NCBI GenBank assembly: GCA_038065095.1
Contig: JBBTRR010000001.1
Span: forward strand, 29,652-93,651
DNA from: Patescibacteria group bacterium
GTDB lineage: Bacteria > Patescibacteriota > Minisyncoccia > JACQLN01
Length of the DNA stretch: 64,000 nucleotides
Direction of reading: 5' to 3'
In this document: positions 1-64,000 of the stretch, one piece after another
Layout: each line of letters starts with the position of its first letter
Position numbering within the stretch: the stretch's first letter is position 1
Position numbers and translations under genes: made by a program
The notes under the pieces: generated by a model
Seen by the model: the letters and a program-made list of their open reading frames with translations, nothing else
What the model was told of the DNA's origin: nothing
Databases searched by the model: none

Positions 1-1205
1 TTATTGGCGTAACAGGAACAAATGGTAAATCTACAGTCGTTCAATTACTTCACGAAATTTTTACAAATTTTGGTTTAAATGTAGCTTCAACTTCCACTAT
101 AAGATTCCGTATTAAAGATAAATACGAAGACAATAAGCTTAAAATGACTATGCCGGGGCGTTTTGCTTTGCAAGATTTTTTGCGAAAAGCGGCCAACGCC
201 GGTTGCCAATACGCAATTATAGAAGTTACTTCGGAGGGTTTAAAACAAAACCGCGCCGCGTTTATAAATTTTGATACTGCGGTTTTAACCAATGTTCGAC
301 CGGAACATATAGAAAGCCACGGCTCGTTCGAAAAATATAAAAAAGCTAAAGGCATACTTTTTGATTCTTTAAAGAAAAAAACTGTAGATAAATTTTTTGT
401 ACCTAAAAAGAATAAAAAGATAAGTGTAATAAATTTAGATGATCCCTCGGCTTATTATTACGCCAACTTTAGTGCAGATGAAAAAATAGGCTACGGTTTA
501 TTAAAAGAAAATATTCGCGCAGGTGTTAAAAATAATTTTATTCCAGAAAATATTAAGTTTTCGCCAAGTGGTGTGGAATTTAATTTAGAAGAAGAAAAAT
601 ACCAAAGCCCGCTTTTAGGTGACTTTAATTTATATAACACCCTGGCGGCTGTGGCGGTGGCTCGTGCTTACGAAATTCCACATAAACACATTAGAAAAGC
701 CATAGAAAGTTTTAAGGGTGCACTAGGCAGGTTAGAAATACTTCAGGAAAAGCCGTTTTTAGTGGTTATAGATTATGCTCATACACCCGATGCTTTAGAG
801 GCCGTGTACCGTGTGGCTAAATCTTTTTGGGTTAAAAACGGACATAAATTAATTGGTGTTTTAGGCGCGGCTGGCGGTGGGCGCGATAAATGGAAAAGAA
901 AAGAAATGGGTTCTATTGCCGAAAACTATTGCGACACTATATTTTTAACCGATGAAGACCCTTATACCGAAGACCCAGAAAAAATAGTAGCCGAAGTCGC
1001 AAAGGGAATTAAACATAAAGAATATAGAAAAATTATGGACAGGCGCTTAGCCATACGCGAAGCCTTAGAATCAGCTAAACATGACGATGTTGTTTTAATA
1101 ACAGGTAAAGGTGCCGAAAAAACCATGATGACCAAGTTTGGTGCTATGGATTGGGATGAAAAAGCTATAGTTTTAGAGGAGATAGAGAAGTTGGGTAAAA
1201 AATGA
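1..1205 (+). CDS. murE: Mur ligase (MurE-like UDP-N-acetylmuramoyl-tripeptide synthetase), 5' end cut by window edge
   Basis: Frame-3 ORF open from nt 3. P-loop IGVTGTNGKST at nt 3-35. DYAHTPDALEAV and Mur ligase C-terminal domain. TGA stop at 1203-1205. Confidence 0.8.
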   Translation, partial: IGVTGTNGKSTVVQLLHEIFTNFGLNVASTSTIRFRIKDKYEDNKLKMTMPGRFALQDFLRKAANAGCQYAIIEVTSEGLKQNRAAFINFDTAVLTNVRPEHIESHGSFEKYKKAKGILFDSLKKKTVDKFFVPKKNKKISVINLDDPSAYYYANFSADEKIGYGLLKENIRAGVKNNFIPENIKFSPSGVEFNLEEEKYQSPLLGDFNLYNTLAAVAVARAYEIPHKHIRKAIESFKGALGRLEILQEKPFLVVIDYAHTPDALEAVYRVAKSFWVKNGHKLIGVLGAAGGGRDKWKRKEMGSIAENYCDTIFLTDEDPYTEDPEKIVAEVAKGIKHKEYRKIMDRRLAIREALESAKHDDVVLITGKGAEKTMMTKFGAMDWDEKAIVLEEIEKLGKK

Positions 1206-1218
1206 TAAAGTTAAACCA

Positions 1219-1695
1219 ATGAACCAAAAAGGATTTATTAAAGATGTTGTTATCATCGTTCTTGCGATTCTACTGCTAGGCGGTGGGTATTTTTATTTTT
1301 CCAGAAAACCAGCTTACGCTCCGGCGGAGAATACAAATTCCGTTGTTGCTGGTGTAAAAATATACGAAGTTCCAGAGCTTGCGGTGGAATTTGTTTTGCC
1401 GGAAGCATTTATGGATTTAACGCATAAGGTTATTAAATTGTCTGGTGACCAAGCTGTAAACTCTGTAGCGTTTTCCAGTAAACGATTAGAATTTGGTGGT
1501 TGTGGCCTAGAGACGGCTCCTTTGGGATATTTGACCTATGACAATGACAAAGGCGGTACACTTGTCGGGCACGCAAAGTATGATAACGACAAACTCTATT
1601 ACATAAAACCCGATGGACAGTGTAAAGCTGATATCTCGTTGCAAGATTGGCAGATGCTTGAAGATGCTTTGAAATCTCTTACTGCTGATTTTTAG
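1219..1695 (+). CDS. hypothetical signal-anchored protein, paralog A
   Basis: N-terminal TM helix. First ~31 aa and ~110 nt including the upstream RBS region are nearly identical to the ORF at 2392. Confidence 0.5.
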   Translation: MNQKGFIKDVVIIVLAILLLGGGYFYFSRKPAYAPAENTNSVVAGVKIYEVPELAVEFVLPEAFMDLTHKVIKLSGDQAVNSVAFSSKRLEFGGCGLETAPLGYLTYDNDKGGTLVGHAKYDNDKLYYIKPDGQCKADISLQDWQMLEDALKSLTADF

Positions 1696-1725
1696 AAATA
1701 GGTTTAATAAGTTATACTCAATTGT

Positions 1726-2088
1726 ATGAACAAAGCTCAACAAATAACCTCATTTAGAGCTGTTTTACCTACCCGTGTAATTGTTAATGTTGAAAATACA
1801 GGTGATGGTCTTTGGGCTAAAGTATCTACACCAGATGGCAGGCTTTCCAATTGCTATACTCAAGCTACTAATGCAGTTGAGCTGGTTGTAATGATAAACG
1901 ATGCAATATTTACTCACTTCGAAATCCCAGTAAATTTAAGGAAGAGTATTGGTTTTTATGTTCCGCTTTCTAACGAACATCTTCGTATAGAGGAAATGTT
2001 TAATAAGCTTGTTTCAATGGATAAACAGTTGGATATAAAAGGAGATAGTAAAACGACATTAGTTTTTCGGGAGGAGATAACTTGTTAG
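1726..2088 (+). CDS. hicB: HicB-like antitoxin (RNase H-like fold, UPF0150 family)
   Basis: N-terminal pattern ENTGDGLWAKVSTPDG...C.TQATNAVELVVMINDAI matches the HicB N-terminal domain. It sits 9 nt upstream of the HicA-like ORF. Confidence 0.5.
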   Translation: MNKAQQITSFRAVLPTRVIVNVENTGDGLWAKVSTPDGRLSNCYTQATNAVELVVMINDAIFTHFEIPVNLRKSIGFYVPLSNEHLRIEEMFNKLVSMDKQLDIKGDSKTTLVFREEITC

Positions 2089-2097
2089 CAATATTTT

Positions 2098-2364
2098 ATG
2101 GCGAAACCGAAGGGTGATAAACCTAAGTTAGTCGCATGTACTCCCGAAGATGTTTTTGGAGCAATAAAAAAACTTGGAGGTTTCAAAATACTTTTTGAAA
2201 GTGCTAAACATACCAAGTTAGTGCATATAAAAACTGGTCAGGCTTTCACCATTCCACGCCATTCCCCAGTAAATAAACATATGTTTAGGGATTTTGTTGA
2301 GAAATTCTTGGTTGGAGTATGTAAATTGGACGAAAAGGAAATTTATAAACACTTGTGGTGCTAG
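2098..2364 (+). CDS. hicA: HicA-like mRNA interferase toxin (YcfA family)
   Basis: GFKILFESAKHTKLVHIKTGQAFTIPRHS...VNKHMFRDFVEKF aligns with HicA GW.LVRQKGSHHIFRHP....TVP.H.KDL..GTLRSILKQ. Confidence 0.6.
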   Translation: MAKPKGDKPKLVACTPEDVFGAIKKLGGFKILFESAKHTKLVHIKTGQAFTIPRHSPVNKHMFRDFVEKFLVGVCKLDEKEIYKHLWC

Positions 2365-2391
2365 ATATTTAGTAAAAATAAAATAAAAACT

Positions 2392-2979
2392 ATGAACCAA
2401 AAAGGATTTATTAAAGATGTTGTTATAATCGTATTAGCGATTTTGTTATTAGGCGGCGGGTATTTTTATTTATCTAAAAAACCAGCGTATGTTCCAGAGG
2501 AAATGACGAATAAAGATGTATCAGCTGAAATAAGTTATAAGAATGAAAAGTACGGTTTTGAGTTGGTTTTACCAAATGGATATAAGGGTTATGATGTTTC
2601 GGAAACAAATCAGGTTGAATATTATGGATTAGACAGTAAGAGTTTAGATTTTAATGTAGATTCAAGCGGTACAACTTGGCCGTATGGTCGTTTTTCTGTG
2701 TTTATTATTGCAATCTATCCTTTAGATTGGTGGAATAAAAATGCGTTCGTTGATACCGCAGATAATACAACATATAAGAAAGAAGCAGATCAAAATGCCA
2801 GTAATTACCTAGGGCTTTTCCTTGGTAAAAACGAAAAGTATGTGTTTACTTGGTTTAGAGGGCAGGATTGCCCGCGAAAGTTAGGCACAGATGAATATAC
2901 AGATCGTGTAGATACAATTCAATGCAAACTTTTTACGACAAGTGAAGATGTATTAAAAACCTTTAAAATTATAAAATAA
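2392..2979 (+). CDS. hypothetical signal-anchored protein, paralog B
   Basis: Same N-terminus as the ORF at 1219 (MNQKGFIKDVVIIVLAILLLGGGYFY). Divergent C-terminal domain. Confidence 0.5.
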   Translation: MNQKGFIKDVVIIVLAILLLGGGYFYLSKKPAYVPEEMTNKDVSAEISYKNEKYGFELVLPNGYKGYDVSETNQVEYYGLDSKSLDFNVDSSGTTWPYGRFSVFIIAIYPLDWWNKNAFVDTADNTTYKKEADQNASNYLGLFLGKNEKYVFTWFRGQDCPRKLGTDEYTDRVDTIQCKLFTTSEDVLKTFKIIK

Positions 2980-2980
2980 T

Positions 2981-3541
2981 ATGTCAAAAATAAAAGAAAT
3001 AATTTTAGCGTTAGCGATTGTGGTGGTGCTCAATTTGTTTTTTAATTATGGGGTTTTTACTTTTTATAAAGAACCCAAATTTGAAAACTTTTGTTCAGCC
3101 GAATTAACTCAAAAAGTTTATACCGAAAAAGCTTCGTGCGAAGCAGTGGGTGGGCAGTGGTATGAAAATAATAACGTAAGTGTTGATTATCAGGGCAGGC
3201 CAATGCCGGTAAAACCAGATCCACAATCTCAAATAAATCAAAAAGGCTGGTGTGATCCTACAGTAAAATGCCGAGAGAGTCATGATAAGGTTTTAGGCGT
3301 ATATAACAGAAATGTTTTTATAGTTTTAATTATTTTAGGCTTGATATCTTTAGGTTTGGGATTACTTGTTATAAGTGCTTCGGCTGTGTCTAATGGGTTT
3401 TTGGGTGGTGGTCTGCTGTCTTTAATTGTTGGAACGGTAAGGTACTGGTCCGATATGAACGAGTATTTAAGGTTTATAGTTTTGGGTATTGCACTTGCAA
3501 TGTTGATTTGGTTGGGATATAAAAAATTTAACTCCAAATAG
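2981..3541 (+). CDS. hypothetical membrane protein
   Basis: ORF with N-terminal and C-terminal TM segments. No recognisable family. Confidence 0.4.
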   Translation: MSKIKEIILALAIVVVLNLFFNYGVFTFYKEPKFENFCSAELTQKVYTEKASCEAVGGQWYENNNVSVDYQGRPMPVKPDPQSQINQKGWCDPTVKCRESHDKVLGVYNRNVFIVLIILGLISLGLGLLVISASAVSNGFLGGGLLSLIVGTVRYWSDMNEYLRFIVLGIALAMLIWLGYKKFNSK

Positions 3542-3554
3542 ATTAGAGTAAACA

Positions 3555-3637
3555 AAACATCATTCCTCGCAGACGACACGGAGGCCTCTCAATTGTAGAA
3601 TCGGTCATCTCCGTGATGCTGTTCGGAATGATGTTTT
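3555..3637 (+). repeat. hairpin repeat HR, subtype 1, copy 1
   Basis: AAAACATCATTCCTCGCAGACGACACGGAGGCCTCTCAATTGTAGAATCGGTCATCTCCGTGATGCTGTTCGGAATGATGTTTT. The flanks are inverted repeats around a conserved core, followed by a T-run. It lies 14 nt after a stop codon. Confidence 0.75.
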
Positions 3638-3655
3638 TTTCTTGAGTTAAAGGTT

Positions 3656-4474
3656 TTGATTTGTTATCCTCTTTACATGAATAAAATAGTTTTTGATGTA
3701 GAAACTCAAAAGGAACTGGCCGAAGTTGGTGGTTTTAGAAATGTTCATTTGTTGGGTATTTCTGTGGTTGGTGTTTACACTTATGCCGACGATACCTACA
3801 AAGCCTACGAAGAAAAAGAACTTCCCGAACTAGAAAAAGTAATGGCAGATGCCAGCTTAATAATTGGTTTTAATACCAAACATTTCGATAACCAAGTTAT
3901 ACAACCTTATTTTAAAAACTTTACCATAGCCGAAGCACCCACATTAGATTTAATGGAAAAACTGGAAGCGGTTTTGGGTTACAGGCCAGGCTTGGGAGCA
4001 CTTGCTAGTGCAACGTTGGGTGAACAGAAATCTGGGCATGGTTTAGAAGCTTTACAGTGGTACAAGGAAGGCAAGATAGATCAAATTAAAAAATATTGTT
4101 TGCAAGATGTTAAGTTAACTAAAGAAGTTTACGAATATGGTTTAAACCATGGTTCGGTGCTTTTTGAATCGCGTGTAAGTGGATTGCAAACTGTAGTGGC
4201 TAATTGGTTTAATGATAAAGAAAAAAAAGATATTCAAGCAGTTTTAGCTGACGCTTTTAAAAATAAAAAATTGGTAGAAATTGATTATGTTTCTATGAAA
4301 TCGGAAGATGGCGAAGAAGCTCGCAAGAAAAGAAACATAGAAATTTATTCTATAAACAAAGATACTGTAGAAGCTTATTGCCATACTCGCAAGGATAAGC
4401 GCTATTTTAAAGTTCATAGAATTTTAGATGCTAAGGTTATAGACGAAGAGCATAAAATTCCTAGTCTTTTTTAA
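3656..4474 (+). CDS. DEDD-type 3'-5' exonuclease (RNase H-like superfamily)
   Basis: Exo motifs FDVET, FN..FD and YCLQD (Y-x3-D). Confidence 0.5.
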   Translation: MICYPLYMNKIVFDVETQKELAEVGGFRNVHLLGISVVGVYTYADDTYKAYEEKELPELEKVMADASLIIGFNTKHFDNQVIQPYFKNFTIAEAPTLDLMEKLEAVLGYRPGLGALASATLGEQKSGHGLEALQWYKEGKIDQIKKYCLQDVKLTKEVYEYGLNHGSVLFESRVSGLQTVVANWFNDKEKKDIQAVLADAFKNKKLVEIDYVSMKSEDGEEARKKRNIEIYSINKDTVEAYCHTRKDKRYFKVHRILDAKVIDEEHKIPSLF

Positions 4475-4482
4475 GGACTTAC

Positions 4483-4511
4483 CCCGACGCAAGGTCGGGG
4501 TGCTCATTTTG
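4483..4511 (+). terminator. intrinsic terminator
   Basis: CCCCGAC-GCAAG-GTCGGGG hairpin followed by TGCTCATTTTG. Confidence 0.6.
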
Positions 4512-4557
4512 TAACTGCTTGTAAATTCGCAGACAAAATGGCATATTACTAAAACTG

Positions 4558-5052
4558 ATGATAGATAATAAATTCAATAGCCCATCTAAAGGCATTATGC
4601 TGGTAGATGAAGTAATTCGTGATGTTTACGATTACTTGCACGAAAGTGCTAAGCATAAATACCAAGTTATAGTTGGTACCGATTCTCAAGTTTATATAGA
4701 CCGCACAGATTTTGTGACGGCTGTTGTGGTACGCCGAGTTGGCGCGGGTGGCCGATATTTTTGGGCACGCCAAGAACATAAAAATTTTAAAACATTACGT
4801 GAAAGAATTTATACCGAAACTTTAAAATCTTTAAGCGTAGCCGAAGTTGTTTATAAAAATTTATTTGAATCTTTAAAGAAAGAAAATTTGTTAGATAATT
4901 TTAATTTCGAAATCCATGTGGATGTTGGCGAAAATGGTGCTACGCGCGAAATGATAAAAGAGGTAGTAGGTATGGTTAGGGGCAATGGTTACGAAGTAAA
5001 AACAAAGCCGATGTCTTTTGGGGCTTTTGTAGTTGCTGATCGTCACACATAA
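4558..5052 (+). CDS. RNase H-like YkuK/DUF458-family protein (tentative)
   Basis: VIVGTDSQ-type motif and the size fit DUF458. Weak recall only. Confidence 0.3.
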   Translation: MIDNKFNSPSKGIMLVDEVIRDVYDYLHESAKHKYQVIVGTDSQVYIDRTDFVTAVVVRRVGAGGRYFWARQEHKNFKTLRERIYTETLKSLSVAEVVYKNLFESLKKENLLDNFNFEIHVDVGENGATREMIKEVVGMVRGNGYEVKTKPMSFGAFVVADRHT

Positions 5053-5206
5053 ATTTTTTCGCTTTACTCTAAAATTTAGAGTAGTTAGTAATTTGTATTT
5101 AGTAGTTAGGGCAAGGAAGAGTTATTTAAAGAGGAAAAATTTTCCTAAATACTAATTACTCACACTAAGTACTTCTTAATTACTCGCCCTGATCTATTCT
5201 ATTTTT

Positions 5207-5557
5207 ATGTTTGATTTTGAAAAACTTTCTGTTTATTATAAGACAAAATTATTAAACAAAGATATACTTTTTTTACTTAGGAGTAATAAACAGATTGACT
5301 CTTACTTAAGAGATCAATTAAAAAGAGCATCAATAAGCTCGGTAATAAACATAGCTGAAGGCAGTGGTAAATTTTCCAAGGCAGATAAGCGTAATTTTTA
5401 TACTATAGCTCGGGGTTCTGTTTATGAATGCGTTTCACTTCTGGAGTTAATAAGAGATGATGGACATATAAGCAAAGAAGTATTTAGTGGTTTTTATGAG
5501 GATTATACAGAAATTTCTAAGATGCTTTTAGGTTTAATAAATAGCCAAAGAATATAG
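5207..5557 (+). CDS. four-helix-bundle protein (23S rRNA IVS protein / Avd-like family)
   Basis: LKRASISSVINIAEGSGKFSKADKRNFYTIARGSVYECVSLLELI matches the family core RAA.SI..NIAEG..R.S.KE...FL.IA.GS..E. Confidence 0.7.
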   Translation: MFDFEKLSVYYKTKLLNKDILFLLRSNKQIDSYLRDQLKRASISSVINIAEGSGKFSKADKRNFYTIARGSVYECVSLLELIRDDGHISKEVFSGFYEDYTEISKMLLGLINSQRI

Positions 5558-5593
5558 TCAAAAAGGCTGTTTTTTGGTAGGTTAATTTATCCC

Positions 5594-5621
5594 TTGACAA
5601 GAACTATAAATGGTGTATAAT
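5594..5621 (+). promoter_or_regulatory. sigma70-type promoter, TTGACA - 16 nt - TATAAT
   Basis: TTGACA at 5594-5599 and TATAAT at 5616-5621. It drives the downstream noncoding GC-rich region. Confidence 0.6.
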
Positions 5622-5627
5622 GAGTAT

Positions 5628-6046
5628 ATTCAGTAAAAGACAGCACCTTACTCCCTTGGGGGAGGTTAATGGAAATATATAGTTGTTCTGATAAAAAGTA
5701 CTTAAATAAGAGCATGATGCTCTTGTAAAATTTACGGAAGGGATTCCCAACGTAGTAATACGTCGGAGGGGACGTATGGCACAGTGTGAAGTAGTTGACA
5801 TGACCATGCCTGGGTTTTTCTCTAGTGAGGATTTCACGGCAGCCAAAATACTGCTTTCAAGCAGGACGGTGGTTGAGGGAACATGCTTCATGCCAGGACG
5901 CTCTGGCGATACACGCCACGAGACCATCGGCCTGAACCACGGCACCCAGAAGTTCATCACCCAGTTGCTTGGGTGGGGGAAGTGACGGAAATACGCAGTA
6001 CCTTGGCTGGAGTGGAAACACTCCGGCCTTTTTATTTTTGCTTCCT
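5628..6046 (+). ncRNA. unclassified GC-rich structured RNA candidate (~420 nt)
   Basis: A GC island in AT-rich DNA, bracketed by a consensus promoter and a GNRA-loop terminator. It holds multiple local hairpins (CTCCCTTGGGGGAG, AGAGCATGATGCTCT, ACGTCGGAGGGGACGT, CTGCTTTCAAGCAG) and only short shadow ORFs on both strands. Confidence 0.45.
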
Positions 6047-6048
6047 TT
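6014..6048 (+). terminator. intrinsic terminator
   Basis: GGC-GGAGTG-GAAA-CACTCC-GCC hairpin followed by TTTTTATTTTT. Confidence 0.65.
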
Positions 6049-6130
6049 TAAGGTGTAAATAATAAGCAAAAATATCCCAAGTGAGCAGAGCGACAAGGGA
6101 TTACCCTGATTTTTACGTTATAATCCACTC

Positions 6131-6760
6131 ATGTCCGAATTAGTTTTAGGTATAGATGAAGCCGGTAAGGGCTGTGTCATTGGTCCGCTGTTTTTAGGTG
6201 GGTTTTTAATTTCGGAAGAAGATTATTTAATAGATAAACTTAATAGTTTGGGTATTACCGACTCTAAATTGCTTGTGGCTAAAAAGCGTGAAAGTATCGC
6301 TAAAGAAATTAAAAAAATAGCCCACGGTTATAAAGTTATAAAAATTAGCCCTGCCGATATAGATAAATATTCTATAAATAATTTAGAAATTAAACATTCG
6401 GCTAATTTAATTAATCATTTTTCACCTCATCGAACATATTTGGACGCACCAGTTTCTGGTGCGGGTATTAAAAAATACTGTAATTCTATTAACCTGTTTT
6501 GCTTAAACAAGAACCATAAAATTATAGGTGCTAATAAAATGGATAGCCATAATCTTGCGGTGGCGGCCGCGTCTATTCTGGCTAAGTCGGAACGAGAAAA
6601 ATATGTTAAAATTCTAAAAAAGACTTATGGAGATTTTGGTTCGGGTTATCCATCGGATCCTAAAACTATAAGATGGTTGGCTAATTGGAAAAAAACCAAA
6701 GGTGAATGGCCACCAATTGTGCGCAGGAAATGGTCTACAATATCAAATATAAAAGATTAA
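6131..6760 (+). CDS. rnhB: ribonuclease HII
   Basis: LGIDEAGKGCVIGPLFLGG N-terminal catalytic motif. Size 209 aa. Confidence 0.85.
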   Translation: MSELVLGIDEAGKGCVIGPLFLGGFLISEEDYLIDKLNSLGITDSKLLVAKKRESIAKEIKKIAHGYKVIKISPADIDKYSINNLEIKHSANLINHFSPHRTYLDAPVSGAGIKKYCNSINLFCLNKNHKIIGANKMDSHNLAVAAASILAKSEREKYVKILKKTYGDFGSGYPSDPKTIRWLANWKKTKGEWPPIVRRKWSTISNIKD

Positions 6761-6829
6761 ATATCAAAATCATATATTAAAATTTTAATTTGTAATTTTT
6801 ATTTTTAAACTTTAATTTTTAATTATTTA

Positions 6830-8236
6830 ATGAAATTATATTTTTATGGTGGTGCTGGCGCGGTTACTGGTGCAAATTATTTATTAGAATGTGCCCATTC
6901 GACTGGTTCGACAGGCTCACAGCAAGCAGACTCAGGGCAAGCCGTCACCAGAATTTTAATTGATTGCGGTTTGCAACAAGGTGGGCGAATGGCCGAAAAA
7001 GAAAACTACGAAAAATTTGCCTACGACCCCTCAACCATAGATGCTGTTTTTATAACACACGCCCATTTGGATCATGTTGGTCGTATTCCTAAACTTTATA
7101 AAGAAGGCTTTAGAGGAAAGATTTTTAGCACACATGCTACACTAGATTTAGCTCGTGTTAATTTAGATGATTCTTTACACTTGTTAGAAAGAGAAGCCGA
7201 GGAAACTGGTTTAGAACCATTGTTTAACGAAAACGACTTAATTGAATCTTGGAAACTAACTCATGGCAAATCTTACAGCGAAGAAGTAAAAGTAAGTAAT
7301 AGTATTAGGGCTTTTTTTAAAGATGCTGGCCATATTTTAGGCTCGTCTATTATAGAATTTTATCTTTCGGAGGGTAGTCGCAAGATCAAAATAGTTTTTT
7401 CGGGTGATTTAGGAAATTCACCCACACCTCTTTTAAAAAATACAGAAGTTATAACCGAAGCCGATTATGTTTTGGTGGAGTCGGCTTATGGCGATAGAAT
7501 CCACGAAGATCGTTCTCAAAGAAAAGAAAAATTAAAAGCAGTAATTGAATCTGTTGTAAAAAATGGCGGAGTCTTAATGATTCCGGCTTTTGCTTTAGAA
7601 AGAACACAAGAATTACTTTTCGAACTGAATAATCTGGTGGAGTCTGGCCGAATAAAAAAAATACCGGTTTTTATAGATAGCCCTTTGGCTATAAAAGCCA
7701 CAGCAGTTTATCAAAAATATCCAGATTATTTTAACAAAGAAGTAAACTCTTTAATAAAATCTGGCGACGATCTTTTTAACTTTCCGGGTTTGCAGTTTTC
7801 TTTAACCACTGAATCTTCTAAAGCTATAAACAAAGTTTTGCCACCTAAAATTATAATTGCAGGTTCGGGTATGTCGGAGGGTGGGCGAATACTTCACCAC
7901 GAACGTCGTTATTTACCCGATCCAAAATCTGTTCTTTTAATGATTGGTTATCAAACATCTGGTACATTAGGACGCAGGCTCCTAGATGGTGTACAAGAAG
8001 TAAAAATGTTTAGAGAAATTGTTCCTGTAAGAGCTGTAGTGAAGGCTATTGGTGGTTATTCAGCTCATGCCGATCAAACCGGCCTTTTAAAGTGGGTGGG
8101 CGCAATTAAAGGCGTTAAAAAAGTTTTTGTAGTACAAGGCGAAGAAGGTCCGTCTTCTGTCTTAGCAGGAAAAATAAAAGAAAGTTTTGGTTTTGAATCG
8201 ATAGTTCCTGAAGCGGGGCAAGTAATTGAATTGTAG
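6830..8236 (+). CDS. MBL-fold beta-CASP ribonuclease (RNase J / CPSF-like)
   Basis: HAHLDHVG (HxHxDH), beta-CASP-like region, SAHAD motif. 468 aa. Confidence 0.7.
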   Translation: MKLYFYGGAGAVTGANYLLECAHSTGSTGSQQADSGQAVTRILIDCGLQQGGRMAEKENYEKFAYDPSTIDAVFITHAHLDHVGRIPKLYKEGFRGKIFSTHATLDLARVNLDDSLHLLEREAEETGLEPLFNENDLIESWKLTHGKSYSEEVKVSNSIRAFFKDAGHILGSSIIEFYLSEGSRKIKIVFSGDLGNSPTPLLKNTEVITEADYVLVESAYGDRIHEDRSQRKEKLKAVIESVVKNGGVLMIPAFALERTQELLFELNNLVESGRIKKIPVFIDSPLAIKATAVYQKYPDYFNKEVNSLIKSGDDLFNFPGLQFSLTTESSKAINKVLPPKIIIAGSGMSEGGRILHHERRYLPDPKSVLLMIGYQTSGTLGRRLLDGVQEVKMFREIVPVRAVVKAIGGYSAHADQTGLLKWVGAIKGVKKVFVVQGEEGPSSVLAGKIKESFGFESIVPEAGQVIEL

Positions 8237-8269
8237 TTTTTTAGTGTTTATTCATGATAAATTAAATAT

Positions 8270-8479
8270 ATGGAACAAACATTTTCAAAAAAGTGGCTTT
8301 ATATGGGTTTGGTTATTACTATCCTTAACCCAGTTTTCTCGGGTCTAATTTTAGGAGCGGTATATATAACCGAACCTGGGTTAAAAAAATATGGGCGTAT
8401 TATTTTACCAATCACTGTTATTTGGGGCGCAATAGCTTTTTGGCTTTCGGCAAAATATTTTCCTGTAAGACCTTTATAG
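8270..8479 (+). CDS. small hypothetical membrane protein
   Basis: 69-aa ORF with two hydrophobic segments. Confidence 0.3.
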   Translation: MEQTFSKKWLYMGLVITILNPVFSGLILGAVYITEPGLKKYGRIILPITVIWGAIAFWLSAKYFPVRPL

Positions 8480-8484
8480 AGAAC

Positions 8485-9630
8485 GTGTCTAAAACTTTAA
8501 CTAACTTTATTTTGGCAGTTTCCACGCTGGTCGGCACCATAATTGGTGTCGGTATGTTTGGCTTGCCTTATGCGGCAAAAATTTCCGGTTTCGGACCAGT
8601 TATTTTTTACTTGGTATTACTTGGTATTTTAGTAACCTTACTTCATTTAATGTATGGCGAGGTTGTTCTTAGAACCTCAACTAAACATAGGTTGGCGGGT
8701 TATGCCGAAATTTATTTTGGTTCTAAGGGTAAAATAGTTGGTAGTGTTATTTTTTTTATAAATTTATATTTAGCACTTTTAGCTTATTTGGTTGTGGGTG
8801 GGGAATTTTTAAAAAATATTTTTTCTGGATTTTTAAATTTTTCTCCCCAAACCGGAACATTGCTTTTGGCATTAATTGGTTTTGCTGTAGTTTTTAAAGG
8901 GATTAAATTGGCCGGTGTTACCGATTTTTTTATGACAGCGATTTTAATTTTAATGGTTTTTGGAATAGGTTTTTTTGGTTATTCGACAATAGATTCAAAA
9001 AATTTAATTAACTTTGCTTCAAAGGATTCTTTATTTTTCCCTTATGGCATAGTTCTTTTTTCTTTAGCGGGTGGTTCGGCCATACCAGAGATAAGATCTT
9101 TTTTTAAAACTAATGTTAAAAATTATGCTAAGGCAATTATTTTAGGTACGGCTATACCTATTCTAATATATGCAGTTTTTACATTTATTATTTTTAGTAT
9201 AAGCGGAACTTTTACATCTAAAGAAGCTATTTCTGGTCTTGCAAATTTTCTTGGTAATGGTTTCGTAAGATATGGGGCTATTGTTGGCTTTCTTGCTGTA
9301 ATAACATCTTTTTTTACGATAGGTTTAAATTTAAAAAATTCTTTCCGGTTTGATTTTAAACTCCCTGTTTTTGTAAGTTTTGTATTAACGGTTGGCATAC
9401 CACTTTATTTGTTTTTTTCTGGATTCGCAGATTTTATAACCATAATATCTTTGGCCGGTGGAGTAATTGGTGGGTTAGAAGCTCTACTCATAATTTCCCT
9501 TTGGATAAAATCTAGAAAAAAAAGCGAAAGGATTCCCGAATATTCACTTAAATTAAGACCTGTAATTGTTGGTCTTTTGGTTTTGGTGTTTTCTTTGGCA
9601 ATTTTTTACGAACTTATTTATACTCTTTAA
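8485..9630 (+). CDS. amino-acid permease-like membrane transporter (aromatic/hydroxy amino acid permease-like)
   Basis: FILAVSTLVGTIIGVGMFGLPYA N-terminal signature, ~11 TM segments. The GTG start at 8485 is inferred. The ORF track extends to 8422, overlapping the previous ORF. Confidence 0.5.
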   Translation: MSKTLTNFILAVSTLVGTIIGVGMFGLPYAAKISGFGPVIFYLVLLGILVTLLHLMYGEVVLRTSTKHRLAGYAEIYFGSKGKIVGSVIFFINLYLALLAYLVVGGEFLKNIFSGFLNFSPQTGTLLLALIGFAVVFKGIKLAGVTDFFMTAILILMVFGIGFFGYSTIDSKNLINFASKDSLFFPYGIVLFSLAGGSAIPEIRSFFKTNVKNYAKAIILGTAIPILIYAVFTFIIFSISGTFTSKEAISGLANFLGNGFVRYGAIVGFLAVITSFFTIGLNLKNSFRFDFKLPVFVSFVLTVGIPLYLFFSGFADFITIISLAGGVIGGLEALLIISLWIKSRKKSERIPEYSLKLRPVIVGLLVLVFSLAIFYELIYTL

Positions 9631-9631
9631 A

Positions 9632-10219
9632 ATGTCTAAAATAAATAAACTAGAAGAACTAAAAAAGGAGTTGGAAGAAAATAAAGATTTACCACTGCGC
9701 GAATCCAATTTAGTTTTTGGTGAAGGCAATATAGATTCTAAAGTTGTGTTTATCGGCGAGGCGCCCGGCTTTCATGAAGATCAGCAAAGGCGTCCGTTTG
9801 TAGGGCGATCGGGTCAACTCTTAAATCATCTTATAGAGAATATCGGTTGGAAAAGGGAGGAAGTTTATATAACTAATATCGTTAAACGCCGTCCGCCCGA
9901 AAACCGTGATCCATTACCTAACGAAATAGAATCTTATAAGCCTTATTTAACAAGGCAAATAGAAATAATAAATCCAATCCTTATAGTAACCTTGGGTCGG
10001 TTTTCAATGAATTATTTTTTACCTATGGCTAAAATAAGCCGCGATCAGGGCAAAGTATTCAAATGGGGGAAATGGGACGAAAAAGGAGGAAAGGGGAGGT
10101 TCGTTGCTCCTGTGTTTCATCCAGCCGCCGCTCTTAGGTCTAATGGTAATATGGAGGCTTTAAAAAATGCTTTTAAAAAGATACCAAAGATTCTAAAAAA
10201 GTGTGAAAGCTTGGTTTAG
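9632..10219 (+). CDS. uracil-DNA glycosylase, family 4
   Basis: GEAPGFHEDQQRRPFVGRSGQLL, HPAAALR. Start taken at MSKINK (ATG 9632); the upstream extension is hydrophobic and considered spurious. Confidence 0.8.
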   Translation: MSKINKLEELKKELEENKDLPLRESNLVFGEGNIDSKVVFIGEAPGFHEDQQRRPFVGRSGQLLNHLIENIGWKREEVYITNIVKRRPPENRDPLPNEIESYKPYLTRQIEIINPILIVTLGRFSMNYFLPMAKISRDQGKVFKWGKWDEKGGKGRFVAPVFHPAAALRSNGNMEALKNAFKKIPKILKKCESLV

Positions 10220-10327
10220 CAAAAAGCTCTGTGGAAAATGTCTTTTTTATGCACAAAATGACCCCATTTTGTGCCTACTTTTAAGAGGCTAACAAAGCTT
10301 GACTTCTGTGGTTCAAAAAGCGTATAA

Positions 10328-11632
10328 TTGACGAACAATCTGCTTTTAATGTATAAAAAACCACAACTTAGGTTTTTTCTTGTTTTAACAGCTTTTTTAG
10401 CTGTTTTTCTGGTTTCCTCAAATATAGCCCTAGCTGCTTCTAAGAATACTAATTCCGAAAGTGGTCGATATTTAATTGCAACAAAAAGTTACTTTATAAA
10501 ATCTCTTTTTGGTGTTCAGCATGAGTTTGATTCTGGTTTTACGGCCGACCTAACTACTGGCGAGGTTTGGACTTTGGAAAAAATATTTAAAGTTAACGTT
10601 ACATCTGTTCCTCTTTATAAAATAAATAGCACAGATGTTGTTGATACTGTTTCTGCTAATGTTGTAAGTGCTGTTTCTGAAACAGTAGCTTCTTTGCAAA
10701 AAGATGTTCAAAAACCAAAATTTAGGAATGTTTTACCTACCAATGGAATTACTTGGGGTGCTAGTAAAATTTATAGCGACAATTCTCTAATCTCTACTTT
10801 TGGAGGCAAAGAAATTAATGTTGCTATTCTAGATACTGGTGTTAGCGCTTCTCATCCTGATCTAGTTAGTAATATAAAAGATTGTAAAGATTTCACACGA
10901 GGTTCTGTACCGCGTTCTGCTTGTGAAGATAAAAATGGTCACGGCACACATGTGGCTGGAATAATTGCAGGCAATGGCGGTTTTGATACTAAGGGTGTTT
11001 GGGGTATAGCCAGCGAAGCTAATTTATTGGTTTATAAAGTTTGCCGTAACGATGGCACTTGTTGGGCGGATGATGTAGCTTCTGCTTTGGACTATGCTAT
11101 TACCACAAGTAAGACTAATATTGTTTTTATTGGTTTAGGTGGAAATAATGAAAGTTCTGTTTTAAAAAATTCTATAGATTCTGCTTTAAATAAAAATGTT
11201 TTAGTTATTACTGGAGTGGGTAATGATGGCCCAGACAAAGCTTCAATAGATTGGCCAGCAGCTTATAAAAATATAGTTTCTGTGGGTGCCTTAACCGAAG
11301 ATGGTATTGTGGCTACTTGGTCTAGTAGAGGTGTAAATGATGGTGATTACATAAAAGAAGAAAGAGAGATTTCTTTTGTGGCCCCAGGCGTAAATGTAGA
11401 ATCAACTTGGGTTGATGGCAGTTACCGCTTTCTTTCGGGAACTTCTATGGCTGCGGCTTATGTTGCCGGTATAGCTACTAAAATATGGAATGGTTCGGCT
11501 ACAAGTACATTGGTTAATTTAGAAAAACTAAGCCAAGATATTGGTTTGCTGGGCGATGATAACGCTACTGGTTTTGGTATGTTGGTTTTACCTAAAAGCA
11601 AAATAGAAACCCCAATTACTTCGTTGCCATAA
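10328..11632 (+). CDS. secreted subtilisin-like serine protease (S8)
   Basis: Catalytic-triad motifs DTGVSASHPDL, HGTHVAGIIAG, GTSMAAAYVAG. N-terminal signal peptide. Confidence 0.85.
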   Translation: MTNNLLLMYKKPQLRFFLVLTAFLAVFLVSSNIALAASKNTNSESGRYLIATKSYFIKSLFGVQHEFDSGFTADLTTGEVWTLEKIFKVNVTSVPLYKINSTDVVDTVSANVVSAVSETVASLQKDVQKPKFRNVLPTNGITWGASKIYSDNSLISTFGGKEINVAILDTGVSASHPDLVSNIKDCKDFTRGSVPRSACEDKNGHGTHVAGIIAGNGGFDTKGVWGIASEANLLVYKVCRNDGTCWADDVASALDYAITTSKTNIVFIGLGGNNESSVLKNSIDSALNKNVLVITGVGNDGPDKASIDWPAAYKNIVSVGALTEDGIVATWSSRGVNDGDYIKEEREISFVAPGVNVESTWVDGSYRFLSGTSMAAAYVAGIATKIWNGSATSTLVNLEKLSQDIGLLGDDNATGFGMLVLPKSKIETPITSLP

Positions 11633-11659
11633 TTAGATAATAAATAGATTATATTTTAT

Positions 11660-11697
11660 CCCGCCAGAAACATAAGCTGTTTCTGGCGGGATTTGTT
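11660..11697 (+). terminator. intrinsic terminator
   Basis: CCCGCCAGAAACA...TGTTTCTGGCGGG hairpin followed by ATTTGTTAT. Confidence 0.5.
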
Positions 11698-11708
11698 ATA
11701 ATCAAAAT

Positions 11709-12347
11709 ATGTTCACTGGCGTAAATCGTATTATAAAAATTATTGTGGCAGCGGATTTTTTTTATAATTCGGCTTTTGCTTCTTTTGGCCCGGTTTTTGC
11801 GATTTTTTTGACTAGTCAAATTCAAGGCGGTTCAGCCAAAGTGGCTGGTTTTGCGGCTTCAATTTATTGGATAGTTAAATCTATCTTCCAGTTACCAATT
11901 GCACGTTTTTTAGATAAAACTGATGGTGAACGCGATGATTTTTGGGCGCTATTTTTGGGTTATTTTTTAAGCTCACTTATTCCTATTGCTTATATTTTTG
12001 TTACAAAGCCGGTTCACTTATATATTGTTCAGGGTTTTTACGGTTTTATAATGGCATGGGCGGTGCCGGCTTGGTATTCAATTTTTACTAGGCATGTAGA
12101 TAAATGGAGGATTAGTTTTGAATGGAGTTTAGATAGCGTTTTTTCGGTTGGGCTTGCCGCTTCGGTAGCCACAGCTTTGGGTGGTTATGTAGCCGATAAA
12201 TATGGTTTTGTAGTTTTGTTTCTTTCGGCCAGCGCTATATCACTTTTATCTTCTTTCTTACTACTTGGGTTACTTAGCCATCTTAGCCCAAAAAAACATT
12301 ATCAAGATAGAATAATCCCCGAACGCCATAGAAAAATAGTTCAGTAG
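11709..12347 (+). CDS. hypothetical polytopic membrane protein
   Basis: 212-aa ORF with ~6 TM segments. Confidence 0.4.
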   Translation: MFTGVNRIIKIIVAADFFYNSAFASFGPVFAIFLTSQIQGGSAKVAGFAASIYWIVKSIFQLPIARFLDKTDGERDDFWALFLGYFLSSLIPIAYIFVTKPVHLYIVQGFYGFIMAWAVPAWYSIFTRHVDKWRISFEWSLDSVFSVGLAASVATALGGYVADKYGFVVLFLSASAISLLSSFLLLGLLSHLSPKKHYQDRIIPERHRKIVQ

Positions 12348-12417
12348 ACTTACGCGCCAATATTTGTTAGCTTTTTGGCAAGATAGGTTTGGGTGTTCTT
12401 TTAAAAAAGGAGATAAT

Positions 12418-12555
12418 ATGAAAGCTCTCAAAAGCATTGGCGAGATAATTGCCGTAGTACTTACTCTTGTTGTCTGTATTGGTTGGGGTTTGATTCGTGG
12501 TTATGCCTTTAACTGGATCCGTCCGATTATAGCTTTGGGAGGTTTTAGAAAATGA
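12418..12555 (+). CDS. tiny hypothetical membrane peptide (45 aa)
   Basis: AAAAAGGAGATAAT-ATG RBS. Single TM. Confidence 0.3.
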   Translation: MKALKSIGEIIAVVLTLVVCIGWGLIRGYAFNWIRPIIALGGFRK

Positions 12556-12815
12556 AAAGAAAATATGTTTTTGGCCGCAAGCCAGCATTGGTTGTTACTT
12601 CTAGAGATACGGAAAAATTACTTGTCCCGCTTCTTGAAGAAGTAGGCATATTTCCCGAAGTGCATTGTTACCGACCTGAATTTGTTGAGGACGGCGCGGA
12701 ATTACATCTAGCTGAAGCTTGTTTTATAGGCGTCCAAAATATTAAGGATCACATCGGTCTTTGCAAAACTCATATGGAGGGTTTAAGAAAAGATTCTTTG
12801 CCTGTGGAGGTGTGA
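12552..12815 (+). CDS. small hypothetical protein (87 aa)
   Basis: ATGA start/stop overlap with the upstream ORF. Confidence 0.3.
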   Translation: MKRKYVFGRKPALVVTSRDTEKLLVPLLEEVGIFPEVHCYRPEFVEDGAELHLAEACFIGVQNIKDHIGLCKTHMEGLRKDSLPVEV

Positions 12816-12816
12816 A

Positions 12817-13002
12817 ATGAAAAAGATAAAGTGTTGGTTCAAAGATAAAAAGATTATAATTTACACAATAATGTTTTTTGCTGGATGTGTTGTACTTTTT
12901 CTATCCTCGGCTGGTTTTGGTGCTGGGTTTTTAGGTTGGCATATTATTCTGGCAATGGTTTTGGTGAGTCCTTTTGTGTGTGACCTTGCCAAAGCAACAT
13001 AA
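12817..13002 (+). CDS. small hypothetical membrane protein (61 aa)
   Basis: Start 1 nt after the previous stop. Two TM segments. A terminator hairpin follows at ~13015-13045. Confidence 0.3.
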   Translation: MKKIKCWFKDKKIIIYTIMFFAGCVVLFLSSAGFGAGFLGWHIILAMVLVSPFVCDLAKAT

Positions 13003-13082
13003 AGCATAATTAGTTTAGCTCGGCGGAAAATCCGCTGGGCTTTTTTATTGACCAACAATATAATTGGGTGTATTTTTAATCT

Positions 13083-13265
13083 ATGGCAAAGAAGAAAACT
13101 ACAATTGATATATTTTCAGATAAAGATATAGAACTCCACGAGTTGGATTGTCGTTTAGACAAATTGAACAAGCTTGAAAATTTTGTTATCTTGGTCAAAC
13201 AAGAATATCAGATTAGGCGTTTGGAATTAGAAATAAAAGAGCTCAAAAACGCTCTTGCCATGTAG
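13083..13265 (+). CDS. small coiled-coil protein (60 aa)
   Basis: ORF with heptad-like LELEIKELK. Confidence 0.3.
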   Translation: MAKKKTTIDIFSDKDIELHELDCRLDKLNKLENFVILVKQEYQIRRLELEIKELKNALAM

Positions 13266-13286
13266 TTCTTTAAAAAGGAGGAGATC

Positions 13287-13505
13287 ATGTCCAATACGGT
13301 AGTATATTTTGTTATTGGCTTAGTGTTTAGCTTTTTTTATGTAAAAAAAAATATACTATCCAGAACTGGAGAAGTGCACGGTTTCGGAGTATTATTAATA
13401 TTGACTGTAATTTTTTTAGTGTGTGCCGCCATATGGCCAGTTCTTTTGCTTGTTGATATCGTGATTTTTATCCTAATGTTTCTAGGTAAATTATCTTCAA
13501 AATAG
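13287..13505 (+). CDS. small membrane protein (72 aa)
   Basis: AAAAAGGAGGAGATC-ATG RBS. Two TM segments. A terminator hairpin follows (ATGCACGAC...GTCGTGCAT). Confidence 0.35.
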   Translation: MSNTVVYFVIGLVFSFFYVKKNILSRTGEVHGFGVLLILTVIFLVCAAIWPVLLLVDIVIFILMFLGKLSSK

Positions 13506-13592
13506 AAAACTTGAACTTGTTTGATGATGCACGACACATAAAGTCGTGCATTTTTCTTTTGAGTCAAAGTTGCTAATATTAAAGCCAATACA

Positions 13593-15371
13593 ATGAATCA
13601 AGAAATTGCTAAAATTTTTAAAGAAATATCTATTCTACTTTCAATGCAAGGTGTGGCATTTAAACCGCAGGCGTTTGAGCGGGCGGCCACGAACATAGAA
13701 AACCTAGGCGAGGATTTAAAAGATATATATAAAAAAGGTGGTACTAAGGCTCTAGAACAAATTCAAGGTGTAGGTAAGAGCATGGCAGAAATGATAGAGG
13801 AGTATTTAAAAACAAAAAAAATTAAAGAACATTTAGCTTTAAAGAAAAAAATTCCGGTGGATATAGAGGGCTTAACTAGTGTGGAGGGCGTTGGCCCCAA
13901 GGGTGTATACAAACTTTATAAGAAGCTAGGCATTAGAACCTTAGGCGATTTAGAAAAATCGGCTAAGGCAGGCTTAATTAAAAATTTAGAAGGCTTTGGT
14001 GAAAAATCGGAGGAAAAAATTTTACGTGGTTTAGAGTTTGTTAAAAAGCACAGCGGTAGATATGTTTTAGGTTTTGTTTTACCCGAAATTAGGGAAATTG
14101 TTTTGCGTTTAGAAAAAAGTAAATATGCCGATAAAGTTTTGTTTTGTGGTTCGGCTCGAAGGATGCAGGAAACCATAGGTGACGCCGATATTTTAATAAC
14201 TTCTAAAAATGCAAAAGAAGTTATGGATCTTTTTATAAAAATGCCAGAAGTTGGAAGGGTGGTAGCAAAAGGCGAAACTAAAAGCGTTGTTAAGTTAAAT
14301 AATGGTTTAGAAGTAGACTTGCGTGTGGTAGCGCCCAAAAGTTTTGGGGCAGCGGCGCAATATTTTACTGGTGATAAAAATCATAATGTAGAATTGCGAA
14401 AGATTGCGATAGATAAAGGCTATAAGTTAAATGAGTATGGTTTGTATAAAATTAAAAAATCAAATCTCAAAAATCAAAATTACAATTCAAAAATAAAAAA
14501 TAAAGAAGAATATGTTGCTGGCGAATCAGAAGAGGGCATATATAAGGCGTTAGATATGGATTTTATTCCTCCAGAACTTAGAACCTTAAATGGCGAGATA
14601 GAAGCGGCTCAAAACCATAAACTTCCTAAGCTGGTTGATTACGGCGATTTAAAAGGCGATTTGCAGATTCAAACCAACTGGACGGATGGCGAAAACACAA
14701 TAGAAGAAATGGCTGAAGCCGCTATGAAAATAGGTTTGGAATATATTTTAATTACGGATCATACAAAATCCTTGGCTATGACAGGCGGGTCGGATGAGAA
14801 AAAGTTAGAAAAACAAATGGCAGAAATAGATAAAATAAACAAAAGATCCAAGTTCCAAGATACAGGTTTCAAGATTTTAAAAGGTGCTGAGGTAAATATT
14901 TTAAAAGATGGTTCGTTAGATATAGACGATAAAACTTTAGCTAAATTAGATGTGGTAGGTGTAGCGGTTCATTCTTTATTTAACCTGCCAAAAGCCGAAC
15001 AAACCAAAAGAATAATTAAGGCGATGGAAAACCCAAATGTAGATATTCTTTTTCATCCCACTGGCAGAATTATTAACAAACGACCAGCTTACGAAGTTGA
15101 TATGGAAGAAATTATAAAAGCCGCCAAAAGAACCGGCACGGTTTTAGAAATAGACGCTTTTGCCGATAGGTTAGATTTAAAAGATGAACACATAAGAATG
15201 GCGATAGAGGCAGGTATAAAATTATCCATAGATTCCGATGCGCATCATACGGATCATTTTAAATATTTAGAAATTGGTATTGCGCAGGCGAGAAGGGCTT
15301 GGGCGACAAGGGAAGATATAATAAACACACAACCCTTAGATAAAATGTTAGGATTTTTAAAAAATAATTAA
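13593..15371 (+). CDS. DNA polymerase X family (Pol beta-like domain + PHP domain)
   Basis: HhH motifs GVGKSMAEMIEEY and GVGPKG; the nucleotidyltransferase core; C-terminal PHP (ILITDHT, HS, DSDAHH). Confidence 0.85.
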   Translation: MNQEIAKIFKEISILLSMQGVAFKPQAFERAATNIENLGEDLKDIYKKGGTKALEQIQGVGKSMAEMIEEYLKTKKIKEHLALKKKIPVDIEGLTSVEGVGPKGVYKLYKKLGIRTLGDLEKSAKAGLIKNLEGFGEKSEEKILRGLEFVKKHSGRYVLGFVLPEIREIVLRLEKSKYADKVLFCGSARRMQETIGDADILITSKNAKEVMDLFIKMPEVGRVVAKGETKSVVKLNNGLEVDLRVVAPKSFGAAAQYFTGDKNHNVELRKIAIDKGYKLNEYGLYKIKKSNLKNQNYNSKIKNKEEYVAGESEEGIYKALDMDFIPPELRTLNGEIEAAQNHKLPKLVDYGDLKGDLQIQTNWTDGENTIEEMAEAAMKIGLEYILITDHTKSLAMTGGSDEKKLEKQMAEIDKINKRSKFQDTGFKILKGAEVNILKDGSLDIDDKTLAKLDVVGVAVHSLFNLPKAEQTKRIIKAMENPNVDILFHPTGRIINKRPAYEVDMEEIIKAAKRTGTVLEIDAFADRLDLKDEHIRMAIEAGIKLSIDSDAHHTDHFKYLEIGIAQARRAWATREDIINTQPLDKMLGFLKNN

Positions 15372-15376
15372 TTCAT

Positions 15377-15458
15377 AAATTTGTTCCCTCGTAGACGACA
15401 CGGAGGCCTCTCAATTGTAGAATCGGTCATCTCCGTGATGCTACTCGAGAACAAATTT
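15377..15458 (+). repeat. hairpin repeat HR, subtype 1, copy 2
   Basis: AAATTTGTTCCCTCGTAGACGACACGGAGGCCTCTCAATTGTAGAATCGGTCATCTCCGTGATGCTACTCGAGAACAAATTT. Same core as copy 1, with different but self-complementary flanks. Confidence 0.75.
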
Positions 15459-15467
15459 ATTTTGAGC

Positions 15468-15755
15468 ATGTTTAAAGATAAAGTTTATAAATTTACTAAA
15501 AAAATTCCCAAAGGCAAGGTGGCGACATATAAAAAAGTTGCTATGGCGATTGGTTCACCCAAAGCGGCGAGAGGAGTGGCGATGGTACTGTCTAAAAACT
15601 TTGACCCTAAAATCCCTTGCCATCGTGTTGTAAGAACCGATGGTTCTTTGGGTGGTTATAACCGTGGTGGTATTGTCGCAAAAGCAAAACTACTTAAAAG
15701 TGAAGGAGTCTTGATAGAAAATGGTAAAGTTGACTCAAAAACACATTTAATATAA
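15468..15755 (+). CDS. methylated-DNA-protein-cysteine methyltransferase (MGMT) DNA-binding domain protein
   Basis: PCHRVV active-site motif. The ORF-track start at 15381 merely translates the repeat; ATG 15468 is taken as the start. Confidence 0.75.
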   Translation: MFKDKVYKFTKKIPKGKVATYKKVAMAIGSPKAARGVAMVLSKNFDPKIPCHRVVRTDGSLGGYNRGGIVAKAKLLKSEGVLIENGKVDSKTHLI

Positions 15756-16068
15756 TATACAAATATATTATGAGTTTTATCAAAGCCACGCAATATAAAC
15801 ATATGTTAAAGACCAGAACAATTAACTGGTTTGTTTTGCGTTTCTGCAAAGCTAAAAATAAAGGGGGTTTTGATAAAATACAACAATTTACTACCTAGTT
15901 TAATAAGATAAATTCTATAGATAACTATCAAAACCTCCTTACGGAGGTTTTTAAGTTTTGGGGATTGGTTTGAGCATCTAAACTAGATGTTCAAACCAGA
16001 ATCCTAAAACGTTTAGGTTCTGGGAGTTCCTTAAAATCCAAATATCACACTATCCTAAGGAGGATAAT

Positions 16069-17841
16069 ATGATACGCATTAATAACACTTTCCAGACGCT
16101 TTTTAGTACGCCGAGGTTGTTTTTTACTTTAAAGGATAATCCGGTAAGTGAGCGAGTTATTAGCGAGCTTAAAGAGATGCTTGGTAGTGAACAAGAGTGT
16201 ATTGTTTTTGGAGATGTTAGCGAAGTAAGAGCTATGTTTGAAAGCGGAATTTCGCCAGATTCAGCAGTGGTTTTGATTGATGTTGGTATGTCTGGGGAAT
16301 TTAGCCCCACAACTCAATTACGCCCATGTGAATCTGCAACCATTCCTAGTTGGTCGTGTGGTGCCCAATGGTGTGTAAAGGTAAGTGGTAAATGCCGTCG
16401 CCCTGATCGTTGCGCTCGGCAGTTGCGGGCAGATTTTGTTCGAAATTTTCAAGATCATCTCGGTATCGGCTACTATCCATGGGGCAAACCCCGCCTCAAC
16501 GAAAAACCTCCAGTGAGTGTTAATTTGGGCGATATGACGAATGTTATCGGCAGATTAAACAGTGGCCCAGATTTTGCCGAAGCCATAGCCGATCAAGGGC
16601 ACGTTTTAGAATTGCCCAAGGGTTCCAAGATAAGTTGGATAAGAATTCCACCTGAACCTTTGGTTTGCGATGAAGCTAGTTTGAAGGGGATTATGACCGC
16701 TTTCGACGAGTTCGAAGCATCAAGCTGTAAATTAACTTTGTTGGATAGCAGTGTTTCCGAAATGCTTTTTTCCGGTGTGGATCTTAATGGTTCTCTTAAG
16801 GATATCTATCTTTTTCCTGACAAAAAAATGTTCTCAGTGCGACGTCCCGATTTGCACTTTACAGGTGAAGGGGTGTTTGCGTCGGAGAACGACGAGATGC
16901 CGGGTGGTTTTGCGGAGCTAGTTCATCTGGATCAAGCCTACAAGGTTAATCAAGACAGGTGGCATAGGTGTTTTGAGTGGTTGTCTGGCATGGGTCCAGT
17001 TCTATTTTTGGTTTCGCATGAATGGAGCAAGTGTTATATACCAGAAATAAAGTGGCTGGTAGAAAATTTGCAAAAGCTTGGTTACCCAGCTTTGTTTCTT
17101 TCTACCGAAAACTTGGATCGTCTCATCATCAATTCGCACGGAGTATATTTTGATGGCGAAAAGATGGGTACTGTCTGGCGGCAATTTCCAATTTTCGAAA
17201 CGAAAGAGGATTCCAAATTAGGGGATTTGGTTCACGCGGCTAAAAACGGCGTGATCCGTTTGGTGCCGGAGTTTGCTCATTTCGGAAACAAGGCTTGGTT
17301 TTCTATTTTTAGAAGTCGAGCAGATTTTTTCCGCTGTGAACTTTCTCCAAAATCTTTTTATATTCTAGATGCCATCTTGCCAGATTCTCGTTTGGTTAAT
17401 CCTCAAAGCACTAGCAATCCTTTTCCTTGTTCTGTAGCTGGGTTGAATATTGTTGATATCCATCACTTTATGGGGCTAGAGGAAGATGAAAGGAATCGCT
17501 TAGTGCTTAAGGTTTGTGGAGCCAATACGTTGTCGGCTAGGTCTTATGGCGTACTGATTGGTCATGGCCTTATTGGTAGTACTTGGTCTGGCTGGATCAA
17601 AGAGCGGCTACAGTTAAACCAACCTTTTATTGTTCAACGCCGTTTGGAAAGTGGTGTGGTGCGCATACCCGTTATGAACACTCGTCGAAATTGCGGTGAG
17701 ATGTTTAACTGCCGAGTTCTTTTGCGCCCGTGGATGATAGGTGGGGAATTGGTTTCTGTTTCGGCTTGCGCTGTGCCATCGAATACTTTCAGGGTTCACG
17801 GTATGGTAGACATGGCCGTGGCGCCAGTGATATTTGGATAG
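16069..17841 (+). CDS. ATP-grasp family ligase with long Cys-rich N-terminal extension (GshB/RimK-like C-terminal half)
   Basis: LVLKVCGANTLSARSYGVLIG resembles IVLKPLDGMGGASIFRV; FIVQRRLESG resembles MAQNYLPAIKDGDKR. Markedly higher GC than flanking genes. AAGGAGGATAAT-ATG RBS. Confidence 0.55.
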   Translation: MIRINNTFQTLFSTPRLFFTLKDNPVSERVISELKEMLGSEQECIVFGDVSEVRAMFESGISPDSAVVLIDVGMSGEFSPTTQLRPCESATIPSWSCGAQWCVKVSGKCRRPDRCARQLRADFVRNFQDHLGIGYYPWGKPRLNEKPPVSVNLGDMTNVIGRLNSGPDFAEAIADQGHVLELPKGSKISWIRIPPEPLVCDEASLKGIMTAFDEFEASSCKLTLLDSSVSEMLFSGVDLNGSLKDIYLFPDKKMFSVRRPDLHFTGEGVFASENDEMPGGFAELVHLDQAYKVNQDRWHRCFEWLSGMGPVLFLVSHEWSKCYIPEIKWLVENLQKLGYPALFLSTENLDRLIINSHGVYFDGEKMGTVWRQFPIFETKEDSKLGDLVHAAKNGVIRLVPEFAHFGNKAWFSIFRSRADFFRCELSPKSFYILDAILPDSRLVNPQSTSNPFPCSVAGLNIVDIHHFMGLEEDERNRLVLKVCGANTLSARSYGVLIGHGLIGSTWSGWIKERLQLNQPFIVQRRLESGVVRIPVMNTRRNCGEMFNCRVLLRPWMIGGELVSVSACAVPSNTFRVHGMVDMAVAPVIFG

Positions 17842-17853
17842 TTTTAGGTAAAA

Positions 17854-18981
17854 GTGCGCAAGCTCGAGGTAAAAATAAACTTCGAGCTTGCGCCAATTTT
17901 AATAATGAAAAATAAAAAAAATTTATCAATAAAAAGGTTTAGGGATTATGGCTTTAAAGTCGGTCTTTTGCCGTGTGGTAAAAAAAATTCCATAGCCGAT
18001 GTTCTTGGTGTAAAAGTAGGGCACTTAAATAAAATATTGGGTAAAGATATTAGAACTGGTATAACCATAATTGATCCGGGAATAAAAAATTTATTTAGAA
18101 AAAAAATTCCAGCCGCAGTTTATGTGGGTAATGGTTTTGGAAAATTAACAGGTACCACTCAAATTGAAGAATTAGGCACTTTGGAAACTCCTATCGCGCT
18201 TACCAATACTCTGGCGGTAGGGCCAGTCATGCGAGGCGTAGTAGATTGGGTTATTAAAAATTCGCCCGATATTAAATCAACAGAAACTGTAAATGCTGTA
18301 GTTGGTGAAACTAACGACGGCTGGTTAAATAATATTCATAAAAATTCAATCAGCTCAGTTGATGTTTTTAAAACCTTTAAAAATTTATCGGCCGATTTTG
18401 CCACAGGTTGTGTGGGTGCGGGCGTAGGCACACGTTTATTTTCTTGGAAGGGTGGTATTGGTTCGTCTTCGCGTTTAATTAAAATTGGAAACAAAAAATA
18501 TACACTAGGTGCTTTGGTTCAAACAAATTTTGGTGGCGCGTTAAATATATTAGGAATACCCGTTGGTAAAATTTTAGGCCAAACTGATTTTGATAGTTTT
18601 ATTAAAATAGGTGATGGATCTTGTATGATTGTTTTAGCAACAGACGCTCCGCTTTCGGCTCGCCAGTTAAAAAGAATTGCTAAAAGGGCAATGCTTGGTT
18701 TGGCTAAAACAGGTTCGGTTATGGCACATGGTAGTGGAGATTACGCTATAGCCTTTAGCACTAACAGAAGCGGTATAGAAGGCGAGGGAAGTTTGTCTAA
18801 ATGCTTGTCTGATTCATGTTTAACACAATTCTTTTTAGGAGCAGTTGAAGCCACAGAAGAAAGTATTTACGATGCTTTGTTTGCCGCAAAAACCACAATA
18901 GGTGTAAATGGCCATATTTTGAAATCTATTCCCAAAGAACAGGTGGTTGAAATAATAAAAAACAAAAATGGCGAAAAATAA
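17854..18981 (+). CDS. DmpA/peptidase S58 family aminopeptidase
   Basis: GKKNSIADVLGVKVGH, TGITIID, GSGDYAIAFS. The true start may be ATG ~17905 (MKNKKNL). Confidence 0.6.
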   Translation: MRKLEVKINFELAPILIMKNKKNLSIKRFRDYGFKVGLLPCGKKNSIADVLGVKVGHLNKILGKDIRTGITIIDPGIKNLFRKKIPAAVYVGNGFGKLTGTTQIEELGTLETPIALTNTLAVGPVMRGVVDWVIKNSPDIKSTETVNAVVGETNDGWLNNIHKNSISSVDVFKTFKNLSADFATGCVGAGVGTRLFSWKGGIGSSSRLIKIGNKKYTLGALVQTNFGGALNILGIPVGKILGQTDFDSFIKIGDGSCMIVLATDAPLSARQLKRIAKRAMLGLAKTGSVMAHGSGDYAIAFSTNRSGIEGEGSLSKCLSDSCLTQFFLGAVEATEESIYDALFAAKTTIGVNGHILKSIPKEQVVEIIKNKNGEK

Positions 18982-19669
18982 AAAACAATTTCGTTTGGGC
19001 ATTTTAGGTGGCATGGGGCCGATGGCTGGCGTTTGGTTTCAAAAAATAATAATAGATTCAACGTCAGCCACAAAAGATCAAGACCATATTCAAGTGGTTT
19101 GTTTTACCAATCCTAAAATTCCAGATAGAACGAATTCTTTGCTTAAAGATGGTGGTAAAGATTATGTAAAAGAGGTTTCTAAATCGCTTAAGGTTTTAGC
19201 TGAAGCCGGTGCAAATTTTCTTGCTATTCCTTGCAATACTGCACATGCTAGGCTTAAACAAATTCAAGCTAATATCTCGGTTCCTATACTAGATATGATT
19301 GATCTTACCGTAAATGAGGTGGTAGATAATTTCTGTAACGTAATTATTCTAGCTACGGACGCTACTATAAAAGAAAAGGTTTATCAGTTAAAAAATAAAT
19401 CTAATAATATTAATTGGATATATCCAGACAAAAAAACTCAAAAGAAAGTTTCGAAAATAATTTACAGTATAAAAGCTGGCCGAGAAAAAAATATTTTAGA
19501 AAATATTGTTAGTATGGTAAAAAAGCTTAATAAGAATTCTAACGCTGTTATTTTTGCTTGTACCGAACTTTCTATTTACGCCAAGGAGGCCAGAAAATTT
19601 ATTAAAATTCCAATAATTGACCCCTTAGAAGTGTTGGCGAAGGAAGTGGTTAGACTTGGAACCAAATAA
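18968..19669 (+). CDS. Asp/Glu racemase family protein (aspartate racemase-like)
   Basis: LGILGGMGPMAG and PCNTAH motifs. Confidence 0.7.
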   Translation: MAKNKKQFRLGILGGMGPMAGVWFQKIIIDSTSATKDQDHIQVVCFTNPKIPDRTNSLLKDGGKDYVKEVSKSLKVLAEAGANFLAIPCNTAHARLKQIQANISVPILDMIDLTVNEVVDNFCNVIILATDATIKEKVYQLKNKSNNINWIYPDKKTQKKVSKIIYSIKAGREKNILENIVSMVKKLNKNSNAVIFACTELSIYAKEARKFIKIPIIDPLEVLAKEVVRLGTK

Positions 19670-19670
19670 A

Positions 19671-19706
19671 ATATCCCTCCGACGAAAGGTCGGAGGGATA
19701 TTTTTT
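19671..19706. terminator. bidirectional intrinsic terminator
   Basis: ATATCCCTCCGAC-GAAAG-GTCGGAGGGATAT plus T6, between convergent genes. Confidence 0.65.
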
Positions 19707-19717
19707 AATACCTTATA

Positions 19718-20071
19718 TTACTTGCTAGTTTTGACTTGATTTACAATCTTGGCAAATACTTCTGGATTGTTTTCGGCGATGTCGGCTAATACCTTTCTAT
19801 CTAATTCTACATTGGCTTTCTTTAAAGCGTCTATAAAACGGCTATAAGAAATACCATTTTGTTTAGCAGCTGCGCCAACTTTAATTTGCCACAAGGTTCT
19901 AAAATTACCTTTCTTCTTTTTGCGATCGTGATAAGCCTTGGACCAAGCATGAAGCAAGGCTTCTTTAGCAGCTCGGTAATGTGTATTACGTGACCACTTA
20001 AAACCCTTGGCATATTTTAATAAATTTTTTCTGCGTTTAGACGCAATCGTTCCTCTTTTTACGCGTGCCAT
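19718..20071 (-). CDS. rplT: 50S ribosomal protein L20
   Basis: MARVKRGTIASKRRKNLLKYAKGF... Confidence 0.9.
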   Translation of the reverse strand: MARVKRGTIASKRRKNLLKYAKGFKWSRNTHYRAAKEALLHAWSKAYHDRKKKKGNFRTLWQIKVGAAAKQNGISYSRFIDALKKANVELDRKVLADIAENNPEVFAKIVNQVKTSK

Positions 20072-20091
20072 ATTTGTCTAAATTTTATTTT

Positions 20092-20295
20092 TTAACTTAA
20101 TCTTGCAAACGGCATTTTTTCCAAAATATTTCTAATTTCTGGTTTGGCCATTGCTGAATCTTTTTTAATGCTTCTCTTTCTGTTACTAGATTTCTTAGCT
20201 CTAAAATGATTTTGGTTTGGAGTTCTGTGCATAAGTTTTCCGTTTTTAGTTAAACGGAATCTTTTTGCCATTGATTTGTTTGTTTTTGAAGCCAT
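20092..20295 (-). CDS. rpmI: 50S ribosomal protein L35
   Basis: Basic 67-aa protein with L35-like motifs, in the infC-rpmI-rplT order. Confidence 0.85.
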   Translation of the reverse strand: MASKTNKSMAKRFRLTKNGKLMHRTPNQNHFRAKKSSNRKRSIKKDSAMAKPEIRNILEKMPFARLS

Positions 20296-20297
20296 GT

Positions 20298-20789
20298 CTA
20301 TTTATGTATAGTTATTGACCAGCCGGAAGGCGAGCTAGTCGGCGAACCATCGGTTTTATGCTGCTCGGTAACCATCTTTTCGAAAGCTATCAACTTGGTT
20401 CTAGCTAGATCTCTAAAGGCCTTTTCTCTACCTTTTAAAAATATTTCCAATCTAACTTGGTCACCTTTTTTAAGGAATTTATCGGCTAAACTGGCTTTTA
20501 CTTCGGTATCGTGAATAGAAGTTTTGAGCCCAATACGCACTGTTTTAAGCTCCTGCCTCTTATTTGAGGACTTCATCTTTTGTTCAGCCTTTCGCTGATG
20601 GTACTCAAATTTACCATAATCTATGATTTTGGCAACTGGCGGGGTGGCGGTAGGGTTAACCTCGGCTAAATCTAAACCTTTTTCCTTGGCTATTTTTAGG
20701 GCATCTTGCAAACTTAAAACACCCAAGCTTTTGCCGGTTTCATCTATAACTACTAATTTTTCCGAACGTATTTGGTTGTTTATTTTCAA
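20298..20789 (-). CDS. infC: translation initiation factor IF-3
   Basis: LVVIDETGKSLGVLSLQDALKIAKEKGLDLAEVNP. TTG initiation codon. Confidence 0.85.
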   Translation of the reverse strand: MKINNQIRSEKLVVIDETGKSLGVLSLQDALKIAKEKGLDLAEVNPTATPPVAKIIDYGKFEYHQRKAEQKMKSSNKRQELKTVRIGLKTSIHDTEVKASLADKFLKKGDQVRLEIFLKGREKAFRDLARTKLIAFEKMVTEQHKTDGSPTSSPSGWSITIHK

Positions 20790-20794
20790 ATTTT

Positions 20795-21058
20795 TTAGAT
20801 TTTGGTTGGTAAATTTTTTTTATATTTCTCAATTAAAAACTCCTTCTTTTTTCTAGACCATTTTTTAATTTGTATTTCTCTTTGCCTAGCTTCTTTAAGG
20901 TTTGAATATTCTTCTTTAAAAATAATTTTATAATGACCAGATTTTGTAAAAATAGCGCCAGATTTAGTGTTGTGAAATTTTAACCTTTTTTCCGGGTTTT
21001 CCGAAATACCAATATATAATTTATTGAAATTATTTTTAATTATATAAACAAAAATCAT
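20795..21058 (-). CDS. GIY-YIG nuclease-superfamily small protein (UPF0213-like)
   Basis: FVYIIKNNFNKLYIGISENPEKRLKFHN...EIQIKKWSRKKKE. The ORF-track extension to 21112 overlaps a tRNA-like remnant. Start taken at MIFVYII. Confidence 0.6.
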   Translation of the reverse strand: MIFVYIIKNNFNKLYIGISENPEKRLKFHNTKSGAIFTKSGHYKIIFKEEYSNLKEARQREIQIKKWSRKKKEFLIEKYKKNLPTKI

Positions 21059-21199
21059 AATTATGTCCCTCGACTTGTGGTGAAGAGGGTCGAACCACTT
21101 CGCTCGGGACACTCGACTCGTAGTGCATACCTACCAAGTTATTTGATTTGGTTGTGGCTTGCCACGAGTGAGTCCGAGCTTAAGTGAGGACGAGTCGAG

Positions 21200-21558
21200 T
21201 GGAGATGGCGGGAATTGAACCCGCGTGCAAAAAGTTTCTCGATTAAATTGCTACGAAGCCTAACCGTTCTTAATTTAAGTTTAACTCTTAAAGAACGGTG
21301 AAAAAAGTTAAACTTTTGGCGATTGTCTTAAGTCTAAAGTTCGCCTTCATTAGACAGCAGCCCGAAAGGTTGGCACCGCACACTGTCTTCTCGGGCGAAA
21401 ACAGGGCGATGGCTGATAGATTTTAAGCTACAGCGAACGCTGGTTTATTAGCGCTAAATAAGTTTGCACTTACTATTTGTAACCAGTTTTATGAGTTTGT
21501 GGTATACCTCAGCTTCGAATTCTTATCGATACGTTCCTTGACGATTCAAGTCATCCCC
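21200..21558 (-). ncRNA. ssrA: tmRNA (ssrA)
   Basis: 5' GGGGATGAC...TGAATCGTC. 3' tRNA-like GCGGGTTCAATTCCCGCCATCTCCA with acceptor pairing GGGGATG/CATCTCC. Internal tag frame GCA-AAC-... gives ANLFSANKPAFAVA-TAA (plus coordinates ~21424-21468). Immediately downstream of smpB. Confidence 0.75.
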
Positions 21559-21624
21559 ATGGGTAGGGTCTAGAAAAATCAGCCACTAGGTTAAAATAAA
21601 ACCCTATTGGCTAGTCCCTAAACC

Positions 21625-22071
21625 CTAGTGGCTATCTTTGAGTTCTCTAGCAATATCTCTTTCGGCGATACGTTTTTTTAAAACTTCTCGCTTATCACCT
21701 TTACTTTTACCTTTGGCTAAACCAATTTCTAGTTTGATTTGACCGTGCTTATTATAAACTTTTAATGGCACAATAGTCAACCCTTTTTCTTTGGTTTTCC
21801 CTTGTAAATATTGAAGTTCTTTTTTGTTAAGCAAAAGTTTTCGTTTACGTTCTGGGTTGTATCCGGCAACCATGTTTTTAGGTTGATAGGGGGCGACCAT
21901 AGCTTTCACTAGCCAAGCTTCTTCGTCTTCCACAACTATATATGCGCCCTGCAAACTATAATGGTTATTCCTTATAGACTTAACTTCACCGCCAAGCAAA
22001 ACCAAACCCGCCTCGAATTTCTCTAGGATATCATAATTAAAAAATGCTTTTTTGTTGGTTTTGCTTTCCAC
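21625..22071 (-). CDS. smpB: SsrA-binding protein SmpB
   Basis: KKAFFNYDILEKFEAGLVLLGGEVKSIR... typical SmpB. Confidence 0.9.
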   Translation of the reverse strand: MESKTNKKAFFNYDILEKFEAGLVLLGGEVKSIRNNHYSLQGAYIVVEDEEAWLVKAMVAPYQPKNMVAGYNPERKRKLLLNKKELQYLQGKTKEKGLTIVPLKVYNKHGQIKLEIGLAKGKSKGDKREVLKKRIAERDIARELKDSH

Positions 22072-22174
22072 CCAGTTATTTTAATACAAATATCTATTGT
22101 TGACAAGAATTATTGTAGTATTATATAATAATTAACACGTAGATTGTTCATTTTAAACTTATAGAGAAGGAGAT

Positions 22175-22657
22175 TTGGCTATGCTTATAAGAAAGAATGA
22201 ATACTTGGATTTACCTAGAAGTAAAGTAAGGTGTCTTAGTAATATCAGTCTGCCGAAAAGCACTAGTCTTTCGGTGTATCCTAAGTGGTTCATGAACAAG
22301 AATCATTTGGAGTTAAGTATTGTTCTTTTCAGAACAGATAAGAATGGTAATCTTAAGGAGCGGGAAGTTAGTCTTTTGGAGCTGTTTCCTTTGGAAAGTA
22401 TTCCCAGTGGCGGTCCTAATTTTTTGAGTTTTATTAAATCGGGAAGTCACCTCTGGGGTGCTATAGATATGAGTTTGCAGCAGCTTGTAACTAAAATCAC
22501 GCACGAGTTACAAATTTTCTTTGATTCCGAAGTTGCAACTCTTGGAGGTATAAATCCAAATGAAGTTGTGAAATTTTCCTTAGAAATTGGTCACGAAGTT
22601 TTAGAAGGTGAGAGTACTGTAAGGAGACTCAAGGGTTTTCTTCTCTTTAGGGAATAA
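22175..22657 (+). CDS. hypothetical protein
   Basis: 160-aa ORF. Upstream TTGACA ... TATAAT promoter-like elements around 22101-22130. A terminator follows. Confidence 0.35.
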   Translation: MAMLIRKNEYLDLPRSKVRCLSNISLPKSTSLSVYPKWFMNKNHLELSIVLFRTDKNGNLKEREVSLLELFPLESIPSGGPNFLSFIKSGSHLWGAIDMSLQQLVTKITHELQIFFDSEVATLGGINPNEVVKFSLEIGHEVLEGESTVRRLKGFLLFRE

Positions 22658-22667
22658 GATAGTCACA

Positions 22668-22697
22668 ACAAACAAAGCCCAGCGCTAAGCTGGGCTT
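22668..22697 (+). terminator. intrinsic terminator
   Basis: AAAGCCCAGC-GCTA-AGCTGGGCTTTTTCTTT. Confidence 0.6.
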
Positions 22698-22752
22698 TTT
22701 CTTTACTATAATTAGTTTTTTCGCTAAGGTTAAGTATATTAAGTCTATTAAA

Positions 22753-25700
22753 ATGAGACAAGTAAATCTACCTCAAGAAGAAGAAAAAGTTTTAAAACAT
22801 TGGCACGAAAACGAGATTTTCGAAAAAACTCTAGAAGCCACTAAAGATGGTAAGCCTTTTGTATTTTACGAGGGCCCGCCTACGGCCAATGGCAAACCAG
22901 GTATTCATCATATTGTGGCGAGGTCTTTTAAAGATATTATTTGCCGTTTTCAAACCATGAAAGGCCGGTACGTTTCGCGCCGCGCCGGTTGGGATACACA
23001 TGGCTTGCCGGTAGAAATTGAGGTAGAGAAAAAACTTGGTTTAAAAAATAAGCGCGATGTAGAAAAATACGGTATCGCCAAGTTTAATAAAGATTGCCAA
23101 ATATCGGTATGGCAATATAAAGATGAATGGGAAAAAATGACACGCCGAATGGGCTATTGGCTCGATTTAAAAAATCCATATATAACTTACGAACCTCAAT
23201 ACATAGAAAATGTTTGGAATATTTTAAAAAGAATTTACGATAAAAATCTTTTAGTTAAAGATTATAAAATCGTGCCGTTTTGTGTGCGTTGTGGTACGCC
23301 AATTTCTAGCCACGAAGTGGCGCAGGGTTACGAAACAGTTACAGATAGATCGGTAACCATAAAATTTAAAGTAAAAGGTTTAGAAAATACATATTTACTG
23401 GCGTGGACTACCACGCCGTGGACTTTACCAGGAAACGTTGCTTTGGCAGTTGGGCCAAAGGTTGTTTATGTAGAAGCCGAAGTTAACGGCGAAAAATATA
23501 TTTTGGCTCGCGATTTAGCCGAGAAAGTTTTTTCCTCGACTACGCTCGGAACAAGTGGCTCTGATTACAAAATAAATAAAGAATTAAAAGCGGGCGATCT
23601 TACCAAACTTTCTTACGAACCATTATTTGCAGTTAAAGAATTAGAAAGTGAAAATTCTTACAAAGTTTACGAAGCTGATTTTGTAACCACCGAAGATGGT
23701 ACGGGGATTGTGCATACCGCTGTAATGTATGGCGCCGACGATTTTGAACTTGGCACCAAATTAAATTTGCCAAAATTCCACACGGTTAACCGCGAAGGCG
23801 TTTTTGTAAAATCAGTCCCTGTTGTTGGTGGCCTTGCTATTGTTAGCGAAAATAAAAAAGACCCAATAACCGAAAAAACAATTTTGTTTTATTTAAAAAA
23901 ACAAAATTTTCTGTTTAGCGAAGCTAGCTACAAACACGAATATCCATTCTGTTGGCGTTGTAAATCGCCGTTACTATATTACGCCCAAGAAAGTTGGTTT
24001 ATAAAAATGTCGGCGTTACGGGGCGATTTAATTAAAAATAACGAAAAAGTTAATTGGGTGCCCGAACACATTAAAGAAGGTAGGTTTGGCGAATGGTTAC
24101 GCGAAGTTAAAGATTGGGCCATAAGCCGTGAAAGGTATTGGGGCACGCCACTGCCAATTTGGGAGTGCACCAAATGCGAACATAAAACCGTGATTGGTTC
24201 TTTGGAAGAATTAAATTCAAACAGATTTAGCGAAGGCACGGATTTTTTACTGGTTCGTCATGGTGAAGCTGAATCTAATGTGGGTCAATTTGTTAGCTGC
24301 TATCCAGAAAAAAAATTAAACCCACTTACCGAAAAAGGTAGAAAGCAAGTGGAAGAATCAGCTAAAAAAATAAAAAAAGAATTAGGTAAAAATAAAGTTG
24401 CAGCTATTTATGCTTCCGATGTTTTACGCGCTCGTGAGACCGCACAGATAATCGCGGATGAACTTAAAATAAAAGAAGTTGTCTTAGATGAAAGACTACG
24501 CGAAATAAACGTAGGCGATTTAAACGGCTTGCTTTCAAGTGAATACGTGGCCCATTTTAATTCGCTTAAAGATCGCTTTGTACGCCCAGCACCAGGCGGA
24601 GAATCGCTTGAGGATACAGTTAAAAGAATGAAGAATTTTGTGCATGATGTTTCTGAAAAATATGGAAACAAGAAGGTGATTGTGGTTAGTCACGGCGATC
24701 CCCTATTTTTCTTAAAAAATTCAGATAAAGTTTATGGCGAAGACGAACTTGAACTTCTATATCAAAAAGCTATAGATAAACCAGGAAAATATTTAGACCT
24801 GGCGGGGTTTACAGATTTTAAACTTAATAACTGGCCTTACGACGAAGAAGGGAATTTAAACCTTCATCGCCCTTATGCAGATAATGTGTTCCTCAAGTGT
24901 TCTATGTGTTCCTCAAAAATGGAACGTATAAAAGACTTAGCCGATGTTTGGTTTGATTCAGGTGCGATGCCATGGGCGTCATCGGAAAATCAAAAATCAA
25001 AAATCAAAAATCAAAATTTAGGGAAAGATAAGTTTCCAGCTGATTACATTTGTGAAGCGATAGATCAAACTCGTGGTTGGTTTTACACCTTAATGGCGGT
25101 TAGCACAGCTTTGGGCGAAGGCACGCCATATAAAAATGTAATTAGTTTAAACCACGTGTTAGATGAAAAAGGCGAGAAGATGTCGAAATCGAAAGGGAAT
25201 ATTGTAGACCCATGGATGGTGGGCGAGAAAGTTGGTTTCGACATGATGCGTTGGTATTTTTATACTGTAAACGCGCCGGGTGATAACAAACTTTTTAGTA
25301 TGCGCGATATAGAAAGCAAAAAGCGCAGGTTTGCCGATACTCTAATTAATTCATTCTTGTTTCTCGAAACATACTATGTTTCGAGTGGTGAGCGTAGTCG
25401 AACCATTACAGCTCGACCGGACATTCTAGATAAATGGATTTTAATGCGTTTAGAAAAATTAGAATTTGAAGTAAATAAATTTTTAGAAACTTACGATATA
25501 ACTTCCGCTTCGCGTGCTATAGAAGAATTTATAGATGAACTTTCTAATTGGTATATTCGCCGCAGTCGCCGCAAATTTCAAAAACAAAATATAGACGCCG
25601 AAAAATTATCGGCTCAAAATACTTTAACCGAAGTTTTAAAACGCACTGCTATTATTATGGCGCCATTTGCACCGTTTATATCGGAATGGCTATATATGAA

Positions 25701-26307
25701 TCTCAAAAACTTGAAACTTGGAACTTGTAACTTAGAATCAGTCCATCTCGAACACTGGCCGAAGTCATCCAAAATATCTAAATCGGAAATTACCAAAGCT
25801 ATGGAAAGAGCTCGTGAAATTGTGGCTCTAGGTTTAGCCGAGCGTGCTCAAGCGGGTTTACGCGTGCGCCAACCATTAAATGCTTTGTATGTTTCGCCAG
25901 CCGATTACAATTTAATTGGCGATGTTTTATACATTGTGGCGGAGGAACTAAATGTTAAAAAAGTTTTAAGCGACAGAAAAATAGAAAAAAATAGCGTTAG
26001 TTTGGATACTGTTCTTACAGCGGAACTCAAAGAAGAAGGTATGGTGCGTGAAATGATTCGCAACATTAACGAAATGAGAAAAGAAGCGAAGCTAACACCG
26101 GAAGATAAAATAATTTTGTATTACGAATTAAATCAAAACGCTAATTTTAAAGAATTATTAACGCGTTGGGAAAATATAATTAAACAAGAAACTCGTTCTA
26201 CCCAAATTCACTTCGGTATAACCGAAGCCGAAAGTTTTTTGGTCCACAAAGTTTGGAATTACGAAGGTTTTGAAATTGGAGTGGGGATTAAGACACACGA
26301 AGATTAA
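22753..26307 (+). CDS. ileS: isoleucyl-tRNA synthetase with inserted histidine-phosphatase (PGAM-family) domain
   Basis: PPTANGKPGIHHIVA (HIGH), CP1 editing region, WAISRERYWGTPLP, DQTRGWFYTL, KMSKSKGN. 1184 aa. Confidence 0.9.
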   Translation: MRQVNLPQEEEKVLKHWHENEIFEKTLEATKDGKPFVFYEGPPTANGKPGIHHIVARSFKDIICRFQTMKGRYVSRRAGWDTHGLPVEIEVEKKLGLKNKRDVEKYGIAKFNKDCQISVWQYKDEWEKMTRRMGYWLDLKNPYITYEPQYIENVWNILKRIYDKNLLVKDYKIVPFCVRCGTPISSHEVAQGYETVTDRSVTIKFKVKGLENTYLLAWTTTPWTLPGNVALAVGPKVVYVEAEVNGEKYILARDLAEKVFSSTTLGTSGSDYKINKELKAGDLTKLSYEPLFAVKELESENSYKVYEADFVTTEDGTGIVHTAVMYGADDFELGTKLNLPKFHTVNREGVFVKSVPVVGGLAIVSENKKDPITEKTILFYLKKQNFLFSEASYKHEYPFCWRCKSPLLYYAQESWFIKMSALRGDLIKNNEKVNWVPEHIKEGRFGEWLREVKDWAISRERYWGTPLPIWECTKCEHKTVIGSLEELNSNRFSEGTDFLLVRHGEAESNVGQFVSCYPEKKLNPLTEKGRKQVEESAKKIKKELGKNKVAAIYASDVLRARETAQIIADELKIKEVVLDERLREINVGDLNGLLSSEYVAHFNSLKDRFVRPAPGGESLEDTVKRMKNFVHDVSEKYGNKKVIVVSHGDPLFFLKNSDKVYGEDELELLYQKAIDKPGKYLDLAGFTDFKLNNWPYDEEGNLNLHRPYADNVFLKCSMCSSKMERIKDLADVWFDSGAMPWASSENQKSKIKNQNLGKDKFPADYICEAIDQTRGWFYTLMAVSTALGEGTPYKNVISLNHVLDEKGEKMSKSKGNIVDPWMVGEKVGFDMMRWYFYTVNAPGDNKLFSMRDIESKKRRFADTLINSFLFLETYYVSSGERSRTITARPDILDKWILMRLEKLEFEVNKFLETYDITSASRAIEEFIDELSNWYIRRSRRKFQKQNIDAEKLSAQNTLTEVLKRTAIIMAPFAPFISEWLYMNLKNLKLGTCNLESVHLEHWPKSSKISKSEITKAMERAREIVALGLAERAQAGLRVRQPLNALYVSPADYNLIGDVLYIVAEELNVKKVLSDRKIEKNSVSLDTVLTAELKEEGMVREMIRNINEMRKEAKLTPEDKIILYYELNQNANFKELLTRWENIIKQETRSTQIHFGITEAESFLVHKVWNYEGFEIGVGIKTHED
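24235..24730 (+). other. PGAM/histidine-phosphatase domain inserted within ileS
   Basis: LLVRHGEAESN (RHG), LTEKGRKQ, ASDVLRARETA, PGGESLEDTVKR, VVSHGDP. The domain sits between CTKCEH and KCSMCSS zinc-knuckle halves. Confidence 0.7.
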
Positions 26308-26765
26308 AAATAAAAAAACCTTAAAGTTCCTAAAATCCATTTGATAGCTCTTTTTAAGATATTTACATCCTCATCCATCATACCAATACTAGAATTACAT
26401 TGTCGGCAAATCCAGCCACGTATTTCCCCGTTTAGATGGTAGTGGTCTAAGACAACATCATTTTTAAACTGTCTGATTATTGTTCTATCACAGACAGGAC
26501 AGTGGAAAGATTCTCCGAGAGGTGGCATGGGATGGGTTTTTCCATACGCAATTCTCATCTTTATAGGAATTGGTTTTTTCCACTTGCGACAATTCCGACA
26601 TTCACCTCTCCTAGATATTTTTCCCGCAATACTTTTTTGGTTTTTTTCAAACTCAAAAATACTTTTTCTTTGCTGACATCGACGACAAATCTTGGTTTCA
26701 TTAAAACACAAATTACAGAACTCTTTGTGGGAGGCTTTATTACGATTACATTCAGTACAAATCAT
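26304..26765 (-). CDS. Endonuclease VII-family (HNH-like) nuclease with N-terminal Cys-rich Zn-finger repeats
   Basis: CPVCDRTIIRQFKNDVVLDHYHLNGEIRGWICRQCNSSIGMMDED matches the T4 EndoVII/Endonuclease_7 core. ATGA start/stop overlap with the upstream LexA-MTase gene. Confidence 0.6.
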   Translation of the reverse strand: MICTECNRNKASHKEFCNLCFNETKICRRCQQRKSIFEFEKNQKSIAGKISRRGECRNCRKWKKPIPIKMRIAYGKTHPMPPLGESFHCPVCDRTIIRQFKNDVVLDHYHLNGEIRGWICRQCNSSIGMMDEDVNILKRAIKWILGTLRFFYF

Positions 26766-28279
26766 ATATATTTAATTCTTTTACGAGCCACTTCACAGTA
26801 TTTATTAAATAACTCACTTCCTATATACTTTCTACCACTAAGAACAGCCATTTTGGCGGTGGTGCCACTACCCATAAATGGGTCGTATACAACATCACCT
26901 TCTTTACTCCAAGAGACTATATGGTCTTCTGCTAGTTTTTCAGGGAAGATAGCTGGGTGTTCGTATGCAAAATTATCGCTTGCCGAGTGTCCTTTTCCGA
27001 TATAATACTCCCAGACGTTTGTTCTCCTACCAAACTTTTCATAACCACTTCTAGCTCTCTTAGATAAAGTCCCATCATAAAGTCGTTTAGTACCACTATC
27101 ACCGGATCTTGCCTCTATATTTTCTCTATCTTTTATAAGGTTTATTGTTTTTGGTGTTCCTTTGCTAAATACAAACATGTATTCAAAGGTTTGCCAATAG
27201 GTTTTATTATTGCCAACCGCTCCGCGTGGTGGTTTTAAGTAAATCATTGTATCAAATAAATTAAAACCAATTTCTTTGAAATACAAGGCATGCTTAAGGG
27301 ATGTACCGCTTTCATTTCCTTTTTTTGTTTGGTCAGCAATAACCCACACAACGACCCCACCTTTTTTAGTAATGCGATATAACTCTTTAACTATCTGCTC
27401 AAATTCATTAAAGGTGTTACCATTATATTTTCGCATATCGTCATAAGGAGGAGAGGTTACTGTCATGTCAATAAAATTGTCTGGCATTCTAGACATTGTG
27501 TCTAAACAATTTTCATTGTAGATAGTATTCAGATTAACACCTTCTTTTTTTATTTCGAGCGAAGTGTTTTCCATTATTTCTGCCGTATCTCTATAAATTA
27601 CTTGGTTTTTAGGAAGTGCTTCGTATTTTACACCTCTTATTTTAAAAGGTGATGTATATGAAGAACTTTTAGTATAATTTTCGTTCTTTATAACATCAAT
27701 TAAAGTTCCTTGAATCGCAAAATCTTGATTTTTTTTAACTATTATTGGCTCCATATTTTTATTGGCGGGTTGTAATCGTATATGGTTTTTTTCTTTAAAA
27801 AAAGTTTTCAAAGTTGCTTCGCGGTTATCTATTAATGCGACTACCTTTTCTCCGTTTTTGGCTGTATTTTGTTCTTTAATTAAAACAATATCACCGCTAT
27901 TTATTTTTTCTTCAACCATACTGTTACCTCTTACCCTCAAGGCATAGATATTTCCAGAATTAGGCAATTTATTTTTCGGAACCATAATTGTTTCTTTTTC
28001 CTCTATGGCTTCAATTGGTTCACCAGCCGCGATTATGCCCAATAAGGGAATTTTTACAAAATTATCATATATAGGTATTTCTATATTTCTTTTTTGATGT
28101 TTTTCTTTGTTTATATATCCTTTGTTTGTAAGAGCTTCTAAGTGTTGGCTTATAGTGGCTGAAGAAGTGAGCTTAAAATGCTTCCCAATTTCCTTATGAG
28201 AAGGGGCGTAGCCTTTTTTATTACTATATTTAGTTACAAAATCAAGGATTTGTTTTTGTCTTGGAGTTAAGTTTCTCAT
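26762..28279 (-). CDS. LexA (wHTH + S24 peptidase) fused to beta-class DNA methyltransferase (SPPY ... FxGxG)
   Basis: N-terminus aligns with E. coli LexA along its length: LTPRQKQILDFV, GYAPSHKEIGKHF, cleavage site IAAGEP, Ser motif RGNSM, Lys motif ATLKTF, RLQPAN. C-terminus carries DMTVTSPPYDD and then VVYDPFMGSGTTAKM. Confidence 0.8.
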   Translation of the reverse strand: MRNLTPRQKQILDFVTKYSNKKGYAPSHKEIGKHFKLTSSATISQHLEALTNKGYINKEKHQKRNIEIPIYDNFVKIPLLGIIAAGEPIEAIEEKETIMVPKNKLPNSGNIYALRVRGNSMVEEKINSGDIVLIKEQNTAKNGEKVVALIDNREATLKTFFKEKNHIRLQPANKNMEPIIVKKNQDFAIQGTLIDVIKNENYTKSSSYTSPFKIRGVKYEALPKNQVIYRDTAEIMENTSLEIKKEGVNLNTIYNENCLDTMSRMPDNFIDMTVTSPPYDDMRKYNGNTFNEFEQIVKELYRITKKGGVVVWVIADQTKKGNESGTSLKHALYFKEIGFNLFDTMIYLKPPRGAVGNNKTYWQTFEYMFVFSKGTPKTINLIKDRENIEARSGDSGTKRLYDGTLSKRARSGYEKFGRRTNVWEYYIGKGHSASDNFAYEHPAIFPEKLAEDHIVSWSKEGDVVYDPFMGSGTTAKMAVLSGRKYIGSELFNKYCEVARKRIKYI

Positions 28280-28390
28280 TACTTAATTATACCGAAAATT
28301 AACCGAAAGTTATCCACAGATAAATCACAGCTCATTATAAAGTTTTTATTGCAGTAACATTGGCGAATTGATAGTATCATTATAAATATT

Positions 28391-28672
28391 ATGGATAAAA
28401 AAATGTTAAAATCAATCAGTGTGTTTGTTAAATTTGATCTGGTTCTTGAGCCAATTACTGGGCAAACAGAAATGAAAATTATAGTGAGCGAGGGTGCGCC
28501 GTTTATTTTTCTTTTACATAGTATTTTTACTTCTTACCCCGAGATTCAAAGAAGATATCCTCCGGGCAAACTAACCATGGCGCTAAATGGTTGCCGACCG
28601 ACAGAACACGAATTCCTTCAGGACGGAGATATAGTAAGTTTCTCCATACAAAGCTACCTATTTAATAATTAG
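28391..28672 (+). CDS. hypothetical small protein (possible beta-grasp fold)
   Basis: 93-aa ORF. The LNG...DGDIVSF pattern is reminiscent of MoaD/ThiS but lacks C-terminal GG. Confidence 0.25.
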   Translation: MDKKMLKSISVFVKFDLVLEPITGQTEMKIIVSEGAPFIFLLHSIFTSYPEIQRRYPPGKLTMALNGCRPTEHEFLQDGDIVSFSIQSYLFNN

Positions 28673-28704
28673 CAAGGACAGTCCTTGCTAGGGCTTGAAT
28701 TCAT

Positions 28705-28968
28705 ATGCCACGAATTACATCTGTAACTGTTGAATGCAAATGCGGGCAGGAGATTTTTAAATATCAAAAAGCTGGCACTGGCCGGTTAGTTAAATGTTTT
28801 CTTGGCAGAATTTTAGAAGACTATATTTCTTTGCCAAAACACTTGCCCACTGGAGTAAGTGTTTTGTGTTCTAAGTGCGGCGAAAGAGTGGGTACTATAC
28901 AATTAATTCATGGTGCACCAGCTGTAAAATTAAACCAAGGTCAAATCCAATCCATCCGCATCGGTTAA
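28705..28968 (+). CDS. hypothetical Zn-ribbon protein
   Basis: CKCG ... CSKCG cysteine pairs. 87 aa. Confidence 0.3.
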   Translation: MPRITSVTVECKCGQEIFKYQKAGTGRLVKCFLGRILEDYISLPKHLPTGVSVLCSKCGERVGTIQLIHGAPAVKLNQGQIQSIRIG

Positions 28969-29004
28969 CAACATTCTCACATTCTGCAGAATATGAGAAT
29001 GTTG
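28969..29004. repeat. 36-nt near-perfect palindrome with CATTCTGCAGAATG core
   Basis: CAACATTCTCACATTCTGCAGAATATGAGAATGTTG (1 mismatch), 32 nt upstream of the ArsR-family gene. Confidence 0.6.
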
Positions 29005-29036
29005 TGCGTAGGGGGATGGAGGATTAAAATATAACT

Positions 29037-29315
29037 ATGAGCAGAAAAGCCAAAACCGCAAAACAACTAGAAAGGCATTTTAAAGGGATTTCTAATCACC
29101 GTAGAATTGAGATTTTATGTTTGATCGCTAAGGTAGATAAAATTAGTTTAGACGACATTGCTGAAAATTTAGATTGCAATATAAAAACAATTTCGGAGCA
29201 CACCAGAAAACTGGTTCAGGCGGGTTTAGTAAATAAAAAATACCAAGGCAGATTAGTGGAACACTCTCTTTCACCTTACGGACATATTCTTCATAAGTTT
29301 ATTAAATCATTCTGA
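29037..29315 (+). CDS. ArsR/SmtB-family HTH transcriptional regulator
   Basis: RRIEILCLIA...ISLDDIAENLDCNIKTISEHTRKLVQAGLV. Confidence 0.7.
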   Translation: MSRKAKTAKQLERHFKGISNHRRIEILCLIAKVDKISLDDIAENLDCNIKTISEHTRKLVQAGLVNKKYQGRLVEHSLSPYGHILHKFIKSF

Positions 29316-29337
29316 CATTCTGCAGAATGTCAGAATG
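29308..29337. repeat. 30-nt perfect palindrome with the same CATTCTGCAGAATG core
   Basis: CATTCTGACATTCTGCAGAATGTCAGAATG. It overlaps the ArsR stop codon and precedes the DUF45 gene. Confidence 0.6.
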
Positions 29338-29343
29338 TGCTAA

Positions 29344-29889
29344 ATGAACAGCATTAAATACACTCTAAAATTAAGTAAGAAAGCGAGAAGGTTAAGGCTC
29401 GCTATTTATTGCGATGGTGCGGTGGTGTTAACCGCGCCGCATTCAGCGAGCGAAAATTTTATAAACCAATTTGTTGCTAAAAATACAGAATGGATTTTAA
29501 AAAAGCTTAAGGACTTTGCGCCCAGGGCGCACCAGCCTCGGGCTGGTAAACTTAGTAGTCGTAAATTATATATTAAACATAAAGACGAAGCTTTGGTGTT
29601 AGCTCAAAACCGAGTTAATTATTTTAATCAGTTTTATGGTTTTAAATTTAATAAAATAAATATTCGAAATCAGAAAACTCGCTGGGGTAGTTGTTCTAAA
29701 AAAGGCAATTTAAATTTTAATTATAAAATAGCGCTTTTACCTGCATACGCAGCCGATTATATTATTGTTCACGAACTTTGCCACTTGAGCGAATTTAACC
29801 ACTCGCGTAATTTTTGGAATTTGGTAGCTAAAACAATTCCTAATTATTTAGCCATAAGAAAAGAATTAAAACGCGGTGGTATATGTTAA
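29344..29889 (+). CDS. YgjP/DUF45-family metal-dependent hydrolase (HExxH)
   Basis: RWGSCSKKGNLNFN, ADYIIVHELCHLSEFNHSRNFWNLV. Confidence 0.7.
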   Translation: MNSIKYTLKLSKKARRLRLAIYCDGAVVLTAPHSASENFINQFVAKNTEWILKKLKDFAPRAHQPRAGKLSSRKLYIKHKDEALVLAQNRVNYFNQFYGFKFNKINIRNQKTRWGSCSKKGNLNFNYKIALLPAYAADYIIVHELCHLSEFNHSRNFWNLVAKTIPNYLAIRKELKRGGIC

Positions 29890-29900
29890 AATAAATTTGT

Positions 29901-30155
29901 ATGATAGATAGAATCAAAAAAACTCAATCAGAAATAAGGCAAGAAATTAGGGAAAAAACTTTAGGCTATATTGTAACTGCATTAGGTTTGGTGGTGGGTT
30001 TGGCTTGGAATGATGCCATAAAGGCTTTTATTGAATATTCTTTTCCTTTAACCAAAGACACAATACAAGCAAAATTTGTTTATGCTGGTGTAATAACGGT
30101 TATGATCGGGCTTATCACTTATATTTTGTCTAAGTTATTAGGAAGCAAAAAATAA
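29901..30155 (+). CDS. small hypothetical membrane protein
   Basis: 84-aa ORF with two TM segments. Confidence 0.3.
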   Translation: MIDRIKKTQSEIRQEIREKTLGYIVTALGLVVGLAWNDAIKAFIEYSFPLTKDTIQAKFVYAGVITVMIGLITYILSKLLGSKK

Positions 30156-30332
30156 AAGGTCGGTTAATAACAAATAAAAAATCTTTTATTATGGCAGTAG
30201 TTAAATTAAATAAAAACAAAACAGGTTTAACATTAGGTTTGTTTTTGGGTTTGATGCATACAGTGTGGTCGCTTATGTAATGGGTTTTGTGTTTGCTTTT
30301 GTTTGGAACAAAGGTCATGGCCGAGATTAGTT

Positions 30333-31943
30333 TTATTTAAGCGAGAATTTATAAACTTTAAAAGCCGGAATATTGTTTGCTCCATAACCGGTAATTTCTA
30401 TTGCCGGTTTTTGGTTGTTTTTTTGCAAAAGTAATTCTACATTTTTGGCGTATTCGGTTGGAGTAGTTTGTTTTAGTGGTGCGGCTTCTTCAGCTTTAAC
30501 AAAGTAGAGTGTAAAATCTTTAAAAGCCGAGATACCGTTTTTTTGTATAATATTTTCAAAGTTACTTGCCGTCATAACTGGTATGCCGTGGTAATACTGT
30601 CTACGACTAAAAAGCCAAAGGGATGATTGTAAAGCAATGTTATCGTCATAAATTATACCAGTTGGTGCGAGTGTGGTTGGATATTTTTCTGCATATTTTT
30701 GAATAACGGCATTCAAGTATGGGTTAGGGTGTACAGGTAAACTTGTTGGGCGGTTGTCGTTAAAAACAGAATCGAAATATTTATCTAGTTTTACTACCCC
30801 ATAATCTGGGCGCAAAAAAGCATAATTATATAGTTCGCCAATTATAATTGAAAACAAAATAATTCCAATACTTAAAAATTTATACGGTTTTTGCCATAAA
30901 AATAAAATAACTGCGGTTATAAAAAATATGGTAGGAATTATTAATAAAGAAACAAACCTAATAGCCGAGCCTGCTTCAACTAAAAGCAGAATTATAAAAA
31001 ACAGAGCAATTAGTATGAGTGCAAGTTCTTTTTTATATTTTAAAATTACTAAAATTAAACCAATTAAAACCATTGTTAGAAATGGTGTAGAAAATATTGC
31101 CGGAACATTTTCACCAATTTTAGAGAAAGGATCTTGGGTTTTACCTCCAAAAGCACTAACCGGCCAAGGTGTTTTTTGTTTTAGCACGTAGGCCAGTTGC
31201 AAATCAAAATGCCCAAAAGTTTTATACGAATAGATATTATAAACAATAACCGGCGAGAAGATTATTATAGCTAAAACTAAAGCCAAGTATATTTTTGAGT
31301 TTTTAAATAAATCGCGCCTAAAAATTAAAAGGTATACAAGATAGGTTGGTATTAAAAATATGGCAATATATTTAGTTAACATAGCTAGGCCGAAGGTTAA
31401 GCCAAAATGCCACCAATATTTTTTGTTATTTAGAAAACTTAAAAAGTAATAAATATTTAAGAGTATAAAAAAGAATAAAACCGATTCCATCATAGCCATA
31501 CGCGAAAGCGAAACATGGGCAAAACTGATGGCTGAAATAAAAGCCGAAATTAAACCAGCTTCTTCTTTTTTAAAAAGTTTTTTACCTATTAAATAAATTA
31601 AATAAACAAAACCAATACCAAAAATTGCCGAAGGCAAACGTGAGACAAAAAGTGAATTGCCAAATAAATTAAAAAATATTTTTTGAACTAAAAAAAATAG
31701 GGGCGGATGATCGTGAAAGGAAAGATTGAGCCATTTAGGCAAAATTGACCCCTCGACTGCGCTCGGGGCAAACCACTGAATAGGTGTGGTTTGGTAAGGG
31801 CTTTCCAAATAATCCAACCAACCGATAGAACGAAAAGAATAAAAAGACTCGTCAAAAACGAGTTCGGCCGAGCCTAAACCCCACAAGCGCAAAATGCCAG
31901 CTAGGGCCACAATTGCTATTATGATTGTTCTGTTTTTGGTCAT
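30333..31943 (-). CDS. GT-C family glycosyltransferase (ArnT/PMT-like, GT39/GT83)
   Basis: N-terminal ELVFDESFYSF DE-motif, >10 TM segments, C-terminal soluble domain. Confidence 0.7.
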   Translation of the reverse strand: MTKNRTIIIAIVALAGILRLWGLGSAELVFDESFYSFRSIGWLDYLESPYQTTPIQWFAPSAVEGSILPKWLNLSFHDHPPLFFLVQKIFFNLFGNSLFVSRLPSAIFGIGFVYLIYLIGKKLFKKEEAGLISAFISAISFAHVSLSRMAMMESVLFFFILLNIYYFLSFLNNKKYWWHFGLTFGLAMLTKYIAIFLIPTYLVYLLIFRRDLFKNSKIYLALVLAIIIFSPVIVYNIYSYKTFGHFDLQLAYVLKQKTPWPVSAFGGKTQDPFSKIGENVPAIFSTPFLTMVLIGLILVILKYKKELALILIALFFIILLLVEAGSAIRFVSLLIIPTIFFITAVILFLWQKPYKFLSIGIILFSIIIGELYNYAFLRPDYGVVKLDKYFDSVFNDNRPTSLPVHPNPYLNAVIQKYAEKYPTTLAPTGIIYDDNIALQSSLWLFSRRQYYHGIPVMTASNFENIIQKNGISAFKDFTLYFVKAEEAAPLKQTTPTEYAKNVELLLQKNNQKPAIEITGYGANNIPAFKVYKFSLK

Positions 31944-32127
31944 TTTGTAAATTATATCTAATTACGACATTTCATGATAATAAATTCTGGCTACCATTCG
32001 CTCGCCCAGCGAGCTTGCTCATTGGTACTGCTCACTCGCTCTTCCCGTAAAACGGGAAACCATGCCCGCTCGTTCGCAGAACCGCGCCAGAACTTATTAT
32101 CCCTTTATTCTTATTAAGGAAAAGACG

Positions 32128-32249
32128 GAACATTATTCCGAGCAGCATCCCGCCAGAGGCGGGCAAGTATGGAGTTTACCTGCCGATGAGGCAGGAAGAC
32201 TATTTATATAATAAAGAGGCTCCATATCGTCTGCGAGGGGTAATGTTCC
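32128..32249 (-). repeat. hairpin repeat HR, subtype 2 long form, copy C (inverted orientation)
   Basis: Reverse complement reads GGAACATTACCCCTCGCAGACGATATGGAGCCTCTTTATTATATAAATAGTCTTCCTGCCTCATCGGCAGGTAAACTCCATACTTGCCCGCCTCTGGCGGGATGCTGCTCGGAATAATGTTC. Matches copy A with compensatory stem changes. Confidence 0.7.
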
Positions 32250-32279
32250 GCTTGGTAATCTGTTATACTTTTAACGTTT

Positions 32280-32831
32280 ATGAAATCTATAGAAGGTATT
32301 ATTTTAAAAAATTCGCCACGGCACGAAGCCGACGCTGTTTTTACGCTTTATACCAAAGAACACGGCTTAATGGAACTGCAAGCAAAAAGCGTACGCAAAC
32401 ATTCGGGTAAACTTCGGCATGGCTTAGATATGTTTAATCATGCCGAAGTGTTTTTTGTACCTTCAAAATATATGCCAATAATTACAGATTTTAAAGTTAA
32501 AGATTCTAATTTAATTTTAAAAAACGATTTATACCGTTTAAAGTTAGCTCACTTTGTGGTTCAAATAATATTTAGAATTTTTGAACCAGGTATGGGCGAA
32601 GCCAAAGTTTGGGAAAAAACTTCCGACTTTTTTTCTATTTTAAATAATAAGCATGCCACTAGAGATGGATTAAAGGAATCGGCTTACCTTTGGTGCTACT
32701 ATATTTTAGATTCAAACGGCTTAAATCCTAGAGCACCCGATTTTAAATTAGAAGACTCTGGCTTACTTAGAACAAGGATCAAATATCTGTTCCTCCATAA
32801 TTTTGGGGTTAATTTAGACAAGCTGATATAA
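32280..32831 (+). CDS. recO: RecO N-terminal domain-like DNA repair protein (short form)
   Basis: EGIILKNSPRHEADAVFTLYTKEHGLMELQAKSVRKHSGKL...FNHAEV pattern resembles the RecO OB-fold N-terminus. No Zn-finger found. Confidence 0.45.
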   Translation: MKSIEGIILKNSPRHEADAVFTLYTKEHGLMELQAKSVRKHSGKLRHGLDMFNHAEVFFVPSKYMPIITDFKVKDSNLILKNDLYRLKLAHFVVQIIFRIFEPGMGEAKVWEKTSDFFSILNNKHATRDGLKESAYLWCYYILDSNGLNPRAPDFKLEDSGLLRTRIKYLFLHNFGVNLDKLI

Positions 32832-34223
32832 TTGTTACATATGCCAGACAATTTAGAAGAGCTACAAAAAAAGCTTTATACAGAACAAAAACCGATTTTA
32901 CCGCCAGTCGAAGTTGAAGTTGTAAAAAAAGAAGTTGTTGCTCCACTGCCATTAACAGAAGATGTGGCACCTTCGCCAGCTATTTGGAAAAGAATATTTT
33001 TAGGTGCGGGTTTTTTCTTTTTAATTGCAGTAACCGTGGCGGTCTATGTTTTTTTTCGTGGCTTTTATGCTTTTAGAAAAGATAGAGTAGAAATTAAATT
33101 AAGCGCGCCTGCCGAAGTTAGTGCGGGCGAGACTGTAGTTTGGAAATTAAGACTGGTTAATAAAAATGAAACCGAATTAAAAGATGGAGTTTTAACTTTT
33201 CAATTTCCAGATTTTTCCCAACCCGTAATTGAAACTGCCGAAGCTGATCAATTTAAACAAAGTGTTTTAAAGCAAACAATTTCTATTCCAGAATTAAAAC
33301 CTAGCGGTTTATATGAAAGAGAATTTAAAGCCGTTGTTTTTGGTGGTGATAATTTTGAAAGAAAAGCTCAAGCAGTTTTTAATTTTAAACCTTCAGCCGG
33401 CACCATTGTTTTTCAATCTATTGCTACTGCAGTCACAAAAATTTCTTCTTTTCCAATAAATTTAAACATAGAATCTTCGGCCGAAACAATTTCGGGCGAA
33501 AATGTGGAAGTTAAATTTAAATTAAAAAACGAAGGTGAAGTCGCTTTTACTAATTTAAGATTACGTTTGGAATCGCCGGCTGGTTTTAGATTAACAGAGT
33601 CTTCCGAAAAACTTGCCGAATTTAACAATGTTTGGCGCCTAGATTCTATTTTACCTCAAGAAGAAAAAGTTTTAGTTATTAAAGGACTGGTTACCGGTAT
33701 AGAAGGCGAAGGCAAAGTGTTTAGAGTTTTTGTTGAAGGTTCGGAAGGTACAAGTTGGAAAACATATAAGGAATCTAGTGGTACAGTAAAACTTGTTATG
33801 GTGCCTCTGGCTTTATTTGTGGGTACTAATCTAGATGGCATAACTTCGGCACGGGCGGGCGAGACGATTACATATAAAATTAGTTATCAAAATAATTTAG
33901 ATATCCCGCTGGCTAATTTAACTTTAAAAATTAAATTTGAGGGTGATGGTTTTAATTTAACTTCGGTACAGCCAAGTATTGGTTTAGATTCTGCTTCTAA
34001 AACAATAATCTTAAATCGTGATAATTCCGCCGATCTTTTTGGCATAGAACCGCAAGAAAAAAAAGAAATAACTTTAAAAATTAAAGTAAAAGATAATGCT
34101 ACTGGCGGTGCTAAATTACCTGTTACAGCCATAATAGAATCCACCACTAAACCAGAAGGATTATCTGTTTCTAAAATTTTTTCTAGTCAAAATTTGACCT
34201 TAGAAGTAAAAAGTGGAGAATAA
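32832..34223 (+). CDS. membrane-anchored protein with repeated beta-sandwich (DUF11/CARDB-like) domains
   Basis: N-terminal TM after a ~55-aa cytoplasmic tail. Repeated ~100-aa T/S/E-rich beta-strand modules. Confidence 0.35.
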   Translation: MLHMPDNLEELQKKLYTEQKPILPPVEVEVVKKEVVAPLPLTEDVAPSPAIWKRIFLGAGFFFLIAVTVAVYVFFRGFYAFRKDRVEIKLSAPAEVSAGETVVWKLRLVNKNETELKDGVLTFQFPDFSQPVIETAEADQFKQSVLKQTISIPELKPSGLYEREFKAVVFGGDNFERKAQAVFNFKPSAGTIVFQSIATAVTKISSFPINLNIESSAETISGENVEVKFKLKNEGEVAFTNLRLRLESPAGFRLTESSEKLAEFNNVWRLDSILPQEEKVLVIKGLVTGIEGEGKVFRVFVEGSEGTSWKTYKESSGTVKLVMVPLALFVGTNLDGITSARAGETITYKISYQNNLDIPLANLTLKIKFEGDGFNLTSVQPSIGLDSASKTIILNRDNSADLFGIEPQEKKEITLKIKVKDNATGGAKLPVTAIIESTTKPEGLSVSKIFSSQNLTLEVKSGE

Positions 34224-34259
34224 GAAGTAAGTTCTTTTACAAATTCAAAGGAGACTAAG

Positions 34260-34568
34260 ATGATAAAAATATCTGAACGTCCAAATGTTTGTATTTTATG
34301 TGAAGTGAAGTGTCCAGTTTGTGGAAATTTTAAAAAACCAATTGATACTAGGTTAATTGAGGTTTGTTATACTGGGGCAGATGGTAGCTTGACTGGTTGG
34401 GCCGTTATTACTAATTGTTGTCAAGCTATTCTCTTTAAGTCTTATTCATTTAGTGGTGTACTTAATTTGTTAGCTATTAGCAATAGTCATTCTTCACATA
34501 TAAAGATAGTTAGGCCACCCTCGGTTCTGATTGAAGTTCTTGAAATTAAGGAACCTGCACCCAATTAA
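34260..34568 (+). CDS. hypothetical Cys-rich small protein
   Basis: AAAGGAGACTAAG-ATG RBS. CILCEVKCPVCG and NCCQ motifs. Confidence 0.3.
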   Translation: MIKISERPNVCILCEVKCPVCGNFKKPIDTRLIEVCYTGADGSLTGWAVITNCCQAILFKSYSFSGVLNLLAISNSHSSHIKIVRPPSVLIEVLEIKEPAPN

Positions 34569-34569
34569 T

Positions 34570-34605
34570 ATCCGTTCCGATTGCGCATCGGGCGGATTTT
34601 ATTTT
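34570..34605 (+). terminator. intrinsic terminator
   Basis: ATCCGTTCCGAT-TGCGC-ATCGGGCGGAT followed by TTTTATTTT. Confidence 0.55.
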
Positions 34606-34638
34606 GCTCGTAAGCTTTCAAATTGGTATAGTATTCTA

Positions 34639-35943
34639 ATGACAGATTCAATAGATAAAATAGTTTCTTTATGTAAGCGCCGAGGGTTTGTTTACCCGGG
34701 TAGCGAAATTTATGGTGGCTTAGCCAACAGTTGGGATTATGGCCCATTGGGCGCGGAATTAAAAAACAATATAAAACAGTTGTGGTGGAAGAAGTTTGTG
34801 CATGGTCGTGATGATGTAGTTGGTATAGATGCGGCTTTAATAATGAATCCAAAAGTTTGGGAAGCTTCGGGGCACGTGGCAACTTTTAGCGACCCTTTGG
34901 TTGAATGTATTAAATGCCATTCTCGTTTTAGAGCAGATCAGTTTAATGGAACATGTGAACAATGTGGTGGTAAAAAATTTAGCGAAGCCAAACAGTTTAA
35001 TTTAATGTTAAAAACTTTTCTGGGGCCAGTAGAAAATTCTGATAGTGTTGTTTATTTTCGCCCTGAAACTGCCCAAGCTATGTTTGTAGATTTTAAAAAT
35101 GTTTTAGATACTTCGCGTAAAACTATTCCATTTGGTATTGCTCAAATTGGTAAAGCTTTTAGAAACGAGATTACCCCAGGGAACTTTATTTTTAGAACGC
35201 GCGAATTTGAACAAATGGAAATAGAGTATTTTATTAAAAAAGATACTTGGCAAGAAAACTTTGAACATTGGCGAAAAGAAATGCTAGGTTGGATGGAAGA
35301 TGTTGGTATAGATTTAAAACATGTGCACGAAATAGAAATTCCTGCCGAAGACAGGGCTCATTATTCTAAGCGCACCATAGATTTTGAATTTGATTTTCCT
35401 TTTGGCCGAAAAGAACTTTATGGTTTGGCTTACCGAACAGATTTTGATTTAAAAAATCACGAAAACGCATCTGGCCAAAACTTAAAATATCGCGAACAGG
35501 GAGACGGTACATCCAGCGGAGAAGAATACTGGCCACATGTTATAGAACCAACGTGGGGTGTAGATAGGTCGTTGCTTGCAGTGCTATGTAGTGCTTACGA
35601 TGATACCGATGCTAGTCGCACTGTCTTAAAACTAAATCCAAAAATAGCGCCATATAAAGTTGCAGTATTTCCTTTAATGAAAAATAAACCAGAGCTTGTG
35701 GAAGCGGCTAGAAAGGTTTATACCGGTTTAAAAAAAGAATTTGTGGTGGCGTGGGATGACAGAGGTAATGTGGGTAAGCGTTATTATAGCCAAGATGAAA
35801 TTGGCACACCTTATTGTATAACTGTAGATTTTCAAACTTTGGAAGATGAAACCGTAACAATCCGCGATAGAGATACTACTACACAGGAAAGAATAAAAAT
35901 TTCGGAATTAACAAATTATCTGTCAAACAAAATTTATAGATAA
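34639..35943 (+). CDS. glyS: glycyl-tRNA synthetase (class II, dimeric archaeal/eukaryote-like type)
   Basis: YGGLANSWDYGPLG, FRNEITPGNFIFRTREFEQME. Start at MTDSIDK; the ORF-track N-terminal extension is spurious. Confidence 0.85.
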   Translation: MTDSIDKIVSLCKRRGFVYPGSEIYGGLANSWDYGPLGAELKNNIKQLWWKKFVHGRDDVVGIDAALIMNPKVWEASGHVATFSDPLVECIKCHSRFRADQFNGTCEQCGGKKFSEAKQFNLMLKTFLGPVENSDSVVYFRPETAQAMFVDFKNVLDTSRKTIPFGIAQIGKAFRNEITPGNFIFRTREFEQMEIEYFIKKDTWQENFEHWRKEMLGWMEDVGIDLKHVHEIEIPAEDRAHYSKRTIDFEFDFPFGRKELYGLAYRTDFDLKNHENASGQNLKYREQGDGTSSGEEYWPHVIEPTWGVDRSLLAVLCSAYDDTDASRTVLKLNPKIAPYKVAVFPLMKNKPELVEAARKVYTGLKKEFVVAWDDRGNVGKRYYSQDEIGTPYCITVDFQTLEDETVTIRDRDTTTQERIKISELTNYLSNKIYR

Positions 35944-36194
35944 AACATTATGCCAAAGGATTTTGATAAGTGGAATTATAAGAAAAAAGAATTACAAAAA
36001 CGAGGAACTACTCCTTTTTGTTATCCGCGGGAAGTATGGTATATACAGGATATTAAGGGAGTTTCGTAATTCAAAGTACCCTTTGTATTTAAAGGTGGGG
36101 AGATGTTCTTTGAAAATGAAATAAGTTTAATTTTTTTCTTCTAAACTCGCGCCTACGGGCGCACATTCGTATCTGCGGACACAAGGAGGACACA

Positions 36195-36380
36195 ATGGTG
36201 GCTTACGAAGTAGGAATCGGGATTCTAATATCCGCGTTGTTGGCACTGATTTGTTTACTGGCGTCCAACAAGTGGGGAAAAGAATCGACGAAGTGGTTTC
36301 ATGTCGGGACCATCATCGCTATCGTTGTAGTTTTGATAGTGAAAGCAATTAAAGATCGTAAATGGAGGTTCTTCTCATGA
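36195..36380 (+). CDS. small hypothetical membrane protein
   Basis: 61-aa ORF with two TM segments and AAGGAGGACACA-ATG RBS. GC-richer than the genome average. Confidence 0.3.
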   Translation: MVAYEVGIGILISALLALICLLASNKWGKESTKWFHVGTIIAIVVVLIVKAIKDRKWRFFS

Positions 36381-37327
36381 ATCCTGTCGTTCGTCGCGTT
36401 CTCACCATAGTTACAATCGTCCTTGCGGGGTTTTTAATCCTGCAATTGGCAAGCGTACTGATGGCCATGTCGATTTATTCATGGTTTTTCCAAACCATTA
36501 GGAATGCATCAGGCATGCCTGATGCATTAAATGGGGCAATTAGTATTTGGCTCGTCGCCATCGTTCTGATGCTGCTCCCCACTTTCTTTTCTGCAATCTT
36601 CTTCAGGAAGACTCTAAAGAAGGTGCTCATCGTTGCAGGAGCACTGTCTGGTTGGGTTTTGATTGTATACTTCATGTCTTTGCCAAAGGAGGGACAGTTT
36701 TTCAACCCTATGACTGGGCAGACGATGTATCGTTATGCACGGTCTCCTGACGGCAAGATTGATCTCTTTCCTCTAGGTTACAAATTTCATCCGAGGTATG
36801 GAACAGAGTTGGAACTAGTAACACCAGAGATTATAAAAGAGATTGATCGAAAGGCTACAGAGGCTGTCATGAACCAAGAGAAGGAACAAGAACGACAAAG
36901 ATTGATGAACCTCAATTTGCAAAATGCGCAGAGAGAGAAAGAGCTGGCTCAGCAGAGAGCTGAAGCCAGTGAGCGAAGAGAGAAAGAGGCTCGGGCTAAA
37001 CTTCAGTTCTCTCAGAGAGAGAAAGAGCTGGCTCAGCAGAGAGCTGAAGCCAAAGAAAGCGAACAACAAAATCAGGAACTGGATCGACTCAGGGCTCAAA
37101 TCAAAGAAGGCCAAGAAAAAGTACTTCGACAGATGCGAGAGGATTCTGTTCGAGTAGCAAAGTACCTGGCTGAAAAAGAAGCTCAAGCATTAAAATCAAA
37201 AGAGAAGCCCAAGAAAGATATATGTAATGGTGGTCAGTCTCTTGGTCCAGGCATGTATGCTGGTAAAACATGTTGGGATTCCGACGGAGGAATGTATATT
37301 ACAGGAGGAAGTGTGACTCCTAGATGA
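36362..37327 (+). CDS. membrane-anchored coiled-coil protein with exact 40-nt in-frame direct repeat
   Basis: 3 TM segments, then a Q/E/K/R-rich coiled coil. QREKELAQQRAEA is encoded twice (36929-36968 and 37013-37052). GC-richer than the flanks. Confidence 0.4.
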   Translation: MEVLLMNPVVRRVLTIVTIVLAGFLILQLASVLMAMSIYSWFFQTIRNASGMPDALNGAISIWLVAIVLMLLPTFFSAIFFRKTLKKVLIVAGALSGWVLIVYFMSLPKEGQFFNPMTGQTMYRYARSPDGKIDLFPLGYKFHPRYGTELELVTPEIIKEIDRKATEAVMNQEKEQERQRLMNLNLQNAQREKELAQQRAEASERREKEARAKLQFSQREKELAQQRAEAKESEQQNQELDRLRAQIKEGQEKVLRQMREDSVRVAKYLAEKEAQALKSKEKPKKDICNGGQSLGPGMYAGKTCWDSDGGMYITGGSVTPR

Positions 37328-37532
37328 ACCAAAGAATATAATTAACTTGTGGGTGTCTTTGTATAACCCTTAAAAAGCTCTACGATTTTACAAATGTGAT
37401 ACGTAGGGCTTTTTCTTTTATATTTAAATATAAAGGTTCAACCTTTTCTTTTCTTGTCGGGGTTTTAATATAAAACAAAAACTGCTATTCTATTTTTAAG
37501 ATACATTTAAGTTTAATTTTAAAAAACAAATC

Positions 37533-38804
37533 ATGCATAATTTTATAAAAGATGTTTGGCCAAATGGTTTAAGAGCAATTTATGTGCCGATGCAAGGAAC
37601 TCAAACTTTAACCTTGTTGGTTTTGGCAGGCACTGGTTCGCGTTACGAAACAAAAGATATAAACGGTATTTCGCACTTTTTGGAACACATGTTTTTTAAA
37701 GGTACTACCAAACGTCCTGGCAAATCGGATATTGCTCATGAACTAGATGCAGTGGGTGCGGCCTACAATGCTTTTACAGATAAAGAATTAACGGGCTATT
37801 GGGTTAAGGTGGATAGCAAACATTCCGATTTAGCTTTTGATGTTGTAAGCGATATATTTTTAAATTCTACAATTCCACAAGAAGAAATAGAAAAAGAACG
37901 CGGTGTAATTATTGGCGAAATAGATATGTATGAAGATACGCCAATGCGAAAAATTGGCGACACCTTTGAAGAATTATTATATGGCGATCAGCCTGCAGGT
38001 TGGGATATTGCCGGCAGAAAAGAAGTTATTCGTTCTATAAATCGACAACATTTTATAGATTACATAGATAAGCACTACCGTTCAAAGGGTATTGTGGTTG
38101 TTGTAGCAGGAAATATTACAGCAGAAGATGCAAAAGAAAAAGTTCATAAATATTTTAGTACAGTAAAAGAAGGCGATGTACCAAAACCACTTCCATGTGT
38201 GGAATCTCAAAGTGAACCACAAATAAAAGTTTTTTATAAGGAAACGGATCAGTGTCATATAATTTTAGGTGCTCGGGCTTATAATATGTTTGATCCTCGC
38301 CGTTGGGCTTTAGGCTTGCTCGCCACAATTTTGGGCGGAGGAATGTCTTCTAGATTATTTATAAGAATTCGTGATGAACTTGGTTTGGGTTATTACATTA
38401 GAGCTTCGTCTACACTTTCGCTAGACCATGGTTACTTCGAAGTAAGTTCTGGAGTTGATACTGCTAGAGTATATGAAGCTGTGGAAGCCATAATGACCGA
38501 ATTAAAAAAGATAAAAGTGAATGGAGTAGAGGAAAGAGAGCTTCAAAAATCTAAGGACTTTATAAGGGGAGGAACATTGCTTGGTTTGGAAGCTTCCGAT
38601 GATTTAGCCTCGTTTTTTGGCCTTCAGGAGGTCTTAACCAATAATGTATTGACAGTTGAACAAAAGTTCAGTATGATGGATAAAGTTACTTTGGCCGACA
38701 TTAAAAGTGTGGCCGAAGATATCTTCCAAAATAAAAATCTCAACTTGGCCGTAATTGGCCCGCTTAAGGACAAGGCAGGCTTTGAAGGGATATTAAAATT
38801 TTGA
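37533..38804 (+). CDS. M16-family zinc peptidase (insulinase-like)
   Basis: HFLEHMFFKGT inverted HxxEH zinc motif. Confidence 0.8.
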   Translation: MHNFIKDVWPNGLRAIYVPMQGTQTLTLLVLAGTGSRYETKDINGISHFLEHMFFKGTTKRPGKSDIAHELDAVGAAYNAFTDKELTGYWVKVDSKHSDLAFDVVSDIFLNSTIPQEEIEKERGVIIGEIDMYEDTPMRKIGDTFEELLYGDQPAGWDIAGRKEVIRSINRQHFIDYIDKHYRSKGIVVVVAGNITAEDAKEKVHKYFSTVKEGDVPKPLPCVESQSEPQIKVFYKETDQCHIILGARAYNMFDPRRWALGLLATILGGGMSSRLFIRIRDELGLGYYIRASSTLSLDHGYFEVSSGVDTARVYEAVEAIMTELKKIKVNGVEERELQKSKDFIRGGTLLGLEASDDLASFFGLQEVLTNNVLTVEQKFSMMDKVTLADIKSVAEDIFQNKNLNLAVIGPLKDKAGFEGILKF

Positions 38805-39841
38805 AATCTCAGTCATCTCATACCGATATCAGCATAACCACGGAAACTTTACTCCGTGCTTTTGCTATTGTACTCGGGCTAGCGCTTATCTATTTAATTC
38901 GTGATGTAATAGCCGTACTTTTGTTTTCTATTATAATTGCAGCTGCTATTACACCGCTGGCTAATTATTTTCAAGGTAAAGGCATACCTAGAACCTTAGG
39001 AGTTTTTGCTATATATTTTTTGGCATTCTTGGTTTTAGGTACAATACTTTATTTTATAATTTCGCCATTATCGGATGAACTGGATAATCTTTCTTTGGTG
39101 GTTCCGCTTTATTTTGATAAAGTAGATGGTTTTTTTAAAGTTATTCGAGATTCGGCTCCGCAGTACGAACAGTTGTTAAATAAGGTTCAAGATAATCTTG
39201 TCGCCATAAGCAATGATCTTGCCAACGTCTCAGGAAATATTTTTGGAGCTACTAGCGGAATATTTGGTGGTTTTATTTCTGCGGTTTTTGTTATTGTTAT
39301 TTCTTTTTACCTAGCAGCACAGGAACATGGTATTAATATGTTTTTGCGTGCAGTTACACCAAAAGAAAAACAGCCTTACGTTTTAAATTTATGGTCTCGC
39401 GCCCAATACAAACTTGGACGTTGGCTTCAAGCTCAATTAATTCTTAGCATAATAGTCGGTGTTTTAATTTATATCGGGCTTTTGATTTTTGGAATTAACC
39501 ATAGGGTGCTTTTAGCTTTAATTGCCGGCATAATGGAAATAATTCCAATATTTGGTCCCGTACTGGCTGCGGTCCCCGCTATAATTTTAGGTTTACTAAA
39601 GTCCCCGATAGTAGCACTTTGGGTAATTCTTATATACACTATTATTCATCAATTGGAGAATCATGTTTTTGTGCCTAATATAATGAATCGCGCCGTTGGG
39701 CTTAATCCTGTTATAGTTATAATATCTTTGCTTATTGGTGGTGAACTTTTTGGTATACCAGGTATAATTCTTTCTGTGCCGGTGGCTGTAGTTTTAGTAG
39801 AAATTATAAAAGATTTTGGGCATCATCACGAAGAAGTTTAA
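38801..39841 (+). CDS. AI-2E family transporter (PerM/UPF0118)
   Basis: 8-TM architecture with C-terminal GIPGIILSVPV motif. Confidence 0.55.
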   Translation: MKSQSSHTDISITTETLLRAFAIVLGLALIYLIRDVIAVLLFSIIIAAAITPLANYFQGKGIPRTLGVFAIYFLAFLVLGTILYFIISPLSDELDNLSLVVPLYFDKVDGFFKVIRDSAPQYEQLLNKVQDNLVAISNDLANVSGNIFGATSGIFGGFISAVFVIVISFYLAAQEHGINMFLRAVTPKEKQPYVLNLWSRAQYKLGRWLQAQLILSIIVGVLIYIGLLIFGINHRVLLALIAGIMEIIPIFGPVLAAVPAIILGLLKSPIVALWVILIYTIIHQLENHVFVPNIMNRAVGLNPVIVIISLLIGGELFGIPGIILSVPVAVVLVEIIKDFGHHHEEV

Positions 39842-39864
39842 AATGAATTAATCTTTATCAAAAT

Positions 39865-39977
39865 ATCAGCCTTCACAGACGACATGGAGCCTCTTTATTT
39901 ATATAAGATAGTCTTCCTGCCTATGGCAGGTAAACTCCATACCTGCCCGCCTTTGGCGGGATGCTGTTCAGGCTGAT
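39865..39977 (+). repeat. hairpin repeat HR, subtype 2 long form, copy A
   Basis: ATCAGCCTTCACAGACGACATGGAGCCTCTTTATTTATATAAGATAGTCTTCCTGCCTATGGCAGGTAAACTCCATACCTGCCCGCCTTTGGCGGGATGCTGTTCAGGCTGAT. 24 nt after a stop codon. Confidence 0.75.
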
Positions 39978-39990
39978 GTTTTGAAAACTC

Positions 39991-41472
39991 ATGAATAAGT
40001 TTTATATTACAACCGCTATTGATTATGTTAATGGCAAGCCTCACATTGGACACGCTTTAGAAAAGATTCAAGCGGATGTTTTGGCGCGTTACCACAGAAT
40101 AAAAGGTGATGACGTGTTCTTTTTAACGGGCACCGACGAACACGGTGTTAAGATTTTTCGTGAAGCCGAAAGAGCTGGTAAAGATACGCAGGATTTTGTA
40201 AACGAAAATGCAGAATATTTTAAACAATTAAAAACCGTTTTAAATCTTTCTTGGGATGAATTTATTAGAACTACCGATAAAGAAAAACATTGGTTGGGAG
40301 TTCAAAAGTTATGGCAGAAGCTTTACGAGGCTGGTGATATTTATAAGAAAAAATATAATGGTCTTTATTGTGTTGGCTGTGAATCTTTTAAAACAGATAG
40401 AGATTTAATAGATGGTAAGTGTCAGGATCACCAAAAAGAACCAGAACTGGTTGAGCAAGAAAATTGGTTTTTTAGGCTTTCAAAATATCAAAAAGAAATA
40501 GAATCAAGAATTAAGAATAACGAATTAAGAATAATTCCGGAGTCCAGAAAAAATGAAATTTTGTCTTTTATAGAATCGGGTTTAGAAGACATTAGTTTTT
40601 CTAGGCCAAAAAAAGATTTACCGTGGGGTGTTCCTGTGCCAAACGATGCAGATCAAGTAATGTATGTTTGGTGCGATGCTTTGTCTAACTATATAACCGC
40701 AATTGGTTATGGTGATGAAACCGAGCAATTTAAAAAACTTTGGCCGGCTGATCTTCAGATTATAGGTAAAGATATTTTGCGTTTTCATGCTGCTATTTGG
40801 CCAGGCATACTTTTGTCGGCTGGTTTAGCTTTGCCTAAAAAGCTTTTTGTTCACGGTTTTGTTTCAGTAGAGGGGCAAAAAATGTCTAAAAGTTTGGGTA
40901 ATATTGTAGACCCTGTGTCGCTTGCTAAAAAATATGGAACAGATGCTTTGCGTTATTATCTTTTACGAGAAATTCCTTCATACGAAGATGGAGATTTTAG
41001 TTTAAGAAAATTTGAAGATAGATATTCTGCGGATTTAGCTAATGGTTTAGGAAACTTAGTGGCGCGAATAGTGACTTTAGGAGAAAAAAACCACCCTTCT
41101 GGTAGTATCTCTTTTGATTTTGGAGATGACATCATTGATATGGTCAAAAAAGAGAGTAATCGTATTTTCCGTGAATACGAAAATAAAATTTCAGAATTCA
41201 AACTGCATGAAGCCTTGGGGGTTGTCTGGGAACTTATAGGTATAGCTGATAAATATATTAACGAGACAAAGCCATGGGAAAAATACGATATAATTTTAAG
41301 TGGTGAATTTAGAAAAATAATGGCGAATTCTGGTTATTTGCTGGGTGTTATACTAAATTTAGTTGAGCCATTTTTGCCAGAAACAGGTGAAAGAATTAGA
41401 AAACAGATTTGGTTTACGGAATCTGCGATAAACTTTAAGAAAGGAGAAAATTTGTTTCCTAGGTTAAATTAA
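39991..41472 (+). CDS. metG: methionyl-tRNA synthetase (minimal form)
   Basis: IDYVNGKPHIGHA (HIGH), KMSKSLGN. Confidence 0.9.
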   Translation: MNKFYITTAIDYVNGKPHIGHALEKIQADVLARYHRIKGDDVFFLTGTDEHGVKIFREAERAGKDTQDFVNENAEYFKQLKTVLNLSWDEFIRTTDKEKHWLGVQKLWQKLYEAGDIYKKKYNGLYCVGCESFKTDRDLIDGKCQDHQKEPELVEQENWFFRLSKYQKEIESRIKNNELRIIPESRKNEILSFIESGLEDISFSRPKKDLPWGVPVPNDADQVMYVWCDALSNYITAIGYGDETEQFKKLWPADLQIIGKDILRFHAAIWPGILLSAGLALPKKLFVHGFVSVEGQKMSKSLGNIVDPVSLAKKYGTDALRYYLLREIPSYEDGDFSLRKFEDRYSADLANGLGNLVARIVTLGEKNHPSGSISFDFGDDIIDMVKKESNRIFREYENKISEFKLHEALGVVWELIGIADKYINETKPWEKYDIILSGEFRKIMANSGYLLGVILNLVEPFLPETGERIRKQIWFTESAINFKKGENLFPRLN

Positions 41473-41484
41473 ATACACAAAAAC

Positions 41485-41559
41485 ATCGTTCCTCACAGAC
41501 GATATGGAGCCTCTTTATTTATATAAATAAGTCTTCTCCATAATGCTGTTCGGAACGAT
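41485..41559 (+). repeat. hairpin repeat HR, subtype 2 short form, copy B
   Basis: ATCGTTCCTCACAGACGATATGGAGCCTCTTTATTTATATAAATAAGTCTTCTCCATAATGCTGTTCGGAACGAT followed by ATTTTTTC. 13 nt after the metG stop. Confidence 0.75.
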
Positions 41560-41576
41560 ATTTTTTCTTAAACATA

Positions 41577-42404
41577 ATGAATCCAAAATTAATAGACGCT
41601 CATACGCACGTTCAATTTGCTACATACAAAGACGATAGAGACGAAGTTATAAAAAGATCTTTAGACACTGGAATTTGGATGGTTAATGTTGGTACGCAAA
41701 TAGATACTTCGCTTGAGGCAATTAAACTTGCCGAAAAATATTCACAAGGTGTTTATGCAACTGTTGGCTTGCATCCGGTTCATACGGATAAATCGTTTCA
41801 TGACAAAGCTGAGCTTGGTGAAGGAGGAATGGAATTTACTAGTAAGGGTGAGGTTTTTGATTACGAGGAATATAAAAAATTGGCGCTTAATCCAAAAGTT
41901 GTGGCTATAGGTGAGTGCGGTTTAGATTATTATCATTCGGCAGAATATAGAAAAAAACAGGAGAAAGTTTTCATAGAACAAATAGAATTAGCATATGAGG
42001 TTAAAAAACCTTTAATGATTCACTGTCGCAAAGCTTTTGACGATTTATTAAATGTTTTAAGGGATAATCGGCATAAATTACAAACTGTTCCGGGTATAAT
42101 ACATTTTTTTAGTGGTGACTTGAAACAAGCGACCATGCTTTTAGATATGGGTTTTTATTTTACATTTGGCGGTGTAGTAACTTTTACTCGCGATTACGAC
42201 GAAATTATAAAAACTGTTCCTATTAACCGTTTGCTTTTAGAAACTGATGCTCCTTATGTAACTCCAGCGCCATTTCGCGGTCAGCGTAACGAGCCTGTGT
42301 ATGTGGTGGAGGTGGCTAAAAAAATTGGTGAAATAAAAAATATTGATTTCGAAGAAGTTTCTCATCACACCATAGAAAACGCAAGGAACATTTTTAAAAT
42401 ATAA
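41577..42404 (+). CDS. tatD: TatD-family metal-dependent DNase/hydrolase
   Basis: LIDAHTHVQF and TatD motifs throughout. Confidence 0.85.
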   Translation: MNPKLIDAHTHVQFATYKDDRDEVIKRSLDTGIWMVNVGTQIDTSLEAIKLAEKYSQGVYATVGLHPVHTDKSFHDKAELGEGGMEFTSKGEVFDYEEYKKLALNPKVVAIGECGLDYYHSAEYRKKQEKVFIEQIELAYEVKKPLMIHCRKAFDDLLNVLRDNRHKLQTVPGIIHFFSGDLKQATMLLDMGFYFTFGGVVTFTRDYDEIIKTVPINRLLLETDAPYVTPAPFRGQRNEPVYVVEVAKKIGEIKNIDFEEVSHHTIENARNIFKI

Positions 42405-42463
42405 TTTGTAAATTATTCTCTATTGTTATATTCTGTCATAAACCATAATTAAGGAGGTCAAAA

Positions 42464-42751
42464 ATGGCAAAGCCTAAGACCAAACGAGTAATTATAGGAA
42501 CCAGTATTACCGCAACCAGAGCTGTGAAGGGAAAGGTTCCCGAGACATCTTTATTATGTAAGATCCCCAATGTTCTTTTAAGTCTAGATCAGCGTACGCA
42601 TATCGCCGTATACAAGCCTGATGGCTCTCTGGATACTGGGAATATTTTCAAATTCGAGATAGCAGCAGATACTCTTGCTATAACCATGGATGAAAATAGC
42701 AAGGTAGAAAGTATTACACGTTCTTATCGCCTTGAAGAAAAAACAGAGTAG
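42464..42751 (+). CDS. hypothetical protein
   Basis: GGAGGTCAAAA-ATG RBS. 95 aa. A terminator (AAATCCGCCTATCGGCGGATTTTTC) follows. Confidence 0.35.
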   Translation: MAKPKTKRVIIGTSITATRAVKGKVPETSLLCKIPNVLLSLDQRTHIAVYKPDGSLDTGNIFKFEIAADTLAITMDENSKVESITRSYRLEEKTE

Positions 42752-42875
42752 TTCTGTGTAACAAATAAATCCGCCTATCGGCGGATTTTTCTTGCTTTAA
42801 ACCTCCTTTTTCGCTATTTTAGATAGATACAAATGGCTCCTCCTTCGCGCAAGGCTACGGAAGGACAAGTAAAAA

Positions 42876-45266
42876 ATGAAGTACAACCATAAAAAAGTAG
42901 AATCTAAATGGCATAAGAAGTGGGTTTTAGAGAAGGTTTATGAACCCGATCTTAAAAATGCCAAGAATTCATACTATAACTTGATGATGTTTCCATATCC
43001 TTCAGCCGAAGGGTTACACGTGGGTAATATGTATGCTTTTGTTGGTAGCGACATTCATGGGCGTTTTAAAAGAATGCAGGGCTTTAATGTTTTTGAACCG
43101 ATTGGCCTTGATGGTTTTGGCATTCATTCCGAAAATTACGCTTTAAAAATTGGCGAGCATCCTATGGATCAAGCTAGAGTTTCCGAGAAGAATTTTTACC
43201 GCCAATTACAAATGATAGGTAATGGTTTTGCTTGGAATGAAAAATTAGAAACTTACGATCCCGAATATTATAAATGGACTCAATGGATTTTTATTCAGCT
43301 TTATAAAAAAGGTTTGGCTTATCGTAAAAAATCGGCAGTTAATTGGTGCCCTTCTTGCTTAACAGTTTTAGCCGATGAGCAGGTTATTAGCGGTGAATGC
43401 GAAAGGTGTAATACAAAAGTTATTAAAAAAGAACTAGAACAATGGTTTTTTAGAATTACCAAATATGCCGATAAGCTTTTAAAGGGTTTGGATAAAATTG
43501 ATTGGAGTGAAAAAGTAAAAATCGCACAACGGAATTGGATAGGTAAATCGGAAGGCGCTTCTATTAAATTTAGTTTAGTAGATGTTACAGGTCAAAAAAA
43601 TGGCAAACATTTTGTAGAAGTTTTTACTACACGCCCAGATACAATTTTTGGCGTAACTTTTGTTGCAATTTCACCAGAAAAGGCAAAGTTTTGGTTAGAT
43701 ATTGGTTGGCAAGCAGGTGAAGAAGTAAAAAGTTATATTACTAAAGCTCTTTCCGAAAGAGTTGCTAAAGATCAAAACCAAGATAAGGATAAATCCGGCA
43801 TATTTTCTGGTATCTTAGCAGTTAACCCAGCTAATAACGAAAAAATTCCAGTTTGGATTTCGGATTATATTTTGGCCGGCTATGGCACAGGTGCTGTTAT
43901 GGGAGTTCCAGCGCACGATGAGCGTGATTTTGAATTTGCTAAAAAATTCGAGTTGGCAATAAGTGACGCGTCTCTTGTTTCCATCGAAGAAGGAATAAAA
44001 AAAAGTGGCGGCAAAAAAACAGTTCAATTTCGACTTCGCGATTGGTTGATTTCTCGCCAGCGTTATTGGGGTGCGCCAATACCAATGATTCATTGTGAAA
44101 AATGCGGCTGGCAAACAGTGCCAGAAAAAGATTTACCAGTTAGATTGCCTTACATAAAAAACTTTAGGCCAACTGGTACAAGCGAGTCGCCTTTAGCAGC
44201 CAATGAAAATTTTTATAAAGTTAAATGTCCTAAATGCGAAGGTGTAGCCAGAAGGGAAACCGATGTTTCCGATACATTTTTAGATTCGGCTTGGTATTAC
44301 CTCGGATATCTTATGCTCGGAAATAAAAAATCTCTACTTCGCCGAGGCTACGCAGGGCAAGCAAAAAATAAAAAATTCTATTTTGATGGCGGATTAGTTA
44401 AAAAATGGTGCCCGGTGAACATGTATATTGGTGGCGCGGAACATTCTGTTTTGCATTTATTGTATGTTCGTTTCTTGGCAATGGTTTTTAAAGATTTACG
44501 TTTAACCAATTTTGGCGAACCTTTTAAAAAGTTTAGGGCACATGGCTTGTTAATAAAAGATGGGGCTAAGATGTCGAAATCGAAAGGGAACGTTATTAAT
44601 CCCGATGAATATATTAAAAATTATGGTGCCGATGTTTTAAGAATGTACTTAATGTTTTTGGGACCGTTTGATCAAGGTGGTGATTTTAGAGACGGTGGAA
44701 TAAAAGGAATAACCAGATTTTTAGATAGAGTGTGGAAAATTGCTAATAGCGACAAGCGATCCCACTACGCTAAAGCTTCGAGGGACGGGCAAGGGACAAG
44801 CGAAGAATTAAATAAGAAAATACACAAAACTATTAAGAAAGTTACGGAAGATATAGAAAATTTAAATTACAATACTTCGATTTCGGCTTTGATGGTTTTG
44901 TTAAATGAATTTGAGGCAAATATGGAATCTGTTGGTAAAAACGAATTAGAAATTTTTACTAAGCTTTTAGCGCCATTTGCACCACACATGAGCGAAGAGG
45001 TTTGGCGAGAAATTTTAAAGAATAAAAAATCTATTCATATAGCGCCTTGGCCAAAATTTGATTCTAAGCTAATTAAAGACGCAGAAGTAGATGTGGTGGT
45101 TCAGGTTAATGCTAAAATGCGCGCGGTTATAAAACTGCCTGCGGGTGCCTCGCAAAAAGATGTTGAAATCGCCGCTAAAAACAACGAAAACATTTCTAAA
45201 TATCTTATTTCCCCAATTAAAAAAGTTATCTTTATTAAAGATAAATTTATAAATTTTGTGGTTTAA
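42876..45266 (+). CDS. leuS: leucyl-tRNA synthetase
   Basis: HVGNMYAFVGSDIHGR (HIGH-region), KMSKSKGN, CP1 editing domain. Confidence 0.9.
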   Translation: MKYNHKKVESKWHKKWVLEKVYEPDLKNAKNSYYNLMMFPYPSAEGLHVGNMYAFVGSDIHGRFKRMQGFNVFEPIGLDGFGIHSENYALKIGEHPMDQARVSEKNFYRQLQMIGNGFAWNEKLETYDPEYYKWTQWIFIQLYKKGLAYRKKSAVNWCPSCLTVLADEQVISGECERCNTKVIKKELEQWFFRITKYADKLLKGLDKIDWSEKVKIAQRNWIGKSEGASIKFSLVDVTGQKNGKHFVEVFTTRPDTIFGVTFVAISPEKAKFWLDIGWQAGEEVKSYITKALSERVAKDQNQDKDKSGIFSGILAVNPANNEKIPVWISDYILAGYGTGAVMGVPAHDERDFEFAKKFELAISDASLVSIEEGIKKSGGKKTVQFRLRDWLISRQRYWGAPIPMIHCEKCGWQTVPEKDLPVRLPYIKNFRPTGTSESPLAANENFYKVKCPKCEGVARRETDVSDTFLDSAWYYLGYLMLGNKKSLLRRGYAGQAKNKKFYFDGGLVKKWCPVNMYIGGAEHSVLHLLYVRFLAMVFKDLRLTNFGEPFKKFRAHGLLIKDGAKMSKSKGNVINPDEYIKNYGADVLRMYLMFLGPFDQGGDFRDGGIKGITRFLDRVWKIANSDKRSHYAKASRDGQGTSEELNKKIHKTIKKVTEDIENLNYNTSISALMVLLNEFEANMESVGKNELEIFTKLLAPFAPHMSEEVWREILKNKKSIHIAPWPKFDSKLIKDAEVDVVVQVNAKMRAVIKLPAGASQKDVEIAAKNNENISKYLISPIKKVIFIKDKFINFVV

Positions 45267-45273
45267 TTTTTCT

Positions 45274-45356
45274 AAAATATCATTCTTCGCAGACGACACG
45301 GAGGCCTCTCAATTGTAGAATCGGTCATCTCCATGATGCTGCTCAGAATGATATTT
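45274..45356 (+). repeat. hairpin repeat HR, subtype 1, copy 3
   Basis: AAAATATCATTCTTCGCAGACGACACGGAGGCCTCTCAATTGTAGAATCGGTCATCTCCATGATGCTGCTCAGAATGATATTTT. 8 nt after the leuS stop. Confidence 0.75.
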
Positions 45357-45366
45357 TATATTGTAA

Positions 45367-46017
45367 GTGAAAATTTTAGATATTCGCAATAATTTTTCTC
45401 CAGAACTCGCCTCTAAAGAAGCGGCGCTAGCTTTGTTAAAAGGACGAGTGATAGTTTACCCTACCGATACGCTTTATGGCATGGGTGCTAATGCTTTCGA
45501 CAATGATGCTATAAGAAAAATTTTTGCTATTAAAAAACGTTCAGAAAAAAAACCATTACCAGTAATGGTAGGTTCCATAAGTATGGCCAAAGCCATGGCA
45601 GTTATAGATAAGCCGAGAGAAAAAATATTAAAAAGTTTTTGGCCGGGGCCTTTTACTTTTATATTAAAAAAGAAGCCAAGTATTTCTTTCTTGCTTACCG
45701 CTGGCAGAAATTCTATAGCTTTAAGAGTTCCCGATAATTATTTTTGTCAAAACCTAATTAAAGATTTTGAAGGGCCAGTTACGGCAACTTCGGCTAATAT
45801 TTCGGGCGAGGCTGATTATTTTGATTCTAGAGAAATAATAGAAAGGTTTAGCCTAGAAGAAATTCAGCCAGACTTGTTTATAGACAACGGAGTTTTGCCG
45901 GAATCCGATCCATCAACCATAATTGATCTAACCACAGATAATGTTAGAATAGTTAGAATTAATCCAACCAACAAAGAAAATTTTTTAAATATTTTAAAAA
46001 ATATACAGATAAAATAA
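45367..46017 (+). CDS. tsaC: L-threonylcarbamoyladenylate synthase (YrdC/Sua5 family)
   Basis: VYPTDTLYGMGANAF..., KKRSEKKPL. Confidence 0.75.
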   Translation: MKILDIRNNFSPELASKEAALALLKGRVIVYPTDTLYGMGANAFDNDAIRKIFAIKKRSEKKPLPVMVGSISMAKAMAVIDKPREKILKSFWPGPFTFILKKKPSISFLLTAGRNSIALRVPDNYFCQNLIKDFEGPVTATSANISGEADYFDSREIIERFSLEEIQPDLFIDNGVLPESDPSTIIDLTTDNVRIVRINPTNKENFLNILKNIQIK

Positions 46018-46067
46018 TATAAAACTTAATATATCTTCGCTCCTACAAGGAGGATCTTTTATATCAA

Positions 46068-47285
46068 ATGGATTCAAATATAATAAAACTTTTACAGCTC
46101 GAAAAGGATCGCCAGAAAGAAACTATAAATTTAATTCCTTCGGAAAATTTAGTTTCAAAAAATGTCTTAACTGTTTTAGGTTCGGTCTTAACCAATAAGT
46201 ATGCCGAAGGGAAGTCGCATCAGCGTTATTATTTTGGTAACGAAATTGTAGACAAAATAGAAGACGAAACTAAAGCTATGGTTTATAAAGTTTTTGGAAT
46301 CTCGGAAAGTGAATGGGGTGTAAATGTTCAATCGTACTCTGGCAGTATTGCTAATTTAGCAGCTTATCTTGGGGTTTTGGAATTAGGGGACAAAGTTTTG
46401 GCTATGTCGCTAGAGCATGGTGGGCATTTAACACACGGGCATAAAGTAAGTTTTACTGGGAAAATATTTAAGTTTGAGCACTATGGTGTGGGTAAAGATG
46501 GTTTATTAAATTACGAATCTATTTTAGAACAAGCTAAAAAATTTAATCCTAAACTAATTGTGGCTGGGGCAACGGCATATCCAAGAACAATAGATTTTAA
46601 AAAATTTAAAGAAATTGCAGATGCTGTTGGCGCAAAATTAATGATAGATCTATCTCATATTGCGGGTTTGGTTGCGGGTGATGTTCACCTGTCGCCATTT
46701 CCTTATGCAGATGTTGTTACAACTACAACGCATAAAACTTTGCGTGGTCCGCGAGGCGCTATAGTTATTTCTAAAAAAGAATTATCGGATAATATAGATA
46801 AAGCTGTTTTCCCTGGTTTACAAGGCGGGCCACAATTGCATACTATTGCCGCCATCGGAATTTCGCTTGAAGAAGCTACAAAACCCAATTTTAAAGAATA
46901 TGCAAACCAAATAGTTAAAAATGCTAAAGCTTTAGCCGAGGAATTAATCAAACTTGGTTTTTCTGTTGTATCCGGGGGCACGGATAATCACTTAATGCTG
47001 GTAGACGCTGCACCCCTTGGTTTAACAGGTTCGGAAGCTGGAAAGAAATTAGAAGAGGTTGGCATAATTGTTAACAAAAATATGATTCCATTTGATCCGC
47101 GTAAGCCATGGGATCCTTCTGGTATAAGAATTGGCACGCCATCGGTAACTACCAGAGGTATGAAAGAAGAAGAAATGAAAAAAATAGCAGAGCTAATCCA
47201 TATGACCTTACAAAATAAAGAAGATTTAGGTAAAATAAAGGCAGAGGTTAAAAGTTTAGCTAATAGATTTATTTTTACAGGGTGA
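46068..47285 (+). CDS. glyA: serine hydroxymethyltransferase
   Basis: TTTTHKTLRGPRGA PLP-lysine motif region. 405 aa. Confidence 0.9.
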   Translation: MDSNIIKLLQLEKDRQKETINLIPSENLVSKNVLTVLGSVLTNKYAEGKSHQRYYFGNEIVDKIEDETKAMVYKVFGISESEWGVNVQSYSGSIANLAAYLGVLELGDKVLAMSLEHGGHLTHGHKVSFTGKIFKFEHYGVGKDGLLNYESILEQAKKFNPKLIVAGATAYPRTIDFKKFKEIADAVGAKLMIDLSHIAGLVAGDVHLSPFPYADVVTTTTHKTLRGPRGAIVISKKELSDNIDKAVFPGLQGGPQLHTIAAIGISLEEATKPNFKEYANQIVKNAKALAEELIKLGFSVVSGGTDNHLMLVDAAPLGLTGSEAGKKLEEVGIIVNKNMIPFDPRKPWDPSGIRIGTPSVTTRGMKEEEMKKIAELIHMTLQNKEDLGKIKAEVKSLANRFIFTG

Positions 47286-47929
47286 TCAGAATATTGCAGT
47301 TTCGCTCGCCAAGGGGGAAAGTTTTTCAACCCCCTCATTATAAATATTTTGGTATCCCCCTTGAATTCGCTCAACAGCAATATTCTTTTCTAATGGATAA
47401 TATTTTTTTCGCATCAATCTACAATTTAGCTTTTAAGAATGTTTGGACAGATACACTGATAATACTTTTTGCGGCGTATTGGGAATTTGTAGTGGTAGCA
47501 GTTTTGCTTTTTTATTTATGGACGCCAAAGCTTAGAAAATCGGATTTAAGGACTCGAGCGCTTCATACTGGACTCGCTCTTTTTTCGGCTTTGTTTGCTA
47601 GATTTGGTGTAACATCTCTTATTCGTTTTTTATATCCACGTGAACGCCCGTTTGTTTTTGGTGGATTGGACGCGCTTATAAACCAAAACCCATTAGAAGC
47701 ATCTTTTCCTTCGGGGCATGCTACATTTTTTATGGCATTGGCAGTTTATTTTCTTTTGATTGGCCAACGTAAGCTGGGTATTTTTCTTTTTGTTTCTGCT
47801 ATTTTAATTGGTGTCGCCAGAGTGGCCGCAGGCGTTCATTGGCCGAGCGATGTTTTGGCGGGTTGGGCGATTGGCGCTGTAGTTAGTTATGTTATTTTTT
47901 GGTTTACCAAAAACAAATTTAATAAATAG
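47282..47929 (+). CDS. PAP2-family phosphatase (undecaprenyl-diphosphatase-like)
   Basis: RPF...PSGHA...GVHWPSDVLAG motifs. The actual start is possibly ATG ~47396 (MDNIFF). Confidence 0.6.
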   Translation: MIRILQFRSPRGKVFQPPHYKYFGIPLEFAQQQYSFLMDNIFFASIYNLAFKNVWTDTLIILFAAYWEFVVVAVLLFYLWTPKLRKSDLRTRALHTGLALFSALFARFGVTSLIRFLYPRERPFVFGGLDALINQNPLEASFPSGHATFFMALAVYFLLIGQRKLGIFLFVSAILIGVARVAAGVHWPSDVLAGWAIGAVVSYVIFWFTKNKFNK

Positions 47930-48083
47930 CATTTACATAACAGACGGTCACAAAAAAATGTTATAGCATAGATTTGTGACTGTTGATCTATGCTTGTTAG
48001 TTTGAAGCCAGTGTATTATTATACATTGGCTTTTTGGTTCTTTTAAAAAATAGTTCGATTAACTCACCATAAAGGAGGGAAAA

Positions 48084-48662
48084 ATGAATAATATAAATAA
48101 AAACTTGGCCAATATGATAACAGGTATTGGGCTTATCGCTGTAATACTTTTTATAACTTTTTTGTTTAAAGGATACTCTGGGCCAGTTATGATTGTGGCT
48201 ATTTCGATCGTTGCTCTTACGGATTTGATGGATGGAGCTATTGCAAGGGGTTTAAAAATAGTTTCTCAGTTGGGCAAGTCTCTTGATAGAGCTCGTGATA
48301 AACTTTTTGCCTGTGTTCTTTTTGGATTTGAACTAGGTAGATTACTAGAAAAGTCCGACATAGTTTCTAATGCCGCTTCGGCCTTTTTGGTAGCGATACT
48401 TTTATTTGAACTAGGCTTAATAGGTACTTGGATATTCGGCTTGAAAAAGAAGCTAGATGTAAGTGCACATGTTTGGGGTAAAAGAAAGATGTGGTTTTAC
48501 TTTTTTTCGGCTTATCTGTTCTTTGTAGATGTATACTTTGTTCCTTTTTTGGGTAACCAAATATTCGGTGTAGTATTTCTTTCGTGTTTAGCTATCTCGG
48601 CTTTATTGGCTTTCTTAAGTTTGTGGGGCTATATACAGAGATTTTTTCCTTCTAAAACATAA
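48084..48662 (+). CDS. hypothetical membrane protein
   Basis: AAAGGAGGGAAAA-ATG RBS. 5 TM segments. A terminator (AAAAATCCTCCTTTGGGAGGGTTTTTGTTTT) follows. Confidence 0.35.
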   Translation: MNNINKNLANMITGIGLIAVILFITFLFKGYSGPVMIVAISIVALTDLMDGAIARGLKIVSQLGKSLDRARDKLFACVLFGFELGRLLEKSDIVSNAASAFLVAILLFELGLIGTWIFGLKKKLDVSAHVWGKRKMWFYFFSAYLFFVDVYFVPFLGNQIFGVVFLSCLAISALLAFLSLWGYIQRFFPSKT

Positions 48663-48750
48663 AAAATCCTCCTTTGGGAGGGTTTTTGTTTTGTGGTCAA
48701 GAGCTTCTTGCTTGCATAATACCCCTAGGGGGTGTATACTTATAAACATT

Positions 48751-49014
48751 ATGAATCCAACAAAGAATAAAATAATTCATCGCTTAAAAATAATAGAGGG
48801 GCAAGTTAGGGGTTTACAAGAGATGGTTAAAAAGGATGTTTATTGTATAGATGTTATTACTCAAACATCTGCCGTTAAACAAGGTCTTTCCAATGCCGAA
48901 GATCTGCTTTTGGAAAACCATTTAGATAGCTGTGTATTAAAACAGGTTACTTCCGGCGAAACGAATAAAGCTAAAAAAGAAATTTTAAAAGTTTATAAGC
49001 TTAAAAGAAAATAA
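48751..49014 (+). CDS. csoR: CsoR/RcnR-family metal-sensing repressor
   Basis: RLKIIEGQVRGLQEMVKKDVYCIDVITQTSAVKQGL...HLDSCV. Confidence 0.7.
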   Translation: MNPTKNKIIHRLKIIEGQVRGLQEMVKKDVYCIDVITQTSAVKQGLSNAEDLLLENHLDSCVLKQVTSGETNKAKKEILKVYKLKRK

Positions 49015-49019
49015 AAATA

Positions 49020-51581
49020 ATGACAACCAAAACATTCAAAATTAAAGGAATGCATTGTGCTAGTTGTGTTGCAACAATTGAGCGTGTGCTTTTAAAGACA
49101 ATTGGTGTGCGTTCGGCTTCAGTTAATTTTGCTTCGGAATCGGCATTTGTTGAGTTTGATGAAAAAATCATTTCAGAGTCAAATCTCGCAAAAATTGTTG
49201 AATCAGTGGGTTATCACCTTGAAGTGAACACGAAAGAAAAAATCATATCTGTTGCAACCGACAAAAAAGGAAAGGTAATTATTGGCAAAAATATTGAAAC
49301 AATTTCAATGAAAGTCTTAGGTATGGATTCTCCTCATTGCGCAATGACGGTTGAGAGCGCACTTAAAAAGTTATCGGGCATTAAAAACACTGATATTGAT
49401 TTTTCAAATCAGCGCGCAAAAATTATTTTTGACTCGTCTCTGTTAAATATTGGCGATATTTTTAAAGTTATTACTGATGCTGGCTATAAGCCGATTGAAG
49501 AAGAGGGTGAGGCGGAAGAGATCTTGGATAAAGAAAAGTTTGAACGGGAGAAGCAAATAAAAACCATGAAACTCAAGCTTGTGATTGGCGGTATTCTTTC
49601 ATTTTTTATATTTTTAGGCAGTTTTCCGCAGTGGTTCTCTTTTGTACCACAAGTTTTAAATAGTAATTGGGTTCTTTTAATTTTAACTACCCCAGTGCAA
49701 TTTTGGGTTGGTTATCAGTTTTACAGCGGACTCAAGCTTCTCATTAAATATCGCACTGCCGATATGAACACTTTGATTGCTATTGGGACATTAGCTGCAT
49801 ATTTCTATAGTGTGGCAGTTACAATTTTTCCGGTTTTTTTCGCAAGAGAAGGGCTAATGCCGGCAACCTACTTTGATACTTCGGCAATAATTATCGTTTT
49901 AATTCTTTTAGGAAAGTATTTTGAGATATTGATGAAAGGAAGGGCTTCGGAGGCTATTAAAAAACTTATCGGTCTACAACCTAAAACCGCAAAAGTTATA
50001 AAAGGAGGAAAAGAAATCGAAATATTGATTTCCGATGTTATGCTGGGCGATTTAATAGTTGTTCGACCAGGAGAAAGAATTCCGGTTGATGGAAAGATAA
50101 CTGAAGGAGACTCGGAAATTGATGAGTCAATGATTACCGGAGAATCAATGCCTGTTCATAAAAAAGTTGATAGTGCGGTTATAGGTAGCACCATAAATAA
50201 ATTCGGAACATTCACTTTTCGGGCGACTAAAATTGGCAAAGATACTGTGCTTTCGCAAATAATTAAAATGGTAGAGGAAGCCCAAGGTTCTAAGGCTCCG
50301 ATTCAGCGGCTGGCCGATCTTGTTTCCTCTTATTTCGTTCCGGCGGTGTTCATTATTTCTTTTTTAACTTTTATTGTTTGGTTTTTCTTTGGACCTACCC
50401 CTGCTTTTACTTTTGCTCTTATAAATTTCGTGGCAGTTTTGATAATTGCTTGTCCTTGCGCTCTTGGTCTTGCTACCCCTATGGCTATTATGGTTTCTTC
50501 TGGTAGCGCGGCAAGTAAAGGTATTTTAATAAAAGATGCTGCTTCGCTTGAAATTGCTAATAAAATAAACACTGTGATTTTAGATAAAACAGGCACGCTT
50601 ACACAAGGAAAACCGCAACTAACTGATATTGTTGCGTTCAATAATAACCACCAAGTAGATATTCTTAATCTCGCAGCTTCGTTGGAACAAAGGTCGGAAC
50701 ATCCTTTGGCACAGGCTATATTGCAGTATGCTGCAAGTCTTGATCAAAAATCCTCGCACCCTCTTGATAGGGCGATTATTGATGAGGTGGCAAAAGAAAA
50801 TATTGGACTCTATCAATTGGAAAATTTTAAAGCAATCTCCGGAAAGGGTTTACAAGGATTTTTACAAATTCAATCTCAAAGGGTTGAGGCATATTTAGGA
50901 AACCGAGCCTTAATGACAGACATTGGTCTTGATGTTTCTTTATACGAAGATGTTATTAGCAAGCTTGAAAATGAAGGTAAAACAGTAATGATTGTTGCAG
51001 TTGATAAAAAAATTAAAGGCGCGCTTGCTGTGGCCGATGTATTAAAAAAAGAAGCAATTGAAGCAGTACAAACTCTCAAAAAGAACAATATAGATGTTTG
51101 GATGCTTACTGGGGATAATGACCGCACTGCCCGCGCCATTGCGGCGCAAGTAGGCATAGACAATATAATGAGTGAGATATTACCAGACAAGAAATCGGAA
51201 AAGGTGCGCGAACTTCAGAATCAAGGAAAAATTGTGGCAATGATTGGTGACGGCATAAACGACGCTCCGGCGCTTACGCAAGCTAATATTGGTATTGCTA
51301 TGGGCGAAGGCACGGATATTGCCATGGAGTCGGCTAATATCACGCTGATGCGGGGAGATTTGATGCTTATCCCAGAAGTAATAAATATTTCTAAACGCAC
51401 AATGAGAATAATAAAACAAAATCTTTTCTGGGCGTTTTTCTACAATATAGCTTTTATTCCTGTTGCTGCGGGTGTTCTTTATCCGTTTTTTGGAATTCTG
51501 CTTAATCCAATTTTTGCCGCGACAGCAATGGCCTTTAGCAGTATTAGCGTTGTTTTAAATTCATTAAGATTAAGAGTGTAG
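49020..51581 (+). CDS. copA: copper-translocating P1B-type ATPase with two N-terminal HMA domains
   Basis: GMHCASCV, CPC (ACPCALGLATP), DKTGTLT, GDGINDAPAL. Confidence 0.9.
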   Translation: MTTKTFKIKGMHCASCVATIERVLLKTIGVRSASVNFASESAFVEFDEKIISESNLAKIVESVGYHLEVNTKEKIISVATDKKGKVIIGKNIETISMKVLGMDSPHCAMTVESALKKLSGIKNTDIDFSNQRAKIIFDSSLLNIGDIFKVITDAGYKPIEEEGEAEEILDKEKFEREKQIKTMKLKLVIGGILSFFIFLGSFPQWFSFVPQVLNSNWVLLILTTPVQFWVGYQFYSGLKLLIKYRTADMNTLIAIGTLAAYFYSVAVTIFPVFFAREGLMPATYFDTSAIIIVLILLGKYFEILMKGRASEAIKKLIGLQPKTAKVIKGGKEIEILISDVMLGDLIVVRPGERIPVDGKITEGDSEIDESMITGESMPVHKKVDSAVIGSTINKFGTFTFRATKIGKDTVLSQIIKMVEEAQGSKAPIQRLADLVSSYFVPAVFIISFLTFIVWFFFGPTPAFTFALINFVAVLIIACPCALGLATPMAIMVSSGSAASKGILIKDAASLEIANKINTVILDKTGTLTQGKPQLTDIVAFNNNHQVDILNLAASLEQRSEHPLAQAILQYAASLDQKSSHPLDRAIIDEVAKENIGLYQLENFKAISGKGLQGFLQIQSQRVEAYLGNRALMTDIGLDVSLYEDVISKLENEGKTVMIVAVDKKIKGALAVADVLKKEAIEAVQTLKKNNIDVWMLTGDNDRTARAIAAQVGIDNIMSEILPDKKSEKVRELQNQGKIVAMIGDGINDAPALTQANIGIAMGEGTDIAMESANITLMRGDLMLIPEVINISKRTMRIIKQNLFWAFFYNIAFIPVAAGVLYPFFGILLNPIFAATAMAFSSISVVLNSLRLRV

Positions 51582-51611
51582 ACAAAATTATAAAAATAAT
51601 TTAAAAATTTT

Positions 51612-51815
51612 ATGACAAATTCAAACTTAGGTAAATTAGATAGGATATTGCGATTTGCTTTAGCTTTCTGGTGGCTTGGGCCGTTGGCGCCACATTTTGA
51701 CGCAAATTGGGCAAATATAATTATTACTTCTATTGGATGGATTGCTCTTATTGAAAGTTTCTTAGGCTGGTGTTGGCTTCATACTGCTTTCGGCATTAAT
51801 AACAAGGACAAATAG
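51612..51815 (+). CDS. DUF2892 (YgaP-like) small membrane protein
   Basis: RFALAFWWLGPLAPH...WIALIESFLGWCWLHTAFGI. Confidence 0.5.
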   Translation: MTNSNLGKLDRILRFALAFWWLGPLAPHFDANWANIIITSIGWIALIESFLGWCWLHTAFGINNKDK

Positions 51816-51828
51816 CAGTATCATTAAA

Positions 51829-52248
51829 TTGACTAAAATAGTTATGATTATACGAAGTATAAAATCGCTAATAGGAGTTTTTGTTTTACTTGCTTACATA
51901 AGTATTGGCGTTTTTGGTTTATTTGAATTTAATCACACGCCCGAAACACCAATGGTAAATTGCCCGTACGCAGAAAATAGTTTTTCTGTATGCGCCAACA
52001 ACCTTGGCCATTTAAATAATTGGCGTCAGTTTTCAAATATAACCTTACCGTTACTGTTTGTTTTTTCTATTCTGATTTTGGGGATGGTTTTGTATTTTCT
52101 TGGCAAACAAAAATTTTTAAATCAAAAACAGTATTTTTATAAATGGAAATTCTATCTAGACAATAGAAAACGATACACCTATCCCGATAGAATTATTAAA
52201 TGGCTTTCACTTTTTGAAAATAGCCCGTCTTTTTCATATAAGATATAG
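51829..52248 (+). CDS. hypothetical membrane protein
   Basis: 139-aa ORF with two TM segments. Confidence 0.3.
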   Translation: MTKIVMIIRSIKSLIGVFVLLAYISIGVFGLFEFNHTPETPMVNCPYAENSFSVCANNLGHLNNWRQFSNITLPLLFVFSILILGMVLYFLGKQKFLNQKQYFYKWKFYLDNRKRYTYPDRIIKWLSLFENSPSFSYKI

Positions 52249-52360
52249 CTTTAATTTGTCGTAAAATTTTTAGCTATGTCTTTTTTAAATCCCTATTACG
52301 GGATTTTTTAATTCACATAAAACTCCACAGCTTCTACGGAGAGAAACTTTAGAAAAAAAT

Positions 52361-52879
52361 ATGAAAAACAAAATTATTGTGTATATTATTGCTATTGTAA
52401 TTCTTTTTATCGGAATATTCTTGTATGCAAAACCTAATGAAAGCAAAAAAGTAGATGATGGAAAAATAACAAACTCACATCCAGCTAAAACAGAGGGCAC
52501 TTTAGTGGCCAAAGAAATATTTTATGACTTCGGAACAATTTCTATGAAAAACGGCAAAGTGAGTAAATTGTTCAAAATTAACAATTCTACAAGTGAAGAT
52601 ATAAAATTGCCGAGCTTAACTACTTCTTGTATGTGCACAGCGGCATATTTTATAGATTCAGATAGAAACAAAAAAGGACCTTTTGGTATGCCTGGTATGG
52701 GGTTTGTTCCCAAATTAAACGCAATTATAAAAGCTGGAACATCGGGTGAGATTGAAGCTGTATACGATCCAAATGCTCATGGTCCAGCTGGGGTTGGTAT
52801 GATTGATCGATTTATTTATCTTGAAGATGCAAATAACAATAAATTGCAATTTGAGATAAAAGCAAACGTAACACCTTAA
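52361..52879 (+). CDS. DUF1573-like beta-sandwich protein
   Basis: FYDFGTISMKNGKVSKLFKINNSTSEDIKLPSLTTSCMCTAA pattern. Confidence 0.45.
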   Translation: MKNKIIVYIIAIVILFIGIFLYAKPNESKKVDDGKITNSHPAKTEGTLVAKEIFYDFGTISMKNGKVSKLFKINNSTSEDIKLPSLTTSCMCTAAYFIDSDRNKKGPFGMPGMGFVPKLNAIIKAGTSGEIEAVYDPNAHGPAGVGMIDRFIYLEDANNNKLQFEIKANVTP

Positions 52880-52884
52880 ACTGT

Positions 52885-53664
52885 ATGAAAAAAATTATTA
52901 TTGCAACTAGTATCGTGCTGACCGCTATTATTGGATTGATTATTATCAAAAATAGTTCGGTAACCTCGTCTGTTATTTGGAATTTGAGCAATCAAGGCGT
53001 ATGGCTTTTGCCGCTTGTGCTTATTGCCGCAGTTTTAGACAGTGTACACCCGTGTTCGTTCTCAATTCTTCTTATTACGATTGCTTTTCTGTTTGGCATA
53101 CAAATGGGCCGTAAGAAAATTCTGGCGCTTGGCGGAACATATATTGCCGGTATATTTACCGCGTATTTCTTGATTGGAGTTGGGATATTGAAGGTTTTGC
53201 ATATCTTCAATACTCCGCACTTTATGGGAAAATTAGGGGCAACACTCCTTATTACGTTTGGCGTGCTCAATCTTTTGAATCGCTTCCTTCCATCATTTCC
53301 CATCAAGCTTCGCCTGCCAGCTGTGGCTCACGGCACGATGAGCAAATTAATGGATAAAGCTTCGTTTTCTGCGGTGTTTGTGCTTGGCCTTTTGGTTGGC
53401 ATTTGCCAGTTTCCTTGTATGGGCGGGCCGTACCTTATGGTTATCGGACTTCTGAAAGATCAAGTTACCTATATGAAAGGATTTGGTTATTTAATGCTTT
53501 ATAATTTTATTCTTATCATTCCACTTGTTGTTGTACTCTTTATTTCTGCAAACAAAGTGTTAGTTGAAAAAATGGAAGTATGGAAACGCGATAATATGAA
53601 TGATTTAAAACTCTGGGCAGGTATTGCTATGATTATTATTGGTGTTTTAATATTCTTTATCTAA
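52885..53664 (+). CDS. CcdA/DsbD-like thiol-disulfide transporter
   Basis: HPCSFSIL and FPCMGGP Cys-in-TM motifs. 6-7 TM segments. Confidence 0.45.
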   Translation: MKKIIIATSIVLTAIIGLIIIKNSSVTSSVIWNLSNQGVWLLPLVLIAAVLDSVHPCSFSILLITIAFLFGIQMGRKKILALGGTYIAGIFTAYFLIGVGILKVLHIFNTPHFMGKLGATLLITFGVLNLLNRFLPSFPIKLRLPAVAHGTMSKLMDKASFSAVFVLGLLVGICQFPCMGGPYLMVIGLLKDQVTYMKGFGYLMLYNFILIIPLVVVLFISANKVLVEKMEVWKRDNMNDLKLWAGIAMIIIGVLIFFI

Positions 53665-53671
53665 AACTAAT

Positions 53672-54127
53672 ATGATTATTACAATAATATCAATTTTACT
53701 TATCACGCCTGTAATTTGGTTGGTAAGTAAAAAATTAAAGTTTAAAATTTGCCCAATTTGTGCTGGAGTTTCTTTGACATGGTTTTGGTTGTTGGTTGGA
53801 ATAAAATTAAATTTACTAAGTTCTGCCGACTATCAGTTACCTACGGCTATTTTAATGGGTGGAACTGTTGTTGGTTTAATGTTTAAATTGGAACAATTTA
53901 TCAAAATAAAATTTGTTTTGATTTGGAAAACACTATTTGTTGCATTAGGTTTTATGGTGGTGCACAGCTTGATGTTTGCTAACTGGATGATTTTTCTAGT
54001 CAGCGCTATTTTAGTTGTTTTGCTTACTTTTATTTTAAAGGTAAGTAAAACAACTTTAGAAAACCAGAAATTGCACGAGGTTTCTTCGTCAAAGGAACTT
54101 GAAGAAAAAATGAAAAATTGTTGTTAA
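53672..54127 (+). CDS. hypothetical membrane protein with CPICAG motif
   Basis: 151-aa ORF with 4 TM segments. Confidence 0.3.
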   Translation: MIITIISILLITPVIWLVSKKLKFKICPICAGVSLTWFWLLVGIKLNLLSSADYQLPTAILMGGTVVGLMFKLEQFIKIKFVLIWKTLFVALGFMVVHSLMFANWMIFLVSAILVVLLTFILKVSKTTLENQKLHEVSSSKELEEKMKNCC

Positions 54128-54155
54128 GAAAAATTATAATAATTAAAATAAAAAT

Positions 54156-55106
54156 ATGGAAGACGAAATACCAAAAAAAAATAACTCATATGCTTTGCCA
54201 ATAACCATTATTATCGCGGGAGCTATGATTGCGGTGGCTTTGGTCTATGGTCCTAGAAACTGGGCGACGTCAACACAAAACATTGCTGGGCAAGTCTCGG
54301 TGGTTGAAGAAGCTGTCTTGCCTTCAAAAGGCGTTGTGCTTCCAGTTACTTGGAGTGATCTCGGATTAAAGCTTGTTAGTGTAGGAGCTATTGATGCTGA
54401 AAAATTTAAAGCTGTCTATGATCAAAAAAGGGTTTTTACCGATGAATATAAAAACCTTCTTCTTGGTAAGAGCGATGGCAAACTCAAAATAACAAATGAA
54501 AATTCCGGTTATTTGCTTAATCTGTTTTGGGCGCTTGGTCTAGCCAGCAAAAATCCAATATTGGAATCAGGCGAGATGACAAATCCGGCCTATGGGGGCG
54601 CGGGAAATTTTGCTTCAACAGGCGGTTGGACAATTGCGCAAGGCAACGCTATGGATCATTACAGTCGCCATAAATTTTTTGATTTAACTTCCGAACAGCA
54701 AGCTCTTGTAGATAAAATATCAAAAGGCATATACAGACCGTGTTGTGGCAATTCCACGCATTTTCCGGACTGTAATCATGGAATGGCTATGCTCGGTCTT
54801 CTTGAGCTTATGGCTTCGCAGGGTACAAGTGAACAGGATATGTGGCGAGCAGCTTTAGCTGTTAATTCCTATTGGTTTCCAGACACATATATAACAATTG
54901 CGGCCTATATGAAAGGCAAAGGCGTTGAATGGAAAGATGTAAATCCGCAAGAAATACTGGGCGCTAACTATTCAAGCGCGCAGGGATATGCAGAGATTGC
55001 CGCTCAAGTTTCTCAACCTCATCAGCAAGGAGGTGGAAGTGGTTGCGGAGTTGGCGCTGGAGAACCAGCTGCACCACAACGTCAGCAGGGCGGATGTGGA
55101 ATATAA
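54156..55106 (+). CDS. hypothetical secreted/anchored Cys-rich protein
   Basis: N-terminal TM, CCGNSTHFPDCNHG motif, Gly/Gln-rich C-terminal tail ending CG. Confidence 0.3.
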   Translation: MEDEIPKKNNSYALPITIIIAGAMIAVALVYGPRNWATSTQNIAGQVSVVEEAVLPSKGVVLPVTWSDLGLKLVSVGAIDAEKFKAVYDQKRVFTDEYKNLLLGKSDGKLKITNENSGYLLNLFWALGLASKNPILESGEMTNPAYGGAGNFASTGGWTIAQGNAMDHYSRHKFFDLTSEQQALVDKISKGIYRPCCGNSTHFPDCNHGMAMLGLLELMASQGTSEQDMWRAALAVNSYWFPDTYITIAAYMKGKGVEWKDVNPQEILGANYSSAQGYAEIAAQVSQPHQQGGGSGCGVGAGEPAAPQRQQGGCGI

Positions 55107-55184
55107 ATTAAGCAATATAATTATTTTTTGGAGATAATTCACTAATTTGTAAATAGTGGCTTTTTGTGATAAATTACGTGTTCA

Positions 55185-56207
55185 ATGTCAAAAAAATACA
55201 CATTTCATGTAAAAGGAATGCATTGTAAAGCTTGCGTGGTTCTTGTTGAATCCGAGCTTAAAGAATTGCCAGAGGTATCTTCTGCGGAGGCTTCGCTTAA
55301 AGATTTAAGCGTAGAAGTTTCTGGAAATTTTGGTGATAAAACTGCGGAGCATATTGCTAAAGATTTAAGTGAAACAATAAAAAAACACGGCTATGAACTT
55401 TTACTAGAAAAAGAAAAACATTCTGTTAAATGGAATGATTTTTTAATTGCCGGCCCGATAGCTTTGGGTTTTATTTTACTTTTTATCTTTTTACAAAAGA
55501 TAGGTTTAGTAAATTTAGTTAATAGTTCTAAAGTTGGTTTTGGCACAGCTTTTGTTATCGGTCTCATTGCTTCAGTTTCTACTTGTATGGCGGTGGTGGG
55601 TGGTTTGGTGTTGTCTATGTCGGCAAATTTTGCCAAAGAAGGCGATAAGATAAAACCTCAATCCTTGTTTCATGTTGGGCGTTTAATTTCTTTCTTTTTG
55701 TTGGGTGGTATTATCGGGGCGGTAGGCTCTTCTTTTCAGTTGGGTGGAACCGGAGTGTTTATATTAAGTTTTTTGGTGGCAATTATTCTTTTAGTTTTAG
55801 GCATAAACTTAATAGATGTTTTTCCTTGGGCTAAAAAATTTCAACCCACCTTACCTGCTTTTTTAGGTAAGCGTGTACATAGTTTAAAAAATATTAATCA
55901 TACATTAACTCCATTCTTAATTGGTGTAGCTACGTTTTTTTTACCATGTGGTTTTACTCAATCAATGCAGATTTATACACTAACTACTGGAAGTTTTTTA
56001 ACGGGCGCTTTAACAATGTTTTTCTTTGCGTTAGGCACGTTACCAGTGCTTTCGCTTTTAAGTTTCAGTTCGCTGGGGATTCACAAAAAAGCACAGTCAG
56101 GAATATTTTTTAAGACGGCTGGTTTGGTGGTAATATTTTTTGGAATTTTTAATTTAATTAATAGTTTGGTCGCGATAGGTTTGATACAACCATTGTTTAA
56201 TTTTTAG
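55185..56207 (+). CDS. HMA-domain (GMHCKAC) fused to CcdA/TauE-like membrane permease
   Basis: N-terminal MSKKYTFHVKGMHCKACV heavy-metal-associated domain. TCMAVVGG and LPCGFT Cys-in-TM motifs. Confidence 0.5.
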   Translation: MSKKYTFHVKGMHCKACVVLVESELKELPEVSSAEASLKDLSVEVSGNFGDKTAEHIAKDLSETIKKHGYELLLEKEKHSVKWNDFLIAGPIALGFILLFIFLQKIGLVNLVNSSKVGFGTAFVIGLIASVSTCMAVVGGLVLSMSANFAKEGDKIKPQSLFHVGRLISFFLLGGIIGAVGSSFQLGGTGVFILSFLVAIILLVLGINLIDVFPWAKKFQPTLPAFLGKRVHSLKNINHTLTPFLIGVATFFLPCGFTQSMQIYTLTTGSFLTGALTMFFFALGTLPVLSLLSFSSLGIHKKAQSGIFFKTAGLVVIFFGIFNLINSLVAIGLIQPLFNF

Positions 56208-56212
56208 AAAAA

Positions 56213-56608
56213 ATGAAACTAACAATTATTTCTATAATAATTTCGGCTGGCGTTGTTTTTGCTGCTATATTTTTTGCTAATAACAGAAATTCTTTGGGTT
56301 TGCCCGATAGCGAACCTGTGGCGGTTTCGCAAGTTGTAGATGGTAAACAAGTTATAGAAATTAAAGCTAAGGGCGGCTATACGCCTCGCGAAATTTTAGC
56401 TAAAGCCGATATGCCCACGGTTATTAAAGTAAAAACACAAGGCACATTTGATTGTTCTTCGGCTTTGGTTATTCCAAGTTTAAATTACAGATCTAATTTA
56501 TCGCCATCGGGTGTTACCGAAATTGAAGTGCCTCCGCAAAAAATAGGTGCCGTTATAAACGGCACCTGCGCTATGGGTATGTATGGGTTTTCTATAAAGT
56601 TTAATTAG
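56213..56608 (+). CDS. cupredoxin-like domain protein
   Basis: N-terminal TM, C-terminal GTCAMGMYGF Cys/Met cluster typical of cupredoxin_1-like proteins. Confidence 0.4.
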   Translation: MKLTIISIIISAGVVFAAIFFANNRNSLGLPDSEPVAVSQVVDGKQVIEIKAKGGYTPREILAKADMPTVIKVKTQGTFDCSSALVIPSLNYRSNLSPSGVTEIEVPPQKIGAVINGTCAMGMYGFSIKFN

Positions 56609-56743
56609 GTGTTTTATTTAAACAAAAAAAAGGGAGAATTACTCATTCTTCCTATTTTCATATTGGGGATAACTATTGTTTGTATACCTTCTATTTATTT
56701 TCTATAATTATATTATAGTCTCTACAAAAATATCGTCAATACT

Positions 56744-58606
56744 ATGATTACTAAAAATCAAAAAGAGGTGTTGAATTTTGTTAAAAGTTATCAAACCAAA
56801 CATGATTTCGCTCCTTCTCTGGAGGAGATTAAGAAAAAATTTAAACTTGCTTCTGTTTCTACCTCTCATTACTACATTAGAAAGCTTCAAGAGGCGGGGC
56901 AACTCCAAAAAGAATTTAATCAACCGCGCGCTGTTTCAACTACTAATAAAAAACAAACAATAGAAATACCAATCGTTGGCGCAATTGCCGCTGGGCAACC
57001 CATTAGGGCAATTGAAGTACAGAATGAAACAATTACTATCACTAAAGACGAAATAAGCAAACAAGGTAAACATTATGCCTTACGTGTTCAGGGTAATAGT
57101 ATGATAGAAGAAGGAATTTTTGACGGTGACATTGTGGTTATCCGTAAACAAGAAGTTGCCGAGAACGGGCAAACAGTGGTTGCAATTATTGATGAGGACG
57201 AAGCAACTCTAAAAAAGTTTTATCGTGAAAATAATAGGATTCGGCTTCAGCCAGCTAATCCAAGATTATTTCCAATTTATCGCGATGAGGTAGAAATTCG
57301 GGGCGTTGTTGTAAAAATTATTCGCAACCTTGAATTGCAGTTAGACAAAGAAAAATCAAAAGATAAATATGTGCGCCGAATAGATTCTTCTTGGGATTAT
57401 CGCGGAGAAAATACTAAAACCTATACACATGGTATTCACATCTATCCCGCAATGTTTATTCCGCAAGTGGCGCGAAGATTATTGGAGACATACAGTCAAG
57501 AGTACGATACAATTTGCGATATTTTTTGCGGTTCTGGCACAGCTTTGGTTGAAAGTAAATTGTTAAATAGGAGTGCCTATGGTATTGATCTAAACCCCTT
57601 GGCCATTTTCCTTGCCAAGGCGAAAACTACACCCATCAATCCTCAAAAATTAACAAGAACATATCTTTCTTTATTTGATAGAATTGGAAAAGTTACAGAT
57701 AGTGAGATTAAAAAACTCGATTTCAAAAATATTGGTTTTTGGTTTAAAGAAAAAGTTATTACTAAACTTTCAAAACTTAAAAAAGCTATCCAAGAAATTA
57801 AGGACGAAATAATTCGCGATTTTTTTATGGTCGCTTTTAGTGAAACAGTGCGCTATGCCTCAAACACAAAGACAGGCGAGTTTAAATTGGTAAGAATTAA
57901 GAGTGAAAAATTAGATAAACATGATCCCGATGTATTTGGAATTTTTCGAAAAAGGGCCGAGTCAAATATTGCAAAAATGGGTGAATTTTATAAAGATGCA
58001 AAAAAAGATGCTTGGACAAAAATAATTTACGGTGACTCGTCTAAAGATAATGGTATAAAACTAGCCTCTGTAGATTGCATAATTACCTCTCCGCCTTATG
58101 GAGATAGTCGAACAACGGTAGCTTACGGCCAGTTTTCGCGTCTTTCAGCCCAATGGGCCGATATTTTTGACAATCCGAATGATGCTTCTAGCATAGATAA
58201 CGAACTACTGGGCGGTAGAGCCTCAAAAACACTATCACATTCTTTGTCTTCGGATTATCTTAACGATTCATTAGACAATATTGCTAAAAAAGACGAAACG
58301 CGTGCCAAAGATGTTTTAAGTTTTTTTATTGGATTGAATGAGTGTTTAAAGCAAGCTCATAAAATATTAAAACCAAAAAAATATTTCTGTATTGTTATTG
58401 GTAATAGGTTAGTTAAACAAGTTCGTATCCCAACCGATTTTATAATCGCTGAGCTAGGAGAAAAAATCGGTTTTACTTGTGAGGATATTTTTGTTCGTAA
58501 TATTCCAGGCAAAAGAATGCCCATCAAAAACTCGCCTACAAACATTGTTGGAATACTTGAAGAAACGATGAACAAAGAAAGTATTGTTGTTTTAAGAAAA
58601 AACTAA
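56744..58606 (+). CDS. LexA (wHTH + S24 peptidase) fused to alpha-class DNA methyltransferase (FxGxG ... SPPY; N4C/N6A type)
   Basis: QKEVLNFV, DFAPSLEEIKKKF, cleavage site IAAGQP, RVQGNSM, ATLKKF, RLQPAN. Then DIFCGSGTALVE (motif I) and IITSPPYGDSRT (motif IV). Confidence 0.8.
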   Translation: MITKNQKEVLNFVKSYQTKHDFAPSLEEIKKKFKLASVSTSHYYIRKLQEAGQLQKEFNQPRAVSTTNKKQTIEIPIVGAIAAGQPIRAIEVQNETITITKDEISKQGKHYALRVQGNSMIEEGIFDGDIVVIRKQEVAENGQTVVAIIDEDEATLKKFYRENNRIRLQPANPRLFPIYRDEVEIRGVVVKIIRNLELQLDKEKSKDKYVRRIDSSWDYRGENTKTYTHGIHIYPAMFIPQVARRLLETYSQEYDTICDIFCGSGTALVESKLLNRSAYGIDLNPLAIFLAKAKTTPINPQKLTRTYLSLFDRIGKVTDSEIKKLDFKNIGFWFKEKVITKLSKLKKAIQEIKDEIIRDFFMVAFSETVRYASNTKTGEFKLVRIKSEKLDKHDPDVFGIFRKRAESNIAKMGEFYKDAKKDAWTKIIYGDSSKDNGIKLASVDCIITSPPYGDSRTTVAYGQFSRLSAQWADIFDNPNDASSIDNELLGGRASKTLSHSLSSDYLNDSLDNIAKKDETRAKDVLSFFIGLNECLKQAHKILKPKKYFCIVIGNRLVKQVRIPTDFIIAELGEKIGFTCEDIFVRNIPGKRMPIKNSPTNIVGILEETMNKESIVVLRKN

Positions 58607-59304
58607 AGGATTTTCTTATGAATCTTAAACAAAAGCGGTAAAAATTTTTCAGTCAGACGAAACGCAGAACCATGGTCGTGTGGTTGTCCTGCTTTTATTC
58701 CACTATGATAGACACCAAGACGAATATCGTATTTTGAATGGGCAAGAAATTTAGTCGGATCAATTTCTTTAAGGATATATGCGTCTTTGTAGTGAAAATA
58801 CTCGTGTCCGCTTTTATTTTTTGTTTCGGCTCGAACTAATATCAAGCCATTTCCTATTTTTTCTATCGCTTTCTGTTTCAAAAATGCCAGACTGTAATAT
58901 CCTAGAAGTTTTCCTTTTTTAAGAATAAGTAATTTTCCTTGCCCCTCATCAATAGTAGCTTGAAAACCCATACCATTTATTTTACCATCACTAATTGTTT
59001 GATGAAGAATTTTAATTTTAGGAAATTCTGAATCGGGATAACCAAAACGCTTTCTAATTTCAGAATTTGTGATACCTTCGGGGCTTTTAGTGAATAATGT
59101 CATCATGGAAATAGTATTGATTCTTTGAGACTTTAACTCCATTACACCGAAATCAGGTAGTGCAATATTATTTTCTGTAATTCCGAGATAATCCTCAAGA
59201 GTTTTTCCGATTCCAGTATTATGTTTTCGGTTTGATTTAATCCACCCCTTTTCTGAGAGTTCTTTTAAACCTTTCTTGATTTGAGTAAGTGTTCGTTTTT
59301 GCAT
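58603..59304 (-). CDS. putative Type II restriction endonuclease (MvaI/BcnI-like family, tentative)
   Basis: NTGIGKTLEDYLGI..N....PDFGVMELKS N-terminal pattern. 234 aa. Convergent 4-nt overlap with the MTase gene. The ORF-track N-terminal extension (to 59424) translates the tRNA and is rejected. Confidence 0.5.
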   Translation of the reverse strand: MQKRTLTQIKKGLKELSEKGWIKSNRKHNTGIGKTLEDYLGITENNIALPDFGVMELKSQRINTISMMTLFTKSPEGITNSEIRKRFGYPDSEFPKIKILHQTISDGKINGMGFQATIDEGQGKLLILKKGKLLGYYSLAFLKQKAIEKIGNGLILVRAETKNKSGHEYFHYKDAYILKEIDPTKFLAHSKYDIRLGVYHSGIKAGQPHDHGSAFRLTEKFLPLLFKIHKKIL

Positions 59305-59309
59305 CTTAT

Positions 59310-59394
59310 TGGTGGGCGAGGAGGGACTTGAACCCTCAAGCCTTTCGGCACACGATTTTGAGTCGTGCATGTTTGCCAATTTCATCACTCGCCC
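59310..59394 (-). tRNA. tRNA-Leu (anticodon CAA), long variable arm, encoded CCA
   Basis: Reverse complement reads GGGCGAGTGATGAAATTGGCAAACATGCACGACTCAAAATCGTGTGCCGAAAGGCTTGAGGGTTCAAGTCCCTCCTCGCCCACCA, with acceptor GGGCGAG/CTCGCCC and T-arm GAGGG-TTCAAGT-CCCTC. Confidence 0.75.
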
Positions 59395-59489
59395 AATATT
59401 TAGGTATTTTCTAGTAAAAAGCATTCATTGTCAATGCGGATTCCTTAAGGTAAAATGAATAGTATCTAATTAAGTAACTAAGTAATTTT

Positions 59490-60452
59490 GTGTCTAGAAC
59501 AATTTCTTTCGTTAACCAAAAAGGTGGTGTAGGAAAATCAACCAGCGTTATAAACGTTGGTGCGTTTTTAGCAGTACACGGTAAATCGGTTTTAGTGGTG
59601 GATCTTGACCCGCAAGCTAATACAACTTCGGGTATGGGTGTAGATCCATATCAAATAGAATGGAATTTGTATCATGTTTTAACAAATGGTTTGTTGCCCG
59701 AAGAGGCTATAAGAAAAACCGGTGTAGCTGGTTTGGATTTATTACCTTCTAGTACAAATTTGGCGGGTGCGGGGATAGAATTAGTAACTCAACCTAACAG
59801 AGAATTTCGTTTGCGCGAAGCCTTAAGCCGAGTTTCTACAAACTACGATTATGTTTTAATTGATTCACCTCCTTCGCTCGGTTTACTAACTATAAATGGT
59901 TTAGTTGCTTCCGATTATGTTGTTATTCCTGTACAATGCGAATATTACGCTTTGGAAGGTATTGGTCATCTTTTAAAAACTATAGAATTGATTCGCGATA
60001 ATCTTGGTCACAATGTTAGTGTGTTAGGCGCAGTCTTAACTATGTACGATAAGCGCAATCGCCTTAATCGTGATGTGGTAAAAGAAATGAGTAGAAATTT
60101 TCCAGGGCGTGTTTTTAATTCTATTATTCCTCGTTGTGTTTCTTTGGCCGAAGCGCCCTCGTTTGGTAAAACTATTTTGCAATATGATCTTTATTCCAAA
60201 GGTGGAAAAGCTTATAGACAGTTAGCCGAAGAAATACTAGGCTTAGAAAATGTTGGTGCGGTAGAAACTCCTGTTGTTAGCGAGGTTGCCGTTCAAGAAG
60301 AAAGTCAGGAAGAAAATATAAATAATGAGAATATAGATAATTTAGAACCAGAAAACGAAGTTGTAGTAACCGAGGCCAGTAATGATTTTGTTCAAACAGA
60401 AATTGTTACCACTTTGGTAGCGGAAGATAGTAATTCTCAATTATCAATTTAA
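59490..60452 (+). CDS. parA: ParA/Soj chromosome partitioning ATPase with acidic C-terminal tail
   Basis: ISFVNQKGGVGKST deviant Walker A, VDLDPQANTTSG. Confidence 0.85.
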   Translation: MSRTISFVNQKGGVGKSTSVINVGAFLAVHGKSVLVVDLDPQANTTSGMGVDPYQIEWNLYHVLTNGLLPEEAIRKTGVAGLDLLPSSTNLAGAGIELVTQPNREFRLREALSRVSTNYDYVLIDSPPSLGLLTINGLVASDYVVIPVQCEYYALEGIGHLLKTIELIRDNLGHNVSVLGAVLTMYDKRNRLNRDVVKEMSRNFPGRVFNSIIPRCVSLAEAPSFGKTILQYDLYSKGGKAYRQLAEEILGLENVGAVETPVVSEVAVQEESQEENINNENIDNLEPENEVVVTEASNDFVQTEIVTTLVAEDSNSQLSI

Positions 60453-60536
60453 CAATTTCCAATATATTTTCAATGATATAATTTTCAAACATTTAGTTTT
60501 GTAAATTGTAAATTGAAAATTGTAAATTAGACACAT

Positions 60537-61451
60537 ATGGCTTTAGGCAGAGGTTTGGAATCATTGATTCCACAAAAAAGGAACGAAGAAGTTTCTTCTC
60601 CAAAAGAACAAACTAGCTTTTCTGTTCCAGCAAAGAATGTTGCCACAACCGCAAGGCAAGAGAGTGTTTTTTATATTGAAATAGAAAAAATAAAACCAAA
60701 CCCTTATCAGCCTAGAAAAGAGTTTAACGAAGCCGAGCTTAATAGTTTGGCCGATTCCATGAAGCAGTACGGCATGCTTCAACCTCTTTTGGCTTCTAAG
60801 ATTGAGTTTGCTGTTTCCAGTGGAACCAAAGTTGAATACCAGTTAATAGCTGGTGAACGCCGTTTAAAAGCCGCGGGTATTGCGGGGCTTCGCCAAGTTC
60901 CGGTAATAATAAAAAATCCAGACAATGCTACAAAATTGGAAATAGCTTTAATAGAAAACGTCCAGCGCCAAAATCTAAATGCCATAGAAGAAGCTTTGGC
61001 TTATGAACGTTTAATGACTGAATTTAAATTAACCCAAATGGAGGTGGCTCAAAAAGTTGGCAAGAGCCGCGAGGTAGTTGCCAACAGGGTTCGTCTTTTA
61101 GATTTACCATACGAAGTTCAACGAAGTATTTCCGACGGAAAAATAAGCGAAGGTCATGCGAAGGTTTTGTTGGCTATTAAAAATTCCGAACGCCAAATAT
61201 TTTTAACTGACGAAATAATTAAAAAAACTTTATCGGTCCGCGAACTAGAAGATATTGTTCGTACCGACGAATCTTACAGGGCAAAAACAACAAAGGTAAG
61301 TGATCCGGAACTAGAAAACTATAAAAAAACAATTCAAGATACTTTGGGTACACCTGTTTCTTTTTCGGGTAACCGCGAAAAAGGTAAACTGGCTATCAGT
61401 TTTTATTCTCAAGAGGATTTAGATAGAGTAATTAAGCGTTTGACAATGTAG
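60537..61451 (+). CDS. parB: ParB/Spo0J partitioning protein
   Basis: LGRGLESLI, GERRLKAAGIAGL, HTH region. Confidence 0.85.
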   Translation: MALGRGLESLIPQKRNEEVSSPKEQTSFSVPAKNVATTARQESVFYIEIEKIKPNPYQPRKEFNEAELNSLADSMKQYGMLQPLLASKIEFAVSSGTKVEYQLIAGERRLKAAGIAGLRQVPVIIKNPDNATKLEIALIENVQRQNLNAIEEALAYERLMTEFKLTQMEVAQKVGKSREVVANRVRLLDLPYEVQRSISDGKISEGHAKVLLAIKNSERQIFLTDEIIKKTLSVRELEDIVRTDESYRAKTTKVSDPELENYKKTIQDTLGTPVSFSGNREKGKLAISFYSQEDLDRVIKRLTM

Positions 61452-61532
61452 GTATATTCTGATACAATATATCTAAGCTCAAATAGAGCCTAAATAGTAC
61501 CTCAAAAACCTTAATCGCAGGAGAAACTGGCT

Positions 61533-62366
61533 ATGGCTAAAAGCCCGGTCGGTAGTATGTCGGACTGGTCCGGCGTGCTCAAAGATTTTTTCCGTCAGGT
61601 TGACGATGGCAGTATCACGCTGGAGATGGTGAAGGCCTTCGTCGAACATCGGGTTGTGTCTGCTCTCGAAACTCTGCTGGAGACCACAAAAAAGAAACTC
61701 CAGAAGTTTTTCCGTGTAGACCTTGAACCCATGCCTGCTGAATTCACCGAAGAGAACTTGGCCAAGTGGGCCGAGTTCAACTTGAAGCCTGTCTATCTGC
61801 CGATGGAAGAAATCGGTGAAGACCGCAAACTGAAAAATTGGACCAAGCCCGAAAAATGGTTTTATCAGAAAATCGGAGAAGGCAAAGTTAACGCGGACAG
61901 TGCCAAGCTTCACCAAGGCTGGTATCTGGCCGATTTCACAGTCGGCACAGATTACACCGACGGCACGCAGGTGTTTCCGAACGACCCTCTCAATCCAATC
62001 ATCAAAAGATTGCGCGAAGAAGGGAAAATCGGAAAGTACGATAATACTCCGCTCGGTTCTCGCTTTGCCATTACCCACGACGAATGGCAGACAGTAGTTT
62101 GTCCTGCTGTGGCCGAATCACTTGGTTTCAAACCTACACAGGTTCGCTTGGAGCGATCCATTGAATTTAACGCGATCGGGAATATCTACGATCCCAATCG
62201 TGGCAGGTTCAATATGTGGGAGTGGTTCAGTGATAAATTTGAGGACTCCTACCAGCTTTGCAGTGGTCGCCGCGGGAGCGGTGGTCTGGCCCACGTCTTC
62301 TACAGTTGGTCTAGTCATCGCCTCGTCGACATAGCTGGTCGTCCTCTGGTGAGTTTCGTGAGTTAG
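61533..62366 (+). CDS. DGR target (variable) protein, C-terminal VR
   Basis: GC-rich ORF with GCAGGAGAAACTGGCT-ATG RBS. Its C-terminal ~40 codons align to the downstream TR, with differences concentrated at TR adenines. Confidence 0.65.
   Translation: MAKSPVGSMSDWSGVLKDFFRQVDDGSITLEMVKAFVEHRVVSALETLLETTKKKLQKFFRVDLEPMPAEFTEENLAKWAEFNLKPVYLPMEEIGEDRKLKNWTKPEKWFYQKIGEGKVNADSAKLHQGWYLADFTVGTDYTDGTQVFPNDPLNPIIKRLREEGKIGKYDNTPLGSRFAITHDEWQTVVCPAVAESLGFKPTQVRLERSIEFNAIGNIYDPNRGRFNMWEWFSDKFEDSYQLCSGRRGSGGLAHVFYSWSSHRLVDIAGRPLVSFVS
62235..62352 (+). other. DGR variable region (VR)
   Basis: Aligns to TR 62661-62778 with a constant offset of 426 nt. The 3' homology block CGTCCTCTGGT(G)AGTTTC is identical (IMH-like). 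Confidence 0.6.
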
Positions 62367-62384
62367 GTTCTTTTCCCCTTGGGC

Positions 62385-62412
62385 TTTGGCTCTTGGGATT
62401 TTCCCCCAACGC
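62385..62412 (+). other. GC-rich hairpin downstream of VR
   Basis: TTCCCCCAAC-GCAA-GTTGGGGGAT (8-bp GC stem, 4-nt loop) ~35 nt past the VR end, followed by a T-run. Confidence 0.6.
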
Positions 62413-62660
62413 AAGTTGGGGGATTTTTTTATTTTCACAAACTTGATAGAATTTTTCTTGAGTAAGCTAATGAAGAATAGATCAAGGTTTATTCTCGCAT
62501 TTACTCTCCTGTTTAAAACAGGAAATAACGAAACTCCTTGCTTTGGGCTAGATCGGGTGTCCTAAATTTGTGGGATTGCCGAGTAAAAAACTATCCGTGG
62601 GATGCGGATTTCAGAAAATATAGATTTATATTTTCGGTGATTATAGACGGCTTAAAGCAA

Positions 62661-62778
62661 AAATTCGAGGATTCCAACCAGCTTTACGGCGGTAACCGCG
62701 ATAACGATGGCTTGGCCAACGTCAACTACAACTGGTCTAGCAATCGCAACGACAATATAGCTGGCCGTCCTCTGGTAG
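62661..62778 (+). repeat. DGR template repeat (TR)
   Basis: Adenine-rich (many AAC codons in the VR frame). Homologous to the VR. Intergenic. Followed by hairpin AAGAGCACCT-TATTTTTT-AGGTGCTCTT at 62790-62818. Confidence 0.6.
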
Positions 62779-62825
62779 TTTCCAAACAAAAGAGCACCTT
62801 ATTTTTTAGGTGCTCTTTGTAAAAT

Positions 62826-63143
62826 TTAGTTTGATCTTATCCAGCCACCTAACATTCTGCCTATTTCCAAAACTTTTTCTTCAGCTATTAAATATTTTTT
62901 TATATTGATTGATTTGGTATCGTGAGCAAGGCGGACAAGATATTTTAACAAGTCAGTTTTATCGCTAGCCTTTCTTAAAGTTTCATCTTTTTGATGTTTG
63001 GGTTGGTAACTTGCTGAAAGTATTAATTCTAAAACCTCTAAAATAGTATTTTCAATTTTATTTCCCAGAGTAAAACGTTCCAGCTTTGGAAATGTTTTTA
63101 AACACTCGTGAAATAATTTATATAACTCACAAATCTTATGCAC
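62826..63143 (-). CDS. avd: Avd-like four-helix-bundle accessory protein (GTG start)
   Basis: FPKLERFTLGNKIENTILEVLELILSAS ... LKYLVRLAHD ... EIGRMLGGWI matches the four-helix-bundle/Avd family. Divergent from the RT. Confidence 0.65.
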   Translation of the reverse strand: MHKICELYKLFHECLKTFPKLERFTLGNKIENTILEVLELILSASYQPKHQKDETLRKASDKTDLLKYLVRLAHDTKSINIKKYLIAEEKVLEIGRMLGGWIRSN

Positions 63144-63162
63144 AATTGGTATTTCAACTCCG

Positions 63163-64000
63163 TTGGGGGGGGGCTTTAATGGTAAAGTTTTCCATAATAT
63201 TTTTGAAAAGATTATTGGCTTAGAAAACTTATTTTTAGCTTGGCGCGAATTTAAGCGTGGTAAGAAAAAGCGTTTAGATGTTCAAGAATTTGAGTTTAAC
63301 CTAGAAGATAATTTGTTTCAATTGCGTAACGAACTAAAGAATAAAATCTACCAACACAATAAATACATTCCTTTTTATGTAACCGACCCAAAGTTAAGAC
63401 ATATACATAAGGCTACAGTTCGGGATAGAGTTTTACATCAAGCCGTGTTTAGAGTTCTTTACCCAATCTTTGATAAAAATTTTATATTTGATTCTTATTC
63501 TTGCCGAATAAACAAAGGCACGCATAGAGCAATTACCAGATTAGAAAGTTTTTGCCATAAATTAAGCCAAAACAACAGTAAAACTATTTTCGCCTTAAAG
63601 TGTGATATTAAAAAGTTCTTTGATTCTATAGATCAAAATATTCTAGCTAGTTTGATACAAGCAAAAGTTAAAGACGATAATGCTACGTGGCTTGTAGACG
63701 TGATTATCAAAAGCTTCCCCAAAGGTTTACCCTTGGGCAATGTAACCAGTCAATTGTTTGCCAATATTTATCTTAACGAACTAGACCAATTTATTAAACA
63801 TAAATTAAAAGAAAAGTACTACATTCGTTATTGTGATGATTTTATTATTTTGGGTGAGAACCTGAACGTCTTGCAGAGATTATCAAAAAAGATAGATGAG
63901 TTTTTGGGAAAGAGTTTAAAGCTATCCTTGCATCCCAATAAAATTATCATGCGTAAATATATACAGGGCATAGATTTTCTGGGTTATGTGATTTTGCCGA
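63163..64000 (+). CDS. DGR-type reverse transcriptase, 3'-truncated by window edge (start codon uncertain)
   Basis: LPLGNVTSQLFANIYLNELD (DGR hallmark IGxxxSQ in place of the group II QGxxSP). YIRYCDDFIILG (YxDD). RT motifs 1-5 in order. Confidence 0.8.
   Translation, partial: MGGGFNGKVFHNIFEKIIGLENLFLAWREFKRGKKKRLDVQEFEFNLEDNLFQLRNELKNKIYQHNKYIPFYVTDPKLRHIHKATVRDRVLHQAVFRVLYPIFDKNFIFDSYSCRINKGTHRAITRLESFCHKLSQNNSKTIFALKCDIKKFFDSIDQNILASLIQAKVKDDNATWLVDVIIKSFPKGLPLGNVTSQLFANIYLNELDQFIKHKLKEKYYIRYCDDFIILGENLNVLQRLSKKIDEFLGKSLKLSLHPNKIIMRKYIQGIDFLGYVILP
63165..63173 (+). repeat. G9 homopolymeric tract at the RT 5' end
   Basis: CCGTTGGGGGGGGGCTTT. Separates an out-of-frame ATG (63138) from the RT reading frame. 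Confidence 0.8.

Follow-up and report, generated by a model that had tools for sequence, protein, structure and literature searches.

A LexA repressor module fused to DNA methyltransferases and its promoter cassette in Patescibacteria

Introduction

What does a repressor of the LexA type do at the N-terminus of a DNA methyltransferase? The question is raised by a 64-kb stretch of patescibacterial DNA (the window, by which we mean the whole stretch that was analysed), in which a sequence-only reading had described such a fusion coupled to a nuclease gene (system 1) and a second fusion elsewhere (system 2), and had proposed that RecA*-stimulated self-cleavage of the LexA part ties methylation and restriction to the SOS response. 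In restriction-modification (R-M) systems methylase and nuclease have to be balanced against each other, and known means of control comprise C proteins, antisense RNAs and methylases that repress themselves through a simple helix-turn-helix (HTH) domain. Patescibacteria (CPR), represented here by an ultra-small groundwater bacterium, have tiny genomes with few regulators; to our knowledge they mostly lack CRISPR and hence rely on R-M for defence. All sequence features listed in the earlier reading lie where it had located them, and those of both systems are collected in Table 1.

Table 1. Genes, domains and promoter elements of the two R-M systems in the window
Feature	Position	Strand	Basis or remark
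System 1 methylase gene, 505 aa	26762..28279	(-)	LexA_DNA_bind, Peptidase_S24 and N6_N4_Mtase by Pfam
System 1 LexA winged-helix DNA-binding domain, aa 1-64	28088..28279	(-)	Pfam
System 1 Peptidase S24 domain, aa 78-193	27701..28048	(-)	cleavage site and Ser/Lys dyad
System 1 N6_N4_Mtase catalytic domain, aa 270-499	26783..27472	(-)	Pfam, PDB matches
System 1 predicted restriction endonuclease, 153 aa	26304..26765	(-)	Cys-rich beta-beta-alpha-Me (Endonuclease VII / Hpy99I-like)
System 1 consensus DnaA box TGTGGATAA (reverse complement TTATCCACA)	28310..28318	(-)	abuts operator, at -35 position
System 1 putative LexA operator TTTCGGT-TAAT-TTTCGGT	28291..28308	(-)	11-bp-period direct repeat, second unit overlaps -10
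System 1 -10 box TATAAT	28286..28291	(-)	six bases from ATG at 28279
System 2 methylase gene, 620 aa	56744..58606	(+)	LexA DNA-binding, S24 and permuted N6_N4 by Pfam
System 2 predicted restriction endonuclease, MvaI/BcnI family	58603..59424	(-)	PF15515, 1.5e-44
System 2 promoter cassette	56664..56708	(+)	
System 2 DnaA-box variant TGGGGATAA	56664-56672	(+)	
System 2 putative operator CTTCTAT-TTAT-TTTCTAT	56688-56705	(+)	
System 2 TATAAT	56703-56708	(+)	

Results

System 1 encodes a complete LexA module joined to a methyltransferase

The system 1 methylase combines LexA_DNA_bind (PF01726, residues 1-64, 2.9e-20), the autoprotease/dimerisation domain Peptidase_S24 (PF00717, residues 78-193, 1.2e-30) and N6_N4_Mtase (PF01555, residues 270-499, 2.2e-37), as had been expected. 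Residues 1-199 score 186.3 bits against the NCBIfam equivalog model TIGR00498 (lexA), the cutoff of which is 110.95, and the whole module aligns from residue 1 onwards with LexA structures in the PDB (T. maritima 3k2z, 3e-33; E. coli 1jhh, 7e-25), confirming that the N-terminus is a complete LexA. The residues corresponding to A84-G85, S119 and K156 of E. coli LexA are A85-G86, S120 and K158, so that the Ser and Lys proposed to be catalytic are correctly aligned. An Ala-Gly cleavage site is present as suggested, but the cut had been drawn after the Gly, whereas the scissile bond is the one between A85 and G86 (IIAA/GEP). Neither the Ala-Gly pair nor the Ser or the Lys varies in 30 close family members or in 48 divergent fusion representatives (<50% pairwise identity, unrelated methylases). 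The LexA module is thus complete and, to judge from these residues, looks cleavage-competent.

The C-terminal part displays TSPPY (motif IV) ahead of DPFMGSGTT (motif I), which together with the Pfam match bears out its assignment to the beta-class amino-methyltransferases. Its nearest PDB relatives are the N4-cytosine enzymes 8s9m and 8s9n (5e-15), N6-adenine methylases matching as well, and this beta-class N4/N6 DNA methyltransferase is probably of the N4-cytosine type. In blocks of 10 residues, the pLDDT of residues 1-200 in the AlphaFold2 model lies at 65-88 and for the most part exceeds 70, and the folded LexA and methylase modules are connected by a disordered linker of about 43 residues (204-246, pLDDT <50).

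The nuclease of system 1 belongs to a widespread methylase-nuclease pair

The methylase stop codon TGA and the nuclease start codon share an ATGA overlap, and the downstream ORF contains an Endonuclease_7 domain (PF02945, 9.5e-13), in line with the proposed translational coupling to a nuclease of the Endonuclease VII family. Residues 23-144 of the nuclease match Hpy99I (PDB 3fc3, also 3gox; 3.7e-16 for 3fc3), DHYH..CRQCN lying opposite DHNH..CDSCN and the CxxC pairs being conserved. The homology between the two enzymes extends over about 120 residues and takes in both the Cys-rich zinc sites and the beta-beta-alpha-Me motif, whereas the first ~70 residues of Hpy99I are missing from the system 1 protein. 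Methylase and nuclease genes adjoin in about 70 of 80 loci from Patescibacteria, Poribacteria, Nitrosopumilus, Bacteroidota and Proteobacteria, which together with the Hpy99I homology argues for a true methylase-nuclease pair. By sequence comparison the two genes form a mobile type II R-M module that ranges from archaea to Proteobacteria, and among the ~80 pair loci compared only the patescibacterial copies carry LexA on the methylase. No ORF for a controller (C) gene is located between or beside the system 1 genes. CGWCG, which we take to be the Hpy99I site, is not depleted in the 64-kb window (31 observed vs 38 expected).

System 2 repeats the architecture

The fusion does occur twice in the window, as had been reported, the LexA parts of both systems being 45% identical. 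The system 2 methyltransferase is circularly permuted with motif I first, its nuclease gene runs towards the methylase gene in convergent orientation, overlapping the 3' end of the latter, and the operator class differs from that of system 1. The window contains fewer CCWGG sites than expected (24 vs 59), a depletion that fits system 2. Linkage to R-M genes was seen for the families of both system 1 (Hpy99I-like) and system 2 (MvaI_BcnI).

Two fusions in one window might also arise if assembly or gene calling had joined lexA and methylase genes. However, separate groundwater assemblies contain the identical 505-residue protein of system 1 on 8 contigs, and the system 2 protein recurs on 21 separately assembled contigs, which excludes the chimeric assembly that had been considered. 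The final 17.3 kb of the window (46744-64000, including system 2) are 100% identical to the retrieved part of a 384-kb contig, and over 120 clusters formed at 90% identity have the full architecture in common. Hundreds of homologs consist of one continuous ORF, ruling out separate genes joined artefactually; an artefact of either kind has a negligible probability.

The promoter combines a DnaA box with a putative operator that matches the LexA recognition helix

Direct repeats overlap the TATAAT box close to the start codon of system 1, as had been noticed before. Since only six bases separate TATAAT from ATG, the mRNA is probably leaderless, and 78 of the 102 homologous promoters compared show a spacing of 6-9 nt. 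The DnaA box of system 1 is the sole exact copy in the 64-kb window. Upstream of family members the box is found in the same orientation, exactly in 15 of 24 cases and with at most one mismatch in about 20 of 24; the same 9-mer is clustered in the dnaA-dnaN spacer and 5' of dnaA (loci L015 and L095).

The suggestion that the repeats serve as an operator is strongly supported by their conservation in the family and by the mutual covariation of their variable bases. The half-sites of the two units co-vary with each other and, in all 85 cases, with the recognition helix of LexA: helix xTAH[FY][HY] is paired with TTTC[TG]A (63/63) and helix x[IV]H[QE]H with TTTCGG (22/22), with no off-diagonal pairs, a correlation that is partly phylogenetic because it rests on two main clades. 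The system 1 helix (..SATISQHLEAL..) falls into the x[IV]x[QE]H class. A second exact match to the system 1 operator does not exist within the 64-kb window, nor were other operators found there. Across 1.08 Mb of patescibacterial DNA strict operator matches are almost confined to LexA promoters, the 13 matches elsewhere comparing with 3-11 in shuffled sequence.

LexA module and promoter form a cassette found with many methylases

We searched 1.84 billion representatives for relatives of the LexA module and examined the best ~55. Nearly all are proteins of 260-890 residues with LexA at the N-terminus and almost all are fusions, their C-terminal parts being N6_N4 (31), Eco57I (7), D12 (5), N6_Mtase (5), MmeI (4) and C5 (3). 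The partners thus include N6_N4, Dam, C5, Eco57I/TaqI and MmeI-type methylases; a few relatives stand alone, one of them ahead of DpnI. Of 120 metagenome stretches that contain the composite promoter, 109 have a readable downstream ORF. In 106 of these the ORF begins with LexA, and they comprise seven unrelated C-terminal clusters as well as stand-alone LexA. The cassette consists of a consensus DnaA box, TTTCnnn-N4-TTTCnnn (11-bp period) over TATAAT and, in most cases, a predicted leaderless start. On this distribution, LexA and promoter together are a portable cassette, attached to all methylase classes and placed ahead of DpnI. The architecture is broader than first reported and extremely common in Patescibacteria. 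The suspicion that it might be a common and already annotated family with a known role holds in its first half, the family being common and automatically annotated as 'LexA' or 'methylase', but not in its second, neither a publication nor a known role having been found.

Could the fusion be the general SOS repressor of the cell, controlling a genome-wide repair regulon, with the methylase as a passenger whose expression is coupled to SOS? The equivalog-level TIGR00498 score would agree with this, and so would the lack of a stand-alone LexA in the window and the origin in other phyla (Saganbacteria, Acidobacteria) of the nearest stand-alone LexAs with a named source, a minority of those looked up. 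A general repressor is, however, hard to reconcile with two paralogs of different operator classes in one genome, with operators that lie at their own promoters only in the 64-kb window and almost only there in 1.08 Mb of related loci, and with a composite promoter that precedes a LexA gene in nearly every case (106/109). Moreover, the cassette resembles a local controller, being joined to seven unrelated kinds of methylase as well as to DpnI. We judge a role as general SOS repressor to be quite unlikely.

Alternatively, the LexA part might be a plain module for DNA binding and dimerisation that mediates autorepression as in the SsoII/EcoRII-type methylases, the inherited S24 site being unused for RecA signalling. 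Methylases that repress themselves require the DNA-binding domain alone (PMC3874152), and one family member (L143) has lost the S24 domain while keeping promoter and DNA-binding domain, so the S24 domain is not indispensable. An unused active site would, however, not be expected to keep Ala-Gly, Ser and Lys invariant in 48 representatives, and plain autorepression appears unlikely to us. RecA*-driven cleavage that ties R-M to SOS is consistent with these invariant residues. The feedback on self-restriction damage that had been suggested gains no direct support from the analysis.

Discussion

The reading that we favour, and regard as reasonably probable on the sequence evidence, is that of a built-in LexA autorepressor, probably cleaved in response to RecA*, which places R-M genes under SOS and DnaA control. 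DNA binding, RecA*-dependent cleavage, induction, DnaA binding, leaderless transcription and the physiological purpose are all inferred. The S24 domain would dimerise the fusion, enabling two winged-helix domains to bind the 11-bp-period direct repeat over the -10 box of their own, probably leaderless promoter; the methylase would thereby shut down its own synthesis and, in system 1, also that of the coupled nuclease. RecA-ssDNA filaments arising from damage, stalled forks or incoming ssDNA or phage DNA would cause the Ser120/Lys158 dyad to cut Ala85-Gly86, freeing the DNA-binding domain from the dimeric S24-methylase body. Repression would be lost and the R-M genes induced, with the released methylase part remaining intact on its flexible linker. 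The DnaA box may provide a second, replication-linked input. System 2 would work in the same way with another operator class and recognition helix, and because the two systems differ in both, their circuits should not cross-talk. The purpose could be restriction alleviation via extra methylase or a boost of defence; co-induction of the system 1 nuclease with the methylase would fit poorly with simply protecting the genome. Neither the window nor any of the retrieved loci contains a visible recA, and we assume that this genome encodes one, as Patescibacteria are generally known to do.

Cleavage might instead be a suicide switch, in which RecA*, for example upon phage entry, leads to degradation or mislocalisation of the cut methylase, so that methylation ceases and the cell is killed by its own nuclease. 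Such a switch can be likened to post-segregational killing or abortive infection. Cleavage would leave ..IAA at the end of the N-terminal fragment, a terminus that we take to resemble a ClpX tag, and the system 1 nuclease would be co-induced. Furthermore, R-M systems are known to act like toxin-antitoxin pairs (PMC3874152). Yet the cut would leave the S24-methylase body intact on the flexible linker of the AlphaFold2 model, where stand-alone LexA is paired with DpnI there is no methylase that could be lost, and no sign of degradation emerged, making a suicide switch very unlikely.

Compared with known regulators, the autorepressor that we propose shares with LexA (TIGR00498) the full-length homology, the Ala-Gly/Ser/Lys residues, a score above the equivalog cutoff and a likely operator over the promoter. 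LexA itself, however, comprises about 200 residues, whereas the fusions have 505-890 and are covalently joined to a methylase, their operator apparently lies at their own gene only, and several paralogs of differing specificity occur per genome. Direct repeats with an 11-bp period are also found in the LexA boxes of Alphaproteobacteria (GTTC-N7-GTTC). S24 repressors of the lambda CI type use RecA*-triggered self-cleavage as a switch, and cI mRNA made from PRM is leaderless; in E. coli, restriction by type I systems is modulated by DNA damage. Lambda CI, however, is a phage immunity repressor and alleviation in E. coli is ClpXP control of HsdR, neither being a methylase fusion. C proteins of R-M systems are likewise dedicated transcription factors with an operator inside the system that set timing and level, but they are separate small Xre-type HTH proteins without a protease domain and mainly activate nuclease genes.

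A parallel in operator position is provided by M.SsoII, M.Ecl18kI, M.EcoRII, M.MspI and M.ScrFI, where an N-terminal HTH represses the methylase's own promoter via an overlapping operator (PMC3874152). As in these SsoII/EcoRII-type enzymes, the DNA-binding domain of system 1 precedes the methylase and a putative operator covers the -10 box. Their domain is, however, a simple Xre-type HTH without protease and their operator an inverted repeat, whereas system 1 has a LexA winged helix plus S24 and a putative direct-repeat operator; with its cleavage site intact, the repressor could therefore potentially be destroyed by a signal. The LexA cassette further includes a DnaA box together with a probable leaderless start and is joined to all methylase classes.

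More tentatively, and as a possibility rather than an expectation, Patescibacteria may use the portable cassette on defence genes to build private RecA*- and DnaA-sensing circuits, amounting to a second, defence-specific SOS network parallel to the repair regulon. The cassette in question would comprise DnaA box, direct-repeat operator, leaderless start and cleavable LexA and would serve methyl-dependent nucleases as well as methylases of every class. Its diversified operator/recognition-helix pairs would provide one private circuit for each R-M system in a cell.

For synthetic biology, the natural set of LexA recognition helices and their matching operators may be a source of orthogonal repressors that can be cleaved. 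The presence of the cassette on every methylase class across the group points to an undescribed coupling of genome defence to damage and replication. If true, an SOS-severable repressor domain on a methylase would be a new control logic for R-M, tying restriction-modification directly to DNA damage, ssDNA uptake and, via the DnaA box, replication.

System 1 joins a LexA module, a methylase and a predicted Hpy99I homolog

The 505-residue product of the system 1 methylase gene had been read from the sequence alone as a LexA protein continued by a methylase, with the domains LexA_DNA_bind, Peptidase_S24 and N6_N4_Mtase expected. Pfam returned all three, on residues 1-64 (2.9e-20), 78-193 (1.2e-30) and 270-499 (2.2e-37), and residues 1-199 scored 186 bits against the NCBIfam lexA equivalog TIGR00498 (cutoff 111). 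In the PDB the module is matched end to end by LexA of T. maritima (3k2z, 3e-33) and E. coli (1jhh, 7e-25), and alignment with E. coli LexA places the scissile Ala-Gly bond at A85-G86 and the catalytic dyad at Ser120/Lys158; neither Ala-Gly nor Ser nor Lys varies in 30 family members. The AlphaFold2 model has a 43-residue connector (residues 204-246, pLDDT < 50) between the folded LexA and methylase modules, a picture of independent modules on a tether. In the methylase part TSPPY (motif IV) precedes FMGSGTT (motif I), which is the beta-class order. Since its closest solved relatives in a PDB search are the N4-cytosine enzymes 8s9m/8s9n (5e-15), with the N6-adenine methylases CcrM, MboIIA and RsrI ranking behind them, the system 1 enzyme is likely of the N4-cytosine type.

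The stop codon of the methylase gene and the start codon of the following nuclease gene overlap as ATGA, just as the sequence-only reading had it. That reading also placed the downstream product in the Endonuclease VII family; the Cys-rich, 153-residue protein does match Endonuclease_7 in Pfam, and its residues 23-144 give a more specific match to the restriction enzyme Hpy99I (PDB 3fc3, 3.7e-16). The two proteins align at the His-Me motif and at the zinc cysteines, which identifies the system 1 nuclease by sequence as an Hpy99I homolog. CGWCG, which we take to be the Hpy99I site, gains no support as the system 1 target from depletion in the window (31 observed, 38 expected). The nuclease gene has a 4-nt overlap with the 3' end of an isoleucyl-tRNA synthetase gene, whose 1184-residue product carries His_Phos_1 between two tRNA-synt_1 segments in precomputed Pfam annotation; a visible RHGE motif fits an inserted histidine-phosphatase domain.

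In the system 2 fusion LexA_DNA_bind and S24 precede a permuted N6_N4 methylase, and its gene is convergent with one for an MvaI/BcnI-family endonuclease. Upstream of the endonuclease gene we found a sigma-70-like -35 hexamer, TTGACA, and saw no LexA operator. CCWGG, presumably the MvaI site, is scarce in the window, with 24 copies against an expected 59. TCGA is the most under-represented palindrome of 4-6 nt there (84 observed, 186 expected), and GCNGC and GGCC are likewise low; these palindrome statistics suggest additional restriction-modification (R-M) specificities in the genome.

Both systems are real and chromosomal

Separate assemblies of groundwater samples from Hainich contain the identical 505-residue protein, on 8 contigs in all, which speaks for one continuous system 1 ORF and against a chimeric assembly. 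The system 2 protein is found on 21 contigs, including one of 384 kb (Hain_H52_01um_R3_4); the 17.3 kb retrieved from this contig match window positions 46744-64000, which hold system 2, with 100% identity. A sister strain is 97.6-99.4% identical to the window across most of 16.8-35.9 kb, system 1 included. Housekeeping genes surround the systems (IleRS, SmpB, IF3, L35/L20, RecO, ProRS/HisRS-type, MetRS, LeuRS), and parAB adjoins system 2. Both systems are thus real and chromosomal. The position of system 2 beside parA-parB, together with two comparison loci (L015 and L095) in which LexA-methylase genes lie a few kb from dnaN-dnaA, hints that such genes favour the neighbourhood of the origin.

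Several other features of the neighbourhood were observed. Downstream of parB lies a pair resembling a diversity-generating retroelement, consisting of a bAvd accessory protein and a reverse transcriptase, and a reverse-transcriptase fragment with 83% identity is found elsewhere in the sister strain (H41 contig, L081). Synteny of that strain with the window ends beyond ~35.9 kb, and past the break it encodes a PemK toxin, a reverse transcriptase and one unannotated product. The window also encodes a PolX-type DNA polymerase (pol beta thumb, HHH and PHP) and an RNase H-like protein with a WYL domain; upstream of these two genes there is no LexA operator. No recA gene was found near any fusion in the window and the fetched loci.

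Coordinates of the features discussed
Feature	Locus	Position	Strand
System 1 LexA-methylase fusion	window	26762-28279	-
System 1 nuclease	window	26304-26765	-
System 1 9-mer	window	28310-28318	-
System 1 direct repeat	window	28291-28308	-
System 1 TATAAT	window	28286-28291	-
System 2 LexA-methylase fusion	window	56744-58606	+
System 2 endonuclease	window	58603-59424	-
System 2 9-mer	window	56664-56672	+
System 2 direct repeat	window	56688-56705	+
System 2 TATAAT	window	56703-56708	+
System 2 with parA-parB	window	56744-61451	
Isoleucyl-tRNA synthetase	window	22753-26307	+
PolX-type DNA polymerase	window	13593-15371	+
RNase H-like/WYL protein	window	3656-4474	+
Retroelement-like pair	window	62826-63143, on to 64000	- (62826-63143)
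Reverse-transcriptase fragment	L081	1-380	
LexA-methylase gene with dnaN-dnaA	L015	224-5066	
LexA-methylase gene with dnaN-dnaA	L095	509-6928	
TGTGGATAA copies	L015	3510-3560, 5166	
TGTGGATAA copies	L095	1780, 3482, 9612, 9756	
LexA without S24, fused to methylase	L143	62-1141	
LexA and DpnI-family endonuclease	L139	7826-9276	

LexA is fused to methylases of many classes

A search of public genomes, proposed earlier for the fusion and its phyletic spread, found the exact system 1 architecture in over 120 clusters (90% identity), under the database names 'transcriptional repressor LexA' or 'modification methylase'. The LexA module by itself also served as query against 1.84 billion cluster representatives. 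Nearly all of its ~55 closest relatives are proteins of 260-890 residues with LexA at residues 2-199, and ordinary LexAs of ~200 residues form the majority only below ~49% identity; the nearest stand-alone LexAs of known source are from outside the Patescibacteria. Pfam detects both LexA_DNA_bind and S24 in each of the 48 long representatives; these retain Ala-Gly, Ser and Lys without exception, and their C-terminal domains are N6_N4_Mtase (31), Eco57I (7), D12/Dam (5), N6_Mtase (5), MmeI_Mtase (4), C5 DNA_methylase (3) and TaqI_C (2).

In most other fusions a small convergent ORF abuts the 3' end. When such ORFs beside other fusion types were submitted to Pfam, MvaI_BcnI and DpnI were recognised and the other eight gave no match; a restriction function of these eight is assumed from their position. 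At L139, a comparison locus, a stand-alone 211-residue LexA of the same clade, preceded by the promoter cassette described below, is followed after 5 nt by a DpnI-family methyl-dependent endonuclease (PF06044, 1.5e-77; DpnI and DpnI_C domains). Just upstream of this LexA is a large unannotated gene for a predicted ATPase that, on reading its sequence, has an OLD/Gabija-like look. At L143 a LexA DNA-binding domain lacking S24 is fused directly to an N6_N4 methylase.

In a scan of one genome per GTDB species, the full-length fusion of the system 1 type was present in ~23 loci, nearly all labelled Patescibacteria/CPR, and the methylase part alone, 60-76% identical to system 1, in ~57 loci from Poribacteria, Nitrosopumilus (archaea), Bacteroidota, Alpha- and Gammaproteobacteria, Spirochaetia and others. 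An Hpy99I-like gene adjoins the methylase gene in ~70 of 80 loci, mostly in tandem where there is no fusion and mostly convergent where there is one; the fused loci with a tandem arrangement are system 1, L001, L002, L004 and L017. The distribution identifies methylase and Hpy99I-like nuclease as a predicted mobile R-M module, with LexA as the Patescibacteria add-on. In two non-fused Patescibacteria loci (L024 and L027) a small ORF ends just upstream of the methylase gene; its C-terminus resembles an excisionase/MerR-type HTH (...IGKEFRI...), and it may be an alternative controller. A phage origin of the fusion was rejected, as no full-length fusion occurs in 50,697 deposited phage genomes, where the methylase domain alone matches at ~50% identity, and the promoter cassette is all but missing from viral contigs (one match to the composite promoter in 2.9 million, which looks like chance).

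A promoter cassette with a putative LexA operator

Comparison of the upstream regions of 22 homologs and both window systems revealed three elements common to the 24 promoters: a 9-mer, TGTGGATAA, always on the coding strand and usually followed by C; a direct repeat TTTCnnn-N4-(T)TTCnnn with an 11-bp period, whose second unit overlaps the TATAAT box; and a short gap from TATAAT to ATG. As this gap is 6-9 nt in 78 of 102 homologous promoters, the transcripts are probably leaderless. Non-fused methylase copies lack the cassette elements, and the L143 gene retains the 9-mer with a TTTCGGG repeat.

The sequence-only reading had proposed the system 1 repeats as an operator, a role strengthened by the family: the repeat is kept throughout, and its units vary in step with each other (CGGT/CGGT, CGGG/CGGG, CTAT/CTAT, CTAG/CTAG, CAC/CAC) and with the recognition helix. 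Two classes are prominent among 97 distinct proteins: all 63 cases with the helix xTAH[FY][HY] have a TTTC[TG]A operator and all 22 with x[IV]H[QE]H a TTTCGG operator, and none is off-diagonal. Common descent accounts for part of this correlation; the pattern is that expected of a co-evolving protein-operator pair. An 11-bp-period direct repeat, GTTC-N7-GTTC, is a known geometry of the LexA box in Alphaproteobacteria. The direct repeat is therefore very probably the LexA operator. Because systems 1 (helix ATISQH, GGT) and 2 (helix STSHYY, TAT) belong to different helix/operator classes, they should be free of cross-regulation. The promoters of L018 and L135 are flanked by two operator sets in inverted orientation (e.g. 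CTTGACAGTTTCTATTTACTTTCGATACAAT...ATAGAAATTAAATCGAAAATTGTCAAG), suggesting that some family members have divergent or doubled operators.

An exact-pattern metagenome scan with box, repeat and ATAAT yielded at least 120 stretches, and among the matches listed a LexA module starts 106 of the 109 readable ORFs downstream of the composite promoter. The 75 complete ORFs among these matches form seven unrelated C-terminal clusters, the largest being the beta N6_N4 type that includes system 1, and representatives of five clusters were assigned by Pfam as permuted N6_N4, D12, C5, Eco57I+TaqI_C and N6_Mtase/Eco57I-type methylases; two stand-alone 211-residue LexAs and the L143 variant were also listed. 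In the DNA scanned we saw no sign that the operator serves other genes as well: the repeat pattern has one exact occurrence in the window and none before other genes there, and a strict scan covering 1.08 Mb of Patescibacteria loci gave 150 sites, ~137 of which belong to LexA promoters; the other 13 are about the chance level (3-11 in shuffled sequence). Across these scans the cassette precedes LexA genes almost exclusively.

The 9-mer is a predicted DnaA box

TGTGGATAA is the reverse complement of TTATCCACA, which we take to be the canonical DnaA box. It occurs exactly once in the 64-kb window, and within the unbiased set of 24 promoters it is exact in 15 and has at most one mismatch in ~20. 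At L015 and L095, where dnaA and dnaN were recognised by reading sequence motifs, tandem copies lie between dnaA and dnaN as well as upstream of dnaA, which marks the 9-mer as the predicted DnaA box of the Patescibacteria that carry these fusions. The box is upstream of the -35 region in the TA class, over it in system 1, and downstream of the -10 region in L003 and L008. Two other explanations of the 9-mer were discarded. A general -35 or promoter element, TGTGGATAAC, would not fit a single exact copy in 64 kb and a one-mismatch count at chance, and one half of a palindromic LexA site would not fit an upstream arm without conservation across homologs.

Discussion

That these loci encode LexA-methylase fusions belonging to R-M systems we regard as nearly certain. 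Methylases that repress their own promoter via an N-terminal DNA-binding domain are a known class (PMC3874152, section 17). The fusions resemble them in having such a domain and differ in that it is part of a full LexA, and the best-supported mechanism would extend this class. The fusion would repress its own promoter through the LexA DNA-binding domain, and autorepression through the direct repeat is quite likely. As the LexA domain is complete, repression could be relieved by self-cleavage at A85-G86, which would separate the DNA-binding part from the S24-methylase body, itself dimeric. RecA* is the most likely trigger, although for RecA*-dependent cleavage as such we put the chances just above even; the mechanism as a whole seems to us moderately probable. 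In system 1 methylase and nuclease levels would both rise, the nuclease along with the methylase because of translational coupling. In system 2 and most family members the cassette would control the methylase only, the nuclease gene being convergent.

The purpose could be restriction alleviation, surplus methylase being supplied when unmodified sites arise through repair or recombination, or it could be a boost of defence upon entry of foreign ssDNA or phage DNA. The DpnI-family endonuclease behind the cassette at L139 favours the defence boost.

The architecture is abundant in databases under automatic names only. We found no description of a LexA-methylase fusion in the full-text literature, the main caveat being that a study of the Patescibacteria SOS network (Sanchez-Osuna et al. 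2017, Environ Microbiol 19:3465) lies outside that coverage. The fusion is not categorically new; its new features are the predicted cleavability of the LexA module, its spread over every class of methylase, the diversity of operator specificities and a putative input through the DnaA box.

Follow-up and report, generated by a model that had tools for sequence, protein, structure and literature searches.

A complete LexA repressor at the N-terminus of the methylase of a compact, mobile restriction-modification cassette in Patescibacteria

In an ultra-small groundwater member of the Patescibacteria, a 2.6-kb restriction-modification (RM) gene pair, at about 56664-59304 of the 64-kb window (the whole stretch of DNA that was analysed), encodes a methylase that carries a complete LexA repressor at its N-terminus, and by its sequence this repressor is the sole dedicated regulator of the cassette. 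The cassette is self-contained and consists of two genes, the LexA-methylase on the plus strand and an MvaI-type endonuclease on the minus strand, which are convergent and overlap by 4 nt. We consider it fairly probable that it is a compact, horizontally mobile Type IIP RM system in which the LexA-methylase provides damage feedback and whose predicted target is CCWGG. The LexA-methylase design appears to be undescribed; the study of the Patescibacteria SOS network by Sánchez-Osuna et al. (2017) may already cover the operator or the fusions. Every sequence feature named in the original prediction for this region was found in its place. Of its interpretation, the fusion, the order of the methylase motifs, the MvaI/BcnI-type partner, the homology of two LexA modules in the window and the modularity stood, while the idea of a tRNA-associated island did not. 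The genes flanking the cassette are cupredoxin-like, DsbD-like and parAB, the last pair lying after the tRNA-Leu gene, as had been proposed.

56744-58606, plus strand: LexA-methyltransferase fusion gene (ORF of 620 aa; domain and motif searches)
58603-59304, minus strand: MvaI-type endonuclease gene (233 aa, 234 codons with the stop; PF15515)
59310-59394, minus strand: tRNA-Leu(CAA) gene with an encoded CCA end (ARAGORN; Rfam RF00005, 57.4 bits)
59490-60452: ParA gene, beyond tRNA-Leu (Pfam)
60537-61451: ParB gene, beyond ParA (Pfam)
26762-28279, minus strand: second LexA-methylase fusion (Pfam), with a LexA module 44% identical to the first

The first of these interpretations, that a full LexA module is fused to a methyltransferase in one 620-aa protein, is borne out jointly by Pfam, by the NCBIfam lexA equivalog TIGR00498, which the fusion passes (175.5 bits; the cut-off is 110.95), and by the motifs IAAG/QP, VQGNSM, ATLKKF and RLQPAN, all four of which it contains. 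The winged-HTH domain LexA_DNA_bind (PF01726) matches residues 2-63 (E=3.5e-9), Peptidase_S24 (PF00717) matches residues 76-190 (E=2.8e-30), and the LexA structure 3k2z in the PDB matches residues 2-196 (E=9.3e-32). The parts of the module are the following.

56744-56953, plus strand: DNA-binding domain, aa 1-70 (domain assignment)
Within that domain, about aa 37-48, plus strand: recognition helix (domain assignment)
56990-56995, plus strand: cleavage site Ala83-Gly84 (motif IAAG/QP)
56969-57313, plus strand: S24 domain, aa 76-190 (Pfam)
57098-57100, plus strand: catalytic Ser119 (VQGNSM)
57212-57214, plus strand: catalytic Lys157 of the S24 autoprotease

The counterparts in E. coli LexA are Ala84-Gly85, Ser119 and Lys156. 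Among 120 proteins of the family, A83-G84 and K157 are conserved in all 120 and S119 in 119, and none of 42 fusions, which cover all methylase types and are otherwise about 40-65% identical, departs from the same Ala-Gly, Ser and Lys. Mean identity within the family is 85% for the S24 domain and 81% for the methylase, so that the former is equally conserved. Because the cleavage and catalytic residues are kept and the S24 domain is as conserved as the methylase, sequence comparison indicates purifying selection on the LexA machinery. The residues required for self-cleavage stimulated by RecA-ssDNA are present, and this activity is predicted here. Structure prediction of the fusion reached a pLDDT of 39.5 and yielded no usable domain arrangement.

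Upstream of the fusion gene, the sequence contains a promoter, a direct repeat that overlaps it, and two further elements.

56664-56672, plus strand: DnaA-box-like element TGGGGATAA (consensus TGTGGATAA, the reverse complement of TTATCCACA)
56680-56685 and 56703-56708, plus strand: methylase promoter, -35 TTGTAT and -10 TATAAT with a 17-nt spacer (read from the sequence)
56688-56705, plus strand: putative operator of the LexA module, CTTCTAT-N4-TTTCTAT (direct repeat with an 11-bp period, overlapping the -10)
56712-56739, minus strand: reverse-facing promoter-like site TTGACG-16-TATAAT (11 of 12 consensus positions)

No other site in the cassette matches the direct repeat with two or fewer mismatches, and in five relatives the single site of each cassette occupies the same position. 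In the 47 LexA-type genes where a repeat could be detected, its core co-varies with residues 41-44 of the recognition helix: a TTCGG core goes with the helix [IV]H[EQ]H in 26 of 27 cases, and a TTCTA or TTCGA core with AH[YHF][YH] in 18 of 20. Because of this co-variation, the repeat is very probably the operator of the LexA module. In stand-alone lexA genes of the phylum, the repeat has the TTCGG core and lies between the -35 and the -10, and direct repeats with a period of 11 are a known kind of LexA motif, described in Alphaproteobacteria (GTTC-N7-GTTC; PMC8565304).

The methylase promoter is conserved in five relatives (L001, L009, L020, L089 and L090). Most relatives have their ATG 6 nt past the -10, so the mRNA would be leaderless; the window and L089 have a 29-nt insertion at this point and thus a short leader. 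The same insertion creates the reverse-facing promoter-like site, also found in L089, which would give transcription back across the operator; this AT-rich region shows no enrichment of promoter-like sites (13 found against 11.3 expected). When cassettes from six contexts were aligned, conservation was seen to start exactly at the DnaA-box-like element, which marks the left edge of the sequence shared by cassettes of different genomes. The exact 9-mer occurs upstream of 23 of 78 lexA-type genes and in 1 of 1452 control windows, and its sole exact copy in the window, at 28310-28318, lies upstream of the second LexA-methylase fusion.

Methylases with a regulatory domain of their own are known: in M.SsoII, M.Ecl18kI, M.EcoRII and M.ScrFIA (ScrFI), an N-terminal HTH binds the methylase promoter and represses the synthesis of the enzyme (PMC3874152). 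The fusion resembles them in having the DNA-binding domain at the methylase N-terminus and a site in the methylase promoter, where autorepression is predicted; since the regulator is fused to the methylase in both cases, it moves along with the cassette and registers the concentration of methylase directly. It differs from them in that the short HTH is replaced by an entire LexA, with its winged HTH, its cleavable linker and the S24 domain for autoproteolysis and dimerisation, in that the putative operator is built as a direct and not an inverted repeat, and in that an input from DNA damage is implied. In addition, since the genes are convergent here, there is no divergent endonuclease promoter that the fusion could activate in the manner of M.SsoII. 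These autoregulating methylases also lend some weight to a simpler reading, according to which the LexA module only binds DNA and dimerises for plain autorepression and the protease site is inherited and has no signalling role; the S24 domain is also the dimerisation domain of LexA and could be retained for that purpose alone. However, dimerisation needs neither the cleavage site nor the catalytic dyad, and these are precisely the residues found invariant both in the family, with the single exception at Ser, and in the distant fusions, so that we regard this reading as unlikely.

The LexA-methylase architecture is not a chance pattern, because the 620/621-aa form recurs in independent assemblies, where it makes up more than 120 protein clusters. 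The cassette was found across many Patescibacteria lineages in unrelated contexts, with protein identities of 79-91%, and by this comparison the mobile unit is the two-gene cassette only. The two LexA modules in the window are homologous, and their 44% identity is accompanied by the same cleavage and catalytic residues. The suggestion of a modular, selected arrangement also gained support from the invariant residues, the co-variation of operator and helix, and the range of partners: the methylases joined to LexA come from at least five Pfam families, namely N6_N4 (in both motif orders), Eco57I, D12, N6_Mtase and C5, and the Pfam partners of LexA in these fusions are methylase families only. 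The downstream ORF is convergent in 32 of 35 fusion loci, and in 30 of those it is at most 11 nt away or overlapping; the recognisable convergent partners belong to the endonuclease families Bsp6I, NgoFVII, EcoRII-C, PDDEXK and HNH. These sequence surveys indicate that the LexA-methylase fusion is general and widespread in Patescibacteria.

With LexA, the SOS repressor, and with the S24 repressors of phages and integrative elements, the fusion shares the three-part architecture, the cleavage site and the catalytic dyad, and with LexA also a putative autoregulatory operator that overlaps its own promoter and whose direct repeat has the 11-bp period of the alphaproteobacterial motif. The fusion might be the housekeeping SOS repressor of the cell, or one of several, with a secondary link to RM. 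The lexA equivalog model accepts both fusions of the window, and LexA is also their name at NCBI; neither a stand-alone lexA nor recA was found in the 64-kb window; and the box of the second fusion, TTTCGGT-N4-TTTCGGT, equals that of the stand-alone lexA genes of the phylum, so that such fusions could cross-talk with SOS boxes. In contrast, the helix SHYY and the operator TTCTAT of the cassette fusion have diverged from the stand-alone type, and the protein has 620 aa and is joined to a 425-aa methylase on a mobile RM cassette, unlike a stand-alone LexA of about 200 aa. The gene also moves between genomes together with its endonuclease, as a core regulator would not, and no regulon is seen beyond its own promoter within the window, where the only other site with at most one mismatch is intragenic (691-708, 1 mismatch). 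We therefore hold a housekeeping role to be improbable.

In the methylase part of the fusion, Pfam N6_N4_Mtase (PF01555) is matched with E=8.6e-19. The best stretch aligns residues 193-286 with the C-terminal part of the profile (118-214), and the motif order is thus permuted relative to this profile, which has the beta order.

57329-58603, plus strand: methylase domain, about aa 196-620 (Pfam N6_N4_Mtase)
57524-57541, plus strand: motif I, FCGSGT, residue 261 (motif search)
58085-58105, plus strand: motif IV, TSPPYGD, residue 448 (motif search)
59131-59154, minus strand: endonuclease catalytic residues D51, E56 and K58 (LPDFGVMELK)

The order is I-TRD-IV with 187 aa between motifs I and IV, in line with the earlier assignment to the alpha class from a motif I placed about 190 aa before an SPPY motif IV, and SPPYGD is kept in all 120 family proteins. 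The methylase is too distant from every solved structure for a structure-based assignment. The source names of its homologues include "PspGI methylase" and "cytosine-N4-specific", and it is plausibly predicted to make N4-methylcytosine at CCWGG.

The convergent ORF overlapping the fusion by 4 nt had been taken for an MvaI/BcnI-type endonuclease, and the searches support this assignment. Pfam MvaI_BcnI (PF15515) is matched by residues 13-226 over positions 4-227 of its 227 (E=8.8e-45), and the solved structures of R.MvaI (2oa9, E=1.9e-29) and R.BcnI (2odh, E=9.7e-17) are both matched, MvaI being the nearer. The PD-(D/E)XK site is intact, with P50-D51...E56-L-K58 aligned to the PD...ExK of both enzymes, and a C-terminal segment, YHSG...HDHG.AFR, is kept between the endonuclease and R.MvaI. 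The cassette thus resembles the MvaI system in its endonuclease, which aligns end to end with R.MvaI, in its SPPY methylase and in the depletion of CCWGG in the host: no 5-mer of the window is more strongly depleted than CCWGG, with 24 occurrences observed and 59 expected (obs/exp 0.40), and specificity of the cassette for this site is plausible. To our knowledge, M.MvaI, M.BcnIB and M.PspGI have no LexA module. R.MvaI cuts CC/WGG and Cm4CWGG protects from it (PMC3001055); MvaI and BcnI are monomers that make two sequential nicks (PMC3001055, PMC3089477), and the cassette endonuclease is likewise predicted to be monomeric.

The likely function of the cassette is that of an autorepressed methylase that would be derepressed by RecA-triggered self-cleavage. 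The fusion would dimerise via its S24 domain, bind the repeat and repress its own promoter, so that a burst of methylase would be made upon entry into a naive cell and the level then kept low. As long as the methylase promoter is unrepressed, antisense transcription into the overlapping endonuclease gene would delay or dampen the endonuclease; a sequence scan of the methylase/endonuclease junction found no terminator-like site. Upon damage to the chromosome, of which the most relevant would be the cuts made by the endonuclease itself when methylation lags, RecA-ssDNA filaments would trigger self-cleavage at Ala83-Gly84. This would free the DNA-binding domain and derepress the promoter, giving more methylase and more antisense pressure on the endonuclease gene. 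The outcome would be a damage-feedback loop, in effect the Type II counterpart of restriction alleviation. This loop presupposes methylase activity of the intact or the cleaved protein besides the predicted DNA binding, dimerisation, RecA-dependent cleavage and transcriptional interference. During phage-induced damage, more methylase could hurt defence.

Cleavage might also act in the opposite direction: if it destabilised or inactivated the methylase, the endonuclease would kill the damaged or infected cell, and the module would be a suicide or abortive-infection switch set off by damage. Protease degrons become exposed on LexA fragments, and the cleaved N-terminal fragment would end in ...GAIAA, resembling the end of cleaved E. 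coli LexA that ClpX recognises, as was reportedly found by Neher et al. in 2003. RM cassettes do kill their hosts once the methylase drops (PMC3874152). However, cleavage removes the repressor too, and the fusion protein would thus be resynthesised at a high rate, and the S24-methylase product retains all methylase motifs; a suicide switch appears to us quite doubtful.

No operator repeat was found at the endonuclease gene in the scan of the cassette, and any control of this gene is therefore indirect. The tRNA-Leu gene lies upstream of it on the same strand, and the whole gap between the tRNA and the endonuclease ATG is ATAAG, in agreement with the roughly 5 nt noted before. This abutment replaces the endonuclease promoter region of about 75 nt that relatives carry (conserved in L089 and L090), so that the gene must rely on read-through from the tRNA-Leu promoter, for which there is one candidate.

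59406-59434, minus strand: promoter-like site TTGACA-17-GAAAAT upstream of tRNA-Leu (sequence scan)

This is the sole candidate promoter for tRNA-Leu and, via read-through, for the endonuclease gene, and between it and the endonuclease ATG the scan found no terminator-like and no other minus-strand promoter-like site. The original prediction saw in this junction a small genomic island integrated at the tRNA-Leu 3' end, a reading that is favoured by the 5-nt distance, by the tRNAs located before the endonuclease gene in two relatives (tRNA-Gln 33 nt off in L018; in L012 a tRNA-Ala about 225 nt ahead of the endonuclease start) and by the clear mobility of the cassette, but that is very improbable, since no repeat of 12 nt or more of 59296-59400, which includes the tRNA-Leu 3' end, occurs in att orientation anywhere in the window, no integrase or recombinase was found in the flanks, GC shows no compositional shift (0.345-0.349 for the cassette, 0.355-0.365 for its flanks), most relatives do not adjoin a tRNA, and the closest ones (91%, 87% and 80% identity) lie in unrelated, non-tRNA contexts. 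No empty site was recovered, the sole metagenome match being the same strain.

Nine relatives of the cassette have a 73-78-aa HTH_3 gene preceding the endonuclease gene. In another lineage (L001-L008), a large serine recombinase is found beside the cassette. A tblastn search of window positions 50001-64000 with the L001 controller found no C-type controller gene of the kind present in the nine related loci. As in the C-protein RM systems (PvuII, BamHI, Esp1396I), a dedicated transcription factor is predicted to delay restriction behind modification in a new host; in contrast to them, the cassette of the window has no C gene, its position being taken by the tRNA gene, and control would be exerted by the fused LexA on the methylase promoter and not on the endonuclease promoter.

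In Type I restriction alleviation, ClpXP degrades HsdR after DNA damage. The logic proposed for the damage-feedback loop would be the same, with damage tipping the balance to protection and sparing the repaired DNA of the cell, although the mechanism, there the proteolysis of the restriction subunit, is wholly different. We know of no Type II equivalent. The design would let an RM system boost self-protection while its own DNA is being cut. More tentatively, the fusions may form a Patescibacteria-wide class of damage-sensing RM systems whose methylase measures both its own concentration, by autorepression, and the damage from its partner nuclease, by self-cleavage that RecA triggers, and that include links to SOS and replication. 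If so, Type II systems would gain a built-in restriction alleviation, and the DnaA-box-like element common to these promoters would add an input from replication status. Variants that retain the host-type TTCGGT operator, such as the second fusion, would join the host SOS regulon or even replace its repressor, and a selfish cassette would have turned into a part of the core stress circuitry of its host.

The cassette encodes a restriction-modification system whose control module is new to us and is proposed to sense DNA damage: LexA and a DNA methylase form a single polypeptide, and the gene of an MvaI-type endonuclease converges on the fusion gene. The sequence features that the original prediction had described for the locus (fusion, endonuclease, overlap, tRNA, and parAB) were confirmed in every particular. 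They are arranged as follows, with parA and parB coming after the tRNA.

Upstream of 56744: methylase promoter, -35 TTGTAT, 17 nt, -10 TATAAT
56688-56705: putative operator CTTCTAT-N4-TTTCTAT, a direct repeat of 11-bp period covering the spacer and the -10
56744-58606, plus strand: LexA-methylase fusion ORF, 620 aa
58603-59304, minus strand: MvaI-type endonuclease ORF, 233 aa, convergent with the methylase gene and overlapping it by 4 nt
59310-59394, minus strand: tRNA-Leu(CAA) with an encoded CCA end; ATAAG alone separates it from the endonuclease ATG
59434-59406, minus strand: promoter-like site TTGACA-17-GAAAAT upstream of the tRNA-Leu

The Pfam domains in the 620-aa protein are LexA_DNA_bind (residues 2-63), Peptidase_S24 (76-190), and N6_N4_Mtase, and solved LexA structures align to residues 2-196 (3k2z, E=9.3e-32). 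The cleavage site is Ala83-Gly84 (IAAGQP), and the autoprotease residues are the nucleophile Ser119 (GNSM) and the general base Lys157 (TLKK), whose counterparts in E. coli LexA are Ala84-Gly85, Ser119, and Lys156. The methylase half has motif I (FCGSGT, residue 261) ahead of motif IV (TSPPYGD, residue 448), and the Pfam beta-order methylase profile matches in a permuted fashion, which bears out the predicted order of motif I, TRD, and motif IV. More than 120 clusters of 620/621-aa proteins, 79-100% identical to the fusion, came up in a protein search; the recurrence of the same frame in independent assemblies rules out an assembly or frameshift artefact. Among 120 close relatives, the Ala-Gly and the Lys are constant and the Ser varies in one protein, and the S24 domain (mean identity 85%) is as conserved as the methylase (81%). 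The AlphaFold2 model of the fusion, based on an alignment of 43 sequences of 79-91% identity, was unusable (mean pLDDT 39.5, pTM 0.33). In the databases, the relatives go by "transcriptional repressor LexA" or by "PspGI methylase" / "cytosine-N4-specific", names that each conceal the other half of the protein.

In the window cassette and five related ones, the repeat over the -10 is the sole site with at most two mismatches, and its position is constant; near the endonuclease genes of these cassettes, no second operator was found at that threshold. The sequence TTTTCTA at 59406-59412, in the tRNA promoter, was not counted as an operator because it is only a half-site. What speaks most strongly for the repeat as operator of the fused LexA domain is its co-variation with the recognition helix across fusions to different methylase families. 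Among 47 LexA-type genes with a detectable repeat, 26 of the 27 with a TTCGG core have [IV]H[EQ]H at helix residues 41-44, and 18 of the 20 with a TTCTA or TTCGA core have AH[YHF][YH] there; the two helix classes do not overlap, and the helix of system 2, the cassette studied here, is SHYY. The TTCGGT version is found between the -35 and the -10 of the stand-alone lexA genes of the phylum and of many fusions. Direct repeats of period 11 are an accepted type of LexA motif, as in the GTTC-N7-GTTC of Alphaproteobacteria (PMC8565304). We regard autorepression at the repeat, taken alone, as likely, and the same logic is known for M.SsoII and M.EcoRII (PMC3874152). The other LexA-methylase fusion of the window, system 1, has the following features.

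26304-28318, minus strand: system 1 fusion region, 505 aa, beta-order N6_N4
28291-28308: system 1 operator TTTCGGT-N4-TTTCGGT, perfect and host-type
26304-26765: Endonuclease VII-like ORF, 153 aa, co-directional with the system 1 fusion and overlapping it by 4 nt

Since their helix-operator pairs differ, systems 1 and 2 should not cross-regulate.

In most members of the system 2 family, the ATG lies 6 nt past the -10, giving a leaderless mRNA; in the window and in L089, a relative, a 29-nt insertion adds a leader and a reverse-facing TTGACG-16-TATAAT. This promoter-like site (56712-56739, minus strand) lies in the methylase leader and faces the operator. About 150 nt further, there is a minus-strand terminator-like hairpin (56545-56567) inside the 3' end of a cupredoxin-like gene and outside the conserved cassette, and a short antisense RNA is conceivable.

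A DnaA-box-like 9-mer, TGTGGATAA/TTATCCACA, often present as TTATCCACAgTTGAC, was observed just upstream of the -35 in Patescibacteria lexA-type promoters. Besides the upstream regions of the comparison loci L009-L088, its copies are:

56664-56672, plus strand: DnaA-box-like 9-mer, system 2
28310-28318, minus strand: DnaA-box-like 9-mer, system 1

The exact 9-mer is present in 23 of the 78 upstream regions (9/33 stand-alone genes and 14/45 fusions) versus 1 of 1452 control windows, and the element also marks the left boundary of the conserved cassette. It might bring DnaA into the control of lexA promoters, belong to the operator, or serve as an end for recombination. A role as a general promoter element was rejected, given that matches with at most one mismatch number 20 in the window versus 17.7 expected and the sole exact copy is at the system 1 promoter.

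The assignment of the 58603-59304 ORF to the MvaI/BcnI-type endonucleases also held: it matches the MvaI_BcnI family profile over its whole length (E=8.8e-45), is closer to the R.MvaI structure (E=1.9e-29) than to that of R.BcnI (E=9.7e-17), and keeps PD51...E56-x-K58. R.MvaI cuts CC/WGG and is blocked by the Cm4CWGG that M.MvaI produces (PMC3001055), and M.PspGI is thought to N4-methylate CCWGG (PMC2532716). For system 2, N4 chemistry and a CCWGG target are predicted. Relative to a maximal-order Markov model of the 64-kb sample, CCAGG/CCTGG is the most depleted of the 512 strand-collapsed 5-mers (24 observed, 59 expected, ratio 0.40), which fits a long exposure to a CCWGG system as far as 64 kb can represent the genome. 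The next most depleted 5-mers in the window are CTCAG (0.48), GCAGC (0.53), and CCSGG (0.57), a hint of further restriction systems, present or past, acting on the genome.

Between the promoter-like site of the tRNA-Leu and the endonuclease gene, we found no other promoter-like site and no terminator-like site, so the endonuclease must be transcribed by read-through from the former. In the relatives L089 and L090, about 75 nt of conserved sequence, including a hairpin and a promoter-like stretch, precede the endonuclease gene; in the window the tRNA takes their place. No Shine-Dalgarno sequence was recognisable at any inspected start (56744, 59304, 59490, 56213, and 54156); its absence before the endonuclease gene, 5 nt past the tRNA, is thus not peculiar.

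We propose that the fusion dimerises via S24 and, bound to the repeat, acts as the repressor of its own promoter. On entry into a naive cell, this promoter would be free and the methylase made first, with its transcription running antisense across the endonuclease gene; with rising levels of the fusion, the promoter would shut and the endonuclease would become expressible. Should methylation lag and the endonuclease cut the chromosome, or should other damage occur, RecA filaments would provoke cleavage at Ala83-Gly84, with loss of the DNA-binding domain, derepression of the promoter, and restored protection. The released DNA-binding domain would have a new ...GAIAA end, similar to the one that ClpX recognises on cleaved E. 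coli LexA. Sequence comparison establishes the architecture, the conservation of the cleavage machinery, the presence of one operator over the -10, the terminator-less convergent overlap, and the mobility of the cassette. We hold the model as a whole, an autorepressed methylase derepressed by RecA-triggered self-cleavage, with moderate confidence, which is higher for autorepression at the repeat alone and lower for the RecA-coupled step.

An unlikely alternative is that the LexA module is a plain autorepressor without signalling; against it stand the Ala-Gly, Ser, and Lys that are constant in 42 of 42 fusions. A damage-triggered suicide switch, also unlikely, would make use of the same cleavage machinery, and the operator that it would release is the one over the promoter of the protective methylase. 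Equally unlikely is that the fusion is the housekeeping SOS repressor, a reading in line with its score with the NCBIfam lexA equivalog model (175.5 bits, cut-off 110.95); to be set against this are the attached methylase and the mobile cassette. Neither a stand-alone lexA nor recA is present within the 64-kb window.

The relatives of the fusion come from many candidate phyla, including Sungbacteria, Liptonbacteria, Kerfeldbacteria, Vogelbacteria, and Yonathbacteria, and the closest ones keep the pair convergent and overlapping by 4 nt, yet among unrelated flanking genes: a 91% relative is flanked by ABC-transporter and LTD-domain genes, an 87% relative lies between pilus/hibernation-factor and ornithine-decarboxylase genes, and an 80% relative adjoins an AAA ATPase and a large serine recombinase. 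In the alignment of upstream regions, similarity starts exactly at TGGGGATAAC (56664 in the window), and on the right it stops at the endonuclease ATG. The proposal of a tRNA-targeted island, which the adjoining tRNA-Leu had suggested, is rejected: repeats of the tRNA-Leu 3' end were chance 11-12-mers only (k = 11-16, both strands, whole window, with a general repeat search of 52000-62000), and the cassette shows no integrase and no GC shift, so that the "island" is just the 2.6-kb cassette. A metagenome scan with the 40-nt 3' half of the tRNA recovered the same strain with the same arrangement and no empty site, and a scan of viral contigs with the fusion found no relatives, so phage carriage is not supported. 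The closest protein matches place the window, AT-rich with a GC of about 0.35, in a groundwater genome of the Patescibacteria (Parcubacteria-type). The left flank (49020-56608) is a metal-handling cluster of ordinary chromosomal genes without mobility functions, and a probable diversity-generating retroelement, in a region with GC up to 0.43, occupies 61533-63143.

49020-51581: HMA-domain P-type ATPase, left flank
55185-56207: HMA-DsbD_2 membrane protein, left flank
56213-56608: cupredoxin-like protein, left flank
61533-62366: retroelement target ORF, 277 aa, variable region about 62235-62357
About 62660-62782: retroelement template repeat, an Asn-rich, adenine-rich copy of the C-terminal part of the ORF, about 430 nt downstream
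62826-63143, minus strand: bAvd-like ORF (Pfam E=1.2e-21)

Mismatches between template and ORF are mostly A in the repeat copy against C/G/T in the ORF (27 cases), and the reverse transcriptase would lie at or past the window end.

When the LexA module alone was searched against 1.8 billion proteins in 50%-identity clusters, the nearest representatives were mostly long proteins, at least 42 of them of 390 aa or more. All 51 long representatives scanned carry LexA_DNA_bind and Peptidase_S24, and the catalytic partner families listed for them are all DNA methylases (N6_N4_Mtase 31, Eco57I 7, D12 5, N6_Mtase 5, and C5 3, counts in which some hits may fall in the same protein); C5, D12, beta-order N6_N4, and permuted N6_N4 partners were confirmed at locus level. 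In a rough neighbour-joining tree, the fusion modules group together, apart from most stand-alone LexAs, which argues that the LexA module, together with promoter and operator, has moved from methylase to methylase and was not repeatedly acquired from the host. Of 35 fusion loci, 32 have a convergent ORF next, in 30 of these overlapping or at most 11 nt away, and 25 such neighbours outside the system 2 family include Bsp6I (6), NgoFVII (2), EcoRII-C, PDDEXK_5, HNH, and Endonuclease VII nucleases by Pfam. In the D12 fusions, a second D12 methylase comes next. Loci with nuclease or second-methylase neighbours are restriction-modification systems. At one locus, L032, the LexA-like and methylase genes are adjacent and unfused, an arrangement that may have preceded the fusions or have arisen by fission of one:

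1432-3522 of L032: 199-aa LexA-like gene with a TTTCGGT repeat operator, 37 nt, 484-aa methylase gene, and co-directional 341-aa ORF

Across the system 2 family, the endonucleases split into two types about 36% identical, both nearest MvaI, although the methylase is about 80% identical. The window, L089, L090, L091, L011, and L015 have the window's type and no controller gene; among the loci compared with this group (L001-L008, L009, L013, L014, L016, and L021-L023), nine have the other type, always accompanied by a small (73-78-aa) HTH_3 controller-like gene. Two endonuclease types within one methylase family point to an exchange of the endonuclease half of the cassette. Next to the L001-L008 cassettes are a large serine recombinase and an AAA_15/AAA_21 ATPase.

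LexA, alpha-type N4/N6 methylases, MvaI-type nucleases, and the idea of autoregulating methylases are all known; their combination is new to us. Our full-text literature searches returned no description of a LexA-methylase fusion, though an earlier mention may exist, and none appears in the standard review on how restriction-modification systems are regulated. The proteins themselves are already public in databases under partial names, by which reconstructions of SOS regulons in Patescibacteria would be misled. The fusions also provide LexA-operator pairs that are orthogonal by nature (cores TTCGG, TTCGA, and TTCTA, each with its matching helix), useful for studying the evolution of repressor specificity and for synthetic biology, and a handful of recombinant proteins and reporters would suffice for a direct test of the damage-sensing idea.

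Type II systems behave like toxin-antitoxin pairs, and it is understood only in part how the host escapes killing after DNA damage, after repair, or while a system settles in a new cell; controller proteins, autoregulating methylases, and antisense RNAs are solutions already known. Patescibacteria have very few regulators and largely lack CRISPR. The system 2 locus is one ordinary member of a large, previously unremarked class, and an architecture found on at least five methylase families and in dozens of 50%-identity clusters is a dominant strategy and not a curiosity. If the mechanism holds, it adds a new solution: with the methylase fused to the canonical damage sensor, the signal of damage would act directly on protection.

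Follow-up and report, generated by a model that had tools for sequence, protein, structure and literature searches.

The locus at the 3′ end of the window, i.e. the whole stretch of 64,000 nucleotides that was analysed, is a genuine and complete diversity-generating retroelement (DGR), whose arrangement is standard for bacteria of the Candidate Phyla Radiation (CPR). In particular, it is a chromosomal DGR with the B3 layout typical of CPR, residing in a groundwater Patescibacteria genome. Its variable repeat (VR) bears an adenine-specific mutation signature, which fits the template repeat (TR) allele of a sister strain and not the adjacent TR, and the cassette lies in a mosaic recombinant block. 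Taken as a whole, these observations are probably best explained by a B3 DGR in which recombination mismatched the ancestry of VR and TR, and in which a leader located 5′ of the TR would act as the primer.

From 5′ to 3′, the element comprises a promoter-like site, a target gene with a C-terminal VR in a C-type-lectin (CLec) fold, a terminator hairpin, a structured leader of ~200 nt, the TR, a stem-loop, a convergent avd gene on the reverse strand and a divergent gene for the reverse transcriptase (RT), all the protein and repeat components being intact. A previous sequence-only reading had already called a DGR composed of target and VR, hairpin, TR, Avd and a DGR-type RT, and this core call was upheld, with all the features at their places after small corrections. 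The same reading had considered the opposite-strand Avd as unusual, which is in fact the norm in CPR, as the architecture B3, with the order TR-(avd)-RT, represents ‘90% of the CPR set’ (Wu et al. 2018, PMC5758913). Here, avd likewise lies in reverse between TR and RT, an arrangement that recurs in all eleven complete or near-complete related cassettes examined. The CPR B3 DGRs of that study and the DGR of the window are alike in gene order and strands, in the single adjacent target with a C-terminal VR, in the Avd of the bAvd family, in the RT with the [ILV]GxxxSQ motif and in the chromosomal site in a groundwater CPR genome, with no difference in layout. Moreover, non-A-to-N differences are frequent in that set, although those found here are traceable to a swap of TR allele and not to RT infidelity. 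As a DGR, the element is ordinary and its layout was already catalogued: more than 7,800 homologues of the RT were found at E ≤ 1e−40, and CPR genomes hold thousands of close relatives.

The RT gene (63163..64000, + strand) starts with TTG and is cut by the window edge; the sequence downstream on the source contig, which the sequence-only reading had wanted retrieved, completes it into an intact, uninterrupted protein of 321 aa ending at the equivalent of position 64128. The RT motifs reported before, LGNVTSQLFANIYL and YIRYCDDF, are both present, and LGNVTSQ (within LGNVTSQLFAN) and YCDD correspond to the [I/L/V]GxxxSQ and YxDD motifs of the DGR clade. The best PDB relative was the bRT of structure 8ub7 (E = 2e−40), the next match being at 8e−20 and group II intron RTs at ~1e−19. 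The avd gene (62826..63143, − strand), with a GTG start and encoding 105 aa, matched Pfam bAvd (1.2e−21) and the NCBIfam equivalog NF033474 DivGenRetAVD, with 88.2 bits against a cutoff of 80 bits. It could be argued that the locus is no DGR and that a chance repeat lies beside a group II intron-like or retron-like RT, given that the top NCBIfam model for this RT is a group II RT/maturase (TIGR04416). However, the score of 141.8 bits is far under the cutoff of 300, the top PDB relative is bRT, the locus encodes an Avd equivalog, the repeat has AAY codons and an A bias, and the arrangement recurs in eleven relatives. Furthermore, a permissive Rfam scan of positions 62300-63250 yielded no group II intron model and no family above the gathering score. 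Such a reading, hardly credible at all, is already excluded.

The GTG start of avd is located 19 nt before the TTG of the RT (63163), and both ORFs are free of overlap in the G9 state of the tract at 63165..63173 (+ strand), which encodes a conserved Gly-Gly-Gly at the RT N-terminus and is polymorphic in length between assemblies. The overlap formerly described between the avd start and the beginning of the RT occurs in the G10 variant only, where the RT ORF opens at 63092, and is absent from the G9 state. This GGG is a conserved protein motif, at which 21 of 120 homologues start directly, as the window RT does, and the role of the poly-G tract as an obligatory switch in the window strain is weakened. 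The ATG at 63179, after the G-run, was discarded as the RT start, being out of frame (14-codon ORF) and devoid of a slippery heptamer.

The target gene (61533..62366, + strand) encodes a protein of 277 aa with N-terminal helices and a C-type-lectin/FGE-like domain, the VR being at its C-terminus, and has a G+C content of ~50% compared to ~35% in the genome. Upstream of it, a promoter-like site (61440..61468, + strand) formed by TTGACA, 17 nt and TACAAT, with a TG, had 11 of 12 matches to the consensus and is proposed from that match only. Modelling of the C-terminus, suggested by the sequence-only reading, predicted a C-type-lectin/FGE fold presenting the VR, as in DGR targets, for a family without Pfam hit that represents one of the unannotated CPR VR classes. 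The sequence identity to the variable proteins TvpA of Treponema denticola and TaqVP of Thermus was 12-14%, and the window target differs from them in having no evident lipoprotein or signal sequence, in its N-terminal helical module and in being under the detection of Pfam FGE-sulfatase. The gene is followed by a GC hairpin and a T-run (62402..62433, + strand; 9-bp stem, −17.8 kcal/mol), which form its canonical intrinsic terminator and occupy the position of the post-IMH stem-loop of DGRs. The hairpin proper (62402-62423) begins 36 nt past the stop codon and has the 4-nt loop noticed before (GCAA; z = −4.2), while hairpins of differing sequence were found at the equivalent place in all relatives.

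The VR (62235..62350, + strand) and the adjacent TR (62661..62776, + strand) match over 116 nt without gaps, at an offset of 426 and with 77% identity. The ungapped repeat had been previously delimited to 118 nt, over which 29 mismatches are counted (17 at A sites and 12 at non-A sites); its extent is now reduced, and its lack of gaps stands. Of the 27 mismatches in the programmatic alignment, 16 fall on TR adenines and the other 11 on non-A positions, which confirms the manual estimate of ~16 out of ~26. The TR contains 32 adenines and, read in the frame of the VR, nine AAC/AAT codons; half of these adenines (16/32) were mutated compared to 11 of the 84 non-A positions (Fisher P-value of 7e−5). 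All 16 A-site mismatches fell in codon positions 1 or 2, and 9 of the 11 non-A mismatches in codon position 3. The TR-type bases at the marker positions are 62240 C, 62246 T, 62264 C, 62285 C, 62286 T, 62306 C, 62315 C, 62330 T and 62339 C. In the window and 20 kb of extended contig and flanks, on both strands, no second VR or TR matching the TR at non-A positions was detected: the next-best match agreed at 38 of 84 non-A positions (background of 33-38/84) versus 73/84 for the VR, so that the repeat is not due to chance. This is the only pair in 74 kb in which an ORF carries the VR at its 3′ end and a non-coding TR lies near the RT.

Both repeats share CGTCCTCTGGT at their 3′ ends (62340-62350 and 62766-62776, respectively), followed by GAGTTTC in the VR and AGTTTC in the TR. 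The 3′ block previously taken as identical is thus present in its two parts, CGTCCTCTGGT and AGTTTC, but interrupted by a 1-nt indel (an extra G in the VR). The IMH-like 3′ end of the VR (62340..62359, + strand) consists of the GC-rich CGTCCTCTGGT and then GAGTTTCGT, the latter being complementary over 9 bp to positions 62528-62536 of the leader, and the IMH*-like flank AGTTTC (62777..62782, + strand) lies 3′ of the TR. The element therefore displays the IMH/IMH* at the repeat ends and the GC stem-loop downstream of the VR that are found in DGRs. Moreover, two target families keep AGTTTC at their VR ends, where its reading frame differs between them. At the level of assembly consensus, the VR was identical across 20 contigs, and no VR variant appeared in the 90% protein cluster; the VR of the sister strain was likewise invariant between replicate assemblies, which makes this consensus invariance uninformative.

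The 11 non-A mismatches to the adjacent TR depart from the agreement between VR and cognate TR that is seen at non-A positions in six sister cassettes. In these, the mismatches at A sites out of the total were 13/13, 17/17, 15/15, 13/13, 8/8 and 17/19, the two exceptions of the last one being at the ragged 5′ edge, so none had non-A mismatches inside the repeat. When the window VR was compared to the TR allele of the sister strain (L033), 17 mismatches were found, 16 of which were at A (P-value of 5e−10) and only one at a non-A position. Furthermore, at 10 of the 11 non-A sites the window VR coincides with the VRs and TRs of L033 and of a further relative (L034), and it is the window TR that bears a private, derived base. 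These ten TR-derived differences are all silent in the VR frame, which removes the ground on which ~10 non-A mismatches had been read as possible drift or partial inactivity. Compared to the sister-strain allele, 12 substitutions were private to the window TR; third codon positions accounted for 10 of them (binomial P-value of 5e−4), and all were confined to 62666-62765, while the segment 62766-62940 was 100% identical.

The cassette is part of a recombinant mosaic block (61250..64000 within the window, with bounds at ~61250 and ~65000, the right end being beyond the window) that sets the window strain apart from its otherwise near-identical sister, the flanking core genome being 99.9-100% identical. 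Mismatches to the sister amounted to 0-1 per 100 nt over 58200-61200, and then to 3-27 per 100 nt in patches. The target itself is an intragenic mosaic, with 99% identity to the sister in aa 61-139 and only 79% in aa 140-224. An L033-like patch in the target spans 62206-62361 and ends at the end of the IMH; in the flanking sequence, ~54% of the third positions differ. This patch begins 29 nt upstream of the TR homology, for which gene conversion fits better than retrohoming. Module shuffling was also observed elsewhere, as one cassette (L038) had an RT 82% identical, yet a different TR and target.

We infer that the non-A mismatches were caused by recombination juxtaposing a VR and a TR of different ancestry. 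The VR would have been copied from another version of the template, since the cassette is a recombination patchwork: recombination between cassette alleles would have put a VR last written from an L033-type TR beside a TR of other ancestry, which in turn would have evolved under selection as a functional template. Since the recombination, no retrohoming from the present TR would have been fixed, and the element looks competent, but possibly unfired or rarely firing in the window clone. The fit of the VR to the sister TR allele, together with the mosaic block, indicates that the present TR has never rewritten the VR. As the collections searched yielded no donor lineage with the TR markers of the window, the import itself is inferred rather than observed. 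In particular, the marker combination appeared in none of the closest targets (P0003, P0004 and L021) or closest RTs (P0122 and P0123), the cassette of P0122 carrying an unrelated TR, and a metagenome scan for VRs and TRs of either marker type recovered sister-strain contigs only, in a collection from which the window's own contigs are absent. It should be noted, against the recombination account, that the patch in the TR body and that in the VR need several breakpoints, or homing at the time of recombination.

Other origins of the mismatches were also weighed. If the VR were a copy of the adjacent TR, the non-A differences would be products of ‘noncanonical’ or low-fidelity mutagenesis, introduced by the RT or at cDNA integration, which has a precedent in CPR DGRs, where multiple non-A-to-N differences are frequent (up to 11 in a single target) and RT infidelity was proposed as their explanation (Wu et al., PMC5758913). 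However, this is very improbable and already contradicted by the polarisation of the changes, as at 10 of 11 sites it is the TR that has the private base. Moreover, silent third-position changes are not expected from random misincorporation, and the six sister cassettes lack non-A mismatches inside the repeat, with RTs that are 56-85% identical. A dead or decaying DGR, whose TR drifted neutrally after homing was lost, is considered unlikely, despite the number of non-A mismatches (11), the VR identical in 20 contigs and an RT whose only start is a TTG without obvious SD, at a G9 tract prone to slippage. The death of a cassette has indeed occurred in this family, in L021, where an insertion replaced the TR, the Avd and most of the RT. 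Nonetheless, drift should strike all codon positions, opposite to the 10 of 12 TR changes at position 3 (P-value of 5e−4), and no adenine or AAY codon was lost in the TR. In addition, the changes are limited to the TR body, the 175 nt downstream being unchanged, the RT, the Avd, the leader helices and the primer-IMH complementarity are all intact, and little time has elapsed, as shown by the 99.9-100% identity of the flanking core genome to the sister.

An equally unlikely scenario is that an additional, unsampled L033-type TR located elsewhere services the VR in trans, the adjacent TR serving another target or none. The family does include remote targets: one VR (L019), on the contig of the L022 cassette and 52 kb away from it, matches the L022 TR at 12 of 12 marker positions and has the same IMH flank as L022, and the genome of L034 harbours two DGRs within 7 kb. 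By contrast, no other copy of VR or TR appeared in the 64-kb window or 10 kb downstream, the adjacent cassette occupies the syntenic position of the only cassette visible in the sister strain, and no VR with window-type markers was found in the collections searched.

The structured non-coding leader of the TR RNA (62460..62658, + strand) is conserved in 7 cassettes, for which RNAalifold gave the helices H1 (62460-67/62497-506), H2 (62472-82/62487-96), H4 (62540-49/62649-58), H5 (62553-66/62572-82), H6 (62593-98/62604-09) and H7 (62614-22/62627-35). The covariation support for these ~200 nt located 5′ of the TR is strong: 22 of 64 pairs showed compensatory changes, compared to 9.9 ± 2.1 in shuffles and 5-9 when slid, and 97.7% of the cells were paired, H4 covarying in a second leader family as well. 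The leader matched no Rfam family, even with permissive E-values, and the scan of 62300-63250 at E ≤ 10 returned no RT-n motif, only weak matches of sRNA type. Within the leader, the primer-like motif ACGAAACTCC (62528..62537, + strand) can pair over 6 bp with the TR 3′ flank and over 9 bp with the VR 3′ flank, and one strand of H4 starts 2 nt past it, with its partner directly 5′ of the TR. In all 12 cassettes, pairing of the leader GAAACT motif is better at the VR flank, where the duplex is longer, than at the TR flank; at leader position −1, a pair with the VR flank is formed in 11 of 12, with 4 pair types in use. A priming role of ACGAAACTCC is proposed by analogy with BPP-1. The duplex of leader and TR flank (H3) showed no compensatory change, both strands being invariant in the first family, with a core mismatch in 3 of 12 cassettes and an uncompensated T-to-C in 2 second-family cassettes, so that pairing in cis is drawn only from analogy. 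Alternatively, the leader-VR complementarity could reflect an RNA-RNA helix in a read-through transcript. Finally, a stem-loop between the TR and the convergent avd stop (62786..62820, core stem 62790-99/62808-17; z = −6.5 on the + strand and −5.2 on the − strand) shows compensatory changes in L034 and L015, among others; it is a candidate for Avd binding and/or for termination of avd, and Handa et al. reported Avd-binding stem-loops immediately 3′ of the TR.

The DGR of Bordetella phage BPP-1 (mtd-avd-TR-Sp-brt; bRT-Avd-RNA structure 8ub7) is similar in its homologous RT (E = 2e−40, aligned from residue 2) and Avd, the A-specific VR/TR differences, the GC-rich IMH-like block and the downstream GC hairpin with a 4-nt loop. 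Moreover, both form a two-duplex junction: a single RNA strand is base-paired to the TR 3′ flank and, after 2 nt, to a segment 5′ of the TR. In both, too, the primer strand favours the VR IMH over the TR IMH* (Naorem 2017). This published primer-IMH pairing and the two-duplex junction provide a precedent for the leader-primer model. In contrast, the window avd is on the opposite strand, between TR and RT, and the element is chromosomal instead of phage-borne. Furthermore, the window TR is followed by only ~45 nt (one stem-loop) up to the avd stop, and the structured RNA (~200 nt) with the primer-like strand lies 5′ of the TR, while that of BPP-1 lies in a 140-nt spacer 3′ of it. Accordingly, the window has neither a ~140-nt structured spacer 3′ of the TR with a priming adenosine nor a match to the Rfam RT-10 (Sp) motif.

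The proposed mechanism would be that of BPP-1, with the primer and scaffold strand moved 5′ instead of 3′ of the TR. The TR RNA would be made together with its 5′ leader, whose ACGAAACTCC would pair with the TR 3′ flank and prime cDNA synthesis in cis, H4, which abuts the TR 5′ end, would halt it, and the RNA-cDNA hybrid would then locate the VR by virtue of the more extensive pairing that the primer achieves at the VR flank (9 bp, against 6 bp at the TR flank). As a tentative generalization, on balance somewhat doubtful, the B3 DGR RNA may be circularly permuted with respect to the BPP-1 paradigm, its 5′ leader of ~200 nt being cis-primer, stop duplex and protein scaffold at once, and the acceptor site being chosen by primer:VR 3′ flank pairing that covaries across lineages; separately, the conserved, length-polymorphic G9/G10 tract may gate RT translation and lead to phase-variable DGR activity.

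Overall, the locus offers a worked example of how ‘non-A-to-N’ VR/TR differences, earlier ascribed to RT infidelity, can come from a mismatch of VR and TR ancestry by recombination, which affects the scoring of DGR activity from VR/TR alignments. Moreover, although untranslated, the TR has accumulated silent changes only, in the manner of a coding sequence, which is indirect evidence of selection through homing. The covariation between leader motif and VR flank gives comparative support to the primer-IMH model of homing directionality, a mechanistic step still described as unknown (PMC12875486), and it also points to an RNA scaffold located 5′ of the TR in the most abundant DGR class.

The variable repeat (VR) at the 3′ end of the target gene (61533-62366, +) matched the non-coding template repeat (TR) without gaps over 62235-62350 and 62661-62776, respectively, at an offset of 426 nt; of the 27 mismatches, TR adenines accounted for 16 and other bases for 11. 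Programmatic alignment, with A-site and non-A mismatches counted, found the features described in the sequence-only reading to be real and correctly placed, including the proposed A bias (16 of 32 A positions vs. 11 of 84 non-A positions; Fisher p=7e-5). In the target frame, every A-site mismatch fell on a first or second codon position, and nine AAC/AAT codons were present in the TR. No second TR-like sequence was found at the non-A positions in the window and the 20 kb extended contig, the best candidate matching 38 of 84 positions vs. 73 of 84 for the VR. Both repeats ended in the block CGTCCTCTGGT, after which the VR continued with G-AGTTTC and the TR with AGTTTC, and the GC hairpin at 62402-62423 (GCAA loop, z=-4.2), with a T-run directly after it, scored as an intrinsic terminator. 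Moreover, an open reading frame in the VR frame crossed the TR and the downstream stem-loop (62538-62822, +; L034:7114-7323 in a related cassette). In L034 and in the syntenic sister strain (L033), an ATG with GGTGA ahead of it lay 18 nt upstream of the TR, and L034 has a gene call at this place; the reading frame is probably a side effect of the TR's origin.

The avd gene (62826-63143, minus strand) passed the NCBIfam DGR-Avd equivalog (88.2 vs. a cutoff of 80). The fragment of the reverse transcriptase (RT), running from 63163 (+) to the window end, carried the motifs LGNVTSQ and YCDD, and its best solved relative was bRT of the Bordetella phage (8ub7; E=2e-40), with the alignment beginning at bRT residue 2; group II intron RTs came next (about 1e-19). 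An identical target protein appeared on 20 contigs from Hainich groundwater metagenomes, the cassette was 100% identical in 8 of 10 fetched contigs, and the RT could be completed on such contigs, where it was 321 aa long. The order target(+), TR(+), avd(-), RT(+) was found in all complete or near-complete relatives (L012, L015, L020, L022, L034, L038 and L044-L048), so the opposite-strand avd gene, initially considered unusual, is ordinary. The identification as a diversity-generating retroelement (DGR) stands, and the cassette is a genuine member of the B3 class catalogued for CPR by Wu et al. 2018, which made up 90% of their CPR set. Some close RT homologues (P0138, P0140 and P0217; 483-528 aa) were fused to a uracil-DNA glycosylase-like domain (PF03167). 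In the window and nine related cassettes, target genes were GC-rich (44-53%, GC3 up to 58%) vs. 30-38% for the RT of the same cassette (window 61533-62366 vs. 62826-64000) and 37-54% for neighbouring genes. Furthermore, L034 harboured a second DGR 5 kb from the first (L034:1-1800, minus), with no VR within 6 kb and with a divergent leader in which the hairpin of helix 2 was swapped for a different stem.

In the sister cassettes, mismatches inside the repeat were exclusively at A sites, with TR adenines accounting for 13 of 13 mismatches in L012, 17 of 17 in L020, 15 of 15 in L022, 13 of 13 in L033, 8 of 8 in L034 and 17 of 19 in L015, both exceptions lying at the ragged 5′ edge. This speaks against RT infidelity as the source of the non-A mismatches in the window, as does their polarity: the outgroups L033 and L034 identified 10 of the 11 non-A differences as derived in the window TR and not in the VR, which carried the base of both outgroups' VRs and TRs. 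In particular, 17 differences, 16 at adenines (p=5e-10), separated the window VR from the L033 TR, vs. 27 from its own TR. The window and L033 TRs differed at 12 positions, of which 10 were third codon positions, one was a silent first position of a Leu codon and one was a G-to-A change giving the window TR a new adenine. In a binomial test, 10 or more of the 12 changes would fall on position 3 with a probability of 5e-4, which argues against neutral decay of the TR; given the polarisation and the third-position bias, both RT infidelity and neutral decay are poor explanations. The window TR appears instead to have changed under codon-level constraint, which can act only through homing, and the non-A mismatches, earlier taken as a possible sign of drift or partial inactivity, are better read as a VR-TR mismatch made by recombination.

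The identity between the window and the sister strain was 99.9-100% from 58200 to about 61250, and divergence began abruptly inside parB and was patchy to about 65000. It reached about 7% at 61450-61950 and about 25% at 61950-62205 (about 54% of third positions), followed by the VR and its 3′-end signal, the IMH (62206-62361), with A-site differences only, plus one other. The TR body (62666-62765) had 12 differences and 62766-62940 had none, while the 5′ part of avd and the RT diverged by 15-20%. Target residues 61-139 were 99% identical to the sister strain, and residues 140-224 were 79% identical, being closer to other lineages (85%). Third-position divergence was 26% in the TR, equal to that of target, avd and RT (20-29%), and 5% in the VR; between L033 and L034, the TR was nearly frozen (5%) while the genes differed by 31-42%. 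From these comparisons, we conclude that the adjoining VR and TR differ in ancestry and that the VR appears not to have been rewritten from the present TR. The L033-like patch started 29 nt upstream of the TR homology, which makes gene conversion a more likely source of the patch than retrohoming, though not a settled one. Moreover, an RT 82% identical to that of the window (L038:1-480, L037), with a G9 tract, was joined to an unrelated TR and target family, so RT-Avd and TR-target modules recombine. No donor of the window-type TR was found among the closest targets (P0003, P0004, L021), the closest RTs (P0122, P0123) or in a scan of a metagenome collection that does not contain the window's own contigs. 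A second highly divergent island, covering an intergenic region and topA, separated the two otherwise identical strains beyond the window (equivalent to 65500-68300; L002 vs. L039), so the DGR is not the only place where divergent DNA has been imported. In a related genome (L021:470-1600), an insertion with flanking inverted repeats (TTAAACACTCGGTGTCTAAC / GTTAGACACCGAGTGTCTAAC) took the place of the TR, the avd gene and most RT sequence; what is left is an orphan VR with its terminator hairpin and ~54 codons from the end of the RT.

Everything needed for DGR function looks intact. The window VR was identical across all assemblies at consensus level, and as the sister strain VR was likewise identical between replicates, this invariance says little about activity. 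At the RT start, a G9 tract (63165-63173) codes for Gly-Gly-Gly, a motif shared by at least 79 of 120 RT homologues, about 20 of whose gene calls were N-terminally truncated; 21 of the 120 started right at Gly-Gly-Gly, as did the window RT, with TTG. The G9/G10 tract was conserved in four diverged cassettes (window 63165-63173; L033:3857, L039:4946, L034:7636 and L012:3622). With the tract in its majority state, the sister strain, L034 and L012 each had a TAG stop in the RT frame immediately ahead of it and lacked a canonical start codon from which the full RT could be read. Only the +1 G state made the full RT accessible, as a fusion with an upstream ORF that lies antisense to the 5′ end of avd. 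Tract lengths were eight G9, one G10 and one long-read G6 in the window strain, and three independent G9 and one G10 in the sister strain. This variation may be homopolymer assembly noise; it is also possible that the tract acts as a phase or slippage gate on RT expression.

Apart from the cassette, in the region 56744-59424, a 620-aa protein combined a LexA DNA-binding domain, an S24 peptidase and an N6/N4 DNA methyltransferase, its gene being convergent with that of an MvaI/BcnI-family restriction endonuclease. Together they would make up a restriction-modification system in which the methylase has a built-in LexA-like repressor module that cleaves itself.

A segment of ~200 nt 5′ of the TR (62460-62658), hereafter the leader, was conserved in seven cassettes whose proteins were only 45-65% identical, and had no match in Rfam, RT-n motifs included (RT-10 being the BPP-1 spacer); surveys of DGR RNA elements published so far looked no further than 40 nt upstream of the TR. 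Compensatory changes affected 22 of 64 leader pairs vs. 9.9±2.1 in shuffles (0 of 500 reaching the observed value) and 5-9 with the partners slid, and 97.7% of cells in the helices were paired vs. 32-49% when slid, so that the predicted helices are well supported by covariation. The leader motif GAAACTCC (62530-62537) was complementary to GG(T)AGTTTC at the TR 3′ edge (helix 3), and 2 nt after it a strand at 62540-62549 was predicted to pair with 62649-62658, ending 2 nt before the TR (helix 4). Helix 4 covaried in both leader families, the second comprising L038:110-300 and L045-L048, and helix 3 was invariant in the first family, while two second-family cassettes carried a change in it without compensation. 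The TR and the avd stop codon were just about 45 nt apart, and this interval held one covarying stem-loop (62786-62820). In the Bordetella phage BPP-1, spacer RNA positions 53-56 pair with TR 118-121 and 59-70 with a segment upstream of the TR; the leader reproduces this two-duplex junction, in which one strand pairs with both, except that the shared strand is located 5′ of the TR.

The leader (62528-62536) was also complementary to the VR 3′ flank (62351-62359) over 9 bp, vs. only 6 bp to the TR flank. Across 12 cassettes of two TR/target families, the leader:VR duplex was 8-13 bp long with its core intact, and the leader:TR duplex was shorter in all 12, with 6-8 bp or a broken core. Furthermore, the leader base directly 5′ of GAAACT paired with the VR flank in 11 of the 12 (C-G, A-T, T-A and G-C) and did not follow the TR flank. 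AGTTTC was kept at VR ends in two different reading frames and is thus a nucleic-acid signal. A remote second target (L019:6556-6700), about 52 kb from its DGR (L022:6576-7111) on the same Giovannonibacteria contig, had the same flank, tandemly duplicated (GAGTTTCTAGTGAGTTTCTAG), and its VR matched the L022 TR at all marker positions; the shared flank is compatible with either trans recognition or inheritance by duplication. Alternatively, the leader:VR complementarity could reflect an RNA-RNA helix in a read-through transcript. In BPP-1, too, the primer strand was observed to pair better with the VR IMH than with its TR counterpart, and primer-IMH pairing was proposed to set homing directionality (Naorem et al. 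2017), so that the 12 cassettes add comparative support to a known model, in which the integration step was still called unknown in a 2026 study (PMC12875486). Among the incidental results of this analysis, the leader RNA is of most interest, together with the way it covaries with the VR flank.
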